Assembly (NCBI GenBank): GCA_964291415.2
Contig: OZ219917.1
Span: 96,001-160,000 of the forward strand
From: Alphaproteobacteria bacterium
GTDB lineage: Bacteria > Pseudomonadota > Alphaproteobacteria > SP197
Reading direction: 5' to 3'
DNA length: 64,000 bases
Position 1 is the stretch's first letter. The number at the start of each line of letters is the position of its first letter. The notes beneath the pieces are model-generated. The model was not told where the DNA came from, ran no database searches, and saw only the letters and a list, made by a program, of their open reading frames with translations. Below, piece by piece: positions 1 through 64,000 of this stretch. Made by a program: the position numbers and the translations under genes.

Positions 1-1
1 A

Positions 2-415
2 TCCGAGAAGCGACATGGCGTCCCGTTCCCCGGCCCCGGCCGCCGCCTCGAGAAGGGCCCGGGCACCGTCCGGATCCGCCGGACCTCCCTTCGCCTCGAG
101 AAGCAGGCGGGCAAGGCGCACCCTCGCCCGGTCGTGTGCCTGTGCGGCAGCTTCGCCGTACCAGTGCCGCGCCTCGACCAGATCAACGGGGAAGGGACTC
201 GGGTCCCCCCACACATGACCGAATGTCGATCCGGTCTCGTAGCCATAGCCCAGGAGGAACTGCGCCTCGGCATTGCCCGCTTCGGCCTCGACGCGATACC
301 ACGTCATCGCCTCGACAAAGGTCTCGGGAACATCCGCAGCAACGGGCAGGCCCGACCATCCGGTCACCAAGGCTGCCAACACGACAAGTCGCGTGTGTCG
401 GAGGGTTCCATTCAC
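2..415 (-). CDS. Secreted Sel1-like repeat protein (runs off the left edge)
   Basis: Manual translation from GTG at 415: MNGTLRHTRLVVLAALVTGWSGLPVAA signal, then SEL1-type repeats AEAGNAEAQFLLGYGYETG...DLVEARHWYGEAAAQAHDRARVRLARLL. Absent from the ORF track because it has no stop in the window. Confidence 0.8.
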   Translation of the reverse strand, partial: MNGTLRHTRLVVLAALVTGWSGLPVAADVPETFVEAMTWYRVEAEAGNAEAQFLLGYGYETGSTFGHVWGDPSPFPVDLVEARHWYGEAAAQAHDRARVRLARLLLEAKGGPADPDGARALLEAAAGAGERDAMSLLG

Positions 416-583
416 CAGGCCCAAAACAGTCACTCCCGCCCTGATCAGCTCATCCAGGCAGCACGGCGATGCCGACAGTCCTGAAGCCTCATGAACCGGC
501 CGAGCGTTCATACTACTCTCCAACCACGGGGATTGACCACTGTTTTGACGCGCCCCGGCCAGGGGTGTCCTGATGGCGGGGCG

Positions 584-1537
584 TCAGCCGGAATCGTCAC
601 GGCCAACGAGAGTCTCCAGCAGGTGACGGGCGGCATCATCGATTCCCGTGGTGCCGTCTGCCACGGCATTGGAAAGATCGGTCAACCCGGGGTGGTGAAG
701 GGCCCGTTCACGGGCCAGCACCAAAGCCGTCTCGATGATGTCCTGGCGCAGGCCCTGCCGGGTGCGCCGTGGCGATCGCGCGCCATGATGTCCAGTATCC
801 AAGAGGAGGCCGGCAAGCTCGCCAACCCCGTCGCCGCGCGTGGCGACCGTCATGAGGACCGGAGGCACGTGTTCGCCTCTCCAGGACACTGCCGCCTCCA
901 GTGCGGCTTTCGCGGCAAGTGCACCGGGTTGATCGGCCTTGTTGACAACAATCAGGTCCACGGTCTCCAGAATCCCGGCCTTTGCCGCCTGGATGTCGTC
1001 GCCGGACCCGGACGGCCACACCAGGATGCTCCTGTCCGCCAGGCGGGTGATCCCGCTCTCGGACTGGCCCGTGCCGACCGTCTCGACGATGATGATGTCG
1101 CATCCGGCAGCATCCATGACGTCGATGACGCGTGACGTGGTCGCCGCGAGACCGTCCGGACGGCCCCTGGAGGCGTGGCTGCGGATGAAGACTCCGCGGT
1201 CGCCGGAGTGGCCGGACATGCGGATGCGGTCACCGAGAAGGGCACCCCCGGTCAGGGAACTCGACGGGTCGACGGCGAGGACCGCGACCAGCCTCGAGCG
1301 GCGGCGGAATTCCCGCACCAGGGCGTCCGTCAGCGTCGACTTCCCGGCGCCGGGAGGACCGGTCAGGCCCAGGACGAACGCATGGCCGGCTTCCATGCGC
1401 GCGGTCTCGACGATCGCGGCAGCGTCCGGATAGTCGTTCTCCACGGCGGTCACGGCACGGGCGACGGACGCGCGCTCGCCCCGCCTCATGGCGCCAACCC
1501 AGGAAGGAGTGTCCGGCGCGCAAGCAGGATCTGTCAT
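584..1537 (-). CDS. meaB: MeaB/ArgK-family GTPase (methylmalonyl-CoA mutase chaperone)
   Basis: GLTGPPGAGKST P-loop, LAVDPSS, GGALLGDRIRM, IIVETVGTGQSE, GDDIQAAKAG, VVNKAD. Confidence 0.92.
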   Translation of the reverse strand: MTDPACAPDTPSWVGAMRRGERASVARAVTAVENDYPDAAAIVETARMEAGHAFVLGLTGPPGAGKSTLTDALVREFRRRSRLVAVLAVDPSSSLTGGALLGDRIRMSGHSGDRGVFIRSHASRGRPDGLAATTSRVIDVMDAAGCDIIIVETVGTGQSESGITRLADRSILVWPSGSGDDIQAAKAGILETVDLIVVNKADQPGALAAKAALEAAVSWRGEHVPPVLMTVATRGDGVGELAGLLLDTGHHGARSPRRTRQGLRQDIIETALVLARERALHHPGLTDLSNAVADGTTGIDDAARHLLETLVGRDDSG

Positions 1538-1592
1538 GGCAGGGGAGAATACTCCTGCCGGCGGGACCGGCAACCGGCCGCCCGCCGAGCGA

Positions 1593-2012
1593 TCAGGGAT
1601 CCCCGTCCCCGAGGGACATCAGGTAGGCGATCACGTCGGCGCGATCATCCTCGTCCTTCAGCTTGAAGACCATCTTGTTGCGCACCCTGGTGGCGTCCAG
1701 GGTGTCCTTCAGGAAGGCCTTGGGATCCGCGATGTAGGCGTCCACCAGTTCCGGCGTCCACACGAGACCCGCCTCGCCGGCCTCGATCATGCTGGTGGAG
1801 AACCTGTAGTCCGCCGTCCCCGCCTGGCGCCCGAAGAGACCGAGCAGGTTCGGACCCGCCGGCTTCGTCCTCCCCGCCTCGACCGAATGGCAGGCCTTGC
1901 ACTTCCTGAACACCTTCTCGCCGCGCACGGCATCTCCCGGCGTGAAGGCCACGCTGAAGGTGGTGAACAGGATCAACGCCAGGACTCCCGGCAGCAACGC
2001 GGCTCGCATCAT
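1593..2012 (-). CDS. Cytochrome c2-like class I cytochrome c
   Basis: Signal peptide, CKACH haem motif, GPNLLGLFGRQAG, NKM axial Met region. Confidence 0.92.
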   Translation of the reverse strand: MMRAALLPGVLALILFTTFSVAFTPGDAVRGEKVFRKCKACHSVEAGRTKPAGPNLLGLFGRQAGTADYRFSTSMIEAGEAGLVWTPELVDAYIADPKAFLKDTLDATRVRNKMVFKLKDEDDRADVIAYLMSLGDGDP

Positions 2013-2203
2013 GTCTGACTCTCTTCAAAATTCTCCGAACGTTGCGACTTCGCTGGCAGGGGTTCTCAACCTTCCGTCATGAAGGGAGCGATCCCCCGGG
2101 CCGCCTACCTTGACCATCAGGAATGTCGATGTCGACTCCGCGGCTCTTGCCGTTCAGGGCCGGGTGCCGCAGGGCACCCGAGTTGCCGTGAAAGGCCCCA
2201 TCA

Positions 2204-2230
2204 TTGACAAACCATTGAGCGTGGTTCAAT
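2204..2230 (+). promoter_or_regulatory. Possible sigma70 promoter/operator upstream of the catabolic operon
   Basis: TTGACA (2204-2209), 15 nt, TTCAAT, with internal dyad AACCA...TGGTT; spacing is suboptimal. Confidence 0.3.
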
Positions 2231-2271
2231 CCCGGGTGTGGTGTCGTGTTAGCTTAGCCAACGGTGATCGG

Positions 2272-2643
2272 ATGGTCTCTGCCAAACGCTCTCGACAACG
2301 CAAGCAGACCGGCAGGGAAGACGTGCAGTCGGCCCGGAACCTCGTCGAGTTCGAGGTTGATCGTCCTGGCAGTCATGAGCCGTCGTCCGACCTCGCGATC
2401 GGCCAGGAGCTGCGATACCGGGACCTGACCGGCGTGACGCTCGCCGGTCTCTCAGGCATGGCGGTCAGGATTGAGAAAGGGAGCTTGGCGCCCTCGATCC
2501 AGACGCGCGTGCGCACGGCCGACGCGCTCGAGGTCCCCACCTCGATGGTCTTCCATCGCCCGAACAGGCGCCCGTCGGCCAACGTCGTGCCTTCGGGCAA
2601 CGGACGGGTGATCGACCGCAGCGGGACACGGCACCGCGCATGA
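2272..2643 (+). pseudogene. Degenerate XRE-family HTH regulator
   Basis: LAIGQELR...LAGLSG...RIEKGSLAPSIQT...ADALEVP resembles an HTH_3 domain with deletions; no effector domain follows. Confidence 0.5.
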
Positions 2644-4718
2644 CCCGGGATCCGCGCCACGACGTTCTCTTCGAGCCGGTGCGCATCGGACCGGTCACGG
2701 CGCCGAATCGCTTCTATCAGACTCCCCAGTGCAGCGGCATGGGGCGGAACTACCCCTCGTCGTGGGCCGTGATGCGCGGCATCAAGGCCGAGGGTGGCTG
2801 GGGGGTGGTCTTCGCCGAACAGTGCGACTTTCATCACAGCACCGACAACCCGCGCAACGTGCGCCTGTGGGATGCGCAGGACCTCGGCATCGTCACCCGC
2901 ATGGTCGAGGAGGTGCACGCCCACGGCAGCCTCGCCGGCCTCATGCTGGCGCACAACGGCTTCGTCACGCCCAACCTGATCAGCCGCGAAACGCCCCTGG
3001 CGCCCTCGATGATACCGTTGTTCGGCACCGCTCCCGGTCATGCCCGTCCGCTCGACAGGGCCGACATCCGCACACTGCGCCAGGCGCACCGAAGCGCCGC
3101 GCTGCTCGCCTGCGAGGCAGGCTTCGACATCGTCAACGTCTATGCCGGCCATGACCTGGCGCTGCCCATGCACTTCATCGCGAAACGCTACAATCAACGC
3201 AGTGACGAATACGGCGGAAGTCTCGCGAACCGTGTGCGCCTGCTGCGGGAGCTGATCGAGGACACCAGGGAGGCGATCGGCCACCGCTGCGCCGTCGGCG
3301 TGCGCTTCGCGGTCGACGAGATGGTGGGCGAGGCCGGACTCACCTGCGAGGGCGAGGGCCGCGAGGTCGTCGAGATGCTGGCGGAGCTGCCGGATATCTG
3401 GGATGTCAACGTGTCGCCATGGGCCAACGACTCGATCACGTCACGCTTCGGCGAGGAGGGTTCCCAGGAACGCTATGTCGCCTTCGTCAAGCAGCTGACG
3501 ACGAAGCCCGTTGTCGGGGTCGGACGGTTCACCAGTCCGGACACCATGGTCTCGCAGATCAGGCGCGGCATCCTCGACATGATCGGCGCGGCGCGCCCGA
3601 CGATCGCCGATCCCTTCCTGCCGCGCAAGATCGAGGAAGGGCGGCCGGAAGACATCCGCGAGTGCATCGGCTGCAATGTCTGCACCACCAACAACTACCT
3701 GATGGTGCCGATTCGCTGTACCCAGAACCCGACGATGGGCGAAGAGTGGCGCCGCGGCTGGCACCCGGAGCGCATCCCCGCGAAGTCGACGGACGACAGC
3801 ATCCTGATCGTCGGTGCCGGTCCCGCCGGCCTTGAGGCGGCCCGTGCCCTGGGCCAGCGGGGTTACGATGTCATGCTCGCCGAGGCGACCCGCGAGCCGG
3901 GCGGCCGGGTGAGCCGCGAATCGCGCCTGCCCGGACTTGCCGCCTGGGCGCGCGTGCGCGACTGGCGTCTGGGTCAGATCGCCAAGATGGCCCATGTCGA
4001 GATGTTCCTCGAGAGTCCCATGACGGCCGCCGACGTGCTGGAGACCGGCGCAACGCTCGTCGGCGTCGCGACCGGCGCATCCTGGCGGCGTGACGGAGTC
4101 GGCCGCCACCACCGCAGCCCGGTGCCAGGCATCGAACGTCCACACGTCATGACACCGGACGATCTCATGGACGGACGAGAGATCGCGGGCCACGTCGTGA
4201 TCTGGGACGACGATCACTACTACATGGCGAGCGTGCTCGCCGAACTGCTCGTCGAAGCGGGCTCTACCGTGACCATCGTCACACCCCAGGCGTCGGTCGC
4301 GGCCTACACGCACTACACCCTGGAGCTCGATCACATTCACCGCCGCCTGGGCCAACTCGGTGCCGCCATCGTCGGCCACCATGCCGTGACGCGCATCGCC
4401 GAAGGTGGCGTGGATCTTGCGAACGTCCACGGCGGGTCCGGTTCCGCGCTCGACTGCGACGGCGTGGTGATGGTGACGGGCCAGGTGCCGAACGACGCCC
4501 TTTGCCGGGAACTCGCGGCCCTGGCGCAAGCGCCGCGTCCGGTCGCCTTTGGCGACTGTCTCGCACCGTCTGTCATCGCGGCGGCGGTCTTTGCAGGTCA
4601 CCGCTTCGCCCGCGACCTCAATTTCGATCTCGCCTCCACCACGCCCTTCCTGCGCGAGGACGTCGCGATGGCGCCGCGACCGCCCCGGGAGCGCCTCGCC
4701 GTCCCGGGTGGCGGCTGA
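2640..4718 (+). CDS. Trimethylamine/dimethylamine/histamine dehydrogenase-family flavoprotein (OYE barrel, 4Fe-4S)
   Basis: N-terminus RDPRHDVLFEPVRIGPVTAPNRFYQTPQC matches the TMADH pattern including the FMN-linking Cys; CIGCNVC...CTQNP cluster motif; GAGPAGLEAA. Confidence 0.88.
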   Translation: MTRDPRHDVLFEPVRIGPVTAPNRFYQTPQCSGMGRNYPSSWAVMRGIKAEGGWGVVFAEQCDFHHSTDNPRNVRLWDAQDLGIVTRMVEEVHAHGSLAGLMLAHNGFVTPNLISRETPLAPSMIPLFGTAPGHARPLDRADIRTLRQAHRSAALLACEAGFDIVNVYAGHDLALPMHFIAKRYNQRSDEYGGSLANRVRLLRELIEDTREAIGHRCAVGVRFAVDEMVGEAGLTCEGEGREVVEMLAELPDIWDVNVSPWANDSITSRFGEEGSQERYVAFVKQLTTKPVVGVGRFTSPDTMVSQIRRGILDMIGAARPTIADPFLPRKIEEGRPEDIRECIGCNVCTTNNYLMVPIRCTQNPTMGEEWRRGWHPERIPAKSTDDSILIVGAGPAGLEAARALGQRGYDVMLAEATREPGGRVSRESRLPGLAAWARVRDWRLGQIAKMAHVEMFLESPMTAADVLETGATLVGVATGASWRRDGVGRHHRSPVPGIERPHVMTPDDLMDGREIAGHVVIWDDDHYYMASVLAELLVEAGSTVTIVTPQASVAAYTHYTLELDHIHRRLGQLGAAIVGHHAVTRIAEGGVDLANVHGGSGSALDCDGVVMVTGQVPNDALCRELAALAQAPRPVAFGDCLAPSVIAAAVFAGHRFARDLNFDLASTTPFLREDVAMAPRPPRERLAVPGGG

Positions 4719-4721
4719 CAG

Positions 4722-5864
4722 ATGACCGGGGCCGCCAGACCCGAACTCCCGCTCGCCGGCCACACGGTGGTCGAGATCGGCTCCTCGGTCGCCGCGCCCT
4801 ACGCGACATGGATCCTCGGCATGCTGGGCGCCGACGTGATCAAGGTGGAGAACGCCGAAGGCGGCGACGACGCCCGGCGCTGGGGCCGCATGTTGCCAGA
4901 CGGACGGTCGTCCTTCTTCCTGGCGCTCAATGGCAACAAGCGCTCGGTGCGGGTCAACCTCAAGGACGAGGCCGACCACGCCTGGCTCGCCCGTTCGTGC
5001 GCCGGGGCCGACGTCGTCGTGCAGAACATGCGGCCCAACAAGATCGCGCGCTACGGTCTCGACGGTCCCTCGCTGGTCGCGGCCAACACGCGCCTGGTCT
5101 ACTGCAACCTCGGCGCCTTCGGCGCCACGGGACCCATGAAGGACCGGCCCGGCTACGATCCCTTGATGCAGGCCGCAGGTGGCATCATGAGCGTCACCGG
5201 CGAGCCTGACCGGCCGCCCGTGCGCGTCGGCGTGTCGATCGTCGACATGGGAACGGGCATGTGGTGCGGCATCGGCATCCTTGCCGCGCTCTACGCGCGC
5301 AGGGAGACCGGGCGGGGCTGCATCGTCGATGCCTCGCTCTACGAGACCGCGCTCGGCTGGGTCGCGAACCAGGCCGCCATGGTGCAGGTGGACGGCGTCA
5401 ACCCGGAAAGGGTCGGCTCGGGCGCGCGTGGCCTGGCGCCCTACCAGGCCTATCGCTGCCGTGACGGCTGGCTGGTGGTGAGCGCACCCAACGACCGTCT
5501 CTTCGAACGGCTTGCCGGAGTGCTCGGTCATCCAGAGTGGCCAGGGGACGAACGCTTCTCCGGCAACCAGGAGCGCTACGCCAATCTCGGCGATCTCAAT
5601 GCGCTCATCGAGCCGATCCTCGCGGCCCGGACCCGCGATCACTGGATCGGCGTGCTCGATGACGCAGGCGTGCCCTGCGCGCCGGTGCGGGAGATCACCG
5701 AGATGCTGGCCGATCCGCAGACTGAAGCTCTCGGCATCCTCCAGCGTCTGGGCGCCGAGATTCCGCTGATGGGCCTGCCGCTCAGTTTCGACGGTATCCG
5801 GCCGCCGCTGCGCAGCTTGCCGCCGGATTTCGGCGAGCACGACGCACTGAAGGAGGAGAAATGA
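4722..5864 (+). CDS. Class III (CaiB/BaiF) CoA-transferase
   Basis: LGADVIKVE, NGNKRSV, RPGYDPLMQA, catalytic Asp in SIVDMGTG. Confidence 0.93.
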   Translation: MTGAARPELPLAGHTVVEIGSSVAAPYATWILGMLGADVIKVENAEGGDDARRWGRMLPDGRSSFFLALNGNKRSVRVNLKDEADHAWLARSCAGADVVVQNMRPNKIARYGLDGPSLVAANTRLVYCNLGAFGATGPMKDRPGYDPLMQAAGGIMSVTGEPDRPPVRVGVSIVDMGTGMWCGIGILAALYARRETGRGCIVDASLYETALGWVANQAAMVQVDGVNPERVGSGARGLAPYQAYRCRDGWLVVSAPNDRLFERLAGVLGHPEWPGDERFSGNQERYANLGDLNALIEPILAARTRDHWIGVLDDAGVPCAPVREITEMLADPQTEALGILQRLGAEIPLMGLPLSFDGIRPPLRSLPPDFGEHDALKEEK

Positions 5865-6655
5865 GGAGCGATTTCGAAACGCTGACGCTCGAGCGCGTGG
5901 GCGATCACGTGCTGCTGGTCACGCTCAACCGTCCGGAGGTGCTGAACGCGACCAACACGACGATGGGCCGCGAACGCCTGGAGCTCTTCGGCGGCCTCTA
6001 CGTCGACCAGGAGGACGTGCGCTCAATCGTGCTGACCGGCGCCGGCCAGAGGGCGTTCAGCGCCGGTGGCGATCTCAAGGAACGCAAGGGCATGTCGGAT
6101 GCCGACTGGCGCCGCCAGCACGCGATCTTCGAGCAGGGCGCCATGGCGCTCAAGCAGTGCCCCGTGCCGGTGATCGCGGCGGTCAATGGCGTGGCTTTCG
6201 GCGGCGGCTGCGAAACCGTGCTCTCCTGCGACTTCGCCTATGCCTCGTCGACCGCGATGTTTGCGCTGACCGAGGTGAAGATCGGCATCCTGCCGGGCAC
6301 CATGGGCACCCAGCAGCTGCCGCGCGCCGTGGGCGAGAGACGGGCCAAGGAGATCCTGATGACCGGCATGCCGTTCACGGCCGGGGAGGCTTTCGCGTGG
6401 GGACTGGTCAACCGCGTGTGCGAGCCCGACCGCCTGCTGGAGGAGGCACTCGAGACCGCGAGAGTGATCGCCGGCAACGCGCCGCTCGCCGTGCAGCGCA
6501 TCAAGCGCGCCGCCGGCGTCGCAGGCGATCTTGACCTCGCCTCCGGCTTCCAGTTCGAGCTGGAGGCCTACAACAGGCTGGTCGTCACCGAGGACCGCCA
6601 GGAGGGCGTCAACGCCTTCAACGAGAAACGCAAACCGCAGTTCAGGGGCAGGTGA
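5861..6655 (+). CDS. Enoyl-CoA hydratase/isomerase
   Basis: AFSAGGDLKE, AAVNGVAFGGGCE, TEVKIGILPG; ATGA overlap with the upstream gene. Confidence 0.93.
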   Translation: MRSDFETLTLERVGDHVLLVTLNRPEVLNATNTTMGRERLELFGGLYVDQEDVRSIVLTGAGQRAFSAGGDLKERKGMSDADWRRQHAIFEQGAMALKQCPVPVIAAVNGVAFGGGCETVLSCDFAYASSTAMFALTEVKIGILPGTMGTQQLPRAVGERRAKEILMTGMPFTAGEAFAWGLVNRVCEPDRLLEEALETARVIAGNAPLAVQRIKRAAGVAGDLDLASGFQFELEAYNRLVVTEDRQEGVNAFNEKRKPQFRGR

Positions 6656-6656
6656 G

Positions 6657-7601
6657 ATGAGCGAGATCGATGTCGTCGTCCAGGAGGTCGGTCCGCGGGA
6701 CGGGCTGCAGAATGTCGAGCGGACCATGCCGACGGATGCCAAGATGGAGTGGATCGGCGCGGTCTGCGAGGCGGGCGTCCCGCAAGTCCAGGTCGGCAGC
6801 TTTGTGCCGCCCAGGCTGATTCCGCAGCTTGCCGACACCGCCGAGATCGTCCGGCGTACGCGTGAAGGCTGGCCCCGGGTGGCCCTCTCCGTGCTGATTC
6901 CGAACCTGAAAGGCGCCGAGCTCGCCTTGCCGACCGGGCCCGACCAGGTGGCCTTCGTGCTCTCTGCCTCGGCCGCCCACAACGAGCGCAACGTGCGCCG
7001 CCCCGTCGACGAGTCGCTTGCCGACTTCGCCCGCATCGTGGCGCTGCGCAACGAGCTCGATCCCCGGCGCCGCGTGAAGGTATCGGGCGGCATCGCGACG
7101 GCGTTCGGCTGCACCATGCAGGGAGAGGTGCCGGAGGCGGAGGTTCTGCGCCTGGCCGTGACGCTGGCCGAGGCCGGCGCCGACCGCATCGGCATCGCCG
7201 ACACCGTGGGCTACGCCAACCCCGGGCAGGTGCGGCGTGTGTTCACGGATGTGCGGGCGGCCATCGGCCCCGAGATTGCGCTCGGCGCGCACTTCCACGA
7301 CACCCGCGGTCTCGGACTCGCCAACGTGCTGGCCGCGCTGGAGGCGGGCGTGCGCCAGTTCGACGGCGGCATGGGCGGCCTCGGCGGCTGTCCCTATGCG
7401 CCCGGCGCCACCGGCAACATCGTCACGGAGGATCTCGTCTTCATGCTCGAATCCATGGGGCTCAGAACAGGCATCGACCTCGAGAGGCTGGTCGCTGCGC
7501 GGCGCATCATGGAAGCGCACCTGCCGGGCGAGCCGACCCATGGCACCTTTGTCAAGGCCGGCGCGCCCAAGGGCTTCGTGCCCGCGAGCCGGGCGGCCTG
7601 A
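6657..7601 (+). CDS. Hydroxymethylglutaryl-CoA lyase family
   Basis: EVGPRDGLQN, IADTVG, HFHDTRG, GGLGGCPYAPGATGN. Confidence 0.93.
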   Translation: MSEIDVVVQEVGPRDGLQNVERTMPTDAKMEWIGAVCEAGVPQVQVGSFVPPRLIPQLADTAEIVRRTREGWPRVALSVLIPNLKGAELALPTGPDQVAFVLSASAAHNERNVRRPVDESLADFARIVALRNELDPRRRVKVSGGIATAFGCTMQGEVPEAEVLRLAVTLAEAGADRIGIADTVGYANPGQVRRVFTDVRAAIGPEIALGAHFHDTRGLGLANVLAALEAGVRQFDGGMGGLGGCPYAPGATGNIVTEDLVFMLESMGLRTGIDLERLVAARRIMEAHLPGEPTHGTFVKAGAPKGFVPASRAA

Positions 7602-7603
7602 CC

Positions 7604-8788
7604 ATGGCGGAGATGCCGGTGATGGAGCTCGGCGAGGACTATCCCGAGCTGCGCCGCCAGGTGATGCGACTGTGTGCCCGCTTTCCCGGGGAGTACTGGC
7701 GCGAGCTCGAAAGGCAGCCGGTCGACACGTCCTATCCCACGGCATTCATCGACGCCATGACCGAGGCAGGCTATCTCGCCGCGCTGATCCCCGAAGACTA
7801 CGGCGGGTCGGGCCTGCCGCTGCGCGCCGGCGCCGTGATCCTCGAGACGGTCAACCGCTGCGGCGGCAGCGCCGCGGCCGGTCATGCCCAGATGTACACG
7901 ATGGGCACGGTGCTGCGGCATGGCAGCGACGCGCAGAAACGAAAGTACCTGCCCAGGATTGCCTCGGGCGAACTGCGCCTGCAGGCCTTCGGCGTCACCG
8001 AGCCGGCGTCGGGTTCGGACACGACGCAGATCGCCACGCGGGCCGAACGCACGAACGAAGGCTACGTCATCAACGGACAGAAGGTCTGGATCAGCCGCGC
8101 ACTGCACTCCGACCTGATGCTGCTGCTTGCGCGCACGACGCCGCTCGCCGACGTCGAGAAGCGACACCACGGCATCTCGACGTTCCTGATCGATCTCCGG
8201 GATGCGCAACGCAACGGCTGCACGATCCGTCCCATCGACGCCATGATCAATCACAACACCACCGAGGTGTTCTTCGACAACGTCGTGGTGCCCCACGATG
8301 CGCTGATCGGCGAGGAAGGCCGGGGGTTCCGCTACATCCTCGACGGCATGAACGCCGAGCGTTGCCTGACGGCATCGGAGGCGATCGGCAACGGCCGCTA
8401 CTTTGTCGACAAGGCCGTGGCCTACGCCAGCGAGCGCGTCGTGTTCGGCCGGGCCATCGGCCAGAACCAGGGCATACAGTTCCCGATCGCCGAGGCCCAC
8501 ACGCATCTCGAGGCGGCCGAGCTGATGGTGCGCAGAGCCACGGCGCTGTTCGACGCCGGCGAGCCCTGCGGCGCCGAGGCCAACATGGCGCGCTATCTCT
8601 CGTCGAAGGCGGCCTGGGACTGTGCCGAGGCCTGCTTCACGGCCCATGGCGGCTTCGCCTTCGCCCGCGAGTACGACATCGAGCGCAAGTGGCGCGAGGC
8701 GCGCCTGTCGCGCACCGCGCCCATCTCACCCAACCTGATCCTGAGCTTCATCGCCCAGCACGTTCTGGGCCTCCCCAGGTCGTACTGA
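7604..8788 (+). CDS. Acyl-CoA dehydrogenase
   Basis: IPEDYGGSG, FGVTEPASGSD, INGQKVWIS, HGGFAFAREYDIER, VLGLPRSY. Confidence 0.93.
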   Translation: MAEMPVMELGEDYPELRRQVMRLCARFPGEYWRELERQPVDTSYPTAFIDAMTEAGYLAALIPEDYGGSGLPLRAGAVILETVNRCGGSAAAGHAQMYTMGTVLRHGSDAQKRKYLPRIASGELRLQAFGVTEPASGSDTTQIATRAERTNEGYVINGQKVWISRALHSDLMLLLARTTPLADVEKRHHGISTFLIDLRDAQRNGCTIRPIDAMINHNTTEVFFDNVVVPHDALIGEEGRGFRYILDGMNAERCLTASEAIGNGRYFVDKAVAYASERVVFGRAIGQNQGIQFPIAEAHTHLEAAELMVRRATALFDAGEPCGAEANMARYLSSKAAWDCAEACFTAHGGFAFAREYDIERKWREARLSRTAPISPNLILSFIAQHVLGLPRSY

Positions 8789-9018
8789 TGACCGCGCCTG
8801 GCCAGATCTCCGGTCCCCGGTTGGCGCGCGGCGAACCCGAAGGGCCATCGATCCGCGGCCGGTCCTCCGACGCACCCTCCATGCTCGAGTTTGATGCCGC
8901 CTCCGCCGGTACCTGTGATACGATTCCTGGCGAGTGGAGCCTGCCGGCGGGCCAGGGACCGGAATGCCCGCTGCGGACGTGTTGAACCCTGACCGACCGC
9001 CTGAGGGAAGACGACAGG

Positions 9019-10137
9019 ATGGCCATGTTCAAAGCTCGCGACCTCGGTATCGACATCGAGGAGATCGATCGGCGCCTGGCGGACAACTGGAGCCTGCCGA
9101 CCCGGTTCTACTGGGATCCGGACATCTTCGATCTCGAGATGGAGGCGATCTTCGCCAGGAACTGGCTCTACTTCGGGTCCGTGCACCAGGTCGCCAGGCC
9201 CGGTGACGTCGTGGTGCGCCGACTGGGACGCTGGCCGATCGTCGTGACGCGGGACAGGACCGGCAAGCTGCGGGCCTTCCTCAACATCTGCCGCCACCGC
9301 GGCTACACGGTGGTGGAGAGCAGCAGGTCGAACTGCCTCAGGCTTGCGTGCCGCTACCACGGCTGGTCCTACCATCTCGACGGGACCCTGGCGCACGCGC
9401 CGGATGCCGCGGGCGAGGCCGGTTTCTGCAAGGACGAGCTGGGCCTCACGGCGATCGCGATCGAGCAATGGGGGCCGGCGCTCTTCGTCAATCCCGATGC
9501 CGGGGCCGAACCGATCGCGACATTCTGGGGCAAGGGCTACACCAGAAGCGACGCCGAGGGCCTCGCCCCCGACGCGGAAGAATTCGAGCTCGTGCGCGAG
9601 GTGATCTACGACGTCCGGACCAACTGGAAGCTGTGGTACGACAATGGCGCGGAGTGCTACCACTGCGCCCTGATCCACGGCGAGTCCTTCGCCAACGCCT
9701 ACCAGTCGGATGCCGGCACCTACGAGACCGAGACCGGCCCCAACTTCAGCTTCAACATGTACCACGGCAAGCCGCGCAGGGGCGCCAACGCCGGCCCGGC
9801 GAGCGACAATCCGGTGTTGCAGGCCTTCCCCGGCTTCGTCGGCTTCCGGGACGGCGACATCCTGCACCATGCCGGCATGGTGCCGGTCGCGCCGGACCGC
9901 ACCTGCCACGTCACCCACTACTACGCGCGGCCCGGCACGGACCCCGACTACGTCGCGTCGTGGTGCGACCTCTGGGACCAGACCTACCGCGAGGACAACG
10001 TGGTGACCGCGGATCAGCACCGCAATCTGGCGTCGGCCCTGCAACCCTGGAATCGCTATGTCGCGAGCCGCGAAGCCGGCGCCCAGCACATCAGCCGGGA
10101 AATCTGGCGCCATTGCAGGACCGCGCTTGAAGCCTGA
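9019..10137 (+). CDS. Rieske non-haem iron oxygenase alpha subunit (choline monooxygenase/CntA-like group)
   Basis: CRHRG...CRYHGW Rieske motif; NWK...ECYHCALIH mononuclear Fe site; RED. Confidence 0.9.
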   Translation: MAMFKARDLGIDIEEIDRRLADNWSLPTRFYWDPDIFDLEMEAIFARNWLYFGSVHQVARPGDVVVRRLGRWPIVVTRDRTGKLRAFLNICRHRGYTVVESSRSNCLRLACRYHGWSYHLDGTLAHAPDAAGEAGFCKDELGLTAIAIEQWGPALFVNPDAGAEPIATFWGKGYTRSDAEGLAPDAEEFELVREVIYDVRTNWKLWYDNGAECYHCALIHGESFANAYQSDAGTYETETGPNFSFNMYHGKPRRGANAGPASDNPVLQAFPGFVGFRDGDILHHAGMVPVAPDRTCHVTHYYARPGTDPDYVASWCDLWDQTYREDNVVTADQHRNLASALQPWNRYVASREAGAQHISREIWRHCRTALEA

Positions 10138-10374
10138 CGTCCCGCATCCCTCGAGGCCGAGGTTCACGATCAATTCCGGGCGTCTTCGAAGACGAGAACG
10201 TCACGCATGAGCCAGCTCCCGAAACTCCCTTGCGGCCAGGACGGACCCGCGCTGGTCTGGAAGACACAGGCACGCCGAAGGCTGCCGGGTGACTTGCCAT
10301 CGGACCGGCCTCTATGGTCTAGATGGCGACAGCCGCAACAGTCGGGCAGGCGCACGATTTAAGGAGACGAGGTG

Positions 10375-11664
10375 ATGAGTGACGGCAAGACGATTGTTTT
10401 CTTCCCCGAGGCCGCATTCGGGCCGGCCCTCAATTCGGTGGGCATCGCCCAGGTCTGCCGCGACATGGGGCACCGGCCGGTGTTCCTGGCGGATCCCGGA
10501 TTTGCCGGGGTCTTTGCGGACTACGGCTTCGAGGAGCATGCCGTGCCGATGTCCGAGCCCATGGAGCCCGAAGCCATGGCGCGGTACTGGTCGGACTTCA
10601 TCAACGGCCAGATTCCGAACTTCCACACACCGCCCATCGAACAGGTCTCGACCTACATCAAGGCCTGCTGGGAGGCGATCGTCGAAACCGCCGTATGGGC
10701 CGAGAAGTCCCTTCCCGGCGTCCTTTCAAGAGTCGAGCCCGATCTCATCTGTGTCGACAACGTGGTCCTGTTCCCCGCCACCAAGCGCCACGGCGCGCCC
10801 TGGGTGAGGATCATCTCGTGCAGCGAGAACGAGATCGAGGATCCGGATATCCCGCCCCACCTGTCAGGGTGCCGCGAGGATGATCCGGAAGGCTTCCGTC
10901 TCTATCGCGAAGCCTTCGAGAGGGAAATCGCCCCCATCCACGCACAGTTCAACGAGTTCCTCGCATCGTGTGGCGAGGAGCCCTATCCGCTCGGGCAGTT
11001 CTTCGAAACCTCTCCCTGGCTCAACCTTCTCCACTATCCCAAGCCCCTCGCCTTCCAGCGCCGCCACCCCCTGGACGAGGAGAAGTTCGTCTACCTCGAG
11101 GGCTGCATCCGGGAGGAAGATCCCTACACCGTCCCGGACTTCGCGGCCAACCAGGACGGACCGCTCGTCTACGTCAGCTTCGGCAGCCTGGGATCGGGCG
11201 ACACGGACCTCATGAAACGCCTGATGGCAACGCTGGGCACGCTGCCCATGAGGGTGCTGGTCAACGTCGGGGACTATAGCGAGGCCTACGACCATGTGCC
11301 GCCGAACTGCCATGTCGACAGCTGGTATCCGCAGCCTTCGGTCATCGCCGAAGTCGACGCCGTCATCCATCACGGCGGCAACAACAGCTTCAACGAGTGT
11401 CTCTACTTCGGCAAGCCGTCGCTGATCATGCCCTATTGCTGGGACGGCCACGACAACGCGACCCACATCGACGAGAGGGGCTACGGCCTCGCCATGGAAC
11501 GCTACACCTGGAAGGACGCGGACATCGCCGCCGCTCTCGAGAGGCTGCTGACCGACGCCGCCATGAAGCAGCGACTCGCGTCCCTCTCGGCGCACATGCA
11601 GGCCGAGGACGGCCGCCGCAAGGGCGCCAGGGAGCTCGACCGCCTGCTCCGGAAGAGCGCATGA
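10375..11664 (+). CDS. Family 1 (MGT/UDPGT-like) glycosyltransferase
   Basis: YVSFGS, WYPQ, IHHGGNNSFNECLYFGKP, PYCWDG signature; AAGGAG RBS. Confidence 0.88.
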   Translation: MSDGKTIVFFPEAAFGPALNSVGIAQVCRDMGHRPVFLADPGFAGVFADYGFEEHAVPMSEPMEPEAMARYWSDFINGQIPNFHTPPIEQVSTYIKACWEAIVETAVWAEKSLPGVLSRVEPDLICVDNVVLFPATKRHGAPWVRIISCSENEIEDPDIPPHLSGCREDDPEGFRLYREAFEREIAPIHAQFNEFLASCGEEPYPLGQFFETSPWLNLLHYPKPLAFQRRHPLDEEKFVYLEGCIREEDPYTVPDFAANQDGPLVYVSFGSLGSGDTDLMKRLMATLGTLPMRVLVNVGDYSEAYDHVPPNCHVDSWYPQPSVIAEVDAVIHHGGNNSFNECLYFGKPSLIMPYCWDGHDNATHIDERGYGLAMERYTWKDADIAAALERLLTDAAMKQRLASLSAHMQAEDGRRKGARELDRLLRKSA

Positions 11665-11999
11665 TGCAGGCGTCGGTCCTCGCCAGGGGACCACTCGTCG
11701 ACTGGGGACCGGTCGAAACGCCCCTGGGCGAGCCCGTGTCGCAGACGTCGGGACGGCTCCTTGAAGGCGGGTCCGGCTGCTTCCCCGAGGCCGGGTACTG
11801 GCGCTGCACCGAAGGCCGCTGGCGCTGCGAAATCGCGCGGAGCGAGTTCTGCCACTTTCTCGAGGGCGAGTGCACCTACACGAGCGATGACGGCGCCGTC
11901 ATCGACGTGACCGGCGGCCAGACAGTGTGGTTCCCCGAGGGCTGGAAGGGCGAATGCCGGGTCCTGAAGACCGTCTCCAAGGTCTACCTCATCGTCTGA
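11661..11999 (+). CDS. Cupin protein (EutQ/DUF861-like)
   Basis: GYWRCTEGRW...EFCHFLEG...FPEGWKG...VSKVYLI; ATGA overlap with the GT gene. Confidence 0.85.
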   Translation: MMQASVLARGPLVDWGPVETPLGEPVSQTSGRLLEGGSGCFPEAGYWRCTEGRWRCEIARSEFCHFLEGECTYTSDDGAVIDVTGGQTVWFPEGWKGECRVLKTVSKVYLIV

Positions 12000-13303
12000 C
12001 CGCCCTCCCGAGGCGCGCCAGGAGCTGTCTCGCTCTCCTTTGCGTCCTGTGGCTCCACGCGCCGGCCTGGGGTTCCGCCACCACCGCACAACTCGAGGAG
12101 TTCACCAGAACCGTCCTGGAGTCAGTCCCGGGCGGGAACGCCATCGCCTACCGGATCGCCATGACCGATGCGGACGATGGCGCCGTCATCGCCACGCTCT
12201 TCGACATCTCCCTGCCTGATGCGGCCACGCCAATCGTTGTCGACGACATCGCCGTCACCTGGAGACCGGCAGGTGGCCGGCTCTACTCCGCGTCCATGAC
12301 GTTGCCGGCTGTCAGCGCGCTCGATGACGAAGGCAACACGATCGCCCGCCTCATGGCAGGCGGCGGGACGCTCGACCTCTTCGTCCACATCGATACCGGC
12401 CACCTCGAATCCGCCGACCTGGACGCCACTGGCGTGACGCTGTCCCTGGCCGAGGGCGCGGCGACGATCCGCATCGACCACCTGGCGGCGTCCGTGACAC
12501 CCGAAGAGGTCACACCCGCAACATGGGCGGGTCGGGCTCAACTCGACCTGGACGGGCTGGACGTGACGGGACGTGACGGGACGACCGTCACGCTGGCCCG
12601 CGGCCATGCCACCACGCGGTTCCGCGGAATCCCGGCGACACCGGCCGAGGGGATTCTTCCGGAGGGGGCCTCCCTCAAGGGCGCGGTCACCCTGGAGGGA
12701 CTGTCCGGAGGCGGCGGATCCGGCGTGCGCGGCGTCCTGGATTCATCTCTCCTGGAGTTCACCGTGTCGGGCACCGGCGGCAACCTGGGCGCCATCGAAC
12801 TGGAGTACAGCCACGAGGGGCTCGCCATCGAGGACGCCGGCCTGGCGCCGGTCATGCCACGTTCCCTGGCTGGTGACGTGACCCTTGGCGCCGTGCCGGT
12901 CGCAGACCTGCCGGCGGCCTTCGCCCGACCCTTCGGGAGCGCCGTGCCGGAGGGCGCCACGCTCGGACTTGACCTCGACTGGACATGGCCCGACGGCACC
13001 GGCAGCGTCAGCGGCCAACTCGCATCGGCGCCGCTTGCGCCGGTGCCGGCAACCGGGAATGTCCGGTTCGTCACCAGTGGCCTGGAGGGCCTGGTCGAGA
13101 ATGTGATGGCGGCGGCGCACGCGGGCAACCGGCAGGCGCGCCACCTTGTCACCTACCTTGCCCTTTTCAGGGCCATGGGCCGCCACGACGAGACGGCTTC
13201 AGAGCCGCGTCTCGTCCATGACATCGTGCTGCTTCCCGACAACAGGATCCTGGTGAACGACAACGACATCAACATCCTCCTCAGCCTGCTGAACGCCGAC
13301 TGA
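11927..13303 (+). CDS. Exported beta-rich protein (DUF2125/YdgA-like); true start uncertain, probably near 12000
   Basis: Signal-like LALLCVLWLHAPAWG; C-terminus HDIVLLPDNRILVNDND resembles that of the convergent paralogue. Confidence 0.65.
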   Translation: MVPRGLEGRMPGPEDRLQGLPHRLTALPRRARSCLALLCVLWLHAPAWGSATTAQLEEFTRTVLESVPGGNAIAYRIAMTDADDGAVIATLFDISLPDAATPIVVDDIAVTWRPAGGRLYSASMTLPAVSALDDEGNTIARLMAGGGTLDLFVHIDTGHLESADLDATGVTLSLAEGAATIRIDHLAASVTPEEVTPATWAGRAQLDLDGLDVTGRDGTTVTLARGHATTRFRGIPATPAEGILPEGASLKGAVTLEGLSGGGGSGVRGVLDSSLLEFTVSGTGGNLGAIELEYSHEGLAIEDAGLAPVMPRSLAGDVTLGAVPVADLPAAFARPFGSAVPEGATLGLDLDWTWPDGTGSVSGQLASAPLAPVPATGNVRFVTSGLEGLVENVMAAAHAGNRQARHLVTYLALFRAMGRHDETASEPRLVHDIVLLPDNRILVNDNDINILLSLLNAD

Positions 13304-13464
13304 ACCTGTTGCCGCACGCGCCAGATCCCGACGCGTCGCCTGATCGGACTGTCTCTTCCTCCGGAGAAGCAAGACCGGATCCTGCACCGTCTCCGCGCAA
13401 CCGGCCGAAGAGGTCGGGCGCCTCGCAGAGCGCCGGAATTCCGGGCTTGCGAAAGGGGCGGGCC

Positions 13465-14955
13465 CTAGCGCATCGCGTCTTCCAGCACCAGGCCTCCCAT
13501 GTCGTTGCCGTTGAGCAGGATGCGGCCTTCCGGAGCGAGCTCGAGGTCGTAGACGTGCCGTGCCGCGCTGCCCTCCCCGACACGCCGGCCCATCGCCTGC
13601 ATGGCGCCAAGCACCTGTACGATGTCATGCGCTTCCGAATCGCCCGAGGCCGCCAGGCCTGTCGCGCGCTCGGTGAGACCGTCGAGGCCGAGCACCTCGA
13701 GCCGCGCCGTGCCGACAGCCATCAGGGGCGACTGACCGGATGCGGTGAACCCTCCGGAAAGGTCCGCCTGCAGCGCGGCGCTCTCGAAGCCCAGGCGCTC
13801 GATCTCGAACACGCTGCCTGCCTGCAGCACGTGCTGCAGGGCAAGCATTGCGAAATCCCCGGCCTCGAAGGGGACGAGATCGATGAGGTCGTTGCGAACC
13901 ATGTCCACGCCCAGGACCGCCAGATCGCGGGAGGGCAGGTCACGGAGCGCCAGGCGCAGGTCGAAGGCATGGGGCGCGAGATCGGCATCCAGGCCGGACG
14001 CCGGAATGGCGAGACCGTCATGAGCATACTCGACGACGAGGGAGGCCGCATCGGTGTCCAGCCCCTCCATCGTCATGGCGAGGTTCAGGGCGTCGAAACT
14101 GACCTCATCGAGCGAGTCGGGATCGCGCAGGAAGAAATCCGTCAGGACGACCGTCATGGACATGCTTTCCATGAGGGGTGCCCGCGCCATGGCCATATCC
14201 GCGAGCCGGGCGGCGGTCTCCTTCATCCGCTCCTCGTCCGGCGGCCCGGTGCTCTCCATCTCCTGGAACGCTTCGCTCGCGGCGGCGAGAAAAACGAGGT
14301 CCCAGCCGCCATAGGCGCCCTCGGCATTGAACCGCGCGAGTCCGAGCCCTTCAAAGCCGTCCACGCTGAGCCGGACGCCCTCGACGCTCATGGAGCCGGG
14401 ACCGCTCCACTTGCCGTCCCGGTCTTCCTGGAGCGATGACCGCAGCGCCACCTGGTCGACGGAGAGCCGAAACTCCCCTTCGTAGGGAAACGTTCCGTGG
14501 AAGAACAGGTCCGTGAAGAGGCAGTCGGAGTCGGTCCAGGAGTCGATGCCGGGAACGTAGGTTCCGACGCACCGCTGGCTGCCGAGCGTGGTGCCGCCGA
14601 TCAGTGCGCGCTCGCCGTCGTAGAGCGACGTGGTCCGGGGCAGCCGCAGCGTCGCGCGGTAGCGGCCCGGACCGTCCGGAACCAGAACGAGTCCCACATC
14701 GCCGATCCTCCAGACGACGTCGTGTCCGAAAAGAATGATGTCGCGCACGTCGAACGAGATGGCGCCGCCTGCGTCCTCGCTCACGTCAACGATGTAGGAA
14801 ACGCCGCCGCCGTCGCGTTCCATCTCGACCGAGACCTGGTCCATGAACCTTTCGACCTGCTGCCGCAGAAGCGAGGCCGCGTCGGACTCGTCGGCCGTGA
14901 CCTGCGCCACGGCGGGAGAGGCTGCCAGGGCCGCGCACAGGACAATGGCGGACAT
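13465..14955 (-). CDS. Exported beta-rich protein (DUF2125/YdgA-like), paralogue of the previous gene
   Basis: Signal MSAIVLCAALAASPAVAQ; shared motifs YAHDGL/YSHEGL, GLDGL/GLEGL, AMGR, YDLELAPEGRILLNGND. Confidence 0.72.
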   Translation of the reverse strand: MSAIVLCAALAASPAVAQVTADESDAASLLRQQVERFMDQVSVEMERDGGGVSYIVDVSEDAGGAISFDVRDIILFGHDVVWRIGDVGLVLVPDGPGRYRATLRLPRTTSLYDGERALIGGTTLGSQRCVGTYVPGIDSWTDSDCLFTDLFFHGTFPYEGEFRLSVDQVALRSSLQEDRDGKWSGPGSMSVEGVRLSVDGFEGLGLARFNAEGAYGGWDLVFLAAASEAFQEMESTGPPDEERMKETAARLADMAMARAPLMESMSMTVVLTDFFLRDPDSLDEVSFDALNLAMTMEGLDTDAASLVVEYAHDGLAIPASGLDADLAPHAFDLRLALRDLPSRDLAVLGVDMVRNDLIDLVPFEAGDFAMLALQHVLQAGSVFEIERLGFESAALQADLSGGFTASGQSPLMAVGTARLEVLGLDGLTERATGLAASGDSEAHDIVQVLGAMQAMGRRVGEGSAARHVYDLELAPEGRILLNGNDMGGLVLEDAMR

Positions 14956-15129
14956 CGGCCGGGTCACGGAGACCTCCCACGAGGTGGGGATGCGATCCTG
15001 CAGGGTAGGGCATGGAGCCCCGCTGCGACAACCCCGCCCGCGCCGCCCGATCGCCGACTTCAGCCGGGAATGGATGGGCAATCGGTTCCGCTTCCCTGGG
15101 GGGCCGCCGGTCACGGCCGGTCATGCCTC

Positions 15130-16191
15130 CTAGTAGGCAATCAGGCTTCGATGCACCAGGAGACCGTCCGGGCGCTGCAACTCGGTGTGCAGCACCCGGT
15201 CCGTCTCGCGCGTTTCCAGGATCAACTCGCCCGGCATGGAAATGCCGGCGGACTCGCCGGTGCGGGCCGCATCGACGAACGCCCCGATCTCGACGAGCGT
15301 CGGCTGTCCGCGCGCCAACACGTCCTTTTCCGCAATGGCTTCCGTGGCCGCCGCGGTCAACTGCCGCGTCCAGAGTTTGCGGAACAGGCCGCCGTTGGCG
15401 AATTCGTCCCCTCCGGCGATCCTGCCGTTGATGGCGAAGACATAGCCGACGGCGTCCCGATGCCCTTGAGCCAGCGAGCCCAGGGTCGACTCGTAGTGCT
15501 CCAGAGCCGCGGCGAGGTCCGCGTTCTCGAGCGACAGCTGCAGGCTCGATGGAGAACGTTCGTCCGCGACGTCCAGCATCATGGCCGAACCGAGATCCGC
15601 CTGCACCGCGCCGACGGACTCCCACACCCGGCTCTGAAGATCCTCGCCGTCCGGCCATGCCGCGAGGTCACCTTCGGGTGCGAACCAGCGTTGCGCCTCC
15701 TTGAAGAGCGCGATCCTGCCGTCCCTCGACGGCAGGCGAGCCGTGGATTGCGAGAACCAGTTCGCCTCCTCTCCGTAGCGTGCGGACCATCGTCCGCTCT
15801 CGACGCAGAAGACGTCGACGGCAAGATCGCCCGAACCGGGCGGCACGATCATGCTGGTGATCAGGACACGGTCCTGCTTGCCACCCTTGAAGATGTCGCC
15901 CGACTGGAGGAAGACCTCGCTGTCGCCCGTATTGCGCACGACGAGTTCCTCGACCACGCCTGTCTCGATGACCTCGATGAGGCCCCGTTGCATCGCCTCG
16001 TCGAGGGTGAGCGGAACGGGACCGTCGTCTGCGCCTTCGCGGTGAATCAGGTAGACGGCCAGGTTGTCGTACGCGTAGGGACCGCTGAACCAGGTGCTCC
16101 CCTGGTCCGCGCCGGCTGCAGCCGGCGTTGTCCATCCCGTCACGATGACGGCGGCCAGAGCGGCGGCCAGCCGGAATCCGTGTCGGCGCAT
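15130..16191 (-). CDS. Secreted ARPP-1/DUF6569-family protein
   Basis: Signal peptide; NLAVY...LTLDEAM...V.EL.V.N...GDIFKGGKQDRV...FCVESGRW...QSRVW. Confidence 0.75.
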   Translation of the reverse strand: MRRHGFRLAAALAAVIVTGWTTPAAAGADQGSTWFSGPYAYDNLAVYLIHREGADDGPVPLTLDEAMQRGLIEVIETGVVEELVVRNTGDSEVFLQSGDIFKGGKQDRVLITSMIVPPGSGDLAVDVFCVESGRWSARYGEEANWFSQSTARLPSRDGRIALFKEAQRWFAPEGDLAAWPDGEDLQSRVWESVGAVQADLGSAMMLDVADERSPSSLQLSLENADLAAALEHYESTLGSLAQGHRDAVGYVFAINGRIAGGDEFANGGLFRKLWTRQLTAAATEAIAEKDVLARGQPTLVEIGAFVDAARTGESAGISMPGELILETRETDRVLHTELQRPDGLLVHRSLIAY

Positions 16192-16449
16192 GTGGAACTC
16201 CCTCCCCCAAGACTGCCAATCCGGGTTACGGACTACCTGGCGGATGAGGCAACGGCGCGGCGCAATTGAGGCCATTCATTGTCCGGCATGATCCCCGGCA
16301 CCGACCGGATGCAGGCTCCACCATGGGGCCCATCCGCGCTCACGCCCCGTTGAAGCGCCGCGCCGCACCCTTTATGTCTGGATCCGCAGAACAACACCAA
16401 AGGGCACGGCCGGTGCGAAGAAACCCGCCCCGAGTCAGGGACGACACCC

Positions 16450-17862
16450 ATGGAAGGCGAGTTTGACTTCGATCTGATCTGCATCGGAAGCGGGCCCGCT
16501 GGTCAGCGGGCCGCCGTGCAGGCCGCCAAGCTGCGCAAGCGGGTGGCGGTCGTGGAACGCGGCCTCGATGTGGGCGGTGTCTGCGTTCATACCGGCACCA
16601 TCCCGTCCAAGACCTTTCGCGAGGCGGTACTCACCTTCAACGGACAGCGCCACGGCGCGGCCTATCAGCACAGCCGCTCAGGCGGAATCGGCCACGACGA
16701 ACGGCCGACAGCCGGAACACTGCTGTCGCGCGTCGGCGCGATCGTCAGAACCGAGGCCCGCGTCCAGCAGGACCAGTTGCGGCGCAACGGTGTCGCCATC
16801 GTGCCCGGCACCGCAACGCTGACCAGCCCCAACGGCGTTCTGGTCCACGGACCGGCGGGCAACCGGGAGATGACCGCCCACAAGCTGCTGATCGCAGTCG
16901 GCACCAGGCCCTCGCCCAACATGGACATGCCCACGGGCCTGCCGTGTGTCATCACAAGCGACGACATACTCAAGCTGGGGGAACTCCCGCGCAGCCTGAT
17001 CGTCGTGGGCTGCGGCGTGATCGGCGTGGAGTACGCCTCGATGTTCGCCGCGCTCGGCGTGAAGGTGACGGTGGTCGATGGCCGCGAGCGGCCGCTGGAG
17101 TTTCTCGATGGCGAGATCGTCGACGAGCTGATCCACCAGATGCGCAACAGCATGGTGACGTTCCGTCTGGGCGAATCGGTCGAACATGTGGGCCATCACG
17201 AAGGCCCGCCCGATCAGGCGCTGGTCCACCTGCAGTCGGGAAAGCGTCTGGTGGCCGACCTCGTGCTGGCCTGCACCGGCCGGGTCGGCGCCTCGGAGGC
17301 CCTCGACCTGGAACGCGCCGGCCTGAGCGCTGACGCCCGCGGCCGCATCAAGGTGGGCGAGGACTACCGCTCCGACGTACCCAACATCTTCGCGGCCGGC
17401 GACGTGATCGGATTTCCGAGCCTCGCGGCCACGTCATCGGAGCAGGGCCGGTTGGCCGCGCGCCACGCGTTTGGCCTGCCCGCCGAACCCATGCCCGACC
17501 ACTTTCCCGTGGGCATCTACTCCATCCCCGAGATTTCCATGGTCGGCCAGACGGAGCTGGCGCTGACGCGGCGCAAGGTGCCCTACGAGACCGGCATCGC
17601 CCGCTATCGCGAGATTGCCCGAGGCCAGATCCTCGGTGACGATTCGGGCATGCTGAAGCTGATCTTCCATGCCGAGGACCACAAGTTGCTGGGCGTTCAC
17701 ATCATCGGCTCGGGCGCCACAGAACTGGTCCACATCGGTCAGGCGGTGATCGGGCTGGGCGGGGGGCTCGACTATTTCCTCACGACCGTCTTCAACTATC
17801 CGACGCTCGCCGAGTGCTACAAGGTCGCGGCGCTCGACGCCCACAACAAGCTCCTTCTCTAG
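16450..17862 (+). CDS. sthA: Soluble pyridine nucleotide transhydrogenase
   Basis: GSGPAG, GGVCVHTGTIPSKT (single Cys), GDVIGFPSLA, FNYPTLAECYKVAALD. Confidence 0.93.
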   Translation: MEGEFDFDLICIGSGPAGQRAAVQAAKLRKRVAVVERGLDVGGVCVHTGTIPSKTFREAVLTFNGQRHGAAYQHSRSGGIGHDERPTAGTLLSRVGAIVRTEARVQQDQLRRNGVAIVPGTATLTSPNGVLVHGPAGNREMTAHKLLIAVGTRPSPNMDMPTGLPCVITSDDILKLGELPRSLIVVGCGVIGVEYASMFAALGVKVTVVDGRERPLEFLDGEIVDELIHQMRNSMVTFRLGESVEHVGHHEGPPDQALVHLQSGKRLVADLVLACTGRVGASEALDLERAGLSADARGRIKVGEDYRSDVPNIFAAGDVIGFPSLAATSSEQGRLAARHAFGLPAEPMPDHFPVGIYSIPEISMVGQTELALTRRKVPYETGIARYREIARGQILGDDSGMLKLIFHAEDHKLLGVHIIGSGATELVHIGQAVIGLGGGLDYFLTTVFNYPTLAECYKVAALDAHNKLLL

Positions 17863-17875
17863 CAGGCGATCCCCT

Positions 17876-18316
17876 TCAGGCCGGCCGGTTCGCGGGCGCC
17901 CCGCCGGCGAGGCCGAGATCCTGCATCACGCTGGCCGGATTGTAGTAGGCGACAATCCGGACGATCCGGCCGTCCCGGAAGTCGGCGATCATCGCGAAAT
18001 CGAAGGCGATCCGGGCTCCGGCCGCCGCGACTCCGTAGAGCGGCGCGCCGTCGTGTGTCATCTCGAGGCGGACCTCCGTCGCGACGCGGCTGCCGCCTAT
18101 CGTCTTGCGCAACGGGGTGGCGCGGCGATCGCTCGACGCCTCGAACCAGCCAGCAGCATAACGCCTGAACGCGTCGCGGCCGTGGAGCGGCTCCTGTCCG
18201 GCGTTGTCGCTGTAGACGACGTCCTCGGCGCACCCTGAGACGAAGCCGTCGAGGTCGCCGGCCGAGAAGGCCGCCCAGGCCGCGTCGATCGCTTCGCTCA
18301 TCCGATCGGGCGTCAT
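17876..18316 (-). CDS. SnoaL/NTF2-like protein
   Basis: AFSAGDLDGF..CAEDVVYSD...HGRDA...FRDGRIV...YYN. Confidence 0.85.
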   Translation of the reverse strand: MTPDRMSEAIDAAWAAFSAGDLDGFVSGCAEDVVYSDNAGQEPLHGRDAFRRYAAGWFEASSDRRATPLRKTIGGSRVATEVRLEMTHDGAPLYGVAAAGARIAFDFAMIADFRDGRIVRIVAYYNPASVMQDLGLAGGAPANRPA

Positions 18317-18650
18317 GGTCTTGTCCTCCGGGATCATGGCCGACGGGCCGGGACTCTACCCGGCGGGCCGGCCGGGCGTCCAAGGCGACGACCTTTGCGA
18401 CGAGGAGGACGATCAGGGCCGGAACGCCTCGCAAGGTGACACTGGCGGCGTCGGTGCCTCGGCACGCAGGAAAGCGCCTTCACCACAGCACGCACCTTTG
18501 TTTCTAATCTACTGTAATACCTACCCGTTTTCTCTCGACCATTGTTGCGAACGAACGGAATGCGACACTCCCGATCGCGGTAGGGAACCGGGTTGCCCCG
18601 GTCCCCCCCGCGCAGATCCGGACGAGCGCTGTTCGCATCCGGCTCCTCCC

Positions 18651-19488
18651 TCAGGTCCTGACGACGAGCCGTTGGTTTGGCCACGGGTGGCGGATGCTGG
18701 CTTTGGGCCAGTGGGCGGCGGTGAGGAGGTCAATATCCGTCCATTCGGTGCGATCCTTCTGAGATCGTCGCCGAAGCGCACACCTGAACAGCCTGCGGCA
18801 TTGGCGTATGAACCTCTGCAAGTCATGGCCGCTCCCGGGGACGGCAAAGTAGTTGAGCCAGCCATTGATAACTCGCCCAAGCCACTTGGCCGTTTCGTGC
18901 CGGTTGTCGTGCCACCGCATGCTCAGTGCCTCCTTGATCCGCCGCAGAGTGCGGCGGACCCGTTTCCGGGACGGTTTGCGGCCAACCCTGAACCGGCCAT
19001 TCCTCGTCTGCTCGCAGAAGTGCGTCATGCCGAGAAAGTCAAACGTCTCCGGCTTGCCCTGCCCCCGCTTGCGGCGGTTCGCTCTCGCAAACCGACCGAA
19101 CTCGATGAGCCGGGTCTTGTCCGGATGCAGTTCCAGTCCATAGCGGGCCAGCCTCTCCCCGAGGTCCCGGAGGAAGCGCTTCGCATCGCCCAGATGCTGG
19201 AAGCCGCACACAAAATCATCGGCATAACGCACGATGATGGTGTCGCCTCCAGCCATCCGCTTGCGCCATGTGTTGTGGAACCAGTCGTCGAGCACGTAGT
19301 GCAGATAAACGTTCGCAAGGCAGGCCGATACAATCGCCCCCTGCGGCGTTCCCCTGCCGGTGTCCGACCAGTCGGCCCCCTCCATGACGCCGGCGTTGAG
19401 CCACTTGACGATCAGCCTGATGACCCGCTTGTCCCCGATACGTTTCTCGAGCATCCGAACCAGATGGTCCCGGCCGAGATTGTCGAAG
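18651..19488 (-). pseudogene. ltrA: Intron A RT/maturase, C-terminal half
   Basis: FDNLGRDHLVRMLEKRIGD..., GTPQG, RYADDF, FDFLG, GWLNYF, IRHPWP. Confidence 0.92.
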
Positions 19489-19813
19489 GACCACCCGACA
19501 CACTACCCACCTCCGTGAGCTTCCGGTCTCGGTCAGGATTACGCGCGAGGCGCATCCCTATCAGGGCCAGTCGCTTGAAGTCCTGAAGCAGATTCGCCGG
19601 CAGGACGGCGTCCTGCTTCTTCTCCTTCTTGGTCCTGACGGCAGCCGCCGTCTTGTTCCCGTCGAGTGGACGGATGCCGTGCCCGGCGATGCCACCGGAC
19701 AACCGGGGACCGGTCATCAACTCACAGCCGGACCGCACGATCTGTTGCACTTGCGATCTCTCGTCGATGCTCTGCTCGCTCGTTCTGAAGCGGAGCCCTG
19801 TCGATGCAACTGA
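19481..19813 (+). CDS. DUF5372/Y4bD-like accessory protein (no clear start codon within the element)
   Basis: Manual translation ...HTTHLRELPVSVRITREAHPYQGQSLEVL...GPDGSRRLVPVEWTD...DLLHLRSLVDAL; not in the ORF track. Confidence 0.6.
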   Translation, partial: CRRTTRHTTHLRELPVSVRITREAHPYQGQSLEVLKQIRRQDGVLLLLLLGPDGSRRLVPVEWTDAVPGDATGQPGTGHQLTAGPHDLLHLRSLVDALLARSEAEPCRCN

Positions 19814-19963
19814 ACCTGATCTTTCCGGGAACCCGGGAACCGCACGAGGAGCTGTGGACAGCCCTCGACGAGGAGACACGCCGCGTCGTGCTCGGAACGG
19901 CTGGCCGAGGTCATCGCCAAGGCGGCACCGGAGAAGCCCCAGGCGGAGAGCATCGGACCATGA
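19804..19963 (+). CDS. Small accessory ORF of the recombinase element (one extra base near 19895)
   Basis: MQLNLIFP...LWTALDEETRRVVL[ER]LAEVIAKAA...; stop overlaps the recombinase ATG (ATGA). Confidence 0.55.
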
Positions 19964-22172
19964 CTGATGGCAAGATCTGTGCTGCACATCGGCAACGCCG
20001 TGCCCTCGTGTACGTCCGCCACGTCCTCGCCGTCCCAGGTCGAGAACAACCGCGAGTCGACCCGGCGCCAGTACGCCCTGGCCGATCGCGCCCGTGATCT
20101 GGGGTGGCACTCCGACCGGATCACGATCGTCGACGAGGACCTCGGCCTCTCGGGCGCCACTGCCGAAGGACGCAGCGGCTTCGCGCGCATGACCGCCGAA
20201 GTGGCCCTCGGCCAGGTCGGGCTCCTGCTCGGGCTCGAGGTGTCGAGACTCGCCCGCAACAACGCCGACTGGTACAGACTGCTTGACCTGTGCGGATTGA
20301 CCGACACCCTGATCGGCGACGCCGACGGCATCTATCATCCCGGCCTGTTCAACGACAGACTCGTCCTGGGACTGAAGGGCACCATGAGCGAGGCGGAGCT
20401 TCATATCCTGCGAGCACGGCTCGATGGCGGAATCCGCAACAAGGCGGCGCGCGGTGAGCTCTACCGAGGACAGCCCATCGGATACATCCGGGGCGAGGCC
20501 GGCGCCGAGATCCTTCTCGACCCCAATGAGGAGGTTCAGGCCGCGATCCGCGCCGTGTTCGAACGATTCGCCGAGTTCGGATCGGCACGCCGGGTGTGGC
20601 GCTGGTTCGTGATGGAGAAGCTGCACTTTCCCCACCGCTTCCACCGCCATGCCGAGCTTCGCTGGGAACCGCCCGCCTATCACACCATCCATGAAGTGCT
20701 GACCAATCCGGTCTATGCCGGCGCCTACGCTTACGGCAAGTCGCGGCGTGAGCGCCATGTCGACGAGAACGGCATCGTGCGCACGCGCATCCGCAGGCTG
20801 CCCCGCTCCGAATGGCAGGTACTGATCCACGACCATCATCCCGCCTATATCGACTGGTCCACCCACGAAGCCATTCTCGAGCGCCTGTCGCGCAACACCC
20901 GGCCGCTGTCGCATGGCGCGGGCAAGGGAGCGGTGCGTGAGGGAACGGCCTTGCTGCAGGGTCTCGGCATCTGTGGCGAGTGCGGGCGCCGCCTGGCGAC
21001 CCACTACACCGGCCGGACCTCCTCGCCCGGATATCATTGCAGGGGCAAGGAGCTGGTCGAGGCGCGGCGCTCCCTGTGCTTGCATGTGGGGGCCGTGCAG
21101 ATCGACCAGGCGGTCGCCAAGGCCGTCCTGGAGGCGATCCGACCGGCCGGCATCAAGGCCGCCTTGCAGGCGGTCGAGCGCATCGAGGCGGACTACGATC
21201 AGGCGCTCAAGCAATGGGGGCTCACCGTCGAGCGAGCACGTTACGAGGCCGAGAAGGCCGAGCGCCGGTATCGCGCTGTCGAGCCCGAACATCGTCTCGT
21301 CGCCCGCGGGCTGGAACGGGAATGGGAGCAGTGTCTGAACGCACTCGAAGAAGCGCAGAATGAGATGGAGCGGCGTCATCGCGACCGGCCGCGCCAACTC
21401 GATGCCGCCGAGCGCGATTCGCTCCTGGCCCTCGGCGAGGATCTCCAGCGCGCCTGGGATGCGCCCACGACGACGGCTCGCGACAGGAAGGAGCTGCTGC
21501 GCACGGTGCTCGATGAGGTCATCGTTCTTGCCCCGCGCGGCGAGTATCATATCCACCTGACACTGCGCTGGCGGACCGGGTTGTTGACCGAGATCGAACT
21601 CGAGCGCCCGCGCAAACGACGGGCGGCGGTCCGCACCGACGACGACATCATCGATCTGGTCCGCCGCCTCGCTCAGTTCCATTCCGATGCGGTGATCGCC
21701 GCCATACTCAATCGCCAGGGCAAGACAACCGCCTACGGGCATCCCTTCAATGTCCATCGCGTCGGCAATCTCCGCCGGCACTGGAGCATTCCGTGCTTCG
21801 ATCCAGCGACCGCGGCCACCGATGGCGAGCTGGTCAACATCGCCCAGGCGGCGAAGATACGTCGGCATCGCAACCTCGACGGTGCATCGATGGCTCAATG
21901 ACGGCTTCATCGACGGTGAGCAAGTCACGCCGGGAGCCCCGTGGCGCATCCGCATCACGGACGCGTTCCGTCCCAGGCTCATGGAAGAGGCGCCGCCCGG
22001 CTACGTCCCGATGATCGAGGCCATGCAGCGTCTCGGTGTGACCCGTCAGACCGTGTTGCAACGTGTAAAGCGTGGCGAACTCGACGCCATCCATGTCCGC
22101 GCCGGAAGAAAAAAGGCTCTACGTATCAGGGTTGTAGACGATAAGCCGGACCTCTTCGGTCACTCCGCATAA
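19960..22172 (+). CDS. Large serine recombinase (resolvase, recombinase, Zn ribbon, C-terminal HTHs); +1 frameshifts near 20021 and 21861
   Basis: After removing one base each: ALVYVRQSSPSQV, DEDLGLSG, EVSRLARN, LTNPVYAG, CGECG, AAKILGIATSTVHRW, LGVTRQTVLQRVKRG. Confidence 0.9.
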
Positions 22173-22193
22173 GCTGGGGGACACGTATGACAA

Positions 22194-22842
22194 TGTCGAA
22201 GAATCCGCTGATATCCGCGTCCAGCACCCAGTTGACCTTGCGCCGCTCAATCCCGACCGTGACCGCGTCGAGCGCATCGTGCGCCCCGCGCCCCGGGCGG
22301 AACCCATAGCTGAAGCCGAGGAACTCCGTCTCGAAGATCGGCACCAGGATCGTGTCTGTCACCGCGCGCTGGACGATCTTGTCCTCCAGCGCGGCGATGC
22401 CGAGCGGTCGTTGCCCACCGTCCTCTTTGGGAATGTAGACCCGCCGTGACGGCAGCGCCCGGTACGCTCCCCTATGCAGGCGGCCCTGCAGGTCGCTCAG
22501 GCGACCGTCCAGACCGTCCGCGTAGTGGGCCCACGTCACGCCGTCGACCCCGGCCGCCGCGTCCTTCCTCAACGAGTGGAACGCGTCGCTCAGGGCCTCT
22601 GTCGTGATGTGGTGGAGGAGCGCAACAAGACGCTCTCCCGGGTTCCTCTTGGCTGCTGCCCGTATCCGGTCCGCCGCCTGTGGCACGCTTTCCCGCTTCT
22701 GGGCACGGCGCGTGGCGCGACTTTCCGGCTTCCCCTCAGGTCCGGCCCTTCGCTCCACGAGCTCCGCCGGCGCCAAGGCGCCTTTGTTCGCTCGCTTCAT
22801 CGCTACTATGGCCGAATCCGACTTCTCCAAATCGTTCGTCAT
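22194..22842 (-). pseudogene. ltrA: Intron A RT/maturase, N-terminal half
   Basis: AAGVDG, RRVYIPK.DG..RPLGI, EDKIVQ, SYGFRPGRGAHDAL, WVLDADISGFFD. Confidence 0.92.
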
Positions 22843-23193
22843 CAGTTACGGACTTCTCCTTTCATCAGCGGCCCCGTACGACACGGGGCGACTTGGAGAC
22901 CTCCCGGGTCCCGGCAGAAGGCGTGCATACGTGCCTGGGTTCTCAGACGCCGCGGAGCCGGCTCGACCCTCGTCCTGTCGGTCCGAGCCGTGTTGCCTTC
23001 GACCCCTAGGACGGTCTCGGCACTCCGAACTTGGGATTTCGGCGCTCAATAGCCCCGCCCGCATACCCCGCTACCGACGCTTCACCGACAGCCTCACGAC
23101 TGCCCGCGCACGGCTCGCGGAGAAGGTTGGCTGACTAGGCCTTACCTCCAGCGGACTTTCACCGCCTCCCTTCTGCCAGTTGGCCCGGCACTC

Positions 23194-23493
23194 CCCAGGT
23201 CCCGGTGGACTGCTTCGGCGCGTGCCATGGTTCTTTGACCCCGCGGAGCCCCTCGTCACCTCACCAAAACGACTCAACGGGTGTTGCCTTCGGCTCACGG
23301 GACGGCCTCGGCACTCCAGATCACTAGCTTTTCGGGTCTCGATAGCCCGGCCCACGCTTGCCCCCCCAACGCTTCGCCTGCCGCCTCGCGACGACCGACG
23401 CATGGTTTGCGGGGAAAGTGGTTGGTTGAGCTCTGTTTCTGCTTCTGCCAGGACATTCACCCGGCAACATTCCCACCAGTTTGCCTGGCGCAC
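23194..23493 (-). mobile_element. 5' (domain I) fragment of an outer group II intron hosting intron A
   Basis: Starts GTGCGCCAGGCAAACTGG; carries the same DI motifs as introns A and B (GAAGCGT, GAGTGCCGAG...GAAGGCAACAC, CTCCGCGG, CCGGGACCTGGG); no matching 3' part found. Confidence 0.78.
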
Positions 23494-23571
23494 CCCCCTT
23501 GTGCGTCCCCTTGCAATGCAATGACGCGGTGGTCATACTTTCATTCATCACCGATCAACGGGAGGAATGAG

Positions 23572-23856
23572 ATGAAACATTGGCTTATCGCAATCTGTGC
23601 TGGGATGTTCACATTCGGAAGCGCTGCCATGGCGGATGACATGATGGACTGCGCATTGTCCTACGATGTCTATGAAATGAGTGTGCCCCATACCGATCTT
23701 GAGGCATGCCCTGATGCAGTGGCCGCCGAGGGCCTGTTCTGCCGCCTCTCGGTCGTCGCGGAGGTAGCGACCATCTTCGCGTTTGACGAGGAAAGTGGCT
23801 GTCTTGTCAGCGCCGCATCATTCGAAGAGGACGAGTTCACCATCACAATTCACTAG
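23572..23856 (+). CDS. Small acidic secreted protein with four Cys in the mature part
   Basis: GGAGG RBS, signal MKHWLIAICAGMFTFGSAAMA, 94 aa. Confidence 0.75.
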   Translation: MKHWLIAICAGMFTFGSAAMADDMMDCALSYDVYEMSVPHTDLEACPDAVAAEGLFCRLSVVAEVATIFAFDEESGCLVSAASFEEDEFTITIH

Positions 23857-23917
23857 GCTCTTACGAGGGGCGGGTGGCCGCCACGCGTGGCCCCCGCCTC
23901 AAAGCGGGGAAAGCGCC

Positions 23918-24331
23918 ATGCGAAATACTATCCTGCTGACCGGTGCTTTAGCACTGGTCATGGCTGCGTCGATGAGCGCGGCATTCACGCCGGGCGATCC
24001 TGTTCGGGGCCAGACTGTTTTCAAAAAGTGTAGTTCCTGCCACTCGGTTGAGGAAGGGAAGAACCGTCCCACAGGGCCGAATCTCTTGGGCGTTTTTGGC
24101 CGCCAGGCCGGCATCGTTGAGTTCCGCTTCAGCGAGAGCCTCGTGGAGGCTGGAGCGGCAGGCCTTGTCTGGACACCGGAACTAATGAACGCCTACATCA
24201 CCGATCCGAAACAATTCCTGAAGGACACGCTTGGCGTATCCAAGGTACGCAACAAGATGAAGTACAAGATGCGGAAAGAAGAGGACCGCGCTGACGTGAT
24301 CGCCTTCCTGATGTCCCTTCAGGAAGAGTAA
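23918..24331 (+). CDS. Second cytochrome c2-like protein
   Basis: CSSCH; closely similar to 1593-2012 (AFTPGD.VRG, GPNLLG.FGRQAG, AGLVWTPEL, VRNKM, DRADVIA). Confidence 0.92.
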   Translation: MRNTILLTGALALVMAASMSAAFTPGDPVRGQTVFKKCSSCHSVEEGKNRPTGPNLLGVFGRQAGIVEFRFSESLVEAGAAGLVWTPELMNAYITDPKQFLKDTLGVSKVRNKMKYKMRKEEDRADVIAFLMSLQEE

Positions 24332-25186
24332 AAAGGGGCGTTGCAGAATGCTGATGGTGCTCGGACAACGACCGACAACCTATGCAAGCGTGAGTATCTC
24401 CAGATCTTTCCTACCGGCATGTTGTCCAGAGACAGAAGGGACAAAAATGTGATTCGGGCCATGAGTTGCGCACTGATAACATGTCGCACCATCAGGAAGA
24501 TTGCTGCGACGACACTGCGGGAACAAACCGAGATGCGTGCTGAGACTGAATCACAGGCGAGTTTCCCAGTTGTGCGACGAGAATGCTCCAAGTCCAACGT
24601 CTAGCCCGCTTTGGGGTGACCTCCGTTGGTTGCCACGGTCACCCGTCTTCCGTAATGGGGCGTTCGCCGTCAAACGCGATTTGTCGCATGGTTGTCTCCT
24701 AGACACCAAATTGCGCGGGAGGTTGGCCCCGACCGGCGCCGGGGTCAATAGGGCCGAACGAAGGGCTGAAACGGTTGCCTCCCATATGCTCCGCTCAACG
24801 GTAACGGTGATTGTGCTGTCGCCGCAGAGGTTCTGCGCATTCGCCTCGATTGCCACCGGGAACGTGCTCCCCGACCACGCGGGGATGAACCAACGTCCGT
24901 GATGCGGGCCCGGACTGCCGCAGCGAGCGACCCACGGCGGACCGGTGGAACCCCATGGCTGCCATGCGCCTCTGCCCGTCTATCCAGGGGTGCCTTTCGC
25001 TGCCGGTATCGGGTACAGTTGCTCTCGAACGAAAGTGCCGATGAGGGAGACTCCACGGCGGGGAGGCGGCACGCTCCTGTCGCACGAGAGGAAACATCCC
25101 CATGGCGCCGAGCCGCCCCCCGGTCGCTCTGTCGCAACCGCTTCCCACCAACACCGCACCTGCGGTCACTTAGTCGCGGTAGGGAT

Positions 25187-25530
25187 CCAGCCAGCCAGAT
25201 GCTGTCGGCCACATCCGTTTTGCGTCCCTTGATCTGCTTGACGTGCTGGGCATGGACCAGCACAGGCTTGATGCCGGCGTCCTCGAGAGCCTGGAAGGGC
25301 GCCTCCCAGTAGATGCCGGTGCCCTCCATCACGGCGGCGCTCACCCGATGCTCCTGGAGCCAGCGCACCATCCCGGCAAGGCCCTTGGGGAAGGCGCTGA
25401 ACTGCCGGGTCTCGACAACCGCCTCCTTGCCGGGCTGTGCGATCCTCACGCTCGCCGTGATCTCGACCTTGTGGATGTCAAGACCGGCCGCACGCTCATG
25501 GATGACATTGAGATGATCGTTTTCTACCAT
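25187..25530 (-). pseudogene. IS110-family recombinase N-terminal RuvC/DEDD domain (frame stays open into unrelated sequence to 24745)
   Basis: AGLDIHK, VMEGTGIYW, HVKQIKGRKTDVADSIWLA; GGAGG RBS. Confidence 0.88.
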
Positions 25531-26001
25531 GACGCTTCCTCCGTCTGTTGGGGGTGGCGGAAGCGGGAGACCTCCGGACAGCTGACAGATATCGATGGCG
25601 ACATCGTGCGTTTTGCTGTTCGTCCACGGATTGAACCGGGTACTTCGCGGGGTGCGAACCGTCAGTCTGGGACAGTTTGTTAACGGGCATGAAGCCTCGA
25701 AATTAAAGCGTCCACGAGCCCGCTTCCGCCGTGAGTGTGTTGCACTCAAGGCAGGCGGACAATACGCGCCCGACTCCGAGCAGGCCTGTTACATCAACAC
25801 GCCGGGTGTGCCTGAAACGACAGGATCATGGCAGTTTGTTTGTCCACATGCGGTCCGGTGTTCCGACATTCCGGTTTCTGCGCCCTGTGGCCAGGGGGAC
25901 GTGCAGCTCGTGATCCAGGAAGCATGAGTGGGCTGCCTTCCCTTGATCACGGTAACGTGACCTGACGTGAGGGCGCCGGGCGGTGCTGTGACCACGTTCA
26001 T

Positions 26002-26015
26002 CGGTAACGTTACCG
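26002..26015. repeat. 14-bp perfect palindrome CGGTAACGTTACCG, with a variant CGGTAACGTGACC at 25950-25962
   Basis: Read directly from the sequence. Confidence 0.8.
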
Positions 26016-26036
26016 CGTACAATGGGATCCCAGGTC

Positions 26037-26327
26037 TCATGTGTCCCGTCCGTAGCCGCGCGGTGGCTCGATCTCCTCGAGGGCCTCGATGTCGGCCTCG
26101 ACGATGATTTGCAGGCGCTCTCCATAGGCCGTGTCATGCAGGGGGTCCGGGAGCCTGTCGAGACAGTCCCGATAGTGCTCCTGCAGTGCGCCGAGTTCGG
26201 CCACCGCATCGCGCCAGCGTTGGGCACGGGAGCGCCGGTCGCGGGGCTTGCGGGTGCGCACGGGAGGGTTGCCGGCCTTGAGCCGTTCCCGATAACGTCG
26301 CTGTTTCTCTGCAGGCGTGAGGGCCAT
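26037..26327 (-). CDS. 96-aa hypothetical protein, basic N-terminus and acidic helical C-terminus
   Basis: AAGGAG RBS overlapping the upstream stop; MALTPAEKQRRYRER...RSRAQRWRDAVAEL...IEPPRGYGRD. Confidence 0.8.
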   Translation of the reverse strand: MALTPAEKQRRYRERLKAGNPPVRTRKPRDRRSRAQRWRDAVAELGALQEHYRDCLDRLPDPLHDTAYGERLQIIVEADIEALEEIEPPRGYGRDT

Positions 26328-26340
26328 GAGGGAGTCTCCT

Positions 26341-28509
26341 TCACGCCGGCAACCGTGCCGGTGCTTCGGGCGACCAGCAGCGCTGTTCCCGCAGCAGGGC
26401 GTTCGCCAGCACGATGAGTTTGCGCATGAGGGCGACGATCGCCACCTTGTGGGCCTTGCCGGCGGCCTTGAGGCGTTCGAACACGCTTGCGAGATCCTGG
26501 TTGCAGCGTGATGCCGTGGTGGCGGCCATGAACAGGAGATCGCGTGGCCTGCGGCGCCCGCCGCGAATGTGCCGGGTGCCGTGGTGCTGGCCGCTGTCGT
26601 CGGCAACCGGCGCCACTCCGATCAACGCCGCCGCCTGGCGACCCTCGAGACTGCCGAGTTCGGGCATCCAGCAAAGAAGGGCGGCGGCGGTCACCGGACC
26701 GACGCCGGGGATCGAGATCAGGATGCCGTACTTCTCGGCCTGCTCGGGATCACCGGCGATCACCGCTTCGATCGCCGCATCCAGTGCGGCAATCCTCTCG
26801 TCGAGATCGGCGACCGTGGCCCGTGTGAGGGTCTCGCCCTCGCCGTCCACCTCACCCGCCACCTGCCTCAGCATCTTGCGTGCATCGACATGCCTGGCGC
26901 GCACCACCAGGAGGTCCTCCAGGCGGTTGAGGAACGCCTCCTGGGGAGCCACGGGCTCAAGGTCGTCGAGCACCGTCCCGAGCCTGGCCAGCATCAACGC
27001 GTCGACGCGGTCGGTTTTGGCCAGATGGCCCAGCGCCTCGGCGAAGCGCCGGGTCGGCCATGGATGGCGGATACGCAGCTGCGGCCAGAACGCACGCGCC
27101 AGAGAACCAACGGTGGCCAAAGTGGCACGATCCATTTGGGACCGACGCCGCAGCACACGGCACCAGATCTTTAGAAGTCGCCGCACGAACCGCTTGAGGG
27201 ACAGGAAGCTGGTGGAGACGGCATAGTAGCCGAGCCAACCATCAACGACCCTTCCGAGCCATTTGGCCACTTCATACCGGTTGTGGTGCATGCGGTGGCG
27301 CAGAACCGTCCGGAGACGAGCCAGGGTTCGGGTGACCCGTTGCCTGGCCGGCTTGCGCCCCAACCCGAAGCCTCCGCTCCGCGTGGTTCGGCAGCAATGC
27401 GTGAACCCGAGGAAGTCGAAGGTTTCGGGACGCCGTTCCCCTCGTGCCCGACGGTTCGCCATGGCGAACTTTCCGAACTCGAGGAGACGGGTCTTGGCAG
27501 GGTGAAGTTCCAGCGAGAACCGAGCCAGTCGTTCCTTCAGATCGTCGAGGAACCGTTCCGCGTCCTGCCGATGCTGGAATCCGACCACGAAGTCATCGCC
27601 GTATCGCACGATGAACGTGACACCACGGGCTGTCTGGGTGCGCCACTTCTTCTGGAACCAGAGGTCGAGGGCGTAGTGGAGGTAGATGTTCGCCAGAATC
27701 GGCGAGACGACCGAACCCTGCGGAGTGCCCCGCAGGTTGTCCCTCCATTCACCCTCGTCCATGGCACCGGCATGGAGCCACTTGGCGATCAGCCGGATGA
27801 CCCGTCTGTCACCAATGCGGTGTTCCAGGAACCGGAGAAGACATCGTCGGTCAATTCGGTCAAAGTAGGACCGAATGTCCGCGTCAAGGATCCAGTTGAT
27901 GGAGCACCGTTCTATCCCGTAGGCCAGAGCATCGAGCGCGTCATGCGCCCCGCGCCCCGGTCGGAACCCATAGCTGAACCCGAGGAACTCCGGCTCCCAG
28001 ATTGGCTCAAGGATGGTCTCGACCACCGCCTTCTGGACGATCTTGTCCTCCAGCGCAGCGATGCCAAGCGGTCGTGTCCCCCCGTCCGGCTTCGGGATGT
28101 TCACCCGTCGGGACGGGAGCGCTCGGTACGCGCCGCTGTGAACACGGTCATGCAGGGCGAGCAGACGCTCGTTCAGTCCATGTCCGTATTCGTGCCACGT
28201 CACCCCGTCCACCCCTGCCGCCGCGTCCTTCTTCAACGAGAAGTAGGCAGCGCCGAGAGCGTCCGTCGTGATGTGGTGCAACAGCGCAGTGAGCCTCTCC
28301 TTCGGAGTCCTCGTGGCCCTTTGCCGTATCCGCTCCGCCGCCTGTGACATGCGAGCCCGGCCCTGTGTCCGGTGCATGCTTTGGTGTCGCGGATTCCTCT
28401 TGGTTTCGGCCCTTCGCTCCATCGCCTCCGCCAGAGCCTCGGTTCCCTTGTTCGGCGACTTCACAGCTACTATGCCCGAATCCGATTGCTTCAACTCGTC
28501 CATCTTCAT
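26341..28509 (-). CDS. In-frame fusion of group II intron RT/maturase and the C-terminal half of an IS110 recombinase (722 aa)
   Basis: RT motifs through GTPQG, RYGDDF, IRHPWP, then RRFAEALGHLAKTDRVDA, SIPGVGPVTAA, GVAPVADDSG, RHIRGGR, KAHKVAIVALMRKL. Confidence 0.9.
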   Translation of the reverse strand: MKMDELKQSDSGIVAVKSPNKGTEALAEAMERRAETKRNPRHQSMHRTQGRARMSQAAERIRQRATRTPKERLTALLHHITTDALGAAYFSLKKDAAAGVDGVTWHEYGHGLNERLLALHDRVHSGAYRALPSRRVNIPKPDGGTRPLGIAALEDKIVQKAVVETILEPIWEPEFLGFSYGFRPGRGAHDALDALAYGIERCSINWILDADIRSYFDRIDRRCLLRFLEHRIGDRRVIRLIAKWLHAGAMDEGEWRDNLRGTPQGSVVSPILANIYLHYALDLWFQKKWRTQTARGVTFIVRYGDDFVVGFQHRQDAERFLDDLKERLARFSLELHPAKTRLLEFGKFAMANRRARGERRPETFDFLGFTHCCRTTRSGGFGLGRKPARQRVTRTLARLRTVLRHRMHHNRYEVAKWLGRVVDGWLGYYAVSTSFLSLKRFVRRLLKIWCRVLRRRSQMDRATLATVGSLARAFWPQLRIRHPWPTRRFAEALGHLAKTDRVDALMLARLGTVLDDLEPVAPQEAFLNRLEDLLVVRARHVDARKMLRQVAGEVDGEGETLTRATVADLDERIAALDAAIEAVIAGDPEQAEKYGILISIPGVGPVTAAALLCWMPELGSLEGRQAAALIGVAPVADDSGQHHGTRHIRGGRRRPRDLLFMAATTASRCNQDLASVFERLKAAGKAHKVAIVALMRKLIVLANALLREQRCWSPEAPARLPA

Positions 28510-28862
28510 TTCGGATCGTTTCCTTCCTTCCGCGGCCCCGGTACGACAACCGGGGCAAGTTGAAGCCCTCCCGAGTCCCGGTGCAGGGGTGTACGTGCGT
28601 CCCTGGATTCCTCTGACACCGCAGAGCCCGGTCTGTCCTCACCAAAGCGGACATGCCGGTGTGGCCTTCGGCAGATATCAGTGCCTCGGCACTCTGGAAC
28701 TTAACCTTTACGGTGCTCAATCATCCCGGCCACACGCACCGCTACCGACGCTTCGGCCGTGCCCTCACAGGCGCGTCCGCACGGCTCGCGGTGGAAGTGG
28801 AGGTTACCCTTTCTTCCCGTCGGACTTTCACCGACTCCCCTGCGCCAGTTAGCTCGGCGCAC

Positions 28863-28977
28863 GACATCATGGATTGACCATGACCTGCCCTCCTCGATGT
28901 GGCTCTGTACTCACGGGTTCCTGACCTCGAGCATAACCCACGATCCTCGAGGCCAGGGCAGGTCAATCCATGATGTC
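28863..28977. repeat. 115-bp palindromic MITE/REP-like element; target of intron B
   Basis: 17-bp perfect terminal IR GACATCATGGATTGACC / GGTCAATCCATGATGTC, plus inner IRs TGCCCT/AGGGCA and CCTCGA/TCGAGG. Confidence 0.85.
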
Positions 28978-29275
28978 TGACCGGAATGTTCTGTCGGGTC
29001 CGAAAGAGCCTACGGATGTCGTCCGCGATGACGGCGGGCATTATCGATGCCCTGGGGAACATGCGGCGGATCGCCGGCTGATCTGATCGACGGGAGGGTC
29101 CGAAGCTCAACCGGTCCGTGACCTGTCGCGTGCGCCACAATTCAAATTGAGCACCACCCGACCGCCTTGCGGTTTGACAAACAGGTCCGGGCCCCGAAGG
29201 GTTCGCCCGATCATGCGCGGGCCGGAATGCCGGTCCGGCGTACCAGGAAACATGCCCACGAGCCGGGGAATCGGG

Positions 29276-31327
29276 ATGTCCTATCGCGTCGGAGTCGATA
29301 TCGGTGGCACGTTCACCGATTTCTTCGTGTTCGACGAGACCACCCTGGAGACACAGGCCCTGAAGGTGCCGTCGCGCCCCGACAGGCCGGGCGCCGAGGT
29401 GCTCGAGGGTCTGCGTCAGCTTGAAGCCCGCTTCGGCATCGCCCCCGGCGAGATCATCCATTTCAGCCATGGCACCACCGTGGGCGTGAACACCGTAATT
29501 CAGCGCAAGGGCATCAGGCTCTGCCATTTCACGACCGAAGGGTTCACCGACGTGCTCGAGGTGGCCCGGCTGAGAACGCCGGACGTCTACAACCTGCTCT
29601 CGAAACGTCCTGCTCCTCTCATCCCGAGGGAGCGCGTCTTCCCGGTCGCGGGGCGCCTGGCGAGCGACGGCAGCGAACTCCAGCCGGTCGACAGGACCAG
29701 CGTCGAGGCCGCCGTCGCAAAGGCGCGCGAGGCGCGCGCCGAAGGCATCGTCGTGGCGCTCCTGAATGCCTACCGCAATCCGGCCCACGAGCATGAGGTG
29801 GCTGCCCTGGTGCGCGTGATGGCGCCGGAACTTCCCGTGTTCTGCTCTGCCGACGTCTGGTCGATCATCCGCGAGTACGAGCGCACGATCACCGCCGTCA
29901 TCCACGCCTACGTGCAACCGCGCGTCAGCCGCTACCTGGGCTCGCTGCAGGATGCGCTGCGCGAGGCGGGCGTCCCGGCCGAGCCGCTTGTCACGAAGTC
30001 CAACGGCGGGGTGATGAGCGCCGAGATGGGCAAGACCGCCTGCGCCCAGATGATCATGTCGGGCACCGCCTCGGGCGTGATCGGCGCGAGCCATGTCGCC
30101 GTGCTCTCCGGGTGCCGCAATGCCATCAGCTTCGATGTCGGCGGCACCAGCGCCGATGTCGCATTCATCGCCGACGGCCACCCGCAGTACGGTATCGGAG
30201 AGATGATCGGCGAGTTCCCGATCTACATCCCGACGGTGTCGGTCACCTCGATCGGCGCTGGTGGTGGATCGATCGCCCGCATCGACGATGCCGGTGTGCT
30301 CAACGTGGGACCCGAAAGCGCCGGCGCGGTGCCGGGCCCGGCCTGCTACGGCACGGGCGGCGACGAGCCGACGCTGACCGACGCCTTCGCCGTTCTGGGT
30401 TACATTGGCCGGACCGGCCTCGGCTACGACACGGTCCCGGTGAAGACCCGCGCCGCCCGCCGCGCCATGGGCGCGCTCGCCGGGCGCATGGAGCGCAGCG
30501 TCGAGGAGACGGCGGAGGCCATCGTCCAGGTGGCGGTGTCCGGCATGTACCTGGAGGTCTCGAAGCTCGTGTCGTCCCGGGGCATCGATCCGCGCGACAA
30601 CGCCCTCGTCGCCTTTGGCGGCGCGGGCCCCATGATCGCCTGCTTCCTGGCTCGCGAGCTGAACATGTCGACCGTCGTGATTCCGACGGCACCCGGTGTC
30701 CTGAGCGCCATGGGCGGCCTGATCGCCGATCTCAAGAACGACTTCGTCCGGACGATCTACGCCGATCTCGACGCCGGGACGGCGCCCGCGATCCGGGATG
30801 GCTTCGAATCCCTGCGGAACCTGGGCGAGCGATGGCTGCGCCAGGAGCAGCGCTACGACGGACCCGCCGCCTACATCCACTCGGCGGACATGCGCTACAA
30901 GGGACAGTCCTTCGAGATCGAGGCGGTCCTCGACCCGGACGCCATCGAAAAGGGCGATGTCGCGGCACTCGGGGAGGCATTCCACGCCGCCCACGAGCAG
31001 CTCTACGCCCATGCGGACAGGGCGGCGCCGGTCCAGATCGTCAACCTGCGTCTGGTCGCGCTGGGCCAGACCCCGAAGCCTCGCTTCGAGTCCGCCGACG
31101 GGATGCCGGCCGCCGCGCAGCCGGAGGACAGCATCCCGATCCACGCGCAAGGCCGGACCGTCCGGGCCGCGCTGTTCCGGCGCGAAGCCTTGCAGCCCGG
31201 TCACACGTTCAGCGGCCCGGCCGTCGTCCTGCAGAACGACACCACCGTCTGCGTGACGGAGGACTTTCAGGCCCGTGTCGACGGCTACGGCCAGCTGATC
31301 CTGACCCGGGGAGAGGGAACCCGATGA
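29276..31327 (+). CDS. Hydantoinase A/oxoprolinase-family subunit
   Basis: GVDIGGTFTD, HGTTVGVN, REYERT, FDVGGTSAD, IGAGGGSIA, GPESAGAVPGPACYG, DMRYKGQSFE. Confidence 0.93.
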   Translation: MSYRVGVDIGGTFTDFFVFDETTLETQALKVPSRPDRPGAEVLEGLRQLEARFGIAPGEIIHFSHGTTVGVNTVIQRKGIRLCHFTTEGFTDVLEVARLRTPDVYNLLSKRPAPLIPRERVFPVAGRLASDGSELQPVDRTSVEAAVAKAREARAEGIVVALLNAYRNPAHEHEVAALVRVMAPELPVFCSADVWSIIREYERTITAVIHAYVQPRVSRYLGSLQDALREAGVPAEPLVTKSNGGVMSAEMGKTACAQMIMSGTASGVIGASHVAVLSGCRNAISFDVGGTSADVAFIADGHPQYGIGEMIGEFPIYIPTVSVTSIGAGGGSIARIDDAGVLNVGPESAGAVPGPACYGTGGDEPTLTDAFAVLGYIGRTGLGYDTVPVKTRAARRAMGALAGRMERSVEETAEAIVQVAVSGMYLEVSKLVSSRGIDPRDNALVAFGGAGPMIACFLARELNMSTVVIPTAPGVLSAMGGLIADLKNDFVRTIYADLDAGTAPAIRDGFESLRNLGERWLRQEQRYDGPAAYIHSADMRYKGQSFEIEAVLDPDAIEKGDVAALGEAFHAAHEQLYAHADRAAPVQIVNLRLVALGQTPKPRFESADGMPAAAQPEDSIPIHAQGRTVRAALFRREALQPGHTFSGPAVVLQNDTTVCVTEDFQARVDGYGQLILTRGEGTR

Positions 31328-33342
31328 CGATCGACAAGGTGACCCTGCAGATCCTCTCCAATCACTGCCAGGCGGCGGCCGAGGCCATGGCGCGCACGCT
31401 GATGCGCACGGCCCATTCGACCTTCGTGAAGGAAAGCGAGGACTTCACCTGCGGCCTCGTGACGCCTGGAGGCAAGACCTTCGCCTCGCCCTTCGACTTC
31501 GGGGCCACATGGTTCGTCGGTCTCGACTACGCGCGCGGCCTCGGCCTCATCGATGCTTATGACGAGGGCGATGTCGTCATCTGCAACGACCCCTACAGCG
31601 GGTTCGTCTGCACCCACACGCCCGACATGCATATCTGGAAACCCATCTTTCACGACGGCGAGGTGGTCTGTTTCGCCGTCGGCCACGTGCACAACACCGA
31701 CATCGGCGGCGCCGTGCCGGCGAGCCTGTCGCGCCAGCTCACGGAGGTGCACCAGGAGGGCCTGCGGCTGCCGCCGACCAGGCTCTGCCGCAAGGGCGAG
31801 CTGAACCGGGAACTGGTCGACATCATCATGGCGAACGTGCGCATGCCCGAGCAGAACTGGGGCGACATGAAGGCGCAGCTGGCATCGGTCAACATCGCGG
31901 AAGCGAGAGTGAGGGAGATCATCGCCCGCTTCGGCGCCGACACCTTCAGGGAAGGCGTCGAGGATCTGCTCAATCTCGCCGAGACCCAGGCGCGGCGGGT
32001 CATCGGCTCGATTCCGGACGGGGAGTACTTCTTCGCCGACTTCATGGACGAGGATTCGCCGGATGGCTATCCGGCCCGCGTCGCCCTCAATCTGATCGTG
32101 AAGGGCGACGAGATCGTCTTCGACTACACCGGCTCCGACCCCCAGCTGGCCTCCTCGATCAACGTTCCCACCGGTGGCGACGAACGCCACGTGCTGCTGA
32201 TGGTCGGAGCGGTCTACGTGCTCTACACGCTCGACCCATCCATCCTCCGAAACCACGGTTTGCTCCGGCCGCTGCGCTGCATCCTGCCGGAAGGCTCCTT
32301 CGTGAACCCCCGGTTCCCGGCCGCCGTCGGCATGAGAAGCCTCGGCGTGGGGCGCCTCATGTCGACCATCTTCGGCGCCTTCGCCCAGGCCCTGCCCGAC
32401 CTGCTCCAGGGCGGTCCGGGAAGCGGCGGGCCCTTGCTCAACGTGCGCACCACCGACAACCGTTCAGGTAGAAGCGTGATGGCGAACATCAGCCCGATCA
32501 CCGCCGGCGCCGGTGCGAGCGCGGCCGGCGACGGGTCGGAAGGCTGCGGCGCCAATCAGGCGTTCTTCAAGAACACGCCCGCCGAGATCAACGAGGCCGA
32601 CGTGCCGATCCGCATCCTGGAATACGGCCTCGCTCCCGACTCGGCGGGCGCTGGACGGCATCGCGGCGGGCTTTCGACCACCATGCTGTTCCAGGTGTTC
32701 GCGCCCAACACCGTGCTCACGGCGCGCAACCGCGACCGCATGGTCTTCACGCCGTGGGGAATTGCGGGCGGCGCGGCAGGCAAGTCGTCCCGGTTCACCC
32801 GCAACCCCGGCACGACCGGAGAGGTCGACCTCGGCAATACTGATGTCGTGACGGTCGAACCCGGCGACATCATCCGCATCACGGCCGCCGGAGGCGGCGG
32901 ATGGGGTCCGCCCCGCGAACGCGATCCCCGGGCCGTCATGGCCGATGTCAGGGGTGGTTTCGTGACCGTCGAGGGCGCCGCGCGCGACTACGGCGTGGTG
33001 ATTCGCGACGGCATGATCGATGAGGACGCCACCGCCGAGCGCCGCCGTGCCATGGCGGCGGCCGCCGGCAACGAGTTCTTCGGCCACAGTCCGGGCCGCG
33101 TCACCTTCGAGAAGGTCTGGACCCGCCAGCTCTACGACCGCCTCACGGATCTCCTGTGGAGCGTCCCGGTCAACTGGCGTTTCTTCGTCAAGCATCGCCT
33201 GTTCGCCGCTGTCGAGGCGCTCGACACCGACGACGTCGATCCCGCTACGCTCGACGACGCGCTGGCCGCCCTCATCGAAGAGCATCCGCAACTGCGCGAA
33301 TGGGGGGGCTGCCCGGACGTAAGCGGCGCCGTCGAGGTCTGA
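31324..33342 (+). CDS. Hydantoinase B/oxoprolinase-family subunit
   Basis: RTAHSTFVKESEDF, NDPYSG..HTPD, HNTDIGG, DSAGAGRHRGG, GGGGWGPP. Confidence 0.93.
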   Translation: MTIDKVTLQILSNHCQAAAEAMARTLMRTAHSTFVKESEDFTCGLVTPGGKTFASPFDFGATWFVGLDYARGLGLIDAYDEGDVVICNDPYSGFVCTHTPDMHIWKPIFHDGEVVCFAVGHVHNTDIGGAVPASLSRQLTEVHQEGLRLPPTRLCRKGELNRELVDIIMANVRMPEQNWGDMKAQLASVNIAEARVREIIARFGADTFREGVEDLLNLAETQARRVIGSIPDGEYFFADFMDEDSPDGYPARVALNLIVKGDEIVFDYTGSDPQLASSINVPTGGDERHVLLMVGAVYVLYTLDPSILRNHGLLRPLRCILPEGSFVNPRFPAAVGMRSLGVGRLMSTIFGAFAQALPDLLQGGPGSGGPLLNVRTTDNRSGRSVMANISPITAGAGASAAGDGSEGCGANQAFFKNTPAEINEADVPIRILEYGLAPDSAGAGRHRGGLSTTMLFQVFAPNTVLTARNRDRMVFTPWGIAGGAAGKSSRFTRNPGTTGEVDLGNTDVVTVEPGDIIRITAAGGGGWGPPRERDPRAVMADVRGGFVTVEGAARDYGVVIRDGMIDEDATAERRRAMAAAAGNEFFGHSPGRVTFEKVWTRQLYDRLTDLLWSVPVNWRFFVKHRLFAAVEALDTDDVDPATLDDALAALIEEHPQLREWGGCPDVSGAVEV

Positions 33343-33477
33343 ATCCCTCGCAGTTCCGTCCCGGACCCTTCCGGTTCACCACCTGAATCGTCATGCGGCC
33401 GGTCGGTTGACCGTCCAAAGTGCCTTGCCTACCTTCCCATCGGAAGGCATGCCAATGCCGAGGGGGGTGGCAGACCG

Positions 33478-34662
33478 GTGCGGTTCGACGGCAACGTCTA
33501 CTATCACGAACTCGAGGTGTACCCCGAGGACAAGCTGTTCGACGAGTGGCGTGAAACCGCCATGATGCTCGACCAGGGCGGATTCACGACCTGCTGGCTG
33601 GGCGAGCACCACTTCTGGCACCGGGGCTATCCGGTCGCCTGCCCCAATCCCGTCCTCGTGGGCCTTCATCTGGCAAGCGTGACCAAGAACCTGCGCATGG
33701 GCCAGAGCGCGTGCATCCTGCCCGATCATCATCCCCTGCGCCTGGCCGAGGACATCGCAACCGCCGATCATCTCGTGAAGGGACGACTGGACATCGGCAT
33801 CGCCCGCGGAACCAACAGTTCGGCGGGGATCCAGTTCAAGCGCGAGGCCGACCGGCGCGACCCCAAGACGAACTACCGCCTGTTCGCCGAGGTCCTCGAC
33901 ATCATGATCAAGTGCTGGACCGAGGACGCCATGAGGCACGAAGGCGAGTTCTACACCTTCCCCGTGCCCGGCTGGTCCGAGCAGGACGAACGCTTCTACA
34001 AGGACGATCCCGACCACTACCACCCGGACGGCAGCCTGAGGGCGCTGGGCGTGACGCCCAAGCCCTACCAGAAGCCCTACCCGCCGATCTGGCAGTCAGC
34101 GGACAACACCATGTCCTACGCCTTTGCGGCGGAACGCGGCCATTCGGTGATCGGCATCAACCGGTCGTTCGAGGGCACGCGCGAGGCGTGGGCGAAGTAC
34201 CGGGAGGTGGCGTCGGAGCAGTGCGGCCGCCGGCTCGAGATGGGCGTGTGCGCCAACGGCCAGACCCTGAACCTCATGCGCACCTTCCATATCGCCGAGA
34301 CCCAGGAAGAGGCCGAGCGGGAGGCGCGCGCCGGCATCAACGCCTTCTACGACGCCGCGACCGGCCTCAACCCCAACTGGGCGCGCAAGGGTCTCCTGGC
34401 GAAGCACGAATCGCTCTCAGACGAGGACGAGAACCTCGACTGGTTCGACTTCCTGCAGAAGTACGAAGTGCTGGCGGTGGGCTCGCCTGATTTCGTCGCC
34501 GAGCGCATCCACAAGTTCCGCGAGGAACTCAACTGCCGGCACTTCACCCTGTGGCCGAATCCCGGCTTCGTGCCCTTCCACAAGGTGCTGCGCGGCATCG
34601 AGCTCTTCGCCGAACGGGTCATTCCGCAGTTCGAGCGGACCGAGGCCGAGGCCGCCGAGTAG
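33478..34662 (+). CDS. Luciferase-like (LLM) flavin-dependent monooxygenase
   Basis: WLGEHHF, HPLRLAEDIATADHL.KGRLDIGIARG, PKPYQKPYPP, LFAERVIP. Confidence 0.9.
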   Translation: MRFDGNVYYHELEVYPEDKLFDEWRETAMMLDQGGFTTCWLGEHHFWHRGYPVACPNPVLVGLHLASVTKNLRMGQSACILPDHHPLRLAEDIATADHLVKGRLDIGIARGTNSSAGIQFKREADRRDPKTNYRLFAEVLDIMIKCWTEDAMRHEGEFYTFPVPGWSEQDERFYKDDPDHYHPDGSLRALGVTPKPYQKPYPPIWQSADNTMSYAFAAERGHSVIGINRSFEGTREAWAKYREVASEQCGRRLEMGVCANGQTLNLMRTFHIAETQEEAEREARAGINAFYDAATGLNPNWARKGLLAKHESLSDEDENLDWFDFLQKYEVLAVGSPDFVAERIHKFREELNCRHFTLWPNPGFVPFHKVLRGIELFAERVIPQFERTEAEAAE

Positions 34663-34671
34663 CGGTTCACG

Positions 34672-35436
34672 ATGGACGTCGAGACAATGCCCACTTCCGC
34701 GACCTGCAGCGAAGAGGAACAGGCGCTTCGGCAGGATACCGCTGCGGCCTTCCGCCTGCTCGACAGGTACGGCATGTCGGATCTCACCAACGGCTCCGTG
34801 GTGTCGCGTCTGCCGGGCGAGGAGGGCTGGTTCCTGACCCATCCCCACGGCCTCTTCTTCGACGAGATCAGGGCCTCGGACCTGATCCGCGTCGACATGG
34901 ACGGTGAAGCGATCGACGATCCCGGAACGCCGACCAACTTTGCGGTGTGCCGGCCAGCGGCCTCGATCTTCCGGGCACGGCCCGACGTCAACGCCATCAT
35001 CCATGCCCACGGCATGGGCGTGATGGCGGTCGCCGCCCAGGAGCACGGCCTGCTGCCCTGCCTGACAGAGGCGGCGATCCCGTTCTACGAGCAGCTCGGC
35101 TACATCGAGGGCGACTTCTTTTTCGAACCCGAGTACTGCGTCCAGATCGCGCAGTGCCTGGGTCGCAACAGGGCTCTCATCTACCGGCACCATGCCTTCG
35201 CCAGCGTCGGCGCTCGAGTGGCGGAAGCCTTCTTCTACGCCTTCTCGCTCAACGTCGCCTGCGAGCTGCAGATGAAGATCACCTCGTCCGCCGAACCCTA
35301 TGTCGTTCCCTCCAGGGAGACCTGCGAGCGGCACTATCGCGCCGCCTATGGCGGCGACTGGAAGGCCGACGGATCGGTGGAGTGGCCAGGACTGCGGCGC
35401 ATGCTCGATCGCGACGATCCCTCCTACGCCCGGTAG
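34672..35436 (+). CDS. Class II aldolase/adducin-family protein
   Basis: FL..PHGLFFDEIRASDLIRVD, ARPDVNAIIHAH, EWPGLRRMLDR.DPSY. Confidence 0.88.
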   Translation: MDVETMPTSATCSEEEQALRQDTAAAFRLLDRYGMSDLTNGSVVSRLPGEEGWFLTHPHGLFFDEIRASDLIRVDMDGEAIDDPGTPTNFAVCRPAASIFRARPDVNAIIHAHGMGVMAVAAQEHGLLPCLTEAAIPFYEQLGYIEGDFFFEPEYCVQIAQCLGRNRALIYRHHAFASVGARVAEAFFYAFSLNVACELQMKITSSAEPYVVPSRETCERHYRAAYGGDWKADGSVEWPGLRRMLDRDDPSYAR

Positions 35437-35581
35437 GGCCGATCGCGGTTTCGCGTCAGGCGACCGCGCAGCGCTGCAGCATCGTATCGAACCGGCCGCT
35501 CGCTTCCGGCGGAGCCCCACCTTGTGAGAGTCTCGTGCGCTGGCCGGATAGCCACGTTTGCGCGTTCCTTTCCGTCTCGAG
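35426..35581. repeat. 156-bp direct repeat, copy 1 (copy 2 at 37706-37861): aldolase stop plus 3' end of the Bfr-like gene
   Basis: Colinear at offset 2280 with scattered substitutions. Confidence 0.93.
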
Positions 35582-35587
35582 GAAATG

Positions 35588-35723
35588 GGAAGTCAACTGT
35601 CAGCACTTCACCCTGTAGCCACCCCCTTTCGTGCCCTTCAGGAAGGTGTTGCGCGGCATCGAGTCTTTTGCCGTACGGGTCATTCCGCAGTTCGAGAGGA
35701 CCGAGGCGCAGACCGCCGAGTAA
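35588..35723 (+). pseudogene. Degenerate copy of the LLM gene 3' end (34524-34662)
   Basis: TCAACTG..GCACTTCACCCTGT...GCGCGGCATCGAG...CGGGTCATTCCGCAGTTCGAG.GGACCGAGGC shared. Confidence 0.88.
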
Positions 35724-35907
35724 GGGCACGCCGCGCCGGAGCAATTCCGGACTGGTCGATGCCGTCGCACGGAACCGAGGCGTTTCCAGCTATTCCTGAC
35801 GCCTCGAAAGAACGCGGCCTCCCCGATGGCGGGGTCGCCAGGGTAGCAGCGGGAAACCGGCTGCGATTGGTCTCAACGTCGTTTGGGCTTCGGGCCTGAC
35901 CTCAACG

Positions 35908-36105
35908 GCACGATTTGCGACAGACCGCGCCTACCGCCGTTATGACTCTGCTGATCCCGCCAGCCGGCTGGTGAGGGCGGAGTCGGAGACCCGCTGAAAC
36001 GCCAGACTCACCGGCGTTGCCGAGGTCGAGGCAATGATCGCGGAGTGCGATGCGATCACGCCGCCATGCTGGAAGTCGTCGGCTGCCACCTTCGCGACCT
36101 TCGGT
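35908..36105 (+). pseudogene. Fragment of a second large serine recombinase
   Basis: ARFATDRAYRRYDSADPASRLVRAESETR*N parallels ARYEAEKAERRYRAVEPEHRLVARGLEREWE in the 19960 recombinase. Confidence 0.7.
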
Positions 36106-36241
36106 TGCAATGCCGGTTTGCAGGCCAAACGCCTTGACCTCTAGGGAGTTTATGGCAAGAGAGCATAAACTGACAGGCTGGCCAGGTGCCGGCCCGCAAC
36201 GGTTTATGCCGGTTGCGGATAAACTATGTGGAAGCGGCTGA

Positions 36242-37414
36242 ATGGACCCACGTTTCAATCCCTACGCGCCCGGCGCGGGAACGCCGCCGCCCGAACTGGC
36301 AGGGCGAGATGCCGTCCTCGCCGACGCCCGTCTTGCGATACAGCGCAACAGGTCGGGCCGATCAGCCCGCAGCTTTATGTTTGTGGGTTTGCGCGGTGTG
36401 GGCAAGACAGTCCTGCTGAACGAAGTTCAGGCCATGGCCGAGGAAGAAGGGGCGCTGACCGATTTCATTGAGGTTGCCCGCAAGGAGCCGCTTTCGAAAT
36501 CGATCATTGCAACTCTCCGATCGATTCTGCTTAAGCTCGACCGGATCAAGGGCGTGAGCGAGCACGTCAAGAAAGGCCTGCGGGTTCTCAAGAGTTTCGT
36601 CGGCGCGGTGTCGGTGAGGGTGGAGGGCGTCGAATTCGCGGTGGACATCGATGGAGAGCCAGGCATTGCCGACAGTGGGACGCTGAGCCGTGACCTCGCC
36701 GAGGTCTTCGTGGCCGCCGGCGAGGCCGCCAGAGCCCGCAATACCTCGATCGTGATTCTGATCGACGAAATCCAGAGTCTGCCGCGCGAGGAATTCGAGG
36801 CGCTCATCATGGCCGTGCACCGCACGGACCAGAAACGGCTTCCCCTACTTGTCGTCGGGGCGGGTCTGCCACTGCTGGTCAGGCTTTCCGGCAACGCGAA
36901 AACCTACGCGGAACGTCTCTTCGAATATCCGGATATCGGGGCGCTGGATCCCGTCGAGGCAACGCGGGCCCTGGTGAAACCCGCCGCACAGGCGAATGTC
37001 ACATTCGACGACGAGGCGATCGCTGCGGTCGTCCGCGAGACCCAAGGCTATCCCTACTTCCTCCAAGAGTGGGGATACCAGACCTGGAACGCGGCACCAG
37101 TATCGCCGATCATGAAGGAAGATGTGGCAAGATCGAGTGAAGCCGCGATCCAACGCCTAGATCAGAATTTCTTCAGGTCGCGATACGAGCGGTTGTCGGA
37201 ACCGCAGAAGGCCTACCTAGACGCGATGGCACGATGCGGTTCGGGTCCCCATCGGACGGGAGACATTGCCAAGGCTATAGGGAAGTCGTCGCGGCAGATG
37301 GGTCCGACGCGGGAGGCGCTGATCGCTGGCGGCATGATCTACAGCCCGCGATACGGGTATGCCGCGTTCACCGTGCCTCTATTCGATGCCTTCATGAAAC
37401 GGATCCATGGATAG
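36242..37414 (+). CDS. AAA_16-type ATPase with C-terminal winged helix
   Basis: NPYAPGAGTPPPELAGRD, GLRGVGKT, ILIDEIQ, TQGYPYFLQ, FTVPLF. Confidence 0.88.
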   Translation: MDPRFNPYAPGAGTPPPELAGRDAVLADARLAIQRNRSGRSARSFMFVGLRGVGKTVLLNEVQAMAEEEGALTDFIEVARKEPLSKSIIATLRSILLKLDRIKGVSEHVKKGLRVLKSFVGAVSVRVEGVEFAVDIDGEPGIADSGTLSRDLAEVFVAAGEAARARNTSIVILIDEIQSLPREEFEALIMAVHRTDQKRLPLLVVGAGLPLLVRLSGNAKTYAERLFEYPDIGALDPVEATRALVKPAAQANVTFDDEAIAAVVRETQGYPYFLQEWGYQTWNAAPVSPIMKEDVARSSEAAIQRLDQNFFRSRYERLSEPQKAYLDAMARCGSGPHRTGDIAKAIGKSSRQMGPTREALIAGGMIYSPRYGYAAFTVPLFDAFMKRIHG

Positions 37415-37483
37415 GCGCAGCTTCCGTTCAAAGGCGAACTCCTCGAAGGCTGGCTTGGCATCCCAGTCTTGCGTCCCGAGGTC

Positions 37484-37705
37484 TTCATGGACGAAACACC
37501 CGCAGCTGATCGGCGAGACACGCCAGCCGGTCACCTTGGCGCCGGCACAGCCGGTGCATGAAGACGAGACTCTACGCCACCAGGTCACCGCATGGCGACC
37601 TCACGCGACCGCATCCAGGACAAGGTGAACCGGCAGTTCACCACCGTCGATGCTCGCGTCAAGCTCAAACGCCTTTACCCGACACTTGACCATTGACAGG
37701 ACACC
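37484..37705 (+). mobile_element. Internally deleted IS630-family remnant
   Basis: MDE...QLIGETRQP and QFTTVDARVKLKRLYPTL segments; right end abuts repeat copy 2 at a position that is TA in copy 1. Confidence 0.75.
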
Positions 37706-37735
37706 ACGCCCGGTAGGACCAATCGCGGATTGGCG

Positions 37736-38812
37736 TCAGGCGACCGCCCAGCGCTGCAGCATGGTATCGAACCGGCCGCTCGCTTCCGGCGGAGCCCCTC
37801 CTTCTGAGAGTCTCGTGCGCTGGCCGGATAGCCACGTTTGCGCGTTCCTTTCCTTCTCGAGCGAACGAGAGAGGATGTCGACCGCCCCGGGTTCCGACGC
37901 CTCGTGCGCCAGTGTCTTCGCATCCTCGAGAGCGGTGATGAGAGCCTCCGTGAGCTCGAGATCGTGGCCGATGGCCGCCAGCGGCCCGGAGCCGACCTTC
38001 ACGCGATGGGCGAGCCGGATGTCCGGTCTGAAGACCGGCCGCGGCTCGGCCCCCAGAAGGATGATGCGCTGCGCCACCCGGAACGCGAACGTCATCTCGT
38101 CGACGGAGTGCCCGATCCTGACCTCGCCAAGCGCGGTCTCGCCGCATTGCTCCAACATGAATCCCTGCAGGAAAAACTGCTCGATAGCGAGGAAGTGGTT
38201 GCACAGGACCGTGTTCAACACGGCAATCAGGACCTGGTCCACCGGCCGGTCCGCACTGGTTTCGCCGGCCAGGAATCTCTCGTCGGTGTCCTCCAGAGAC
38301 TCGAGGAAGTCCTCCAGCGACCTCCCCTCGGCGTTCGAAGCCGGCTCACCCGACTCCGACAGCGCGAGGTTTCTGGCCGCTTCGGCCCTTCGCTGCAATT
38401 CGGCGACGAATGCGGCGCCTTCCTCGATCAGACCGTCGAGCCCCGGCGACGTCCCGGATGCGCTCCTCGCCCGTTGGAGCGATGCCAGATTCCGGGCCAT
38501 CAGGCTCAGGTCCGACAGCCATACCTCCTTCTCCCGCACCTGGAAATCGGGCTCTCCGCGGTCGGGACTCCCGGCCGAGCCGTCCGGGTCGAGCGCCATA
38601 CCCCGGCGCTGCATCTCGCGGATGAGCTGCATGAGCCGCCGGGTCTCCGCGAGATTGTCGGCGTAGGCAAGCTCCGCGGCCGTCCTCTCCCCGTGAAACC
38701 TCAGGCAAAGCGACTGCACGAAACCCCTGTTGACCATGGTGAGCCTGTCGCCCAGGGCCAGGTTCAGGTCGACGTCGGGTCCCTCGCCCTCCATGTCTCG
38801 GCCGGCACCCAT
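37736..38812 (-). CDS. Bacterioferritin-like protein, probably two tandem ferritin-fold domains
   Basis: C-domain LNTVL.NHFLAIEQFFLQGFML...SVDEM...QRIILLG..P...HDL.L...QTWL follows the Bfr pattern; N-domain has similar helix spacing. Confidence 0.7.
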   Translation of the reverse strand: MGAGRDMEGEGPDVDLNLALGDRLTMVNRGFVQSLCLRFHGERTAAELAYADNLAETRRLMQLIREMQRRGMALDPDGSAGSPDRGEPDFQVREKEVWLSDLSLMARNLASLQRARSASGTSPGLDGLIEEGAAFVAELQRRAEAARNLALSESGEPASNAEGRSLEDFLESLEDTDERFLAGETSADRPVDQVLIAVLNTVLCNHFLAIEQFFLQGFMLEQCGETALGEVRIGHSVDEMTFAFRVAQRIILLGAEPRPVFRPDIRLAHRVKVGSGPLAAIGHDLELTEALITALEDAKTLAHEASEPGAVDILSRSLEKERNAQTWLSGQRTRLSEGGAPPEASGRFDTMLQRWAVA

Positions 38813-39743
38813 CTACAGACCCTCTGCAAGGGCGCGTATGTGTTCGACTCCCACGCCGCAGCAGCCTCCCACGATCGCGGCTCCGGCGTCGATCCAGCGT
38901 CTGGCGTCGGCGAGATACGCCTCCGGTGTCACCTGGTCGACGAACGTCCAGTTCGGCCGCGCCCAGTAACCCGCGTTGGGATAGGCGCCGACGGGACCGG
39001 AGTAGGCCGCGCGCAGGATCTTGACGGCGTCCTCGGTCACGTCGCGGACCGAGTGCATCATGAGGACGGCCGAGCCGCCGACGGACATGATGTCGCCCAC
39101 CGCGTCGCCCAGCGGGCCGTGGATCTCCACCTCATCGGGGGCTTCGCGGCTTTCCTCGATGCCGAACATGACGGCGCCGGTGTCGCGGGCGCGAACGCAG
39201 CTCAACGACACCCACACGGGCACGCCGAGATCGCTCGTCGCGTTCACCATGGCCTTGACGGTACGCGCGGTGGATCCCAGGGTCTCGAGAATCAGCAGAT
39301 CGACGCCCTCTTCGACCAGGATCTCCCCCTGGGCCCGGAAGTGACCGGACATCGTCTCGATGTCGAGACCGTCGAACCGGCCGTAGCTGCTGACCGAGCC
39401 CGCCACGACGACCGACCCTGAGCGCTGCGGACCGGTCGCGCTCCTCGCGGGCGATGCGCGCCGAGCGCCGGTTCCAGTCCTCGAAGTCATCGCCCAGTCC
39501 GCAGCGCTGCATCGCCTCCCGGGTGGCGGAGAAACTGTTGGTGGTGATGACATCCGCGCCCGCATCGATGTAGCGGCGATGGACCTGGTGAACCATGTCC
39601 GGATAGTCGGCCAGCGCCCGGGCGCACCAGACCTCCTGGTCCATGCCCGCACCCAGGCGCTCGAGCTCGGTGCCGATGGCGCCATCCAGAATCACCGGCC
39701 CTCCGTTTTGCAGCAGGGTTTCGAGTCGCTGGACCTGTGTCAT
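38813..39743 (-). CDS. Homocysteine S-methyltransferase family (BHMT/MmuM-like); +1 frameshift near 39418
   Basis: ILDGAIGTEL, AGADVITTNSF, VAGSVS, GVDLLILET, GAYPNAG, IVGGCCG. Confidence 0.88.
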
Positions 39744-40019
39744 GTGTGAATTCCTCCGACCGCAAGAGTTGCGGAAAGCCTCTGCATCCGGTCGAGATTA
39801 CGCCGAAACCGGAACCGGAACATCCCGTTCACGCCCGGTCGGCCAGCCAGGCCAACGATCCACAACAAGCTCCAGGGCCCGTGTGCTTCGACCGGACGTC
39901 CCGTCGATTTGATCCGGATGACCGCTATGATCTTCGGCCCAACGCATGACAATGCTGGCCGGCTGGCATCGGAACCAGCCCTGCAACCCGAACCGGACAA
40001 TCAGTTCCAGGAGCGCGCC

Positions 40020-41012
40020 ATGAACCTGACGAAAACCATGGACATCCGCACCGTCGGCCTTGTCGGCGCAGGCGTGATCGGCAGCGGCTGGGCGGCGCGC
40101 TGTCTGGGCGCCGGCCTCGACGTGATCGCGACCGATCCCTCGCCGGCGGCCGAGGCGCTGATGCGCGAGAACATCGACAACGCCTGGCCCGCCGTCGAAC
40201 GGCTGGGCCTGGCGGCCGGCGCGACGAGGGAGAGGCTGACCTTCACGCCCGACCTCGCGGAGGCGGTCTCGGGCGCCGATTTCGTGCAGGAGAGCGTGCC
40301 CGAGCGCGAGGACGTCAAGATCGCCGTCTTCCGGGACATCTCCCGGCACTGTCGGGGCGACGTGGTGATCGCATCGAGTTCCTCGGGCCTTCTGCCGAGC
40401 CGCATCCAGTCGCAGACCGACAATCCGTCGCGCGTCGTGATCGGCCACCCCTTCTCGCCCGTCTATGCCCTGCCGCTGGTCGAGATCACCGGCGGCGAGC
40501 AGACTTCGCACGATGCCGTGGTGGCGGCGGGCGGCTTCTACAAGAGGATCGGCATGCGGCCGCTTCACGTCCGCAAGGAGATCGACGCCTACCTCTCCGA
40601 CCGCCTGCAGTGCGCCATGTGGCACGAGGCGCTGCACCTCATCGACGAGGGCGTCGCCACGGTGCCGGAAATCGACGCCGCGATCACGGGCGGACCCGGG
40701 CTGCGCTGGGCAGTGATGGGGATGTGTCTCGCGTGGCACGCGGCGGGAGGACCGGGCGGCATGCGCCACACCATGGAGCAGTTCGGCCCTACCCTGGAAT
40801 TGCCCTGGACCAAGCTGAAGCCGCCGAAGCTGACCGACGAGCTGCGCGAGGCGATCATCACCGGCAGCGAGGACGAGGCAGGCAGCCGTGACTTCCGCGA
40901 GATCGAGCGCCGCCGCGACGCCTGCATCGTCGGCTTCCTCGAGGTGCTGAAGGAGCACTGGTATCCGCCCGAGGACGACGGCTGGCCCGAGCTCGATACC
41001 GCGAGCGCCTGA
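40020..41012 (+). CDS. lcdH: L-carnitine dehydrogenase-like 3-hydroxyacyl dehydrogenase
   Basis: GAGVIGSGWAAR, QESVPE, SSSSGL, HPF.PVY.LPLVE, GPGLRWA, QFGP.L.LPWTKL, RRRDAC. Confidence 0.85.
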   Translation: MNLTKTMDIRTVGLVGAGVIGSGWAARCLGAGLDVIATDPSPAAEALMRENIDNAWPAVERLGLAAGATRERLTFTPDLAEAVSGADFVQESVPEREDVKIAVFRDISRHCRGDVVIASSSSGLLPSRIQSQTDNPSRVVIGHPFSPVYALPLVEITGGEQTSHDAVVAAGGFYKRIGMRPLHVRKEIDAYLSDRLQCAMWHEALHLIDEGVATVPEIDAAITGGPGLRWAVMGMCLAWHAAGGPGGMRHTMEQFGPTLELPWTKLKPPKLTDELREAIITGSEDEAGSRDFREIERRRDACIVGFLEVLKEHWYPPEDDGWPELDTASA

Positions 41013-41203
41013 ATCTCAGGGTCGGCAACGACGGCGACCGGAAGCGGATACGGATGGGACGTCGGCGGATGGATGGGACGCCTGGTCATCGCAGAGGAAC
41101 CGTCAGGGAGGCAAGGGCACGCCGGTTCTACGCCCGCACGCAGCCTTTTCCGGAGTCCGTTGCTCTGTTATCCGTGGGCGGCAACTGAGCCGAGGGTCCG
41201 TGA

Positions 41204-41761
41204 ATGTCGCTGTTGATCGCTGGTCTCGTGCTGTTCATGGCAATCCACCTGGTGCCGAAGGCGCCGCGATTGCGCCTTTCTCTGGTCGAACGGTTGGGAG
41301 CGAAGCCCTATCGCGGCGTGTTCAGCGCGGTCGTGCTGCTCTCTCTTGTGGCCGTTGTGTGGGGCTTCTCGCGTTCCCCCTTCGAAGAGATCTACGTACC
41401 CCCGGCCTGGGGGCATCAAGCATCGATGATCCTGGTGCCGATCGCGCTGGTGCTGTTTGCTGCGGCCAACATGCCCACCCGCATACGCGCCCTGGTTCAC
41501 CACCCGATGCTGCTCGGGCTGCTGCTGTGGGCCTTCGCCCACCTTCTCTCCAATGGCGACGTGCGCTCCGTCGTTCTGTTCGGCGGCTTCGCGTTGTTCG
41601 CGGTGGTCGAGATTGTCAGCGCCGTAGCGCGAGGCAAGGGCCCGCCGAAGGAGCCGGCGCCCCGCATCACCATGGATGTCGCCGCTGTCATCGGCGGCGT
41701 CGTTGTCGCCGGGCTCCTGGCGGGGTTCCACGGCACGCTCTTCGGTGTGCCGGTGATGTAA
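41204..41761 (+). CDS. nnrU: NnrU-family membrane protein
   Basis: GLVLFMAIH, HPMLLGLLLWAFAHLLSNGD, H..LFGVP. Confidence 0.88.
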   Translation: MSLLIAGLVLFMAIHLVPKAPRLRLSLVERLGAKPYRGVFSAVVLLSLVAVVWGFSRSPFEEIYVPPAWGHQASMILVPIALVLFAAANMPTRIRALVHHPMLLGLLLWAFAHLLSNGDVRSVVLFGGFALFAVVEIVSAVARGKGPPKEPAPRITMDVAAVIGGVVVAGLLAGFHGTLFGVPVM

Positions 41762-41875
41762 TGTCCTCCTGAAAGCGCAGCCGTTTCGCGTGCGGCGGGC
41801 GCTGCGGCTCAAGCGCCGGTTGCACTGCGATGAAGGTTCGATGCCGTCTGCAATGCCGGTGCCGACAGTCTTGGT

Positions 41876-42814
41876 TCATTTGCCGAACCGGTCATTCATC
41901 AAGGTGGCGGCAAGGCGGATCGCCCTGCGGGGAATTCGGCCGTCGATGAACAGCAAACCAATTCCGATGATGGCGGCTCCGGCGATCTCGGCGAGGAGTA
42001 TCGGCTCGGAGAGAAACAGGTTCCCGAGCACCACCGCGGTCACGGGAATCAGCAGCGTGACCAGCATCACGTTGCTCCCTCCGGCGCGGACGAGAACCTC
42101 GAAGAAGACAATGTACGCAAGGGCGGTTCCGAACAGAGCCAGCGCTCCCAGGGCGATCCATACCGCGACGCCGGGAGCCGGCAGGGTCCATGGCCGGTCG
42201 ACGACCGCGACCACCACCGCAATGATGATCGTCGACGACAGGAGCTGGCAGGTCGCAGACTTGAGCGGTGCGACGCTTGCGAGGTGTCGACGTCCCCAGA
42301 GTGCAGCGAACCCGTAGCTGAGCGCTCCGGACAGGCAAAGGCCGATGCCGAGAAACCTTGCATCCGCCACGAGCGCGTTCGGCTCGCTGATGATCCAGAC
42401 TCCGGCAATGCCCAACAGCACCCCGATGACCCGGAGCGTCGTCAACCGCTCTTCCCGGAAGGACGCCATCACCAAGGCGGTGAAGAGCGGGGTCGTGGCG
42501 TTCATGATGGACGCGAGGCCGACGCTGATCGTGGTCTGACCGGCGGTCAGCAAGCTGAACGGAAACACGTTGTTGAGCAGCCCCATGATGAGGAAGGGCG
42601 TCCAGGCGGAAAAGGTGTTTGGCAGGGAATGGCCGAGGAACCACGCGAACGCGAGGAGAGCCGCCGCCGCAATGCCGACCCGGGCGAGCACGACGGTGAG
42701 CGGCGGAAGCTCGACGACCGCAACGCCGACGCAAAAGAACGCACCGCCCCACAGGACCGAAAGCAGAATCAGCAGGCCCCATTCGGTGCGATTCATAACC
42801 TTGGGTTCCTGCAT
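41876..42814 (-). CDS. EamA/DMT transporter
   Basis: LWGGAF, PPLTVVLARV, LNNVFPF, NATTPLF, TALAY, VTLLIPV. Confidence 0.92.
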   Translation of the reverse strand: MQEPKVMNRTEWGLLILLSVLWGGAFFCVGVAVVELPPLTVVLARVGIAAAALLAFAWFLGHSLPNTFSAWTPFLIMGLLNNVFPFSLLTAGQTTISVGLASIMNATTPLFTALVMASFREERLTTLRVIGVLLGIAGVWIISEPNALVADARFLGIGLCLSGALSYGFAALWGRRHLASVAPLKSATCQLLSSTIIIAVVVAVVDRPWTLPAPGVAVWIALGALALFGTALAYIVFFEVLVRAGGSNVMLVTLLIPVTAVVLGNLFLSEPILLAEIAGAAIIGIGLLFIDGRIPRRAIRLAATLMNDRFGK

Positions 42815-42929
42815 GTGAGACCTCGCTACGAGCCGCCGCGGTGGTGAAGGCGGGAACGTTGCACAAGAAAGTTGAACTCGCGTTCCGATTCTTGCTGCGA
42901 CATCCGGATTGCGGTGGCTCGCCTGTGGC

Positions 42930-43306
42930 GAAGCTTCGCGCGAACGGTCTTCGGCGCTGCGCGCGGTCATCAACGCGATCCCGCGCTACGGCCCGGATTG
43001 CCCCTGGCCCTTTCCGGCCCACCCACGCGATCAGTCGACAACATCGAGTATCAATGGCATCGCATCCGCAACGAGGCCGGATTGCCCGAATTGCACCACA
43101 TCGCCGCGAGTCATGCGGTCATGTCGAGCGAGGGTCTGCCGTTCGTCGGTCGCCTCCTCCGGCATAGCCGGCATCACACCACAGCGGACAACGCCCACCT
43201 TGCCGACGGGCGTCTCGTCGCGGCGGCGGAGAGGGCCGGCGCGTTGATCGCGCATGCCATGCGGCTCGACCCCGAGGCTATTCAGCGGGGGTGGCTGAGG
43301 ATATAG
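42930..43306 (+). pseudogene. Tyrosine integrase C-terminal remnant
   Basis: W.RIR.EAGLP..H..ASHAVM..E.LP.VGRLL.H....TT...AHL; the HxLRH box and catalytic Tyr are degenerate. Confidence 0.75.
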
Positions 43307-43350
43307 TCCGGGCGCTGCCACGGGTATCCTGACTACCGGGGAATCAATCG

Positions 43351-43791
43351 ATGTCGCCCAATCCCTATCTCTTCTTCGACGGCAACTGCCGCGAGGCGTT
43401 CGAGTTCTATCGCTCGGTGTTCGGCGGCGAGTTCTCCGTCATTCTGACCTACGGCGACGCGCCGGCGGACATGAACGTGCCGGAGTCGGAGATGGGCCGC
43501 ATCATGCATGTCTCTCTCCCCATTGGATCCGGGGTCTTGATGGGAAGCGACAGTTGCTCCGCATTCGGCCCGTCTCCGACGCGGGGCGACAATTTCGCCA
43601 TCTCCGTGGAGGGGGAGAGCCGGGAGCAAGCCGATGAAGTTTTCGCGAAGCTCTCGGAGGGCGGCACGGTCAAGATGCCGATGCAGGAGACCTTCTGGGG
43701 CGCCTACTTCGGGAACTGGACGGACCGGTTCGGCATCGGCTGGATGACCGGCTACCATCCGCAGGATGACCAGCCACCATCGGCTGGATGA
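43351..43791 (+). CDS. VOC/PhnB-family protein
   Basis: PYLFFDGNCREAFEFY, IMHVSL, MPMQETFWGAYFG..TDRFGIGWM. Confidence 0.92.
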   Translation: MSPNPYLFFDGNCREAFEFYRSVFGGEFSVILTYGDAPADMNVPESEMGRIMHVSLPIGSGVLMGSDSCSAFGPSPTRGDNFAISVEGESREQADEVFAKLSEGGTVKMPMQETFWGAYFGNWTDRFGIGWMTGYHPQDDQPPSAG

Positions 43792-43799
43792 TCGGCTAC

Positions 43800-44044
43800 T
43801 CGGCGGTTTCGCCTTGTTCGCAGTGGTCGAGATTGTCAGTGCCGTAGCGCGAGGCAAGGGCCCGCCGAAGGAGCCGGCGCCCCGCATCACCATGGATATC
43901 GCCGCCGTCATCGGCGGCGGCGTTGTCGCCGGGCTCCTGGCGGGGTTTCACGGCACGCTCTTCGGCGCGCCGGTGATGTGATGTCCTCCGGAAGCGGAAC
44001 CGCTTCGAGTGCGGCGGGCACTGCGGCTCAAGCGCTGGTTGCAC
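43800..44044 (+). repeat. Copy of the nnrU 3' end plus downstream sequence (original 41580-41825)
   Basis: About 245 bp, near-identical. Confidence 0.93.
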
Positions 44045-44255
44045 AACGGCTTTCATTGCCCGACGACCTGGGCGGTCAGGTAGCGGGATGGGAACACCCT
44101 TCGGCGGCTGGTTCTCACATCAGATGCATCGTTGATGCATTTCCGGCAAGCGTCCGCCGTCGAATGAACTGGCGGAGGCCGCCCTGCCAAACGGCTCGCC
44201 CCGCCCCGGCGCGCGGCTCTCTTGGAGAAACACCGCTGTGACCGCTTCGTGCACT
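44013..44255. repeat. About 240-bp direct repeat (second copy 46532-46779) flanking the nuclease pair
   Basis: CTGCGGCTCAAGCG..GGTTGCACAACGGC...GTCAGGTAGCGGGATGGGAACAC...CTTGGAGAAACACCGCTGTGACCGC in both copies. Confidence 0.92.
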
Positions 44256-44475
44256 TGCGCTGGTCGGAGATCCAGGCCGGCATGTTGGTTCTCGCCGGCG
44301 GCACAATGACCTCCGAGATGGTTTGCCTGCCGGTCGGGACTGGCTATCGGTTGACTGTGCTTCCCCGACACTTGAAAAGATCATCCTCGTCAGAGTCGGG
44401 CGCCTGCGAACGCGAAGCAGCTCCTTCCCCATGGCTTCCTCCTTCGCGCGCCATCGTCAAAGGAAGAACGCCGCC

Positions 44476-45294
44476 ATGCCCAGTCTGTTTGCCGGCACCG
44501 ATGAACTGATCTGCGATCGGTTGGGGATCCAGCGCCGGGCACAGCTGAGCGAACGGTCGCCGCGGGTCGCGCCGCTCTCGGACGAAGACACGTTTCTTCT
44601 GGTGAACGATCTTTACGAGCGCATGGCAGGTAACGCGCCGGTTCAACCGCAATCACGCTCGGAGATGCTCTGGCGATGCAGGCGGGCGACCGACATCGCC
44701 GACCAGAACCGGAGCGACGAGACGATGCTCGAGAAGGCGGTGGCGATTCTCGCCGATCAGGGCCATATGCCGGGATGGTTCAACCAGTGTCCCGTCGCGT
44801 CCGGGGTCTCGGACGCGTCCAGCGACCGCAAGCGCGCCGTCGATCTCGTTCATGTCTCGGGCGACGCCGCGCGTCTGGTCGAACTGAAGTGGGCCAGCAA
44901 CATGCCGGTCCACGCCCTGTTCCAGATCCTCGAGTATGGCCTGGCCTACGTCCTGGCGCGGCTCCGCAAGAACGAACTGGGCCTCGATGGTCTGCCGCTG
45001 ATGCAGGCGAGACATGTCGACCTCGATGTCGTCGGTCCGGTGAGGTTCTTCGCGCCGGACAACGGGTCCGAACTGTTCGCGCGCATCGACAAGGCTCTCG
45101 CCAAGTTCGCCGAAACCTGTTCAGGCGGCGCCTGGTCGATGTCCCTCAGGGCACGCGTGTTTCCGGGTGATTTCAACCGCGTTCCGTTCGAGGACGGACA
45201 GGCGGTGAAGGAACGGTGCACAACAACGTCGCTGACCGAAGAGGGCCGAATGGTCCGCGACGCCTTTGACAATCTGACACCAGCCATCGGATAG
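44476..45294 (+). CDS. Putative PD-(D/E)XK nuclease
   Basis: E..LEK...NQCPVASG...AVDLV...LVELK...ALFQILEYG: D...ExK plus QxxxY helix. Confidence 0.7.
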   Translation: MPSLFAGTDELICDRLGIQRRAQLSERSPRVAPLSDEDTFLLVNDLYERMAGNAPVQPQSRSEMLWRCRRATDIADQNRSDETMLEKAVAILADQGHMPGWFNQCPVASGVSDASSDRKRAVDLVHVSGDAARLVELKWASNMPVHALFQILEYGLAYVLARLRKNELGLDGLPLMQARHVDLDVVGPVRFFAPDNGSELFARIDKALAKFAETCSGGAWSMSLRARVFPGDFNRVPFEDGQAVKERCTTTSLTEEGRMVRDAFDNLTPAIG

Positions 45295-45297
45295 CCG

Positions 45298-46065
45298 ATG
45301 GACCGCTTTCTGCCAGGCGTTCCCGGCGCCGACATCGAACGTCTTCTGCACGCCGCGCCGGGCGACGAAATCGCCAGCGGCAAGTTCGACCATCCCGAGT
45401 CCTCGGCTGCGCTCGCCGCCAACGCCTTCGGGTACTTTCTCCACCACGCGCATGATCTGCCGCCTCTGCCGGGCTGCACGGACGAGCAATGGCCCGCCGG
45501 CTCGCTGTCGGTGGAAGCGACGGTTCGCTTCCCTTGGTCGGGCGGGCGCCATCCGGTGCTCGACTGCCTCGTTGCCACGCCCTCGGCGCTCATCGGCATC
45601 GAATCCAAGCGCTTCGAGCCGTTCCGGGACAGGAAGTCCGTCGCCTTCAGCAACGCCTATTGGCGCCCCGTCTGGGGCGATCGCATGAAGGGCTACGAGC
45701 GCGTCCGGGACCGGCTTCACGAAGACCCGAACCAGTATTCCTTCCTTGACGCGGCGCAGCTCGTCAAGCACGCCTTCTCCCTGCGCACGCAGGTCCATCG
45801 TCCAGGCGCACACCAAGGATTGAGACCGATCCTCTTCTACGTCCACGCGGAACCGAAGGTCTGGCCGAGAACCGGGCGCACGATCGACGACGAGGCGAAG
45901 GCCGGGCACAGGGACGAGATCGCCGACTTTGCACGTCGTGTGGCAGGCGACGAGGTCATCTTTGTTTCGTACCCCTGGCGACATGTGCTGGAGGTTTGGC
46001 GCAATGCGCCCGGCAAGAGCATCCGGACTCACGCGGAAGCGGTGATCACACGGTTTTCACCTTGA
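45298..46065 (+). CDS. PGN_0703-like putative restriction endonuclease
   Basis: SSAALAANAF, VE...HPVLD...IGIESKRFEPF, LDAAQLVKH. Confidence 0.72.
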   Translation: MDRFLPGVPGADIERLLHAAPGDEIASGKFDHPESSAALAANAFGYFLHHAHDLPPLPGCTDEQWPAGSLSVEATVRFPWSGGRHPVLDCLVATPSALIGIESKRFEPFRDRKSVAFSNAYWRPVWGDRMKGYERVRDRLHEDPNQYSFLDAAQLVKHAFSLRTQVHRPGAHQGLRPILFYVHAEPKVWPRTGRTIDDEAKAGHRDEIADFARRVAGDEVIFVSYPWRHVLEVWRNAPGKSIRTHAEAVITRFSP

Positions 46066-46263
46066 GCGTTCATCGGCGTATCCGGGACGATGCTGGCATT
46101 CGCCCTGTCGAGACCGCTTCGGAATGGAGCGAGAAGATCTTCGATACCTGAGCGGAACTGGCGTAGCTTCTGGAGAGGCACTCATATCACTTCGCCAGGA
46201 CGACGCCCGGCGCCGGAATGCCCGCGACAACCCCGGAGAGCCGCCGGACCGGTTGGTCCGCGG

Positions 46264-46531
46264 TCAGTCGTCCCCGTACTCGCGTTGGCCAATCTGGGCT
46301 GCGATCGCCAAAGCCTTCTCCCTGCCGAAGAACTCGAACAGGATATCCCACAGTCCTCTCCCTTCGCTCCCGTCCAGCATGCGGCGCGTCTCCCGCTCCG
46401 CCAGGCACGCGAACACGTCGCGGACGTGCGTCGGGACGGCGTCGTCGTTCCCGACATCGACCGTGCGCGCGGCGATGCGCACAACGCCGTCGTGAAGTTC
46501 GCACTGCTCGGCCTCGTCCAGAACAAGCCGG
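46264..46531 (-). pseudogene. Possible orphan 3' gene fragment
   Basis: Protein-like RLVLDEAEQCELHDGVVRIAA...LWDILFEFFGREKALAIAAQIG, cut at the repeat boundary; family not recognised. Confidence 0.35.
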
Positions 46532-46784
46532 GGCGGGAACTGCGGCTCAAGCGCCGGTTGCACAACGGCTTTCGTCGCCCGACGACCTGGCAAGTCAGGT
46601 AGCGGGATGGGAACACTCTTCGGCGGCTGGTTCTCACATTCGATGCATCGTTCATGCACGTCCAGCAAGCGTCCGCCGTCGCGTGAACTGGCGGAGACTA
46701 CCCTGCCATACGGCTCGCCCCATCCCGCCTCGGCGTGCCGCTCCCTTGGAGAAACACCGCTGTGACCGCCTCCTGCATTCCCGC

Positions 46785-46936
46785 CCGGCCGCGAGGACGA
46801 GGCGGGCAGCCGGGACGTCCGCGAGATCGAGCGCCGCCGCGATGCCTGCATCGTCGGCTTCCTCGAGGTGCTGAAGGAGCACTCGTATCCGCCCGAGGAC
46901 GATGGCTGGCCCGAACTCGATACCACGCATGCCTGA
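46785..46936 (+). repeat. 152-bp copy of the lcdH 3' end (original 40861-41012)
   Basis: Colinear at offset 5924, including the TGA. Confidence 0.93.
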
Positions 46937-47107
46937 ACCGCGGGTCAGGGTCGACACCCACCCTGCCGCAGGCAACCGGAATGCGGGTTCCGGTCTCGTC
47001 CTGCGAAAGCGGACACGGAGGTCCGCAGTTCAAGGGGTGTTCCCTCGATCCCGTGCCGTGCCAAGATCGTCATGAGGAGACTGCGGCGAAAGGATGCGGC
47101 GAGGGGC

Positions 47108-48778
47108 ATGGCGGATGTTTTCGACTTCGTTATCGTGGGCGCCGGATCGGCCGGATGCGCGCTGGCCAACCGGTTGAGCGAGGACGGCGAGAGCCGCGTC
47201 CTCCTGCTGGAGGCGGGCGGCCCGGACCGTCACTTCTACATGCCGATCCCGGCCGGCTTCATGAACATCGTGAACGCCGGCGAGGTCCAGTGGACCTACG
47301 TCAGCGAACCCGAGCCGCAACTCGGCAACCGGCGCATGTGGCAGCAGCGCGGCAAGGTGCTGGGTGGTTCGTCGTCGATCAACGCCATGATGTACATACG
47401 CGGCAACGCCCTGGACTACGACAACTGGGCCGACATGGGTGCGGACGGCTGGGCCTACGCCGATGTCCTGCCCTACTTCCGCCGCTCCGAGACCTACGAG
47501 AAGGGCGCTGATTCGTATCGCGGTGGCGAAGGTCCCCTGGGCGTGCAGTCGGCCGGCAGGGATTCGCCGCTGTTCGATCTCTTCATCAAGGCGGGCACCG
47601 AGGCGGGCTATTCGTTCAATCCGGACCTCAACGGCCGCCGGCAGGAAGGCTTCGGCCCCTGCGACAGCACGGTCTGGAAGGGCCGGCGCTCAAGCACGGC
47701 ACAAACCTATCTGCGCCAGGCGTCCGGCCGCCCCAATCTCGAGGTCAAGACGGGCGCGCACGTCACACGGGTGCTGTTCGACGGGCGGCGCGCGACGGGT
47801 GTGCGTTACAGGAAGAACGGCGTGGATCGCGAAATCGGCGCGGCGCGCGAGGTCGTGCTCGCGGGCGGCGCGATCAACACGCCGCAGATTCTCATGCTCT
47901 CGGGCATCGGTCCCGCCGACCAACTCGCCGAGCACGGTATCGACACCGTCCATCATCTGCCCGGTGTCGGCGCGAACCTGATGGATCACTTGTGCCTCTA
48001 CATGCATTGGGAGTGCCTCCGCCCCGTCAGCCTGCAGAGCCACATCCGTCCGCCCCGGCGCTGGCTGACCGGCCTTCAGTGGTTTCTGTTCAAGACCGGC
48101 GTCGCTGCCCGGTCCCAGGGTGAGGCGGTGGGCTTTCTCCGCAGCCGCGCCGGCGTGCGCTGGCCTGACATCCAGATCGACTTCGCGCCCGCAGCGTTTC
48201 TGGAGACTCAGGAGGTCGCCTCGGTACCCCACGCGTTCTCGGTGCACATGGGACCCCTGCGCCCGAAGAGCCGGGGCCGGATCGAACTCAACTCGGCCGA
48301 TCCCTTCGACGCGCCGAGGATCTTCTTCAACTACCTCGCCTGCGAGGAGGACTGGCGCGACATGCGCGCCTGCGTCGACCTCGCCCGGGAGGTGTTCCGC
48401 CAACCGGCCTTCGACGGCGTGCGTGGCCGCGAGCTTCTGCCTGGCGACGACATCACGACCCGCGATGCCATCGACACCTTCATCCGCGACACGGCGACGA
48501 CCAACTTCCACGTCAGCGGCACCTGCCGTATGGGCAAGGACGACATGGCGGTGCTCGACTCCAGGTGCCGGGTGCACGGCATCGAGAGCCTGCGCGTGGC
48601 CGATGCCTCGGTCATGCCGCAGATCACGAGCGGCAACACCAACGCGCCGACCATCGCGATCGGCGAAAAGGTCTCCGACATGATACGCGGCCGCAGCGAG
48701 CCCCGTGCCCAGGTCGACGTTCATGTCGAGGAGGCGTGGGAAACGACCCAGCGTCCCGGAACGCCGGCGCGGCGTTGA
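47108..48778 (+). CDS. betA: Choline dehydrogenase-like GMC oxidoreductase
   Basis: GAGSAG, RGKVLGGSSSIN, QEGFG, GVGANLMDH, H.SGTCRMG, SGNTNAPT; C-terminal W...QR tail typical of BetA. Confidence 0.85.
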   Translation: MADVFDFVIVGAGSAGCALANRLSEDGESRVLLLEAGGPDRHFYMPIPAGFMNIVNAGEVQWTYVSEPEPQLGNRRMWQQRGKVLGGSSSINAMMYIRGNALDYDNWADMGADGWAYADVLPYFRRSETYEKGADSYRGGEGPLGVQSAGRDSPLFDLFIKAGTEAGYSFNPDLNGRRQEGFGPCDSTVWKGRRSSTAQTYLRQASGRPNLEVKTGAHVTRVLFDGRRATGVRYRKNGVDREIGAAREVVLAGGAINTPQILMLSGIGPADQLAEHGIDTVHHLPGVGANLMDHLCLYMHWECLRPVSLQSHIRPPRRWLTGLQWFLFKTGVAARSQGEAVGFLRSRAGVRWPDIQIDFAPAAFLETQEVASVPHAFSVHMGPLRPKSRGRIELNSADPFDAPRIFFNYLACEEDWRDMRACVDLAREVFRQPAFDGVRGRELLPGDDITTRDAIDTFIRDTATTNFHVSGTCRMGKDDMAVLDSRCRVHGIESLRVADASVMPQITSGNTNAPTIAIGEKVSDMIRGRSEPRAQVDVHVEEAWETTQRPGTPARR

Positions 48779-49038
48779 GCCTGGGGCAGGTCCGTCCCCG
48801 GCGGGCTGACGAACCGCATAACTCCTTGTCGCCGCCCAACCCGCGGATCAGCCGGTCTGGAGGCGTACCTTGTCAGCGAAGAGAATACTATCCTTCATCC
48901 GCCCACCGAGGCGCATGCCCGGCCTCACGCCTGACGCTCTCGCTCCATCCCTTCCATCTCCGTCGTTGACGACGTTCCCGCGAACGGGACAATCCGGATT
49001 GCAACGAGGGCGACTGGACGGCGAACGCGAAGGCAGGG

Positions 49039-49521
49039 ATGGAACCGCATATCTTTGTTCTCGTCCAAGCCGTTGTCGTCGCCCTGCCGGCGGCCTGGCT
49101 TTCCCTGGGCGCTCTCGACAACATCCTCCATCCCAGTATCAACCGCGACGATGTTGCCCGGGTCCTGGCGCTCGAGGCGCTCCGTGAATGGCCGGAGGTG
49201 CGGGCCAGGGTCGGCCATCGGGCCGTCACGAACGAGAGGGTGGTCCGTCTGCTCTTCATCCTGGTGGTGATGGCCGAATGCGCGGCGTCGATCCTGCTGT
49301 GGATCGGTGCCGTCAGTCTGGGACTGGCGTTCTTCAGCCTTGCCGATTACGGCCAGGCCCTCGACCTCGCCACGATTGGCGCCCTGGGCTTTACGGCCAT
49401 CTGGGCATCGTTCCTGACAGGGGGGCAGTGGTTCTACTACTGGTATGGAGAATTCGGGCAATCCACCCACCTCAAGGCCACGCTCTGGGGACTCGCCACG
49501 TTGATAGTCCTGGCCCTGTAG
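49039..49521 (+). CDS. DUF2165-like membrane protein
   Basis: Four hydrophobic segments; DNI..P..N, RAVT, GGQWFYYW. Confidence 0.7.
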   Translation: MEPHIFVLVQAVVVALPAAWLSLGALDNILHPSINRDDVARVLALEALREWPEVRARVGHRAVTNERVVRLLFILVVMAECAASILLWIGAVSLGLAFFSLADYGQALDLATIGALGFTAIWASFLTGGQWFYYWYGEFGQSTHLKATLWGLATLIVLAL

Positions 49522-49839
49522 GGCTTCGAACTCCGCTTCAGTCCTGGCGCAGGCGAAGGAACATCCCGTGTGCCGGGCGCACCGTTGAGCGCAATCAACT
49601 CGCGCACGGCGTCTTTGCGGTCGGTGCCATGCGTGAAGACAGGGACACGACTTCCACGGCGTCCGACAAGCAGGCTCGTTTCAAGGATTGGCATGATCGG
49701 ACCAGGGTTGAGGTCGAGGCCGGGAGAACGCTCGACGGCATTCGACACGAAGGCGCCTGGATTGCTCGAATCAGACGTGGAAACAGGGACGTCGGGCAAA
49801 GGGGGCCGAGAGTCGGCCTTGATCGGTTGCCCGTCCGTG

Positions 49840-49867
49840 TTGACATTGCACTTCCTGCCTGTTCAAT
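49840..49867 (+). promoter_or_regulatory. Possible sigma70 promoter for supBCD
   Basis: TTGACA, 16 nt, TTCAAT, about 110 bp upstream of the ACP ATG. Confidence 0.35.
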
Positions 49868-49975
49868 ACGCTGCCCCTGGCGTCGTCTCAGATTCGGCGT
49901 TCGAGGTCGTCAAGGCGGGGCGCCGGAGCCGGGTTGCAAGCGGCCCGCCCTCACAATCAAGGAGATACCCATCCA

Positions 49976-50206
49976 ATGGCCACAACAGAAGATCGCATGA
50001 ACGCCCTTGCGAGGCGGCACCTCAAACTCGATCGGGACCTCGATCTTGACGCCGGATTGGCTGACAGCGATGTCTCGTCCGCCGATGCAGTGGCGTTCAT
50101 CAAGCGATGCGGCGAAGAGTTCGATGTCGCCATTCCCCCAGCAACTGTCGCCGGATTCAAGAACTTGCGGGATCTTGCCTCCTATATCGACTCGCATTCT
50201 GGCTAA
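49976..50206 (+). CDS. supB: Acyl carrier protein (SupB-like)
   Basis: 76 aa acidic; DVSSADAV Ser site; EEFDVAIP...FKNLRDLASYID; AAGGAG RBS. Confidence 0.85.
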   Translation: MATTEDRMNALARRHLKLDRDLDLDAGLADSDVSSADAVAFIKRCGEEFDVAIPPATVAGFKNLRDLASYIDSHSG

Positions 50207-50378
50207 ATGCCCCCATCACGTGCCCAGCGCCGCAGTCCGTGCGGTTTCACGGCACAAGGGCGCAGTGGGGGTGCGGAGTGCCGCGCCCCCATTCGTCTCC
50301 CCGATTGCCCGGAGAGGGCATGCCGGACGTGCAGACCGGCTCCAGGACCTGCGCATCCGCGCACCTAGGGTCGATCGG

Positions 50379-51134
50379 ATGCCGGTTCCCGTCATGGCGA
50401 CCACAGTCCACCGTTCCGATGCTGCGGTCGTCAGTCATGTCGATCTGACGCCCGACACAAATCGCGAGGCCGCCGCCCTCGCGTGGCTCGACGAACGCGA
50501 GCATGCACGTCGGGAACGTTTCCTGCGGTCCCGGCCACGGCGACAGTTTACCCTGTGCCGCGCCGCGCTGCGGACCGTGCTTTGCCGCGCACTCCACTGT
50601 TCCAACGATGAACTGTCATTCGGCACATTGACATATGGAAAGCCGTTTGCCCTGGTCGGCGGAACTCCCGCTTCGATCGCCTTCAATGTCAGCCACAGCG
50701 GCCGGCACGGTCTCATCGCGCTCGCCCGGGAGGGACGGATCGGCGTCGATGTCGAAGAGTGTTCGGCGCGGCGGGACATCGACGGCGATATCCGGCTGCT
50801 CTTTTCGCCCGAGGAACGCGCGCGCCTCAACTGCGTCGACGGGCATCACCGCCTCGAATTGTTCTGGAGTCTGTGGACCATGAAGGAGGCGCTCATCAAG
50901 GCGTCGGGCACAGGCCTTGCACGCGACACGACTAGTTTTGCGATACCGCCTGCGATGGGCCTCGGAGCGGGACGCACCGTCTTTCGGTTTCCCGACACGC
51001 CCTCGATTCAATGGCAGCTCGAGAAACTCGACAGCACCCGTTTCGTCGCAGCGCTCGCACACGAGATTGTGACCATGCCCGATTCCGGTTCGAGGAAGCA
51101 TGTCGAACCGGATGCCAGCGGCCCGGTTTCGTGA
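50379..51134 (+). CDS. supC: Sfp-type phosphopantetheinyl transferase (SupC-like)
   Basis: YGKP, FNVSHSG, IGVDVE, WTMKEALIKA.G.G. Confidence 0.9.
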   Translation: MPVPVMATTVHRSDAAVVSHVDLTPDTNREAAALAWLDEREHARRERFLRSRPRRQFTLCRAALRTVLCRALHCSNDELSFGTLTYGKPFALVGGTPASIAFNVSHSGRHGLIALAREGRIGVDVEECSARRDIDGDIRLLFSPEERARLNCVDGHHRLELFWSLWTMKEALIKASGTGLARDTTSFAIPPAMGLGAGRTVFRFPDTPSIQWQLEKLDSTRFVAALAHEIVTMPDSGSRKHVEPDASGPVS

Positions 51135-51172
51135 AGTCGGCGACAGGCACGGCCTCTCATGTCCCGCCGGAC

Positions 51173-52090
51173 ATGACCTGGCGGATTCCCGACCCGATCT
51201 CGGTATGCAAGGTTCGGGTTTCCGATCAGAGCGACATCGTGGTGCGGCAACACGGCAATGCAGACGCGCCGCTTCGCTTGATTCTCAGCCACGGCAACGG
51301 CCTCGCGATCGATCTCTACTATCCCTTCTGGTCACTGCTTGCCGATGAATTCGAACTGCTGGTCTATGACCTCAGAAACCACGGCTGGAATCACCCGGGA
51401 TCACGCCACCATCACAACATCCCGACACTGATCCATGACCACGACCTCGTTCTTGACGCCATTGTTCGCCGCTACGGAGAAAAGGACTGTGTAGGCGTCT
51501 TTCATTCGGTCTCCACAGTCATCGCACTGCTGTCATTCACCAAGCGGTACTCCGGGCTGGTTCTCTTCGACCCGCCACTTTGCCAGTTTTGTGCGAGCGA
51601 AGCGGAGTTCGACGAGGCGGCCACACGGGCCGCGGCGATGACCCGGCGGCGTCGCGATCGATATGACACGGAAGACGAGTTCGCCGACATGCTGGCCTAC
51701 CTTCCCGGTTTCGTCCGCGTCCTCCCCGGGGTTCGCGAACTCATGGCGAGGACAACCCTGAGACGCTCGGCCGATGAAACGTCCTTTGAGCTGCGCTGCC
51801 CCCGCGAGTTCGAAGCCCAGATCACCGAATACATAAGATCGTTTTCTCCCCTGCTGGATCTGGACGTGCTGTCTTCTCCAGTCAAGGTCATCGGAGCCGA
51901 TCCGACCCTGCCCTACACGTACCTGCCGACCCTCAGCCTGTCGCAGGCCGCGGTGGTCGACTACGACTTTGTCGTCAATGCCACGCACCTGCTCCAGCTG
52001 GAGAAGCCGGCGGAGTGCGTCATCATGTTGCGGGAATTCCTCGACCAGATGGGTCTGCCGCGAGGCGGTTCAGCCGGCGATCCATGTTGA
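51173..52090 (+). CDS. supD: Alpha/beta hydrolase (SupD-like)
   Basis: SHGNGLAIDLYYPFW, YDLRNHGWN, GVFHS, LFDPP, THLLQLEKP. Confidence 0.85.
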   Translation: MTWRIPDPISVCKVRVSDQSDIVVRQHGNADAPLRLILSHGNGLAIDLYYPFWSLLADEFELLVYDLRNHGWNHPGSRHHHNIPTLIHDHDLVLDAIVRRYGEKDCVGVFHSVSTVIALLSFTKRYSGLVLFDPPLCQFCASEAEFDEAATRAAAMTRRRRDRYDTEDEFADMLAYLPGFVRVLPGVRELMARTTLRRSADETSFELRCPREFEAQITEYIRSFSPLLDLDVLSSPVKVIGADPTLPYTYLPTLSLSQAAVVDYDFVVNATHLLQLEKPAECVIMLREFLDQMGLPRGGSAGDPC

Positions 52091-52385
52091 ACCGGCGCTT
52101 TCAGCGCACCCCCGAGGCACGACAGGTGGATTGATTGCGCAGGACGCCCGCAGGAGCGACGTCAATGACAAGGATGGCGCAGTCGGGCCCGGTGCTCACG
52201 TGGGTACCGTCACGGCCGAACGGGCCCGCCGATGCATCGCCACCTCATTGGGCCGCGTTGCACCGGTGGAAGGCACACGTTGCCTGATTGACGTCGGACA
52301 CGCTTGCGAGCAAGGGCATCGCGCCCTGGTTCACCGCACACGGTACGGCCCAACGGTCGTATCAAGGCGAACCGCTAAGGTCAGG

Positions 52386-55300
52386 CTAACGCTTCCGCGG
52401 CTCGATCCAGTGGCGCACGCGCTCGAAGGGATAGATGGGTAGCGCCACGCGTCGCCGCTTCTCGCCTGCGAACAAGGCTGCGAACGATACCGGCAAGCCC
52501 GCCGCGTAGGCGCTGGCAACCATGCTGGCGAATGACCTGTTGCCCGAGAGCAGTTCCATGCTCGACAGCGCCAGCGGCCCCGTGGCCGCGTCGCTCTTCG
52601 AGGCAGGCCACCGACGAGCGATCGCCTCTCCGATTGAACCCGATGATCCCAGATCCAGAATGGCATCCACCTCCTGATCCTCCAGCGACCTGGCGCACGC
52701 CTCCGTCGCCACGGCCTCCGCCACCCCGGAACGCCAGAACGACTCGTCGAACGCGAACCGGGAACTGCTCGCCTTGCCTGTCACGGTGCTCACCATGGTG
52801 ATCGCCGGCCGCTCGAAAACCACGTCCCCGCTTTCCTGAATCGATCTGCCGCATCCGGCCAGCGCGAGGCGGGCCCCTTCTTCGAGGCCGAACACGCCGG
52901 CCGCCTCACCCGCGGCAAGTTCCCCGGCCTCATGCCCTGTGACGACACCCGGACGGATCCCCACACTCGACCAGAGCGCGGTGAGCGCGCATTGAATCGC
53001 GTAGGCTCCCAGGCGCGTCAGGTCCGCGTCCTCGGGTCCATCGACCCTCGCGTCATGGCCGAAGAGCCGTCCGACAAGCGATTGTCCGAGCGCCTTGCGG
53101 GCGACAGAATCGCAACGATCAAGCACGGCCCTCACGACCGGTTCGCTCTCGTAGAGCCCTTTCACCGTCGCGTTGCAGAAGCCGATCTCCCCGGAAAACA
53201 CGAAGGCGACCTTCTTCGCCTGGCGCGGCGGCGCAACGCCGTTAGGGCCGGCGAACTCCTGAAGACGCTGGCGCAGCGATTCCAGGCTCGTGAACACGAT
53301 GCCGGCACGGTACCGGAAGTGACTGCGGCCGGTCCCCGCGGTCCAGGCGAGGTCTGCGAGCCAGGCCGCAGTGTCCGTTTCGAGTCCGTCGCACTGCTCG
53401 TCGACCCACGCGAGATATCGCCCGGCCAGGGCCTTCAGGGCGTTATCGGACTTGGCCGACAGCGGCAACAGCCGGGCCGTGCGCAGGCCATGACCGGCTG
53501 GCAGCTGCTCAGGACCGGCGAGACCGCCAGGCAGATCCGCCGTTACGGGTATCGCGCCGCCCTCGGGCGCGAGTCCGTTGCCGGGCACGGCCTCGGGGCT
53601 GGACGCTTCCACGATGACGTGAGCATTCGTGCCCGAGAATCCGAACGCGCTTACGCCGGCACGCGCCCTTCGGTCCTTCCGCCCGGGCCAATCAGTCGAT
53701 TGCGACGCGATCCGAACCGGCAACCGGTTCCAGTCCACATGCGGACTCGGCTCCTCGAAGTGAAGTTGCCTTGGAATGGTACCGCAACGCATCGACAGCA
53801 CGACCTTGATCAATCCGGCGATACCCGCCGCGGCCTCCAGATGGCCGATGTTCGATTTCACCGATCCGACGAGCAGCGGTCGTTGCTCTTCCCGTCCTTC
53901 GCCGTACACCGCGGCCGTAGCCTGCAACTCGATGGGATCACCGAGCGCCGAGCCGACCCCGTTCGCCTCCACATAGTCCACGTCCGATGGCGCCATTCCC
54001 GCCCGCGCAAGGGCGTCCTCCATGACCTGTTGCTGGGCCGGTCCGTTCGGCACCGTCAACCCGGCGCCTGTCCCGCTGTGATTCACGGCCGAGCCTCGGA
54101 TCACGCCCCAGATTCGATCTCCGTCAGCCTGTGCGTCCGAGTGGCGCTTGAGGAGGACGACGCCACATCCCTCGCCGCGCACGTACCCGTCCGCGGACGC
54201 ATCGAACGACGCGCAACGGCCGGTCGAGGAGAGCATGCCATGCTCGATCAGAAAGTTCCCGACTCCGGACGAAAGAACGACGTTGACGCCGCCGGCGAGC
54301 GCAAGCTCCACCTCGTCACGCTGCAAGGCCGTCACCGCTTCGTGAACGGCAACCAGCGACGAGGCGCAGTTCAACTCCAGGGGAATCGCAGGGCCAACGA
54401 GTCCGAGCTCGAAGGCGATGCGACCCACCGCGATGCTACCCATCGTGCCGAAGTAACCGCCCTGCCTTCCGCCCGCGTTCATCAGCTCGCGATACTCTCC
54501 CGGCCCCAGGCCCACGTACACGCCCGCTCGAGCGCCCTTCAGACGAGCGGTGTCCATGCCGGCATCTTCGAACGCGTGCCAGCTGGTCTCCAGCAGCATC
54601 CGGTGCTGCGGATCCATCGCCTCGGCCTCGATGGGCCGGATACCGAAGAAATCCGCATCAAAGCAATCGAGTTCCGACACAAACCCGCCGCGCCTCAACG
54701 ACGCATGGTCCGCCCCGGGGTCTCCGACGCCATGGCTCCAGGATTCGAAGTCCGGGCGTCCGTCCGAGATCAGGTCCGCGCCCGACGAGAGCCGGTTCCA
54801 GTAGGCCGTGAGGTCCGGCGCACCCGGATACCGGCAGGCCATGCCGACAATCGCGATCGCCTCGTTGCTGCTCGAGCCGCGGTCCGGCCTGGCGTGCACA
54901 GCCGGCATGGCAGGAGCCGGCAACGTCTTGGAAGAGGTTTCTCCGGCGAGCTCGCCGATGAGGAAGCGGGCGAGGGTGTCGGCGTCAGGATAATCGAATA
55001 CCAGGGTGTTGGAGACCACGTATGCGCCGGCGAAGGCCCGGTTCAGCCGGTTCCGCAACTCGACTGCCATGAGCGAATCCATGCCGAGATCAAAGAACCG
55101 CGCGTGGGGCGCCGGCCGCGCGGGAAGCCGCATGATCGACTGCAACTCATCGAGCACAAGCGTGCACAGCAACCCGTCTCGTTCGGACGCGGCAGCCTCC
55201 TGCAGGCGCATCAGAAGGTCGTTCTGTCCGTTCGGCGCTTCAGGTGTGCGTGTTGTCTCCCGCGTCCCGGAAGAAGCGAGCAACTCCTCGAGCAGCGGCG

Positions 55301-58300
55301 AGGGCGCCGCCAGCGCCTCCGCGTACACCGGCCAATCCGCCGCCATCACCACCGCACTTTCCACGTCCTCGCGCACCAGCCGCTCAAAGACCAGCAGCCC
55401 CTGTCGTGGCGTCATCCAGCGGATGCCCCGAGCCGAAAGGTGGCCGGCAATACGCTCGCGGTGCTCCTCCGCCTCGCCCAACTCCGACCACGCGCCCCAC
55501 GCGATAGCCTGGCCGGCGAGGCCGAGCGCCCGCCGGTGGGCGGCGAGCTGGTCGAGAAACGCGTTCGCCGCGGCGTGGTTCGATTGTCCGGGATTGCCCA
55601 TGACGCCGGCAGCGCTGGAGAACAGGACAAAGAGGTCAAGATCGCGGTTCTCGGTCGCCCGGTGCAGATTCCATGCGCCGAGCACCTTCGGCCAGATCAC
55701 CGTCTCGAAGGTCTCCCAGCTCTGGTTCACGAGCGATGCGTCCGAAAGCACGCCCACGCTGTGGACGACGCCGGCCAGCGGCGGCAATTCGCTGTCGATC
55801 CAGCCGAGCATCGCGTCGACTTCCGCATCGACGGTCACGTCCGCGACCTTGCCGTGCACGGCCACGCCGCGCGATTTCAGCGCACGTATCGTCTCCTGCG
55901 CGGACGCATCCGGGGGCCGGCGTCCATTGAGCACGATCGTGCCCGCTCCGTGGTCGGCAAGCCAACCGGCCAGCGCACAGCCGATTCCTCCGAAGCCACC
56001 GGTCACCAGGTAGGTGCCATCGCCACGCAAACGACCGTGGGCGAACGGCGCCTGCGTCAGGACGATCTTGCCGATGTGCCGGGCCGAGCGCATGAACGAC
56101 ATCGCCGACGACGCCTCGGCCATGGGCCAGCGCAGGTGGGGGAGTGGAGCAAGCTCGCCCGCTTCGATGCGCTTCGTGACGCTCGCGAGCACCGAACCCG
56201 CACGGGCAGGCTCGCGTTCCTTGATGTCGTCCAGACGCAGCACGGAGTACCCAACGTCGGGGCGTACGTCCGCGATTTCCTGCGCGCTCCAGATATCGCG
56301 TGCGCCGAGTTCCACGAACCGGCCGCCGCGCGCGACGCAGGACAGGCTGGCCTCTATGAAACCCTTGCCGGTCAGGCTGTTCAGCACGACATCCACCCCG
56401 GCGCCATCAGTGGCTTCGAGAACCGCCTGTGCGAAGTCCAGCGTGCGGCTGTCGTACACCGCCTCCACGCCAAGGGAGCGGAGAAAGCCCTGCTTCGACG
56501 CGCTGGCGGTCGCGAACACCCTCGCGCCGACCGCCTGTGCCAACTGGATCGCCGCGAGTCCGACTCCGCCGGCGCCGGCATGGATCAGCACGCGTTCGCC
56601 GGCCCTGAGCCCGGCGAACTCGAACGACAGGGCGGCGGACACGAACGCGGTGGACACTCCGGCCAGTGCGGCGGAAGGAATTCCCGCTGGCGCAGGCATC
56701 ACCAGCTCGGCCCGTGTCACCACCTCTGATGCGAAAGCACCGAACGCCATGCCGACAACCCGGTCGCCGACCGACACGTGCGAGACATTCTCGCCCGCGC
56801 CGACGACCCGACCGCACAGTTCGCGGCCGAGTTCCCCCGTCTCGAGCGCGTCCATCGCGCGCAGCACGTCCCGAAAGTTGAGACCGGCCGCCTCGACGGC
56901 GATCCGGACATCGTCCGGCCCCAGGGAACGAGCCGGGGCGCTCACCACTTGCAGCGATTCGAGCGGTCCTTCCGTTCCCGGCTCGAGCCGCCACCCGCGG
57001 TCGACCGGGAATGCGGTCCGCGGCGCCGCGGCGCCGGCTCGGACCAGTCGCGCGACATGTCTTCGGCCGCTCCGCCAGGCCATGTGATTCTCGCCATCAG
57101 GCCACAGCAGCTCGCCGGCAAGAACGGAAACGTCCGTCGGGCTTTCCGGATCGAGATCAATCATTCGCGGCATCAGATGCGACACTTCGCGGGCCAGCAC
57201 CTTGCCGAACCCCCAAAGAGTCGCACCGGCCGGTGTCCCGTCTCTTTCGCGATCAAGGACCTGTGCGCCGCGCGTCACGAGCCACAGTCCCTTGGCGAGC
57301 GCCACGCCTGCATCCATCGCACCCTGCACCAGAGCGAGAGCGCTTGCCTGCGCGTGCGTCACGTCTTGCGCGATCTCGCCGGGCGTCGCCCGTCTTCCGT
57401 GGCCATCGAGCGCCGGGAGATGCACGATCCCCTGAAGCGGCGGCGCCGGGGCCAGGCCTTCGAACAACGATTTCCACGACCGGCGGCAGCGGAGCGGAAC
57501 GGATGTCCTCACCACCTCCTGGAAAGTCGGAGCCGCCACGGTTTCTGCGGCGCCCTCGCCCACGACCACCACGGCCTGGTTCCGCGCTGCAAGCTCGCTG
57601 GCGAGCGATTCGCCAACCCCACCACCGTCGCAGACGATGACCCAGACGCCGAACGAAAGTGGCGTATCAGCGGGCGCGCGCGCCAGGATCAGACCGCGGT
57701 CGAGCAGCGCGTGTTCGCTGTCTTCGTCAACTCCCAGGATCGTCGCATCGCAAAGTCCGGCGTCGCCAAGAGCCCGCCGCCACACGTCAGGACCGCCGAT
57801 CGCGCTTGCGGGCCTGTAGGAATCGGCAAAGCGCCACCACCCTTCGAGAAGCCCGAAGGTGAGGTCCTGCCAGTGCCAGGCCCGCATGAGCTCGAGCACG
57901 ACGAGCCGGCCTCCCGGGGCGAGAAGCGCGCGACAGTTCGCCAACGTCTCCCCCAGGTCCCTGGTGGCATGCAGCACATTCGCCGCGATGACCAGATCGC
58001 AACTCTGCTGGTCGAATCCCTGCATCGAGGGATCCGCCTCGATGTCGAGAACCCGGTAGTCGAACGACGAGTCTCCGCCGCCGAAGCGCGCCTCTGCCGC
58101 CGCGAAGAAGCCCGCCGAGATGTCCGTGAAGAGGTAGTCGAAGCGACCGTCGGGAAGCACGGAGAGCACCGCTTCGGTCGTGGAACCCGTGCCGGCGCCG
58201 ACCTCAAGCACCCGCAGCCTCTTGCCCTCCGGAATCGCTTCGCAGAGCGGCAAGAGCGCGTCCGCAAGCAATTGATGGCCCGCGCGCGCCGCCGTGGAGT

Positions 58301-61300
58301 TGCGGTAGATGTCGGCGGCGGACGGCTCGCCGCTGCCGAACAGCAGTGTCAGCGGATCGGCCCTGCCCAGCAGCACATCGGCCAGTGCATCGCCACAACG
58401 GCGCAACAACCCGATCTCGTTCCTGCCGTGCGGATGTTTCGCCTCGAGGTCGGTCGCCAGTCGCTGCGGGTCGCCAAGCGCACCGTCCGGCAACGACTCG
58501 CCGCGTCCGAGCGCGACCGCGGGTTTGCCGTCGGTCCCCGGGGACAGCACTCCCGCCTCGCCGAGCATCGAGATCAAGCGAGCGAACAGGCTCCGATGTT
58601 CAAGTCCTACGCCGAGTTCGTCTGCCAGTTCCTGCGGTTCGATCGAAGCTCCCGCGCTCCGCCGCCAGTCGAGTCGTTCGAACGCCGCAACAGCGTAGGC
58701 ACGCGACAGGCGGTCCAGATCCTGGAGCAACTCGAACCGTTGTGCCGCCGGAACGCCCTCTGCCTGAAGATAGTCGGAGAACGGTGCGGTCTGCTCCGCC
58801 CCGATCGCCGGTCCAGTGGGCAAGCGGGCGGGCTCGGGGCCCGCCACGGGCGCCCGCTCGCGCCATGCAACTTCGTAGAGCAGGTCGTTGACCTCGGTCA
58901 TCGCAGCGAGCATCGCGGAGCGTGTCGCCCGCTTCATCGTGAACCCTTCCACGCCGCCGATGGGCTCTCCGTCCGGCGCATGGATCCACAGGTCGGCCTT
59001 CAGCACTTCAGCCGTGTCGTCCCAGATGGCCTCGGCACCGGCGGCGCTCCCGCGCATGCGCACATGGCAGACGACGTGTAGCGGGGGCGGTTCGAGCAGC
59101 CACAACCGTTCCCAGCCGAACGGCATGTAGGTCGACTTGCCGGCGCGCCTGGCCTGGTCGCGCGCCGCCATCAGGACCTGGAAACATCCGTCAAGAAGAA
59201 TTGGATGCATGTCCATGCCGCCCTGATCCAGGTCTTTCGGCAGCACGACGTCGCCGATTGCCTCACCCTGGCCGAAGCAGATCGATTGCAGGGGGCGGAA
59301 CGCCGGACCGAGCACGACCCTGGTGCTGATCTTGTTGCGATAGAGCGTTGCGACATCGCCGCGCGTCAGGCCGGCTCTCACGGCATCCAGATCTTTCCGC
59401 ACCCGGGGCCCGTCAGGGGGCAGGCCGGGCAGCATCCGGCCGTCCATGTGCAGCGTCCAGTCGTCGTCTGTCCCCTTGCTGAACACCTCGAAACGCCGCG
59501 ACGACTGCGTCTTCGAACCATCGCAGAGAAGCTGCAGCGTCCGGCCCGCCTCGCGAGGCTTCACGTCCTCCTCCGCCTCCTCGTCGCGCAGGATCATCGG
59601 ACTGTGCAACTGGCATTCTTCCAGAGTTACCGCCCGGGCGCCCTCGCTCCAGAGCACCCCCGCGGCCATCGCGCCGAACATCGCGCCCGGCACCACCACC
59701 TGGTCGAACACCCGGTGATCGTTCAGCCATCCGGGGTCCGTTGCGCGGATCTCCGATGCGAACACGGTGTCGCCGCGGGGTGAATCGTGCCGCACCCCCA
59801 GAAGTGCATGCCCTGGGTCGGATCGCCATCGCTTCGGTGCGCCAACCCAGTGCCGGCGGCGCTGGAACGGATAGGCCGGCAGCGCAATGCGGCGCCTCGC
59901 CTCGCCGGCAAAGAGCCCTTCGAGGCGGAACGGAAACCCGGCCTCGTAGGCGGCAGCCACGCCGTGGACGAAGGCCTCTCCTCCAGCCGGTGTCGGCGTC
60001 GTGTCGGACGGTCGCCGCAGGCTCGCCACCGTGAACGGAGCGGCAGAATCCTTGTGTTCCGTCTGCGGCCAAACCGCCGATGCCATCGGACCCAGCACCG
60101 CATGCGGCCCGACCTCGACGATGGCGTCCACGCCGAGCTCCGCGATGGTCTCGACACAGGCACGAAACGCCACGACCTGGCGCGCCTGGCGCTTCCAGTA
60201 CGCTGCGTCGAGCATGTCGTCCGGCGTCACCACCGCGCCGGACAGATTGCTCACGAAAGTCAGCGCCGGCGGCGAGAAGGTGAGCTTGTTCAGTGCTGCC
60301 TCAAGGTCGTCCAGCGCCGGCTCCACCATCGCACTGTGATAGGCGGGGCTCCGTCGCAGGCGCGCCACCCGCACGTCTTGCGATTCGAAGCCGGCGACGA
60401 GCGCCTCGACATCCGTTGCCGGTCCGCTGACCACCTGGTGCGTGCCGTTGTCCGCCGCCACGCACAGACCGGTCCCGGCGCACGACGCGTTGTAATCGCC
60501 AAGCGCCGAGGCGACGCGCGATGCCGGTGCGAACACCGCGGCCATCGCGCCATGGCCCGGCAGTGCCCCGATCAGTGCGCCCCGCGCCATCGCGAAGCGA
60601 AGCCCGTCCTCGACGCTCAACACGCCGGCGGCCTGCGCCGCCGCGATCTCTCCAAGGCTGTGCCCCAGCACGACGTCGGGTCGGATTCCCATGCTGGACC
60701 AGAGGGCGGTCAGCGCACACTCAAGCGCATAGATCGCGGGTTGCTTCCACTGCGGGTCATCGAGTTCGCCTGCTGCTTCTGGCCGGCCGAACATGACGTC
60801 GAGAAGCGAGGCGCCGCGCTCGTCCTGAACGACCGCGTCGCAGCGCTGCAGGACAGAGCCCGCACAACCGGCTCGCTCTCGTAGAGGTCGGACCCCATCC
60901 CCACCCACTGGCTCGCCTGGCCGGTGTAGGCAAAGGCAATCTTCGACACCGCCTTCGGCGCCGCGTCTCCTTCGCCGGCGATGGTCGATTCAAGGCCCTC
61001 GCGCAGCGATGCCGCATCGCTGAACACGACGGCGGCGCGATGGGCGAAATGACTACGCCCGACAGATGCCGTCCAGGCCACGTCGGCGAGCATCGCCGCC
61101 TCGCGGTCACCATCCCCGGTACCTTCCGCGGTCTCATGGTCGAGCCAGGTTCGATACCGGGCGGCAAGATCCCGCAGCGCTTCCCGGGACTTGCCGGAAA
61201 GCGGCAGGATCCGCAGCCTTCGCGCCCGGGGCGCCTCGTCCGCCGATGCGAAGTCCGCCATCGCCCCGCAGAGCTGCAGCGGAACCTCGCGTGCCGACCC

Positions 61301-62774
61301 TGCTGGCCAACCGCGCGGACCCTTCGCGCACGCGCCGTCCGCCGCCTTGAGACCTTCCACGATCACGTGCGAGTTGGTTCCGGAGAAGCCGAAAGAGCTC
61401 ACCCCGGCCAGTGCAGGAGCGGTCGCCCGAGTTCGGCCACGCGGTCGGCGTCGTTGTGACCCGTACGGGCAACCGGTCCCACTCGATACCCGGATTCGGA
61501 TTGGAGAGGTTGAGATGCCTCGGGATGACTCCGCGGTGCATTGCCAGAAGCACCTTGATCAGGCCCGCCGCGCCGGCGGCGGCGGCCAGATGACCGATAT
61601 TGGTCTTGACCGAGCCTACGAGCAGGGGACGTTCGCCGTCTCTTCCCCGACCGTAGACGGATGCGGCGGCCGCAATTTCGACGGGATCGCCCAGCTTCGT
61701 TCCGGTGCCATGCGCCTCAAGGTAGTCGATCTGTGACGGAGCCAGGGAGGCGCTCGCCAGCGCATCCTCGATGACCCGCTCCTGCGTAAGCCGCATCGGC
61801 ACCGACAGTCCCGGGCGCGCCCCGTCCTGGTTGACCGCCGAGCCCCGGATCACTCCCCAGATCCTGTCGCCCGCCGCCTCGGCCTCATCGAGCCGCTTCA
61901 GCACCAGCAGCCCACAGCCCTCGCTGCGCACGAATCCGTCCGCCCGCTCGTCGAACGTCCAGCATTGTCCGGTCGGCGACAGCATCCCGGCATTGGCCAT
62001 CCCCTCGGTCGTCAGCGGCGACAGGATCACGCACACCCCGCCGGCGATGGCGAGATCCGCCTCGCCGCGCTCAAGGCCCGCCATCGCCTGGTGCACCGCC
62101 ACCAGCGAGGACGAGCAGGCCGTGTCGACCGCCACCGATGGACCCTGCAGCCCGAGCACGAACGACACGCGTCCGCTCGCGGTGCTGAATCGGTTGCCGG
62201 TCAACAGATACAGCGTCGCGTCCGGGCCGACGGGGTCGCTCGCCCCCCGCACCAGTTCCTGGTACTCGTAGCTGCCGATGCCCGCATAGACGCCTGTTCG
62301 ACTTCCGACGAGCCTCTCCGGCGCAATCCCGGCGTCCTCCAGTGCCTCCCAACTCACCTCGAGCAGCAGGCGCTGTTGCGGGTCGAGCGACTCGGCCTCG
62401 ATCGGCGAGATACGGAAGAACTCGGCATCAAACTGGTCAATCCCGCCAAGAAACGAGCCATATCGGCTGGCCGGGTGCACGGGAGTTTCGTCCGGGAACA
62501 TCTGGTTCACGCGTCCGCTTCCCGGACCGGGGGAGCCGTGCGTGACAGTGTTGTCGCCTGCCTCGAGGAGCCTCCAGAACGCATCGAGGTCGTCGGCGCC
62601 GGGGAAGCGGCAGGCCATTCCCACCACGGCGATCGACTCCCTGCTGTCTGAACGCTCGTGTGTCTCCCGACGGGGCTGAACCTCCCCCGTTGCGGAACGA
62701 GCATGTGGACGCTGGCTCTTCATGAACTTCGGCACTCTCGCAACACAGTCCGACGCCACAGTCGCCGGGGACAC
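52386..62774 (-). CDS. supA: SupA-type PKS/FAS: KS-AT-DH-MT-ER-KR-ACP-KS0-AT0; frameshifts near 61415 and 60855; start uncertain (62774/62723)
   Basis: KS DTACSSS/EAHGTGT/NIGH; AT GHSLG, SPAYHS; DH HRVFDQVVVPG; MT LEVGAGTG; ER HAGAGGVG; KR TGGFGGIG; ACP GMDSLM; adjacent supBCD. Confidence 0.9.
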
Positions 62775-63096
62775 GATCCCGTTGCTTCACTTGTATCGAT
62801 GGACCGAGGCTTGGTAAAGCCGGGCCATCGCATCAGCGGCCATCCTCAAGATACACCATCCTGCCGGGCGGGAACCCGTCGGAATCGCCCGTCAGCGCCA
62901 TGGCCGGCGCCGGCTGCCGGCCATCGTTTCGCGGCAGGGTCGCAGCATGATCGAAGCTGGACCGGTGAAGCGTCGACGAGGGGGCTCGCACCGCGGGTGA
63001 CATTGTCCTTGCCGGAGTTCCAAACTACTGTCCTCGCGCAAGCCGGGAGGCAGCTGCGAGGCCTGTCATGCGGAAGGCGAAGGGGAGACATTCATC

Positions 63097-63876
63097 ATGA
63101 GCGATCACGAGGAAAACGAGTATACCGACAGCTTTGTTGGCGCCATTGAACTGGTCTGGGGCGACGGCTTCCTGTCACCGGGCGGCAAGGAAGAGATCGC
63201 TCTCTTTCTCGAAGGTCTCGACATCTCAGGCAAGGAGGTCCTCGATGTCGGTTGCGGCATCGGCGGCTGTGACGTGGTGCTGGCGCGCGACTTCGGAGCG
63301 GCCCGTGTGCACGGTATCGATATCGAACAGCCGTTGCTGCGGCGCTGCGTTGAACGGGCCGAACGGGAGGGCCTTTCCGGGCGTCTGAGCTACGAGAAAG
63401 TCGAACCCGGTCCGTTTCCGCTGCCCGACGAGAGCTTCGATGTCGTGTTCAGCAAGGACGCCATGATTCACATCGAGGACAAGCATGCGCTGTTCGCCGA
63501 AGTCTTTCGGGTCTTGCGTCCGGGCGGGGTGTTCCTCGCCAGCGACTGGATGCGGCGGGACGAGGAACCGCCGGGACCGGAGACCCAGCACTGGCTGGAC
63601 ATTGTCGGTCTCACCTTCGGCATGCACTCGCCGCCCATCTACATCGACGCCCTGGAGGCAGCGGGATTCGTCAATTGCTCCAGCAGGGATCGCAACGCGT
63701 TCCTGATCCGCGTCTTGCGGGCGGACTACTCCCTGATCACCGGTGAGGGCCGGGAGGAACTCATCCGCCGCACGGGCGAGGAAGCCCAGCACTACACCGA
63801 TGTCTGGCATGCCGCGCTGCGCGCAGCCGAGGTCGGAGAGCTTCGGCCCGGTCACCTCAGGGGTTTCAAGCCATGA
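63097..63876 (+). CDS. SAM-dependent methyltransferase (phosphoethanolamine/sarcosine N-methyltransferase-like)
   Basis: WGDGFLSPGG, VLDVGCGIGG, FDVVFSKDAMIHIEDK, LRPGG..LASDW. Confidence 0.88.
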   Translation: MSDHEENEYTDSFVGAIELVWGDGFLSPGGKEEIALFLEGLDISGKEVLDVGCGIGGCDVVLARDFGAARVHGIDIEQPLLRRCVERAEREGLSGRLSYEKVEPGPFPLPDESFDVVFSKDAMIHIEDKHALFAEVFRVLRPGGVFLASDWMRRDEEPPGPETQHWLDIVGLTFGMHSPPIYIDALEAAGFVNCSSRDRNAFLIRVLRADYSLITGEGREELIRRTGEEAQHYTDVWHAALRAAEVGELRPGHLRGFKP

Positions 63877-64000
63877 GCGCTGCCTGCAGCTAACTCGCTC
63901 CGTTGATCGATCTGGCCAGAATGCGGGTGTACGTCCATGGCCAGGTTGCCGCGGCTTCGGTTTGGCGAGCGAACCCTCCATTGGAAGGCATCCGGGCTGC

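Follow-up and report, generated by a model that had tools for sequence, protein, structure and literature searches.

Introduction

Group II introns are usually seen as parasites sheltering within other mobile DNA, and the intron RmInt1, which homes into ISRm2011-2, follows this habit. Serine recombinases move several kinds of element without a phage. In clostridia, the large serine recombinases (LSRs) TnpX and TndX move Tn4451 and Tn5397 via a circular intermediate into targets with a short core. Resistance or conjugation genes travel with them as cargo, and the sites used are numerous, each built around a GA core. The IS607 family instead encodes a protein of about 200 aa with an N-terminal HTH and no recombinase or zinc-ribbon domains. 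As described in PMC3001079, group IIC-attC introns target integron attC sites.

Herein, we analyzed a 64,000-nucleotide stretch of an alphaproteobacterial genome (the window) in which a group II intron reverse transcriptase (RT) gene is interrupted. We put at about 90% the probability that the insert is an autonomous, IS-sized (~2.71 kb) integrative element that is moved by an LSR and targets the FFD codons of group II intron RT genes. Full-text searches of the main text of openly available articles found no description of it. The term "reverse transcriptase" is absent from PMC10083194, where "intron" appears a single time with a different meaning, and passages of PMC4853749 and PMC9203015 hold nothing relevant to the element.

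Results and Discussion

Anatomy of the Interrupted Intron

The insert in the RT gene measures 2,713 bp (window 19488-22200). The features of the locus, with the evidence for each, are as follows.

18651-19485, - strand: RT/maturase C-terminal half and target-derived arm up to the crossover (RVT_1, GIIM)
19486-19487, + strand: left AA, putative crossover dinucleotide, read as TT in the second Phe codon of the RT gene (junction alignment)
19488-19513, + strand: element left end, GGACCACCCGACACACTACCCA..., predicted P' arm of attP (kept in 73 loci, consensus GGAAGCCACGACACACTACCCACC)
19487-19959, + strand: small DUF5372 (Y4bD/Y4pK) ORF with no start codon within the left end (Pfam, frame of the second copy)
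19960-22172, + strand: predicted large serine recombinase gene, 736 aa in the second copy (Pfam, invariant residues, profile)
22173-22198, + strand: element right end, predicted P arm of attP, which holds an ATG at 22187-22189 and a G-rich run resembling a Shine-Dalgarno sequence (family consensus)
22199-22200, + strand: right AA, putative crossover dinucleotide (junction alignment)
22201-22842, - strand: RT gene N-terminal half, ending ...LDADISGF-F (RVT_1)
22938-23159, - strand: host intron RNA domains D1-D4 (Rfam RF02005 group-II-D1D4-6, 172.5 bits, E 3.6e-50)

By its features the host is a mobile group II intron. Pfam matched RVT_1 profile positions 1-82 in ORF 22126-22842 (-) and positions 100-204, together with GIIM, in ORF 18651-19454 (-), and the D1-D4 RNA lies directly 5' of the RT start. 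The first-pass annotation had placed the element in intron domain IV. The D1-D4 match upstream agrees with that position, but no domain V downstream of the RT was matched in the window by Rfam at the gathering threshold. The frame of the RT C-terminal half extends to the junction, and deleting 19489-22201 in silico gave a single open RT frame of 492 aa, reading DADISGFFDNLGRDHL / ...VLDADISGFFDNLGRDHLVRMLEKRIG..., in which the C-terminal half continues as (F)DNLGRDHLVRMLEKRIG. Restoration of a full RT upon excision, as originally proposed, is therefore what the sequence predicts.

A second copy of the element is present in the same genome (G000:C1:1158983-1161700, - strand). It matches window positions 19482-22203 at 99.6% and nothing outside them. 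This copy also splits FFD codons, in an intron of another Rfam class (D1D4-3/-1 vs D1D4-6 in the window) for which domain V was matched, and the N-terminal halves of the two host RTs are 32-34% identical. The boundaries of the element are thereby confirmed independently of any repeat at its ends, and the earlier reading of a ~2.7-kb serine-recombinase element set precisely in the RT FFD codons holds.

Family-Wide Targeting of Intron RT Genes

Relatives of the element were collected from metagenomes by recombinase similarity alone, and the best 80 of 596 were taken as loci. Among these, tblastn detected an RT half at 77/80, and antisense RT halves were present at 76/80 when position and strand were also required. 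For flanks of at least 90 nt, an RT match was obtained for 59/69 on the left and 60/65 on the right, with 0 matches on the recombinase strand. The flanks without a match (10/69 left, 5/65 right) were mostly only 100-200 nt long and included the rearranged right ends of L077, L078, and L099. At L070, L075, and L089 tblastn found no match, yet each, read by eye, has codons of the RT motif at a junction. When attB was rebuilt from both junctions, 52/52 sites translated to [DE]x[DG][ILVFM]xx[FYC]F[DGN]. Group II intron RNA was matched at 16 of 20 loci scanned, in classes D1D4-1, -2, -3, -4, and -6.

Homologue flanks are therefore enriched for RT genes split at the same codon, and close homologues do not sit at unrelated sites, the outcome that would have made this insertion a chance hit; coincidence was considered as an explanation and rejected. 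Since relatives occupy the same RT codon of many different introns, the element is best understood as a parasite specialized on another mobile element, which upholds the hyperparasite reading of the first-pass annotation.

Members of the family were found in Alpha-, Beta-, and Gammaproteobacteria as well as in metagenome bins labelled Acidobacteria, and one metagenome scan gave at least 596 relatives. Plasmid examples with RT flanks are Pseudomonas putida pWW53, a Mycetohabitans rhizoxinica megaplasmid, and Mesorhizobium pMspAR02c. When the last two records were searched at the DNA level with the element plus RT halves, no second composite copy was returned, only one partial copy of the element. 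Thirteen distant homologues (33-46% identity; Planctomycetota, Rhodobacter) are not in RT genes, so the RT target is a property of the clade with about 55% or more identity. No IS66 flanks were found at these distant homologues either. In the one distant-homologue genome examined, tandem repeats lay on both sides.

It is very unlikely that the element is a domesticated switch, kept by the host or the intron to toggle the RT/maturase through regulated excision in the manner of skin in sigK or the fdxN element. Excision would restore the RT frame exactly, and the NCBIfam model closest to the recombinase is that of the fdxN-element recombinase XisF, though the score is far under the cut-off (76.9 vs 375 bits). 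However, near-identical elements occupy unrelated introns, and the distribution is patchy (of 401 genomes sampled from the class, 3 have it at E<=1e-150, G000 being one). Among the 120 best homologues, about one-third come from contigs of 2.5-3.0 kb, as expected of a multi-copy repeat, several copies have decayed, and no regulatory input is visible. Unrelated introns, patchiness, short contigs, and decayed copies together form the pattern of a selfish element.

Lower still is the probability of a single ancient insertion inherited vertically with its intron, where the shared position would reflect common descent rather than targeting. L012, whose recombinase is 89% identical, sits in an RT 71-83% identical to that of the window and could represent a shared ancestral insertion. 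The pair of copies in G000, nearly identical in unlike host RTs and intron classes, already contradicts this history as a general account, as do L039 and L056, whose recombinase DNA is 99.3% identical while their flanks are only 22-38% identical. Eight element pairs have recombinase DNA that is at least 90% identical, and within 7 of the 8 the flank identity is 22-70% (11 comparable flanks). Near-identical recombinases in such divergent flanks result from repeated independent insertions; the elements have moved between introns recently.

Crossover Core and Attachment Sites

The 8-mer TGTCGAAG stands at both junctions of the window copy (19481-19488 and 22194-22201, + strand) and had been taken as the recombination core. 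The window holds 7 occurrences where 2.55 would be expected, and 7 was reached in 1/100 shuffles, so the repeat alone is weak evidence. Comparison across the family points to a much shorter core. AA occupies the left-junction register at 62/63 loci, where the preceding base varies with the target codon and the following bases are constant element sequence. It occupies the right-junction register at 61/63 loci, where the next base follows the Phe/Tyr codon of the target. The switch of neighboring bases from target to element falls exactly at AA, the only invariant sequence common to both junctions, and the junction comparison indicates no target duplication. On this alignment the true crossover point is AA, which forms TT in the second Phe codon, rather than the 8-mer. 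That an ordinary transposon duplicated an 8-bp target TGTCGAAG is scarcely credible: the direct repeat does stand at both window ends, but there is no DDE transposase and the sole enzyme is a serine recombinase, AA (plus G) is all that the two junctions have in common in the second copy and across the family, which contradicts target-site duplication by a transposase, and restoring the RT needs one repeat copy, which a shared core fits equally well.

Because the core is AA rather than 8 bp, the attP reconstructed earlier was wrong in the 6-8 bases to its left, where the second copy and the family read ...TCC-AA-GGA.... The right-end family consensus is GGGGGCAGT-ATG-AAGCAGGATCC. The left and right ends form an imperfect inverted repeat (15/26 positions in the consensus), and the symmetry of the attP arms per locus was 13.6/26, compared with 7.0 +/- 2.2 for shuffled arms. 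Searched as an IUPAC pattern, the predicted attP had no match in viral contigs or in the 112 loci collected. P0128, one of 120 small-ORF homologues (2,107-nt contig), starts exactly with the predicted junction leader and is thus a candidate for an assembled circle junction. The proposed check for attP circles and empty sites gave neither a 19487->22201 joint nor a back-joint in the assembled contigs of sequencing runs, and the runs listed as containing the element included no RNA run.

The empty site of intron B had been read as a sign of sequence specificity. It reads TAC TTT GAC, each codon of which is common among occupied sites, and the same combination is occupied in L060 and L093, so its emptiness is not evidence of specificity at the level of the family.

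At the right end, the second copy reads ...ATGCTTCC-AA-G, in a region where (A/T)TCC-AA-G is the family consensus. Compared with it, the window copy lacks 2 nt at this end and carries 3 further changes; no other copy shares its right-end 8-mer, which belongs to the window copy in its assembled form. Extra bases at 19803, 19894, and 19955 break the small-ORF frame, and others at 20022 and 21861 split the recombinase gene into ORFs 19967-21901 and 21750-22172, the 20022 frameshift falling in the catalytic region. All 5 testable single-base extras, including that at 20022, are absent from the contigs of sequencing run X1. In one X1 contig, the match to the window ends at 22180 and is followed by 24 more letters, the length of a right end like that of the second copy up to the divergence of the two flanks. 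Since this extension fits such an end, the right-end 8-mer may be an assembly error. The 8-mer and the frameshifts are thus probably errors of assembly. The frameshifts for which a corrected gene had been recommended do exist in the assembly, but the gene itself is probably intact, because the X1 contigs lack the 5 extra bases and the frame is open in the second copy (736 aa). If the assembly is right, this copy could be dead, since its recombinase gene is disrupted and its right end abnormal.

Recombinase and Small Protein

The only genes of the element encode a small DUF5372/Y4bD-Y4pK protein and the 736-aa recombinase. The latter carries the Pfam domains Resolvase, Recombinase, Zn_ribbon_recom, and HTH_17, with the catalytic domain PF00239 at residues 16-166 (E 1.3e-16), PF07508 at 191-312, and then PF13408 at 331-389. 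Among 25 homologues of 65-100% identity, Y18, R20, S22, R71, S95, R96, and R99 are invariant, as are the zinc-ribbon residues C338, C341, C360, and C373. The family profile aligned residues 64-525 with solved SPbeta integrase chains (E 4e-11), and about 250 additional C-terminal residues hold two excisionase-type HTH_17 motifs. Its domain set and invariant catalytic residues are those of an LSR, and the junctions fit exchange of a 2-bp core. Membership in the IS607 family was rejected on the N-terminal catalytic domain, the length of 736 aa, and the LSR domains; the IS607 transposase model matched residues 686-719 only (24.2 bits vs a cut-off of 110).

The small ORF matched Pfam DUF5372 (PF17342) at 24.1 bits (E 3.7e-5), where the gathering score is 25. 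Nine other family members matched as well, three at 26.9-30.9 bits, above 25, and six at 19.3-22.1. Ten of 11 small proteins scanned matched DUF5372 and no other family; the one without a match belongs to a paralogous element in the same genome, which splits IS66 tnpB. NCBI names close homologues "Y4bD/Y4pK family protein". A profile search against PDB sequences gave a best E of 0.34. In the second copy the small ORF is an open frame of 157 codons whose stop overlaps the recombinase ATG (ATGA), an arrangement that predicts translational coupling of the two genes. A simple sigma-70 scan of this copy detected no promoter. Across the junction of a circle built in silico, an NTG at the right end is in frame with the small ORF at 62/63 loci. 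With its start codon at the opposite end of the element, the small gene would be whole only in the excised circle.

Proposed Mechanism and Significance

In the mechanism we propose, excision yields a circular form whose attP is an imperfect inverted repeat (about 50 bp) surrounding AA. The LSR would then insert this circle, through conservative site-specific recombination, into an attB consisting of DNA that encodes the RT motif D-x-D-(I/L)-x-x-(F/Y)-F-D. The crossover would fall within TT of the second Phe codon, and the element always lies antisense to the RT. Integration would split the RT, and excision would restore it exactly, without target duplication. Only codon-constrained target bases are conserved, so the recombinase must accept a very degenerate attB, and this tolerance would allow colonization of several intron structural classes and many bacterial lineages.

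A broader interpretation, to which we give somewhat less than even odds, joins three propositions: that DUF5372 and LSR genes define a group of hyperparasites, that their operon is completed by the circle, and that the LSR reads a codon skeleton (~15 fixed bases in 60). Each branch of such a group would be specialized on a conserved codon motif of another mobile element (group II RT; IS66 tnpB). The Shine-Dalgarno run and start codon would be supplied by the right end and the remainder of the small gene by the left end. Given this split, the small protein, and via ATGA the recombinase too, would be translated efficiently only from the circle. If so, the integrase would be produced in a burst for re-insertion and be nearly silent once integrated. 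A codon-skeleton reader, if real, would be a natural LSR that recognizes the codons of a protein motif rather than a unique sequence.

A widespread element that parasitizes introns through the most conserved RT codons represents a clean natural case of hyperparasitism between mobile elements. It may account for many "broken" intron RT genes and for many "recombinase family protein" annotations that lack an explanation, some of them on the well-studied TOL plasmids pWW53 and pDK1. An LSR tolerant of a very degenerate attB is relevant both to DNA recognition by LSRs and to efforts to find multi-targeting integrases. The uncharacterized DUF5372/Y4bD-Y4pK family also gains a testable context as a putative partner of a serine recombinase.

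Comparison with Known Systems

The predicted recombinase resembles phage LSRs (Bxb1, phiC31, SPbeta SprA/YokA) in its resolvase catalytic, recombinase, and zinc-ribbon domains and its coiled-coil-like stretch. The apparent 2-bp non-palindromic crossover, inverted-repeat attP arms, and lack of target duplication (here from junction comparison) are also shared. In contrast to those systems, no phage is involved, the entire element spans about 2.7 kb and has two genes, and its recombinase has the additional C-terminal region with two HTH_17 motifs. Known integrases have single specific attB sites, whereas the attB of this element is a degenerate coding motif in many non-orthologous genes rather than one chromosomal site. 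In contrast to the TnpX and TndX elements, the present family has no cargo and a single functional target class, the RT FFD codons.

As with skin/SpoIVCA in sigK and the fdxN element/XisF, an LSR element lies within a coding sequence that its precise excision would restore. The skin and fdxN elements are single-copy, immobile, developmentally timed, and located in host genes, whereas members of the present family occur in multiple copies, have spread horizontally, and interrupt a gene belonging to another mobile element. With the IS607 family it has in common IS size, predicted movement by a serine recombinase, and a weak C-terminal HTH match, but it encodes a full LSR with the catalytic domain at the N terminus. 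Like RmInt1 and the group IIC-attC introns, the element uses a conserved sequence of another mobile element as a safe, self-renewing landing site. Unlike in those cases, the intron is the victim, the predicted reaction is serine recombination, and the site is a codon of the RT catalytic motif.

Host intron and insertion site

The host of the element is a group II intron, whose D1-D4 RNA was matched by Rfam at window positions 22938-23159 on the - strand (172.5 bits). Its reverse transcriptase (RT)/maturase gene is present as two pieces on the - strand, with the recombinase gene between them.

Features of the two group II introns and the insert (window positions)
22126-22842, - strand: RT N-piece, ORF matching RVT_1 profile positions 1-82 and ending ...LDADISGFFD
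18651-19454, - strand: RT C-piece, ORF matching RVT_1 positions 100-204 and the GIIM maturase domain
Between the RT pieces, + strand: large serine recombinase (LSR) gene with domains Resolvase, Recombinase, Zn_ribbon_recom and HTH_17
~27040-28828, - strand: intron B, a group II intron with an uninterrupted RT 60-65% identical to the host RT

The 8-mer TGTCGAAG is present at both junctions, at 19481-19488 and 22194-22201. In-silico removal of 19489-22201 left the RT gene as a single frame, open over 492 aa and reading ...VLDADISGFFDNLGRDHLVRMLEKRIG.... The first-pass annotation, which described an insertion splitting the RT gene and an excision restoring the full RT, was right on this point as read from the sequence. 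A further group-II-D1D4-6 RNA match lies immediately upstream of the host's match, at 23229-23448 (-, 107.3 bits). This arrangement resembles that of a tandem or nested intron fragment, and a normal 5' part may therefore be missing from the host intron. Additionally, 24745-25749 (-) holds a 334-aa ORF. By visual inspection of its translation, the middle part is like an IS110-type transposase, and an unusual tail rich in Arg and Ser comes after it. This ORF may be another frameshifted mobile-element gene.

Same codons struck in two unrelated introns

A second copy of the element was found in the source genome (G000) at C1:1158983-1161700. The match, which contains 2 mismatches and a few indels of 1-2 bp, spans window 19482-22203 and nothing outside. 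The recombinase frame of copy 2 is uninterrupted over 736 aa and includes the catalytic motif VYVRQSS as well as a pair of C-terminal HTH motifs. Its host intron differs from that in the window, with Rfam D1D4-3 and D1D4-1 matches upstream and a domain V match downstream, and the RT N-halves of the two hosts share only 32-34% identity. Copy 2 is bordered by the RT residues ...VVDLDLEKF at one junction and (F)DRVNHDILMGL at the second, which places the split at the same FFD (Phe-Phe-Asp) codons as in the window RT. Near-identical elements at the same codon of unrelated introns rule out shared descent of the two positions, and a chance hit on the FFD codon is ruled out by the same codon having been struck in both introns. 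With the RT queries used, three RT genes were detectable in this genome, of which two are occupied.

RT genes as the target across the recombinase clade

The 736-aa recombinase has very many relatives of ~735 aa at 64-100% identity. Where a name is given, it is no more than "recombinase family protein" or "DNA invertase Pin-like". Of the best 120 homologues, about one third are on 2.5-3.0 kb contigs, which fits a repeated sequence of this size. An alignment of 25 relatives was used to scan metagenomes; the scan confirmed at least 596 relatives, and the best 80 of these were kept on recombinase similarity alone (56-85% identity). An RT half was matched by tblastn, with the four RT halves of the source genome as queries, in 77 of these best 80 loci, and in 76 of the 80 when position and strand were also required. 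Among flanks of at least 90 nt, 59/69 on the left and 60/65 on the right gave an RT match, and none of the 80 loci tested had an RT match on the recombinase strand. Loci or flanks without a match mostly had 100-200 nt flanks or rearranged right ends; in the three loci lacking a tblastn match (L070, L075 and L089), RT-motif codons were nevertheless read by eye at a junction. Targets were rebuilt for the 52 loci with both junctions anchorable, and all 52 translate to [DE]x[DG][ILVFM]xx[FYC]F[DGN]. The enrichment for split RT genes that had been proposed as a check of the element's specificity was thus found. Group II RNA was matched in 16 of the 20 loci scanned with Rfam, in classes D1D4-1, -2, -3, -4 and -6. 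Eight element pairs share at least 90% identical recombinase DNA, and the 11 possible flank comparisons (7 pairs) gave 22-70% identity.

The same behavior was seen in three named replicons: pWW53, a TOL plasmid of P. putida; a megaplasmid of Mycetohabitans rhizoxinica; and a plasmid of Mesorhizobium. In pWW53 (NC_008275.1, 72509-81703), the element adjoins xylS, and two CDS annotations cover its recombinase gene. The RT N-half there is reduced to ~80 residues, and the RT C-half bears a further ~2 kb insertion. The same search returned from pDK1 (NC_014124.1) a recombinase match identical to that of pWW53 (64.3% identity). In the window's class, 3 of 401 sampled genomes carry a close relative, the source genome included.

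None of 13 distant homologues (33-46% identity; Planctomycetota and Rhodobacter bins) was in an RT gene, so RT specificity is a trait of the clade at roughly 55% identity or more. Six copies of one distant homologue (37% identity) occur on a single Planctomycetota chromosome. Arrays of tandem repeats (periods 12, 61 and ~100 nt) flank the copies examined, with no RT or IS66 genes there. The source genome itself has a third recombinase gene (39% identity, 694 aa), located as follows.

L011 ~5525-8100 = G000:C2 ~1271525-1274100: paralogous element, 148-codon small ORF plus serine recombinase

A small ORF of its own lies upstream of this recombinase gene, the two overlapping at ATGA. The paralogue sits in an IS66-family element, splitting tnpB (orf2) between ...FRGRRGDRV and KVIWWDG. 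This hints at related elements specialized on conserved codons of other mobile elements.

Crossover and attachment sites

Junctions were aligned on conserved internal anchors. The left junction reads ...TC(G/A)-AA-GGAAGCCACGACACACTACCCA... and the right ...GGGGGCAGTATGAAGCAGGATCC-AA-(G/A)(A/T)A.... The base 5' of the left AA and the bases 3' of the right AA depend on the target (codons TTC/TTT and TTC/TTT/TAC/TAT), and the opposite side of AA at each junction is constant element sequence. AA stands at the expected register in 62/63 left and 61/63 right junctions. This register, with the switch between target and element sequence, places the exchange at AA, which on the RT strand is TT in the codon for the second Phe, and replaces the 8-bp core of the first-pass annotation. 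The fixed antisense orientation is explained by this non-palindromic 2-bp core. Around AA, the two ends are imperfect inverted repeats of each other (15/26 consensus positions), with a per-locus arm symmetry of 13.6 vs 7.0 ± 2.2 for shuffled arms; such ends are the form that an LSR attP, the predicted site on the excised circle, should take. Only codon positions 1 and 2 of the motif residues are conserved in the target (about 15 of 62 bases are well conserved), so the recombinase must tolerate a very degenerate attB. The empty FFD site of intron B (TAC TTT GAC) had been taken as consistent with sequence specificity. Its emptiness is no evidence of specificity at the level of the family, since the same combination is occupied in two loci (L060 and L093) and every one of its codons is common among occupied sites.

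State of the window copy

Compared with copy 2, the window copy has single extra bases at 19803, 19894, 19955, 20022, 21861 and 22184 and a substitution at 22181. Its right end is 2 bases shorter with one more change, and this shorter end accounts for the 8-mer at the right junction. Each of the six extra bases creates a CpG. Contigs of a sequencing run (X1), which hold 81% of the window's words, cover five of the extra bases, and all five are absent there at full depth. In one such contig the match to the window ends at 22180 and 24 letters follow, as many as a copy-2-type end has before the two flanks diverge. We infer that the frameshifts are assembly errors, perhaps including the 8-mer itself. 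The window copy is probably intact in reality, and its recombinase gene would not need the frameshift correction previously called for. The CpG-linked extras look like a systematic assembly or base-calling error, which may affect other genes of the assembly. If the extra bases were real, the window copy would be dead and still movable by copy 2.

A small ORF possibly completed at a predicted circle junction

A conserved frame of ~160-175 codons extends from the left end up to the recombinase start. Its end lies no more than 4 nt from that start in 46/63 loci, and in copy 2 its stop overlaps the recombinase ATG (ATGA). The only match of the small ORF is Pfam DUF5372, at 24.1 bits for the element's copy against a cut-off of 25; of nine other members, 3 are above the cut-off and 6 score 19-22 bits. 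NCBI gives close homologues the name "Y4bD/Y4pK family protein", and PGAP annotation covers only a ~55-aa fragment of the ORF in three plasmids. No start codon for this frame lies within the element's left end. An NTG (54 ATG, 6 GTG, 2 CTG, 1 TTG) precedes the core by 14 nt at the right end, where a G-rich run is also conserved. When right and left ends were joined in silico at AA, the frame from this NTG was open for at least 100 codons in 62/63 loci. These loci are non-independent trials, the NTG-core spacing being set by the att site; the NTG also lies within the presumed recombinase-binding arm. Across the junction, the right end of copy 2 gives an open frame and the assembled right end of the window copy a broken one. 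Among 120 database homologues of the small protein, 67 have a start within the domain and 42 a longer leader derived from flanking sequence; the leader is below 5 residues in 4 and 5 residues long in 7. Of these seven, and of all 120, only P0128 (165 aa; ENA contig of 2,107 nt) has the leader exactly as predicted across a circle or tandem junction. The joined frames modestly suggest that full translation of the small gene, and of the recombinase gene coupled to it, would be possible only from the excised circle.

Comparison with known systems

The literature searched, main texts of papers outside subscription journals, held no published description of the element. An IS607-type identity was rejected for this recombinase element. 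Its domains, its invariant residues and the anatomy of the junctions identify the enzyme as a large serine recombinase, and the family profile matches the solved SPbeta integrase with an E value of 4e-11. The RT-splitting element is real, and the central interpretation, a recombinase element using a conserved RT site, is right and general across the clade. On sequence grounds, the element would work like the integration module of an LSR phage. Unlike that module, it is IS-sized and multi-copy, carries no phage or cargo, and has as its attB a degenerate sequence encoding a protein motif inside another mobile element.

What the first reader, a model, noticed from the sequence alone, without database searches (positions are those of the whole stretch)
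26341..28509. Uninterrupted RT-IS110 fusion next to the complementary IS110 RuvC half
Seen: a 722-aa ORF with a complete RT/maturase (YGDD) joined at HPWPT-RRFA (about 27040-27052) to an IS110 C-terminal half that keeps KTDxxD and the SG serine loop. About 800 bp downstream, a different IS110 supplies only the N-terminal DEDD domain with its own RBS, preceded by about 500 bp of non-coding DNA. Known: IS110 bridge recombinases use a non-coding bridge RNA and a composite RuvC + Ser active site. Speculation: a split, RT-linked RNA-guided recombinase. The simpler explanation is a one-off microhomology rearrangement, since the halves come from different IS110 subgroups.
Basis: partly seen in the sequence, partly recalled or inferred. 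Interest (0 to 1): 0.72.

Follow-up and report, generated by a model that had tools for sequence, protein, structure and literature searches.

The report
Accidental intron–transposase chimera in mobile-element scrap
The long gene that joins a reverse transcriptase to half of an IS110 recombinase is real DNA, but it looks like a one-off accident inside a dead group II intron that was overwritten by pieces of two insertion sequences, not a new RNA-guided enzyme.

Summary
The 722-aa ORF (26341-28509, minus) is there exactly as described. Residues 1-490 are 98% identical to a free-standing 495-aa group II intron reverse transcriptase. Residues 487-722 are the C-terminal part of an IS110-family transposase ("IS-A"). 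The joint is a 15-nt stretch (27039-27053, RRFA) shared by both parents.

The ORF lies inside a group II intron that keeps its 5' end (28862) and its last 17 nt (25189-25173). About 110 nt of that intron (last five codons, domain V, most of domain VI) are replaced by 1.2 kb of IS-A plus the first 0.65 kb of a second element, IS-B. IS-B supplies the "complementary" RuvC half. It had inserted into IS-A 52 bp before IS-A's end. The intron therefore has no catalytic core, and both IS copies are truncated.

No fused relative with this joint turned up in two protein-library searches, 155 related intron loci or 40 related genomes. One other RT+Tnp protein exists, a singleton with a different joint. 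The RT half carries substitutions at conserved positions. A one-off, non-functional rearrangement is supported. A split RT-linked recombinase is not. Read support for the joint stayed inconclusive.

The parts
28863..28985 (-). 5' flank of the intron. A 123-bp miniature element derived from the left end of a third IS110-type element (IS-C, three full copies elsewhere in the genome), with 17-bp perfect terminal inverted repeats.
   Evidence: 93-97% identity to the DNA just upstream of three 407-aa IS110 ORFs. locate those ORFs. Searches give the alignment and the inverted ends as read from the sequence.
25173..28862 (-). Rearranged group II intron ('intron 1'). It has an intact 5' end (GTGCG at 28862-28858) and an intact 3' terminus, but its interior is replaced downstream of RT codon 490.
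   Evidence: 5' end; D1-D4 hit, no domain V; 3' terminus matches the clade consensus ending CCTACCGCGAC.
28607..28828 (-). Ribozyme domains I-IV segment of intron 1.
   Evidence: Rfam RF02005 group-II-D1D4-6, 156.2 bits (gathering score 49), model positions 1-225 of 225.
26341..28509 (-). Chimeric 722-aa ORF. Residues 1-490 are the intron-encoded RT/maturase; residues 487-722 are the IS-A transposase from the middle of its RuvC-like domain to its native stop.
27039..27053 (-). Left joint. A 15-nt stretch identical in both parents, encoding (T/A)RRFA in the same frame.
   Evidence: IS-A homology starts at 27053; a contig of run X2 follows the intact intron to 27039 and then reads the native last codons, the stop and the start of domain V. 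P0009 ends RRFAVTHSR.
25842..27053 (-). 3' 1.2 kb of IS-A (full element about 1843 bp in a congener). It lacks its left end, about 81 N-terminal codons and the last 52 bp of its right end.
26037..26327 (-). Conserved 96-aa second ORF of IS-A with its own AGGAGA ribosome-binding site. No family match.
   Evidence: sequence; open at 84-95% amino-acid identity in all 11 matches, which lie in 10 loci; no NCBIfam hit.
25190..25841 (-). 5' 0.65 kb of IS-B (full element 1722 bp, 7 copies in congener G006). It comprises a structured non-coding left end (25532-25841) and transposase codons 1-114 (25190-25531). It is inserted into IS-A.
   Evidence: left-end fold z = -3.45.
25173..25189 (-). Surviving last 17 nt of intron 1 (3' strand of domain VI with the branch-point region and the 3' splice site), joined directly to the IS-B break.
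   Evidence: the last 11 nt equal the consensus 3' end of 15 related introns, and intron 2 of this window ends almost the same way.
24745..25531 (-). Read-through ORF of the IS-B fragment: 114 IS-B codons followed by about 147 codons of intron tail and unrelated flank.

Best explanation
The ORF is an accidental, one-off chimera inside a dead mobile element.

A group II intron sits on the minus strand from 28862 to 25173. It inserted next to an IS110-derived miniature element, upstream of a hydantoinase gene. Later, about 110 nt near its 3' end were lost: the last five codons of the reverse transcriptase, the catalytic domain V and most of domain VI. In their place lie 1.2 kb of one IS110-family element (IS-A, starting in mid-gene) and the first 0.65 kb of another (IS-B). 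IS-B had transposed into IS-A 52 bp before IS-A's right end.

Most likely path (inferred, not shown): IS-A inserted into the intron's 3' region, IS-B inserted into IS-A, and two short-homology deletions trimmed the nest. The left deletion used a 15-nt identity that encodes RRFA in the same frame in both genes, so the reverse transcriptase frame runs straight on into the IS-A transposase frame.

Consequences:
- The intron cannot splice or move.
- IS-A and IS-B each lack an end and part of their recombinase.
- The 722-aa product, if made, would be a nearly whole reverse transcriptase/maturase carrying an inert coiled-coil plus Tnp tail.
- The neighbouring RuvC fragment is the left-over of the second element, not a partner.
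For: Shown:
1. Parentage. Residues 1-490 match the stand-alone 495-aa protein P0009 at 479 of 490 positions, and P0009 ends RRFAVTHSR. Residues 482-711 match IS-A at 209 of 231, and the native IS-A C-terminus is kept.
2. The joint is a 15-nt shared stretch.
3. Rfam finds D1-D4 at 156 bits but no domain V anywhere between 25000 and 28600. The sister intron in the window has its domain V match right after its RT stop.
4. The 17 nt after the IS-B break end in the clade's 3' terminus CCTACCGCGAC (15 relatives plus intron 2).
5. The IS-B boundary matches 7 copies in G006 and 1 in G014. In the 14 other copies examined (13 from five congeners, plus the second copy in this genome), IS-A runs on 52-54 bp past the point where IS-B begins.
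6. Uniqueness.
- 0 of 9 hits in the 5.8-billion-protein library have RVT_1 plus Transposase_20.
- Among the top 150 of 1.84 billion representatives, none spans this joint. Only 2 have any IS110 similarity: one lone fragment and one singleton with a different joint.
- 0 of 155 related intron loci whose RT match reaches the C-terminus extend more than 20 aa past the normal stop.
- 0 of 40 related genomes have a match crossing the joint.
- 0 of 60 have a match crossing the IS-A/IS-B abutment.
7. Decay. Of the 11 differences from P0009, 5 put in a residue seen in 0 of 105 distinct relatives, including W223C and the invariant P432S.
8. Precedent. In congener G004, IS-A copies sit inside introns of this clade at two different sites.
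9. Base rate. 10 of the 120 listed hits of another IS110 lineage are Tnp-domain chimeras with foreign N-termini, and a hydantoinase-IS110 chimera also exists.
Against: The ORF is fully open over 722 codons, and the IS-A half shows no obvious damage: it is 93% identical to a congener's copy, with DSG and GGRRRPRD kept. The event is therefore recent, or some constraint cannot be excluded.

The order of events is inferred. No intermediate was found, whether an intron carrying whole IS-A or a whole IS-A::IS-B nest.

The exact right-hand breakpoint and any microhomology there cannot be fixed, because the DNA of the true parental intron was not available.

The IS621 active site is built in trans from a RuvC domain and a Tnp domain of different protomers (PMC11208158, passages read). 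Complementation by fragments is therefore not absurd in principle.

Read support for the joint was not shown.
Confidence: 0.88

Rival explanations
1. The structure is the same, but it arose in one step at the RNA level. During retrohoming the intron's reverse transcriptase copied the last 17 nt of the intron RNA. It then switched to a read-through transcript of an IS-A::IS-B nest elsewhere in the genome, and returned to the intron RNA at the 15-nt identity (copy-choice recombination). The result would be a patched cDNA copy of the intron.
For: Both intron termini are kept and only an internal piece is replaced. All three pieces have the same orientation, as expected for sense RNAs. The left joint is a 15-nt identity of the kind that guides copy-choice. 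Template switching by group II intron reverse transcriptases during retrohoming is in the literature (PMC3280974, seen only as title and abstract start in the listing).
Against: No donor IS-A::IS-B nest exists in this genome. IS-B has no other copy here, and the only other IS-A copy has an uninterrupted right end and is about 10% diverged. None of 60 relatives has the abutment. Both switches would be internal to their templates, whereas, as I recall, these enzymes prefer end-to-end switching. In-situ nesting has direct precedent in G004. DNA-level replication template switching would give the same product.
Confidence: 0.1
2. One reading: the fusion protein (RT plus coiled coil plus Tnp serine domain) and the neighbouring RuvC fragment together form a split, RT-linked, bridge-RNA-guided recombinase.
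For: The ORF is open. The Tnp serine loop and KTDxxD are kept. The IS-B fragment keeps all four DEDD positions and has a ribosome-binding site and a structured left end with z = -3.45. RuvC and Tnp act in trans in IS621 (PMC11208158).
Against: The architecture does not recur with this joint in any of the four searches. The two halves are 24% identical relatives from lineages with opposite end architecture. The IS-B RuvC fragment is cut about 9 residues after the last D and reads on into roughly 147 junk codons. IS-A has lost its left end and the last 52 bp of its long right end; in IS1111-type elements the right end is where the bridge RNA lies (PMC11208160). The intron has no domain V. The RT carries substitutions at conserved or invariant positions.
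Confidence: 0.02
3. The joint is an assembly artefact that wrongly links an intron copy to an IS110 copy.
For: One search showed no contig that bridges 27053 in its truncated table. Two contigs of run X1 diverge at 27053. Depth is zero or near zero at 27459-27780. The genome shows 9% contamination.
Against: The genome is in 5 contigs, and the window lies in a 1.24-Mb one. I infer from this, but cannot show, that long reads were used. A 15-nt identity is too short to mislead such an assembly. The diverging contigs are what other IS-A copies would produce. The coherent structure, with intron 5' end and the matching intron 3' terminus flanking the IS pieces, is not what a mis-join would produce.
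Confidence: 0.03

Closest known systems
Bacterial mobile group II intron with an intron-encoded RT/maturase (Rfam group-II-D1D4-6 type; NCBIfam TIGR04416)
   Same: It has a 5' GTGCG, a full-length D1-D4 match, an RT with finger/palm motifs and YGDD plus the maturase X domain, and the clade's 3' terminus. A 98% identical free-standing RT exists.
   Different: Domain V and most of domain VI are gone, and the ORF's last five codons are replaced. As it stands it is not a ribozyme and not mobile.
IS110-family bridge recombinases (IS621; Durrant et al. 2024, PMC11208160; Hiraizumi et al. 2024, PMC11208158)
   Same: The IS-A part keeps the second half of the RuvC-like domain (KTDRVD), the coiled-coil region and the Tnp domain with the serine loop. 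The IS-B part keeps D, E, D, D and a structured left end.
   Different: Neither polypeptide has a whole RuvC fold together with a Tnp domain. The IS-A part scores 122 bits against a cut-off of 140. Each element has lost one end. In IS621, D11, E60, D102, D105 and S241 are all required.
Nested and truncated mobile elements that give chimeric ORFs
   Same: In congener G004, IS-A copies interrupt introns of this clade at two sites. Intron 2 in this window is split by a serine-recombinase element and itself sits in an intron fragment. P0047, P0002 and 9 further listed proteins are Tnp-domain chimeras.
   Different: Here both intron termini are kept while an internal piece is replaced, and the frame stays open across a 15-nt identity. 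That gives an unusually long, tidy-looking ORF.

Membership tests
Mobile group II intron | 5' splice-site consensus and ribozyme domains I-IV | tested here: met
   GTGCG at 28862-28858. RF02005 scores 156.2 bits over model positions 1-225 of 225.
Mobile group II intron | Intron-encoded RT with maturase (X) domain | tested here: met
   RVT_1 at 117.7 bits; GIIM weak at 18.4 bits against a cut-off of 23. TIGR04416 scores 343 bits against a cut-off of 300. However, 5 substitutions put in residues seen in 0 of 105 relatives.
Mobile group II intron | Catalytic domain V | tested here: not met
   No RF00029 match at E <= 1 between 25000 and 28600. The sister intron has its match at 18574-18647. The sequence after codon 490 is IS-A.
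Mobile group II intron | Domain VI with branch point, and the 3' terminus | tested here: inconclusive
   Only the last 17 nt remain (25189-25173). They match the clade's 3' end, but the 5' strand of the helix is missing.
IS110-family bridge recombinase | Complete RuvC-like DEDD domain in the polypeptide | tested here: not met
   The fusion matches only profile positions 77-140 of 155, at 20.4 bits against a cut-off of 29. It starts about 81 residues into the IS-A transposase and so lacks the GIDVSK aspartate and the MEATG glutamate. The IS-B fragment covers profile positions 1-105 only.
IS110-family bridge recombinase | Tnp domain with the conserved serine | tested here: met
   Transposase_20 at 61.8 bits. 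DSG is conserved in the alignment. This holds for the fusion only; the IS-B fragment has no Tnp domain.
IS110-family bridge recombinase | Whole-protein family score | tested here: not met
   NF033542 scores 122 bits against a cut-off of 140.
IS110-family bridge recombinase | Both element ends and the bridge-RNA-bearing non-coding end intact | tested here: not met
   IS-A lacks its left end and the last 52 bp of its right end. IS-B lacks everything after codon 114. The bridge RNA itself was not modelled.
Conserved RT + IS110 domain fusion (hypothetical family) | The same architecture and joint recur in independent genomes | tested here: not met
   0 of 9 hits. 0 of 150 top representatives have this joint; 1 of 150 has both domains, at another joint, and is a singleton. 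0 of 155 intron loci. 0 of 40 relatives.

The most novel reading that the evidence does not exclude
The patched intron is a fossil of copy-choice by a bacterial group II intron reverse transcriptase in vivo. In this reading, cDNA synthesis began at the intron's 3' end, jumped to a cellular IS110 read-through transcript, and returned to the intron RNA at a 15-nt identity. That would make a chimeric retro-copy analogous to the chimeric retrogenes of eukaryotic LINEs.
Probability: 0.1. Interest if true: 0.45.

Novelty: new member of a known kind. Interest (0 to 1): 0.12.

Why it matters
It matters mainly as a caution. In GC-rich genomes a tidy, long, two-domain ORF can be a by-product of nested mobile elements. 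Whether the joint recurs in other genomes, and whether the host element is intact (here: no domain V, missing IS ends), settles the question quickly.

Three smaller points may interest mobile-element specialists:
- IS110-type elements repeatedly land inside introns of this clade.
- IS-A carries a conserved second ORF of unknown role.
- A replacement that keeps both intron termini is the pattern one would look for when searching for in-vivo template switching by intron reverse transcriptases.

Tried and rejected
Read support. One search for runs and one laying of contigs were made. No RNA holder was listed. Run X1 covers both sides of the joint, and two of its contigs diverge at 27053, but the table shown was cut (104 pieces not shown) and no bridging piece was listed. 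Read support is therefore undecided. Parts without cover (27459-27780) are not used as evidence.

Bridge RNA. Rfam at E <= 1 over 18000-34000 gave no bridge-RNA or other RNA-family match in 25000-26340. Folding the IS-B left end gave z = -3.45. No covariance model was built, because the IS-B copies are nearly identical to one another.

dN/dS. This was not computed. The parental intron is available only as protein (P0009), so I used the test of conserved positions instead.

The 3' flank. I considered that 24340-25172 might be another intron's 5' end, because GTGCG occurs 13 nt after the splice site. It has no Rfam match, no other copy in this genome and no real match in 60 relatives. It is left unexplained.

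Literature. A search for 'group II intron' + IS110 + 'reverse transcriptase' + fusion returned 5 papers, judged from the listing only. None is about such a fusion. Supplements were not consulted.

Not run. No structure or complex prediction was run, because the report does not claim that the two fragments bind.

Full report
THE OBSERVATION

The ORF 26341..28509 on the minus strand (722 aa, ATG start) is present.

Pfam finds four regions:
- RVT_1 at residues 138-370 (117.7 bits).
- A weak GIIM maturase match at 394-457.
- Transposase_20 at 596-674 (61.8 bits).
- A sub-threshold DEDD_Tnp_IS110 match at 482-545, covering only profile positions 77-140 of 155.

NCBIfam calls the N-terminal part a group II intron RT/maturase (343 bits, cut-off 300). 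The C-terminal part matches 'IS110 family RNA-guided transposase' over profile positions 82-342 of 343, at 122 bits, below the cut-off of 140.

About 810 bp further along the minus strand, an ATG at 25531 preceded by GGAGGAAG opens a fragment that matches DEDD_Tnp_IS110 positions 1-105 only.

THE TWO PARENTS AND THE JOINT

A stand-alone 495-aa protein in the public collection, P0009, is identical to residues 1-490 of the ORF at 479 of 490 positions. It ends RRFAVTHSR.

Residues 482-711 match the transposase of a second copy of the same IS110-type element in this genome (contig C2), which I call IS-A, at 209 of 231 positions. That transposase reads ...NPLRARRFAEVMGHLAKTD.

At the DNA level:
- IS-A homology begins at 27053.
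- A contig of run X2, laid on the window, follows the intact intron as far as 27039. Its loose end, read on the minus strand, then gives the native last codons, a stop and the start of domain V.

The joint is therefore a 15-nt stretch (27039-27053) identical in both parents. It encodes RRFA in the same frame in both, which is why the frame stays open.

THE ORF LIES INSIDE A GROUP II INTRON THAT KEEPS BOTH TERMINI

Rfam finds the D1-D4 ribozyme segment at 28607-28828 (156 bits), and the intron starts with GTGCG at 28862. No domain V match exists downstream of this RT at E <= 1. The sister intron in the window has its domain V match directly after its RT stop, at 18574-18647 (33.2 bits, below the gathering score of 40).

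I fetched 160 related intron loci and aligned the DNA after the RT stop for 15 of them plus the sister intron. The clade ends ...TTCCTACCGCGAC, followed by unrelated flanks.

The same terminus stands in the window at 25189-25173, immediately after the point where the second IS110 fragment breaks off. By my own rough estimate, not a tool result, an exact 11-12-nt match falling just at a breakpoint has a chance probability of the order of 1e-6.

Intron 1 therefore spans 28862 to 25173. About 110 nt of it, namely the last five codons, domain V and the 5' part of domain VI, have been replaced by 1864 nt of IS material.

THE IS MATERIAL

IS-A:
- It is about 1843 bp long in congener G004.
- It has a 315-332-aa transposase and a long 3' non-coding end.
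- The window holds IS-A only from mid-gene (27053) to about 25838.
- In the 14 other copies examined (13 from five congeners, plus the C2 copy in this genome), the element runs on for a further 52-54 bp before the flanks diverge.

IS-B:
- The second element is 1722 bp long, with 7 near-identical copies in congener G006 and one in G014.
- Its left end begins at 25838-25841.
- The window's copy stops matching at 25190, after codon 114.
- IS-B therefore transposed into IS-A, 52 bp before IS-A's right end, and was later truncated.

How the two elements compare:
- The two full-length transposases are 24% identical.
- IS-A has the longer right end and IS-B the longer left end. In the literature this asymmetry separates the IS1111 and IS110 groups and marks where the bridge RNA lies (PMC11208160, passages read).
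- The two fragments overlap rather than split cleanly: both carry KTDxxD. The IS-A part lacks the first D and the E of DEDD. The IS-B part has all four positions but stops about 9 residues after the last one, then reads through about 147 codons of intron tail and unrelated flank.
- In IS621 all of D11, E60, D102, D105 and S241 are required, and the RuvC domain spans residues 1-122 (PMC11208158, passages read).

IS THE FUSION CONSERVED?

It is not, in anything searched.
- Searching the 5.8-billion-protein library with residues 440-722, over candidate lengths of 397-1264 aa, gave 9 hits. None combines RVT_1 with Transposase_20. One is the 495-aa RT, and one is a hydantoinase-IS110 chimera.
- Scoring the whole ORF against 1.84 billion representatives gave 61,510 hits. 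All of the best 150 are 566 aa or shorter, and their best stretches lie either within residues 3-499 or, for one protein, within 506-719.
- A phmmer check of those 150 with nine IS110 queries found IS110 similarity in 2. One is a 216-aa lone IS-A fragment. The other is P0047.
- P0047 (392 aa) does carry RVT_1 plus Transposase_20. Its RT is cut at residue 234, before the catalytic YxDD. Its Tnp part belongs to another IS110 lineage, 26% identical to IS-A over 108 residues. It is a singleton: 1 member sequence on 1 contig.
- In that same search, 10 of the 120 listed proteins combine this Tnp domain with foreign N-terminal domains and lack the DEDD domain. Accidental Tnp-domain chimeras are therefore common.
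- Of the 160 related intron loci, 155 have an RT match reaching residue 470 or beyond. In none of those does the frame run more than 20 aa past the normal end.
- Of 40 related genomes searched with 601 nt across the joint, 12 matched one half or the other and none matched across it.
- Of 60 relatives, none has a match crossing the IS-A/IS-B abutment.

SIGNS OF DECAY

I aligned the RT half with P0009 and 105 distinct full-length relatives, taken from 150 loci with an uninterrupted full-length match.
- At 5 of the 11 differences from P0009, the window's residue occurs in 0 of 105 relatives.
- Two of these are W223C, where 89 of 105 relatives have W, and P432S, where all 105 have P.
- At 5 of the 11 positions (223, 280, 372, 405, 432) P0009 carries the family's majority residue.

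This is what relaxed constraint after immobilisation would give. Against this, the IS-A half shows no comparable damage.

HOW IT AROSE (INFERRED)

The simplest DNA-level path has four steps:
1. IS-A inserts into the intron's 3' region.
2. IS-B inserts into IS-A.
3. One deletion runs between the two RRFA stretches.
4. A second deletion runs from IS-B codon 114 to the last 17 nt of the intron.

Nesting of IS-A in introns of this clade is seen in congener G004. There one copy interrupts domain I and another interrupts the first codons of the RT, and the latter occurs in two intron copies.

A one-step alternative is copy-choice by the intron's own reverse transcriptase, or by a replication fork. 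It fits the retained termini and the common orientation. It needs a donor IS-A::IS-B nest, which is not in this genome and not in 60 relatives. I give the RNA-level version about 0.1.

VERDICT

As it stands:
- The intron is non-splicing.
- Both IS copies are truncated.
- The long ORF is a by-product of the left joint.

Read support for the joint could not be decided from the single laying of contigs. The coherence of the structure and the long contig argue against an artefact. Interest is low. The one mildly novel possibility is the template-switch origin.

Noticed in passing
window 18562-23190 (-): A second group II intron, about 72% identical in DNA to intron 1. It has a D1-D4 match at 172 bits and a domain V match at 18574-18647. 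Its RT is split into 238-aa and 267-aa pieces by a 2.7-kb insert (19482-22203) that encodes a 644-aa large serine recombinase on the opposite strand. A 99.6% identical copy of the insert lies at G000:C1:1158983-1161700.
   Followed up: partly
window 23191-23492 (-): A third intron 5' fragment (GTGCG, D1-D4 match at 107 bits) ends just where intron 2 begins. Intron 2 therefore appears to sit inside, or to have replaced the rest of, an older intron copy.
   Followed up: partly
window 26037-26327 (-); also L002 and L014-L020: IS-A carries a second ORF of 96 aa downstream of its transposase. It is open in every copy examined, with 11 matches in 10 loci at 84-95% amino-acid identity. It has no NCBIfam match and was not scanned against Pfam. 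An accessory gene in an IS110-type element is unusual and its role is unknown.
   Followed up: partly
window 28863-28985; G000:C1:229137, C2:682287, C2:1297247: A 123-bp miniature element with 17-bp perfect inverted ends. It is 93-97% identical to the left end of three full IS110-type copies (407-aa ORFs). More diverged copies (80-83%) lie at four further places. Intron 1 is inserted exactly at its right end.
   Followed up: partly
L209 (G004:C1:1143000-1152000), L210: In a congener, IS-A copies sit inside introns of this clade at two sites: in domain I, and in the first codons of the RT. The second insertion is present in two intron copies.
   Followed up: partly
L188 (G006:C1:1294600-1299000): Two IS-B copies lie head to tail, so that the right end of one abuts the left end of the next. 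Six of the seven left flanks in G006 end in AC before the element's CAAAC start.
   Followed up: no
P0002; P0160-P0262: A 637-aa hydantoinase A fused to an IS-A-like Tnp half (59% identical) exists on another contig. Ten of the 120 listed relatives of another IS110 lineage are Tnp-domain chimeras with foreign N-termini. A hydantoinase gene also flanks the window's element (29147-31327, +). I did not test whether that is more than coincidence.
   Followed up: no
L002 (G000:C2:84724-88933): The genome's other IS-A copy is full length in DNA, but its transposase frame is broken at the N-terminus and runs on into the small ORF at the C-terminus. A TnpB-like ORF lies just upstream.
   Followed up: no
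window 24340-25172: The 3' flank of intron 1 is 0.8 kb of GC-rich DNA. It has no convincing ORF, no Rfam match, no other copy in the genome and no real match in 60 relatives. Its origin is unknown.
   Followed up: partly
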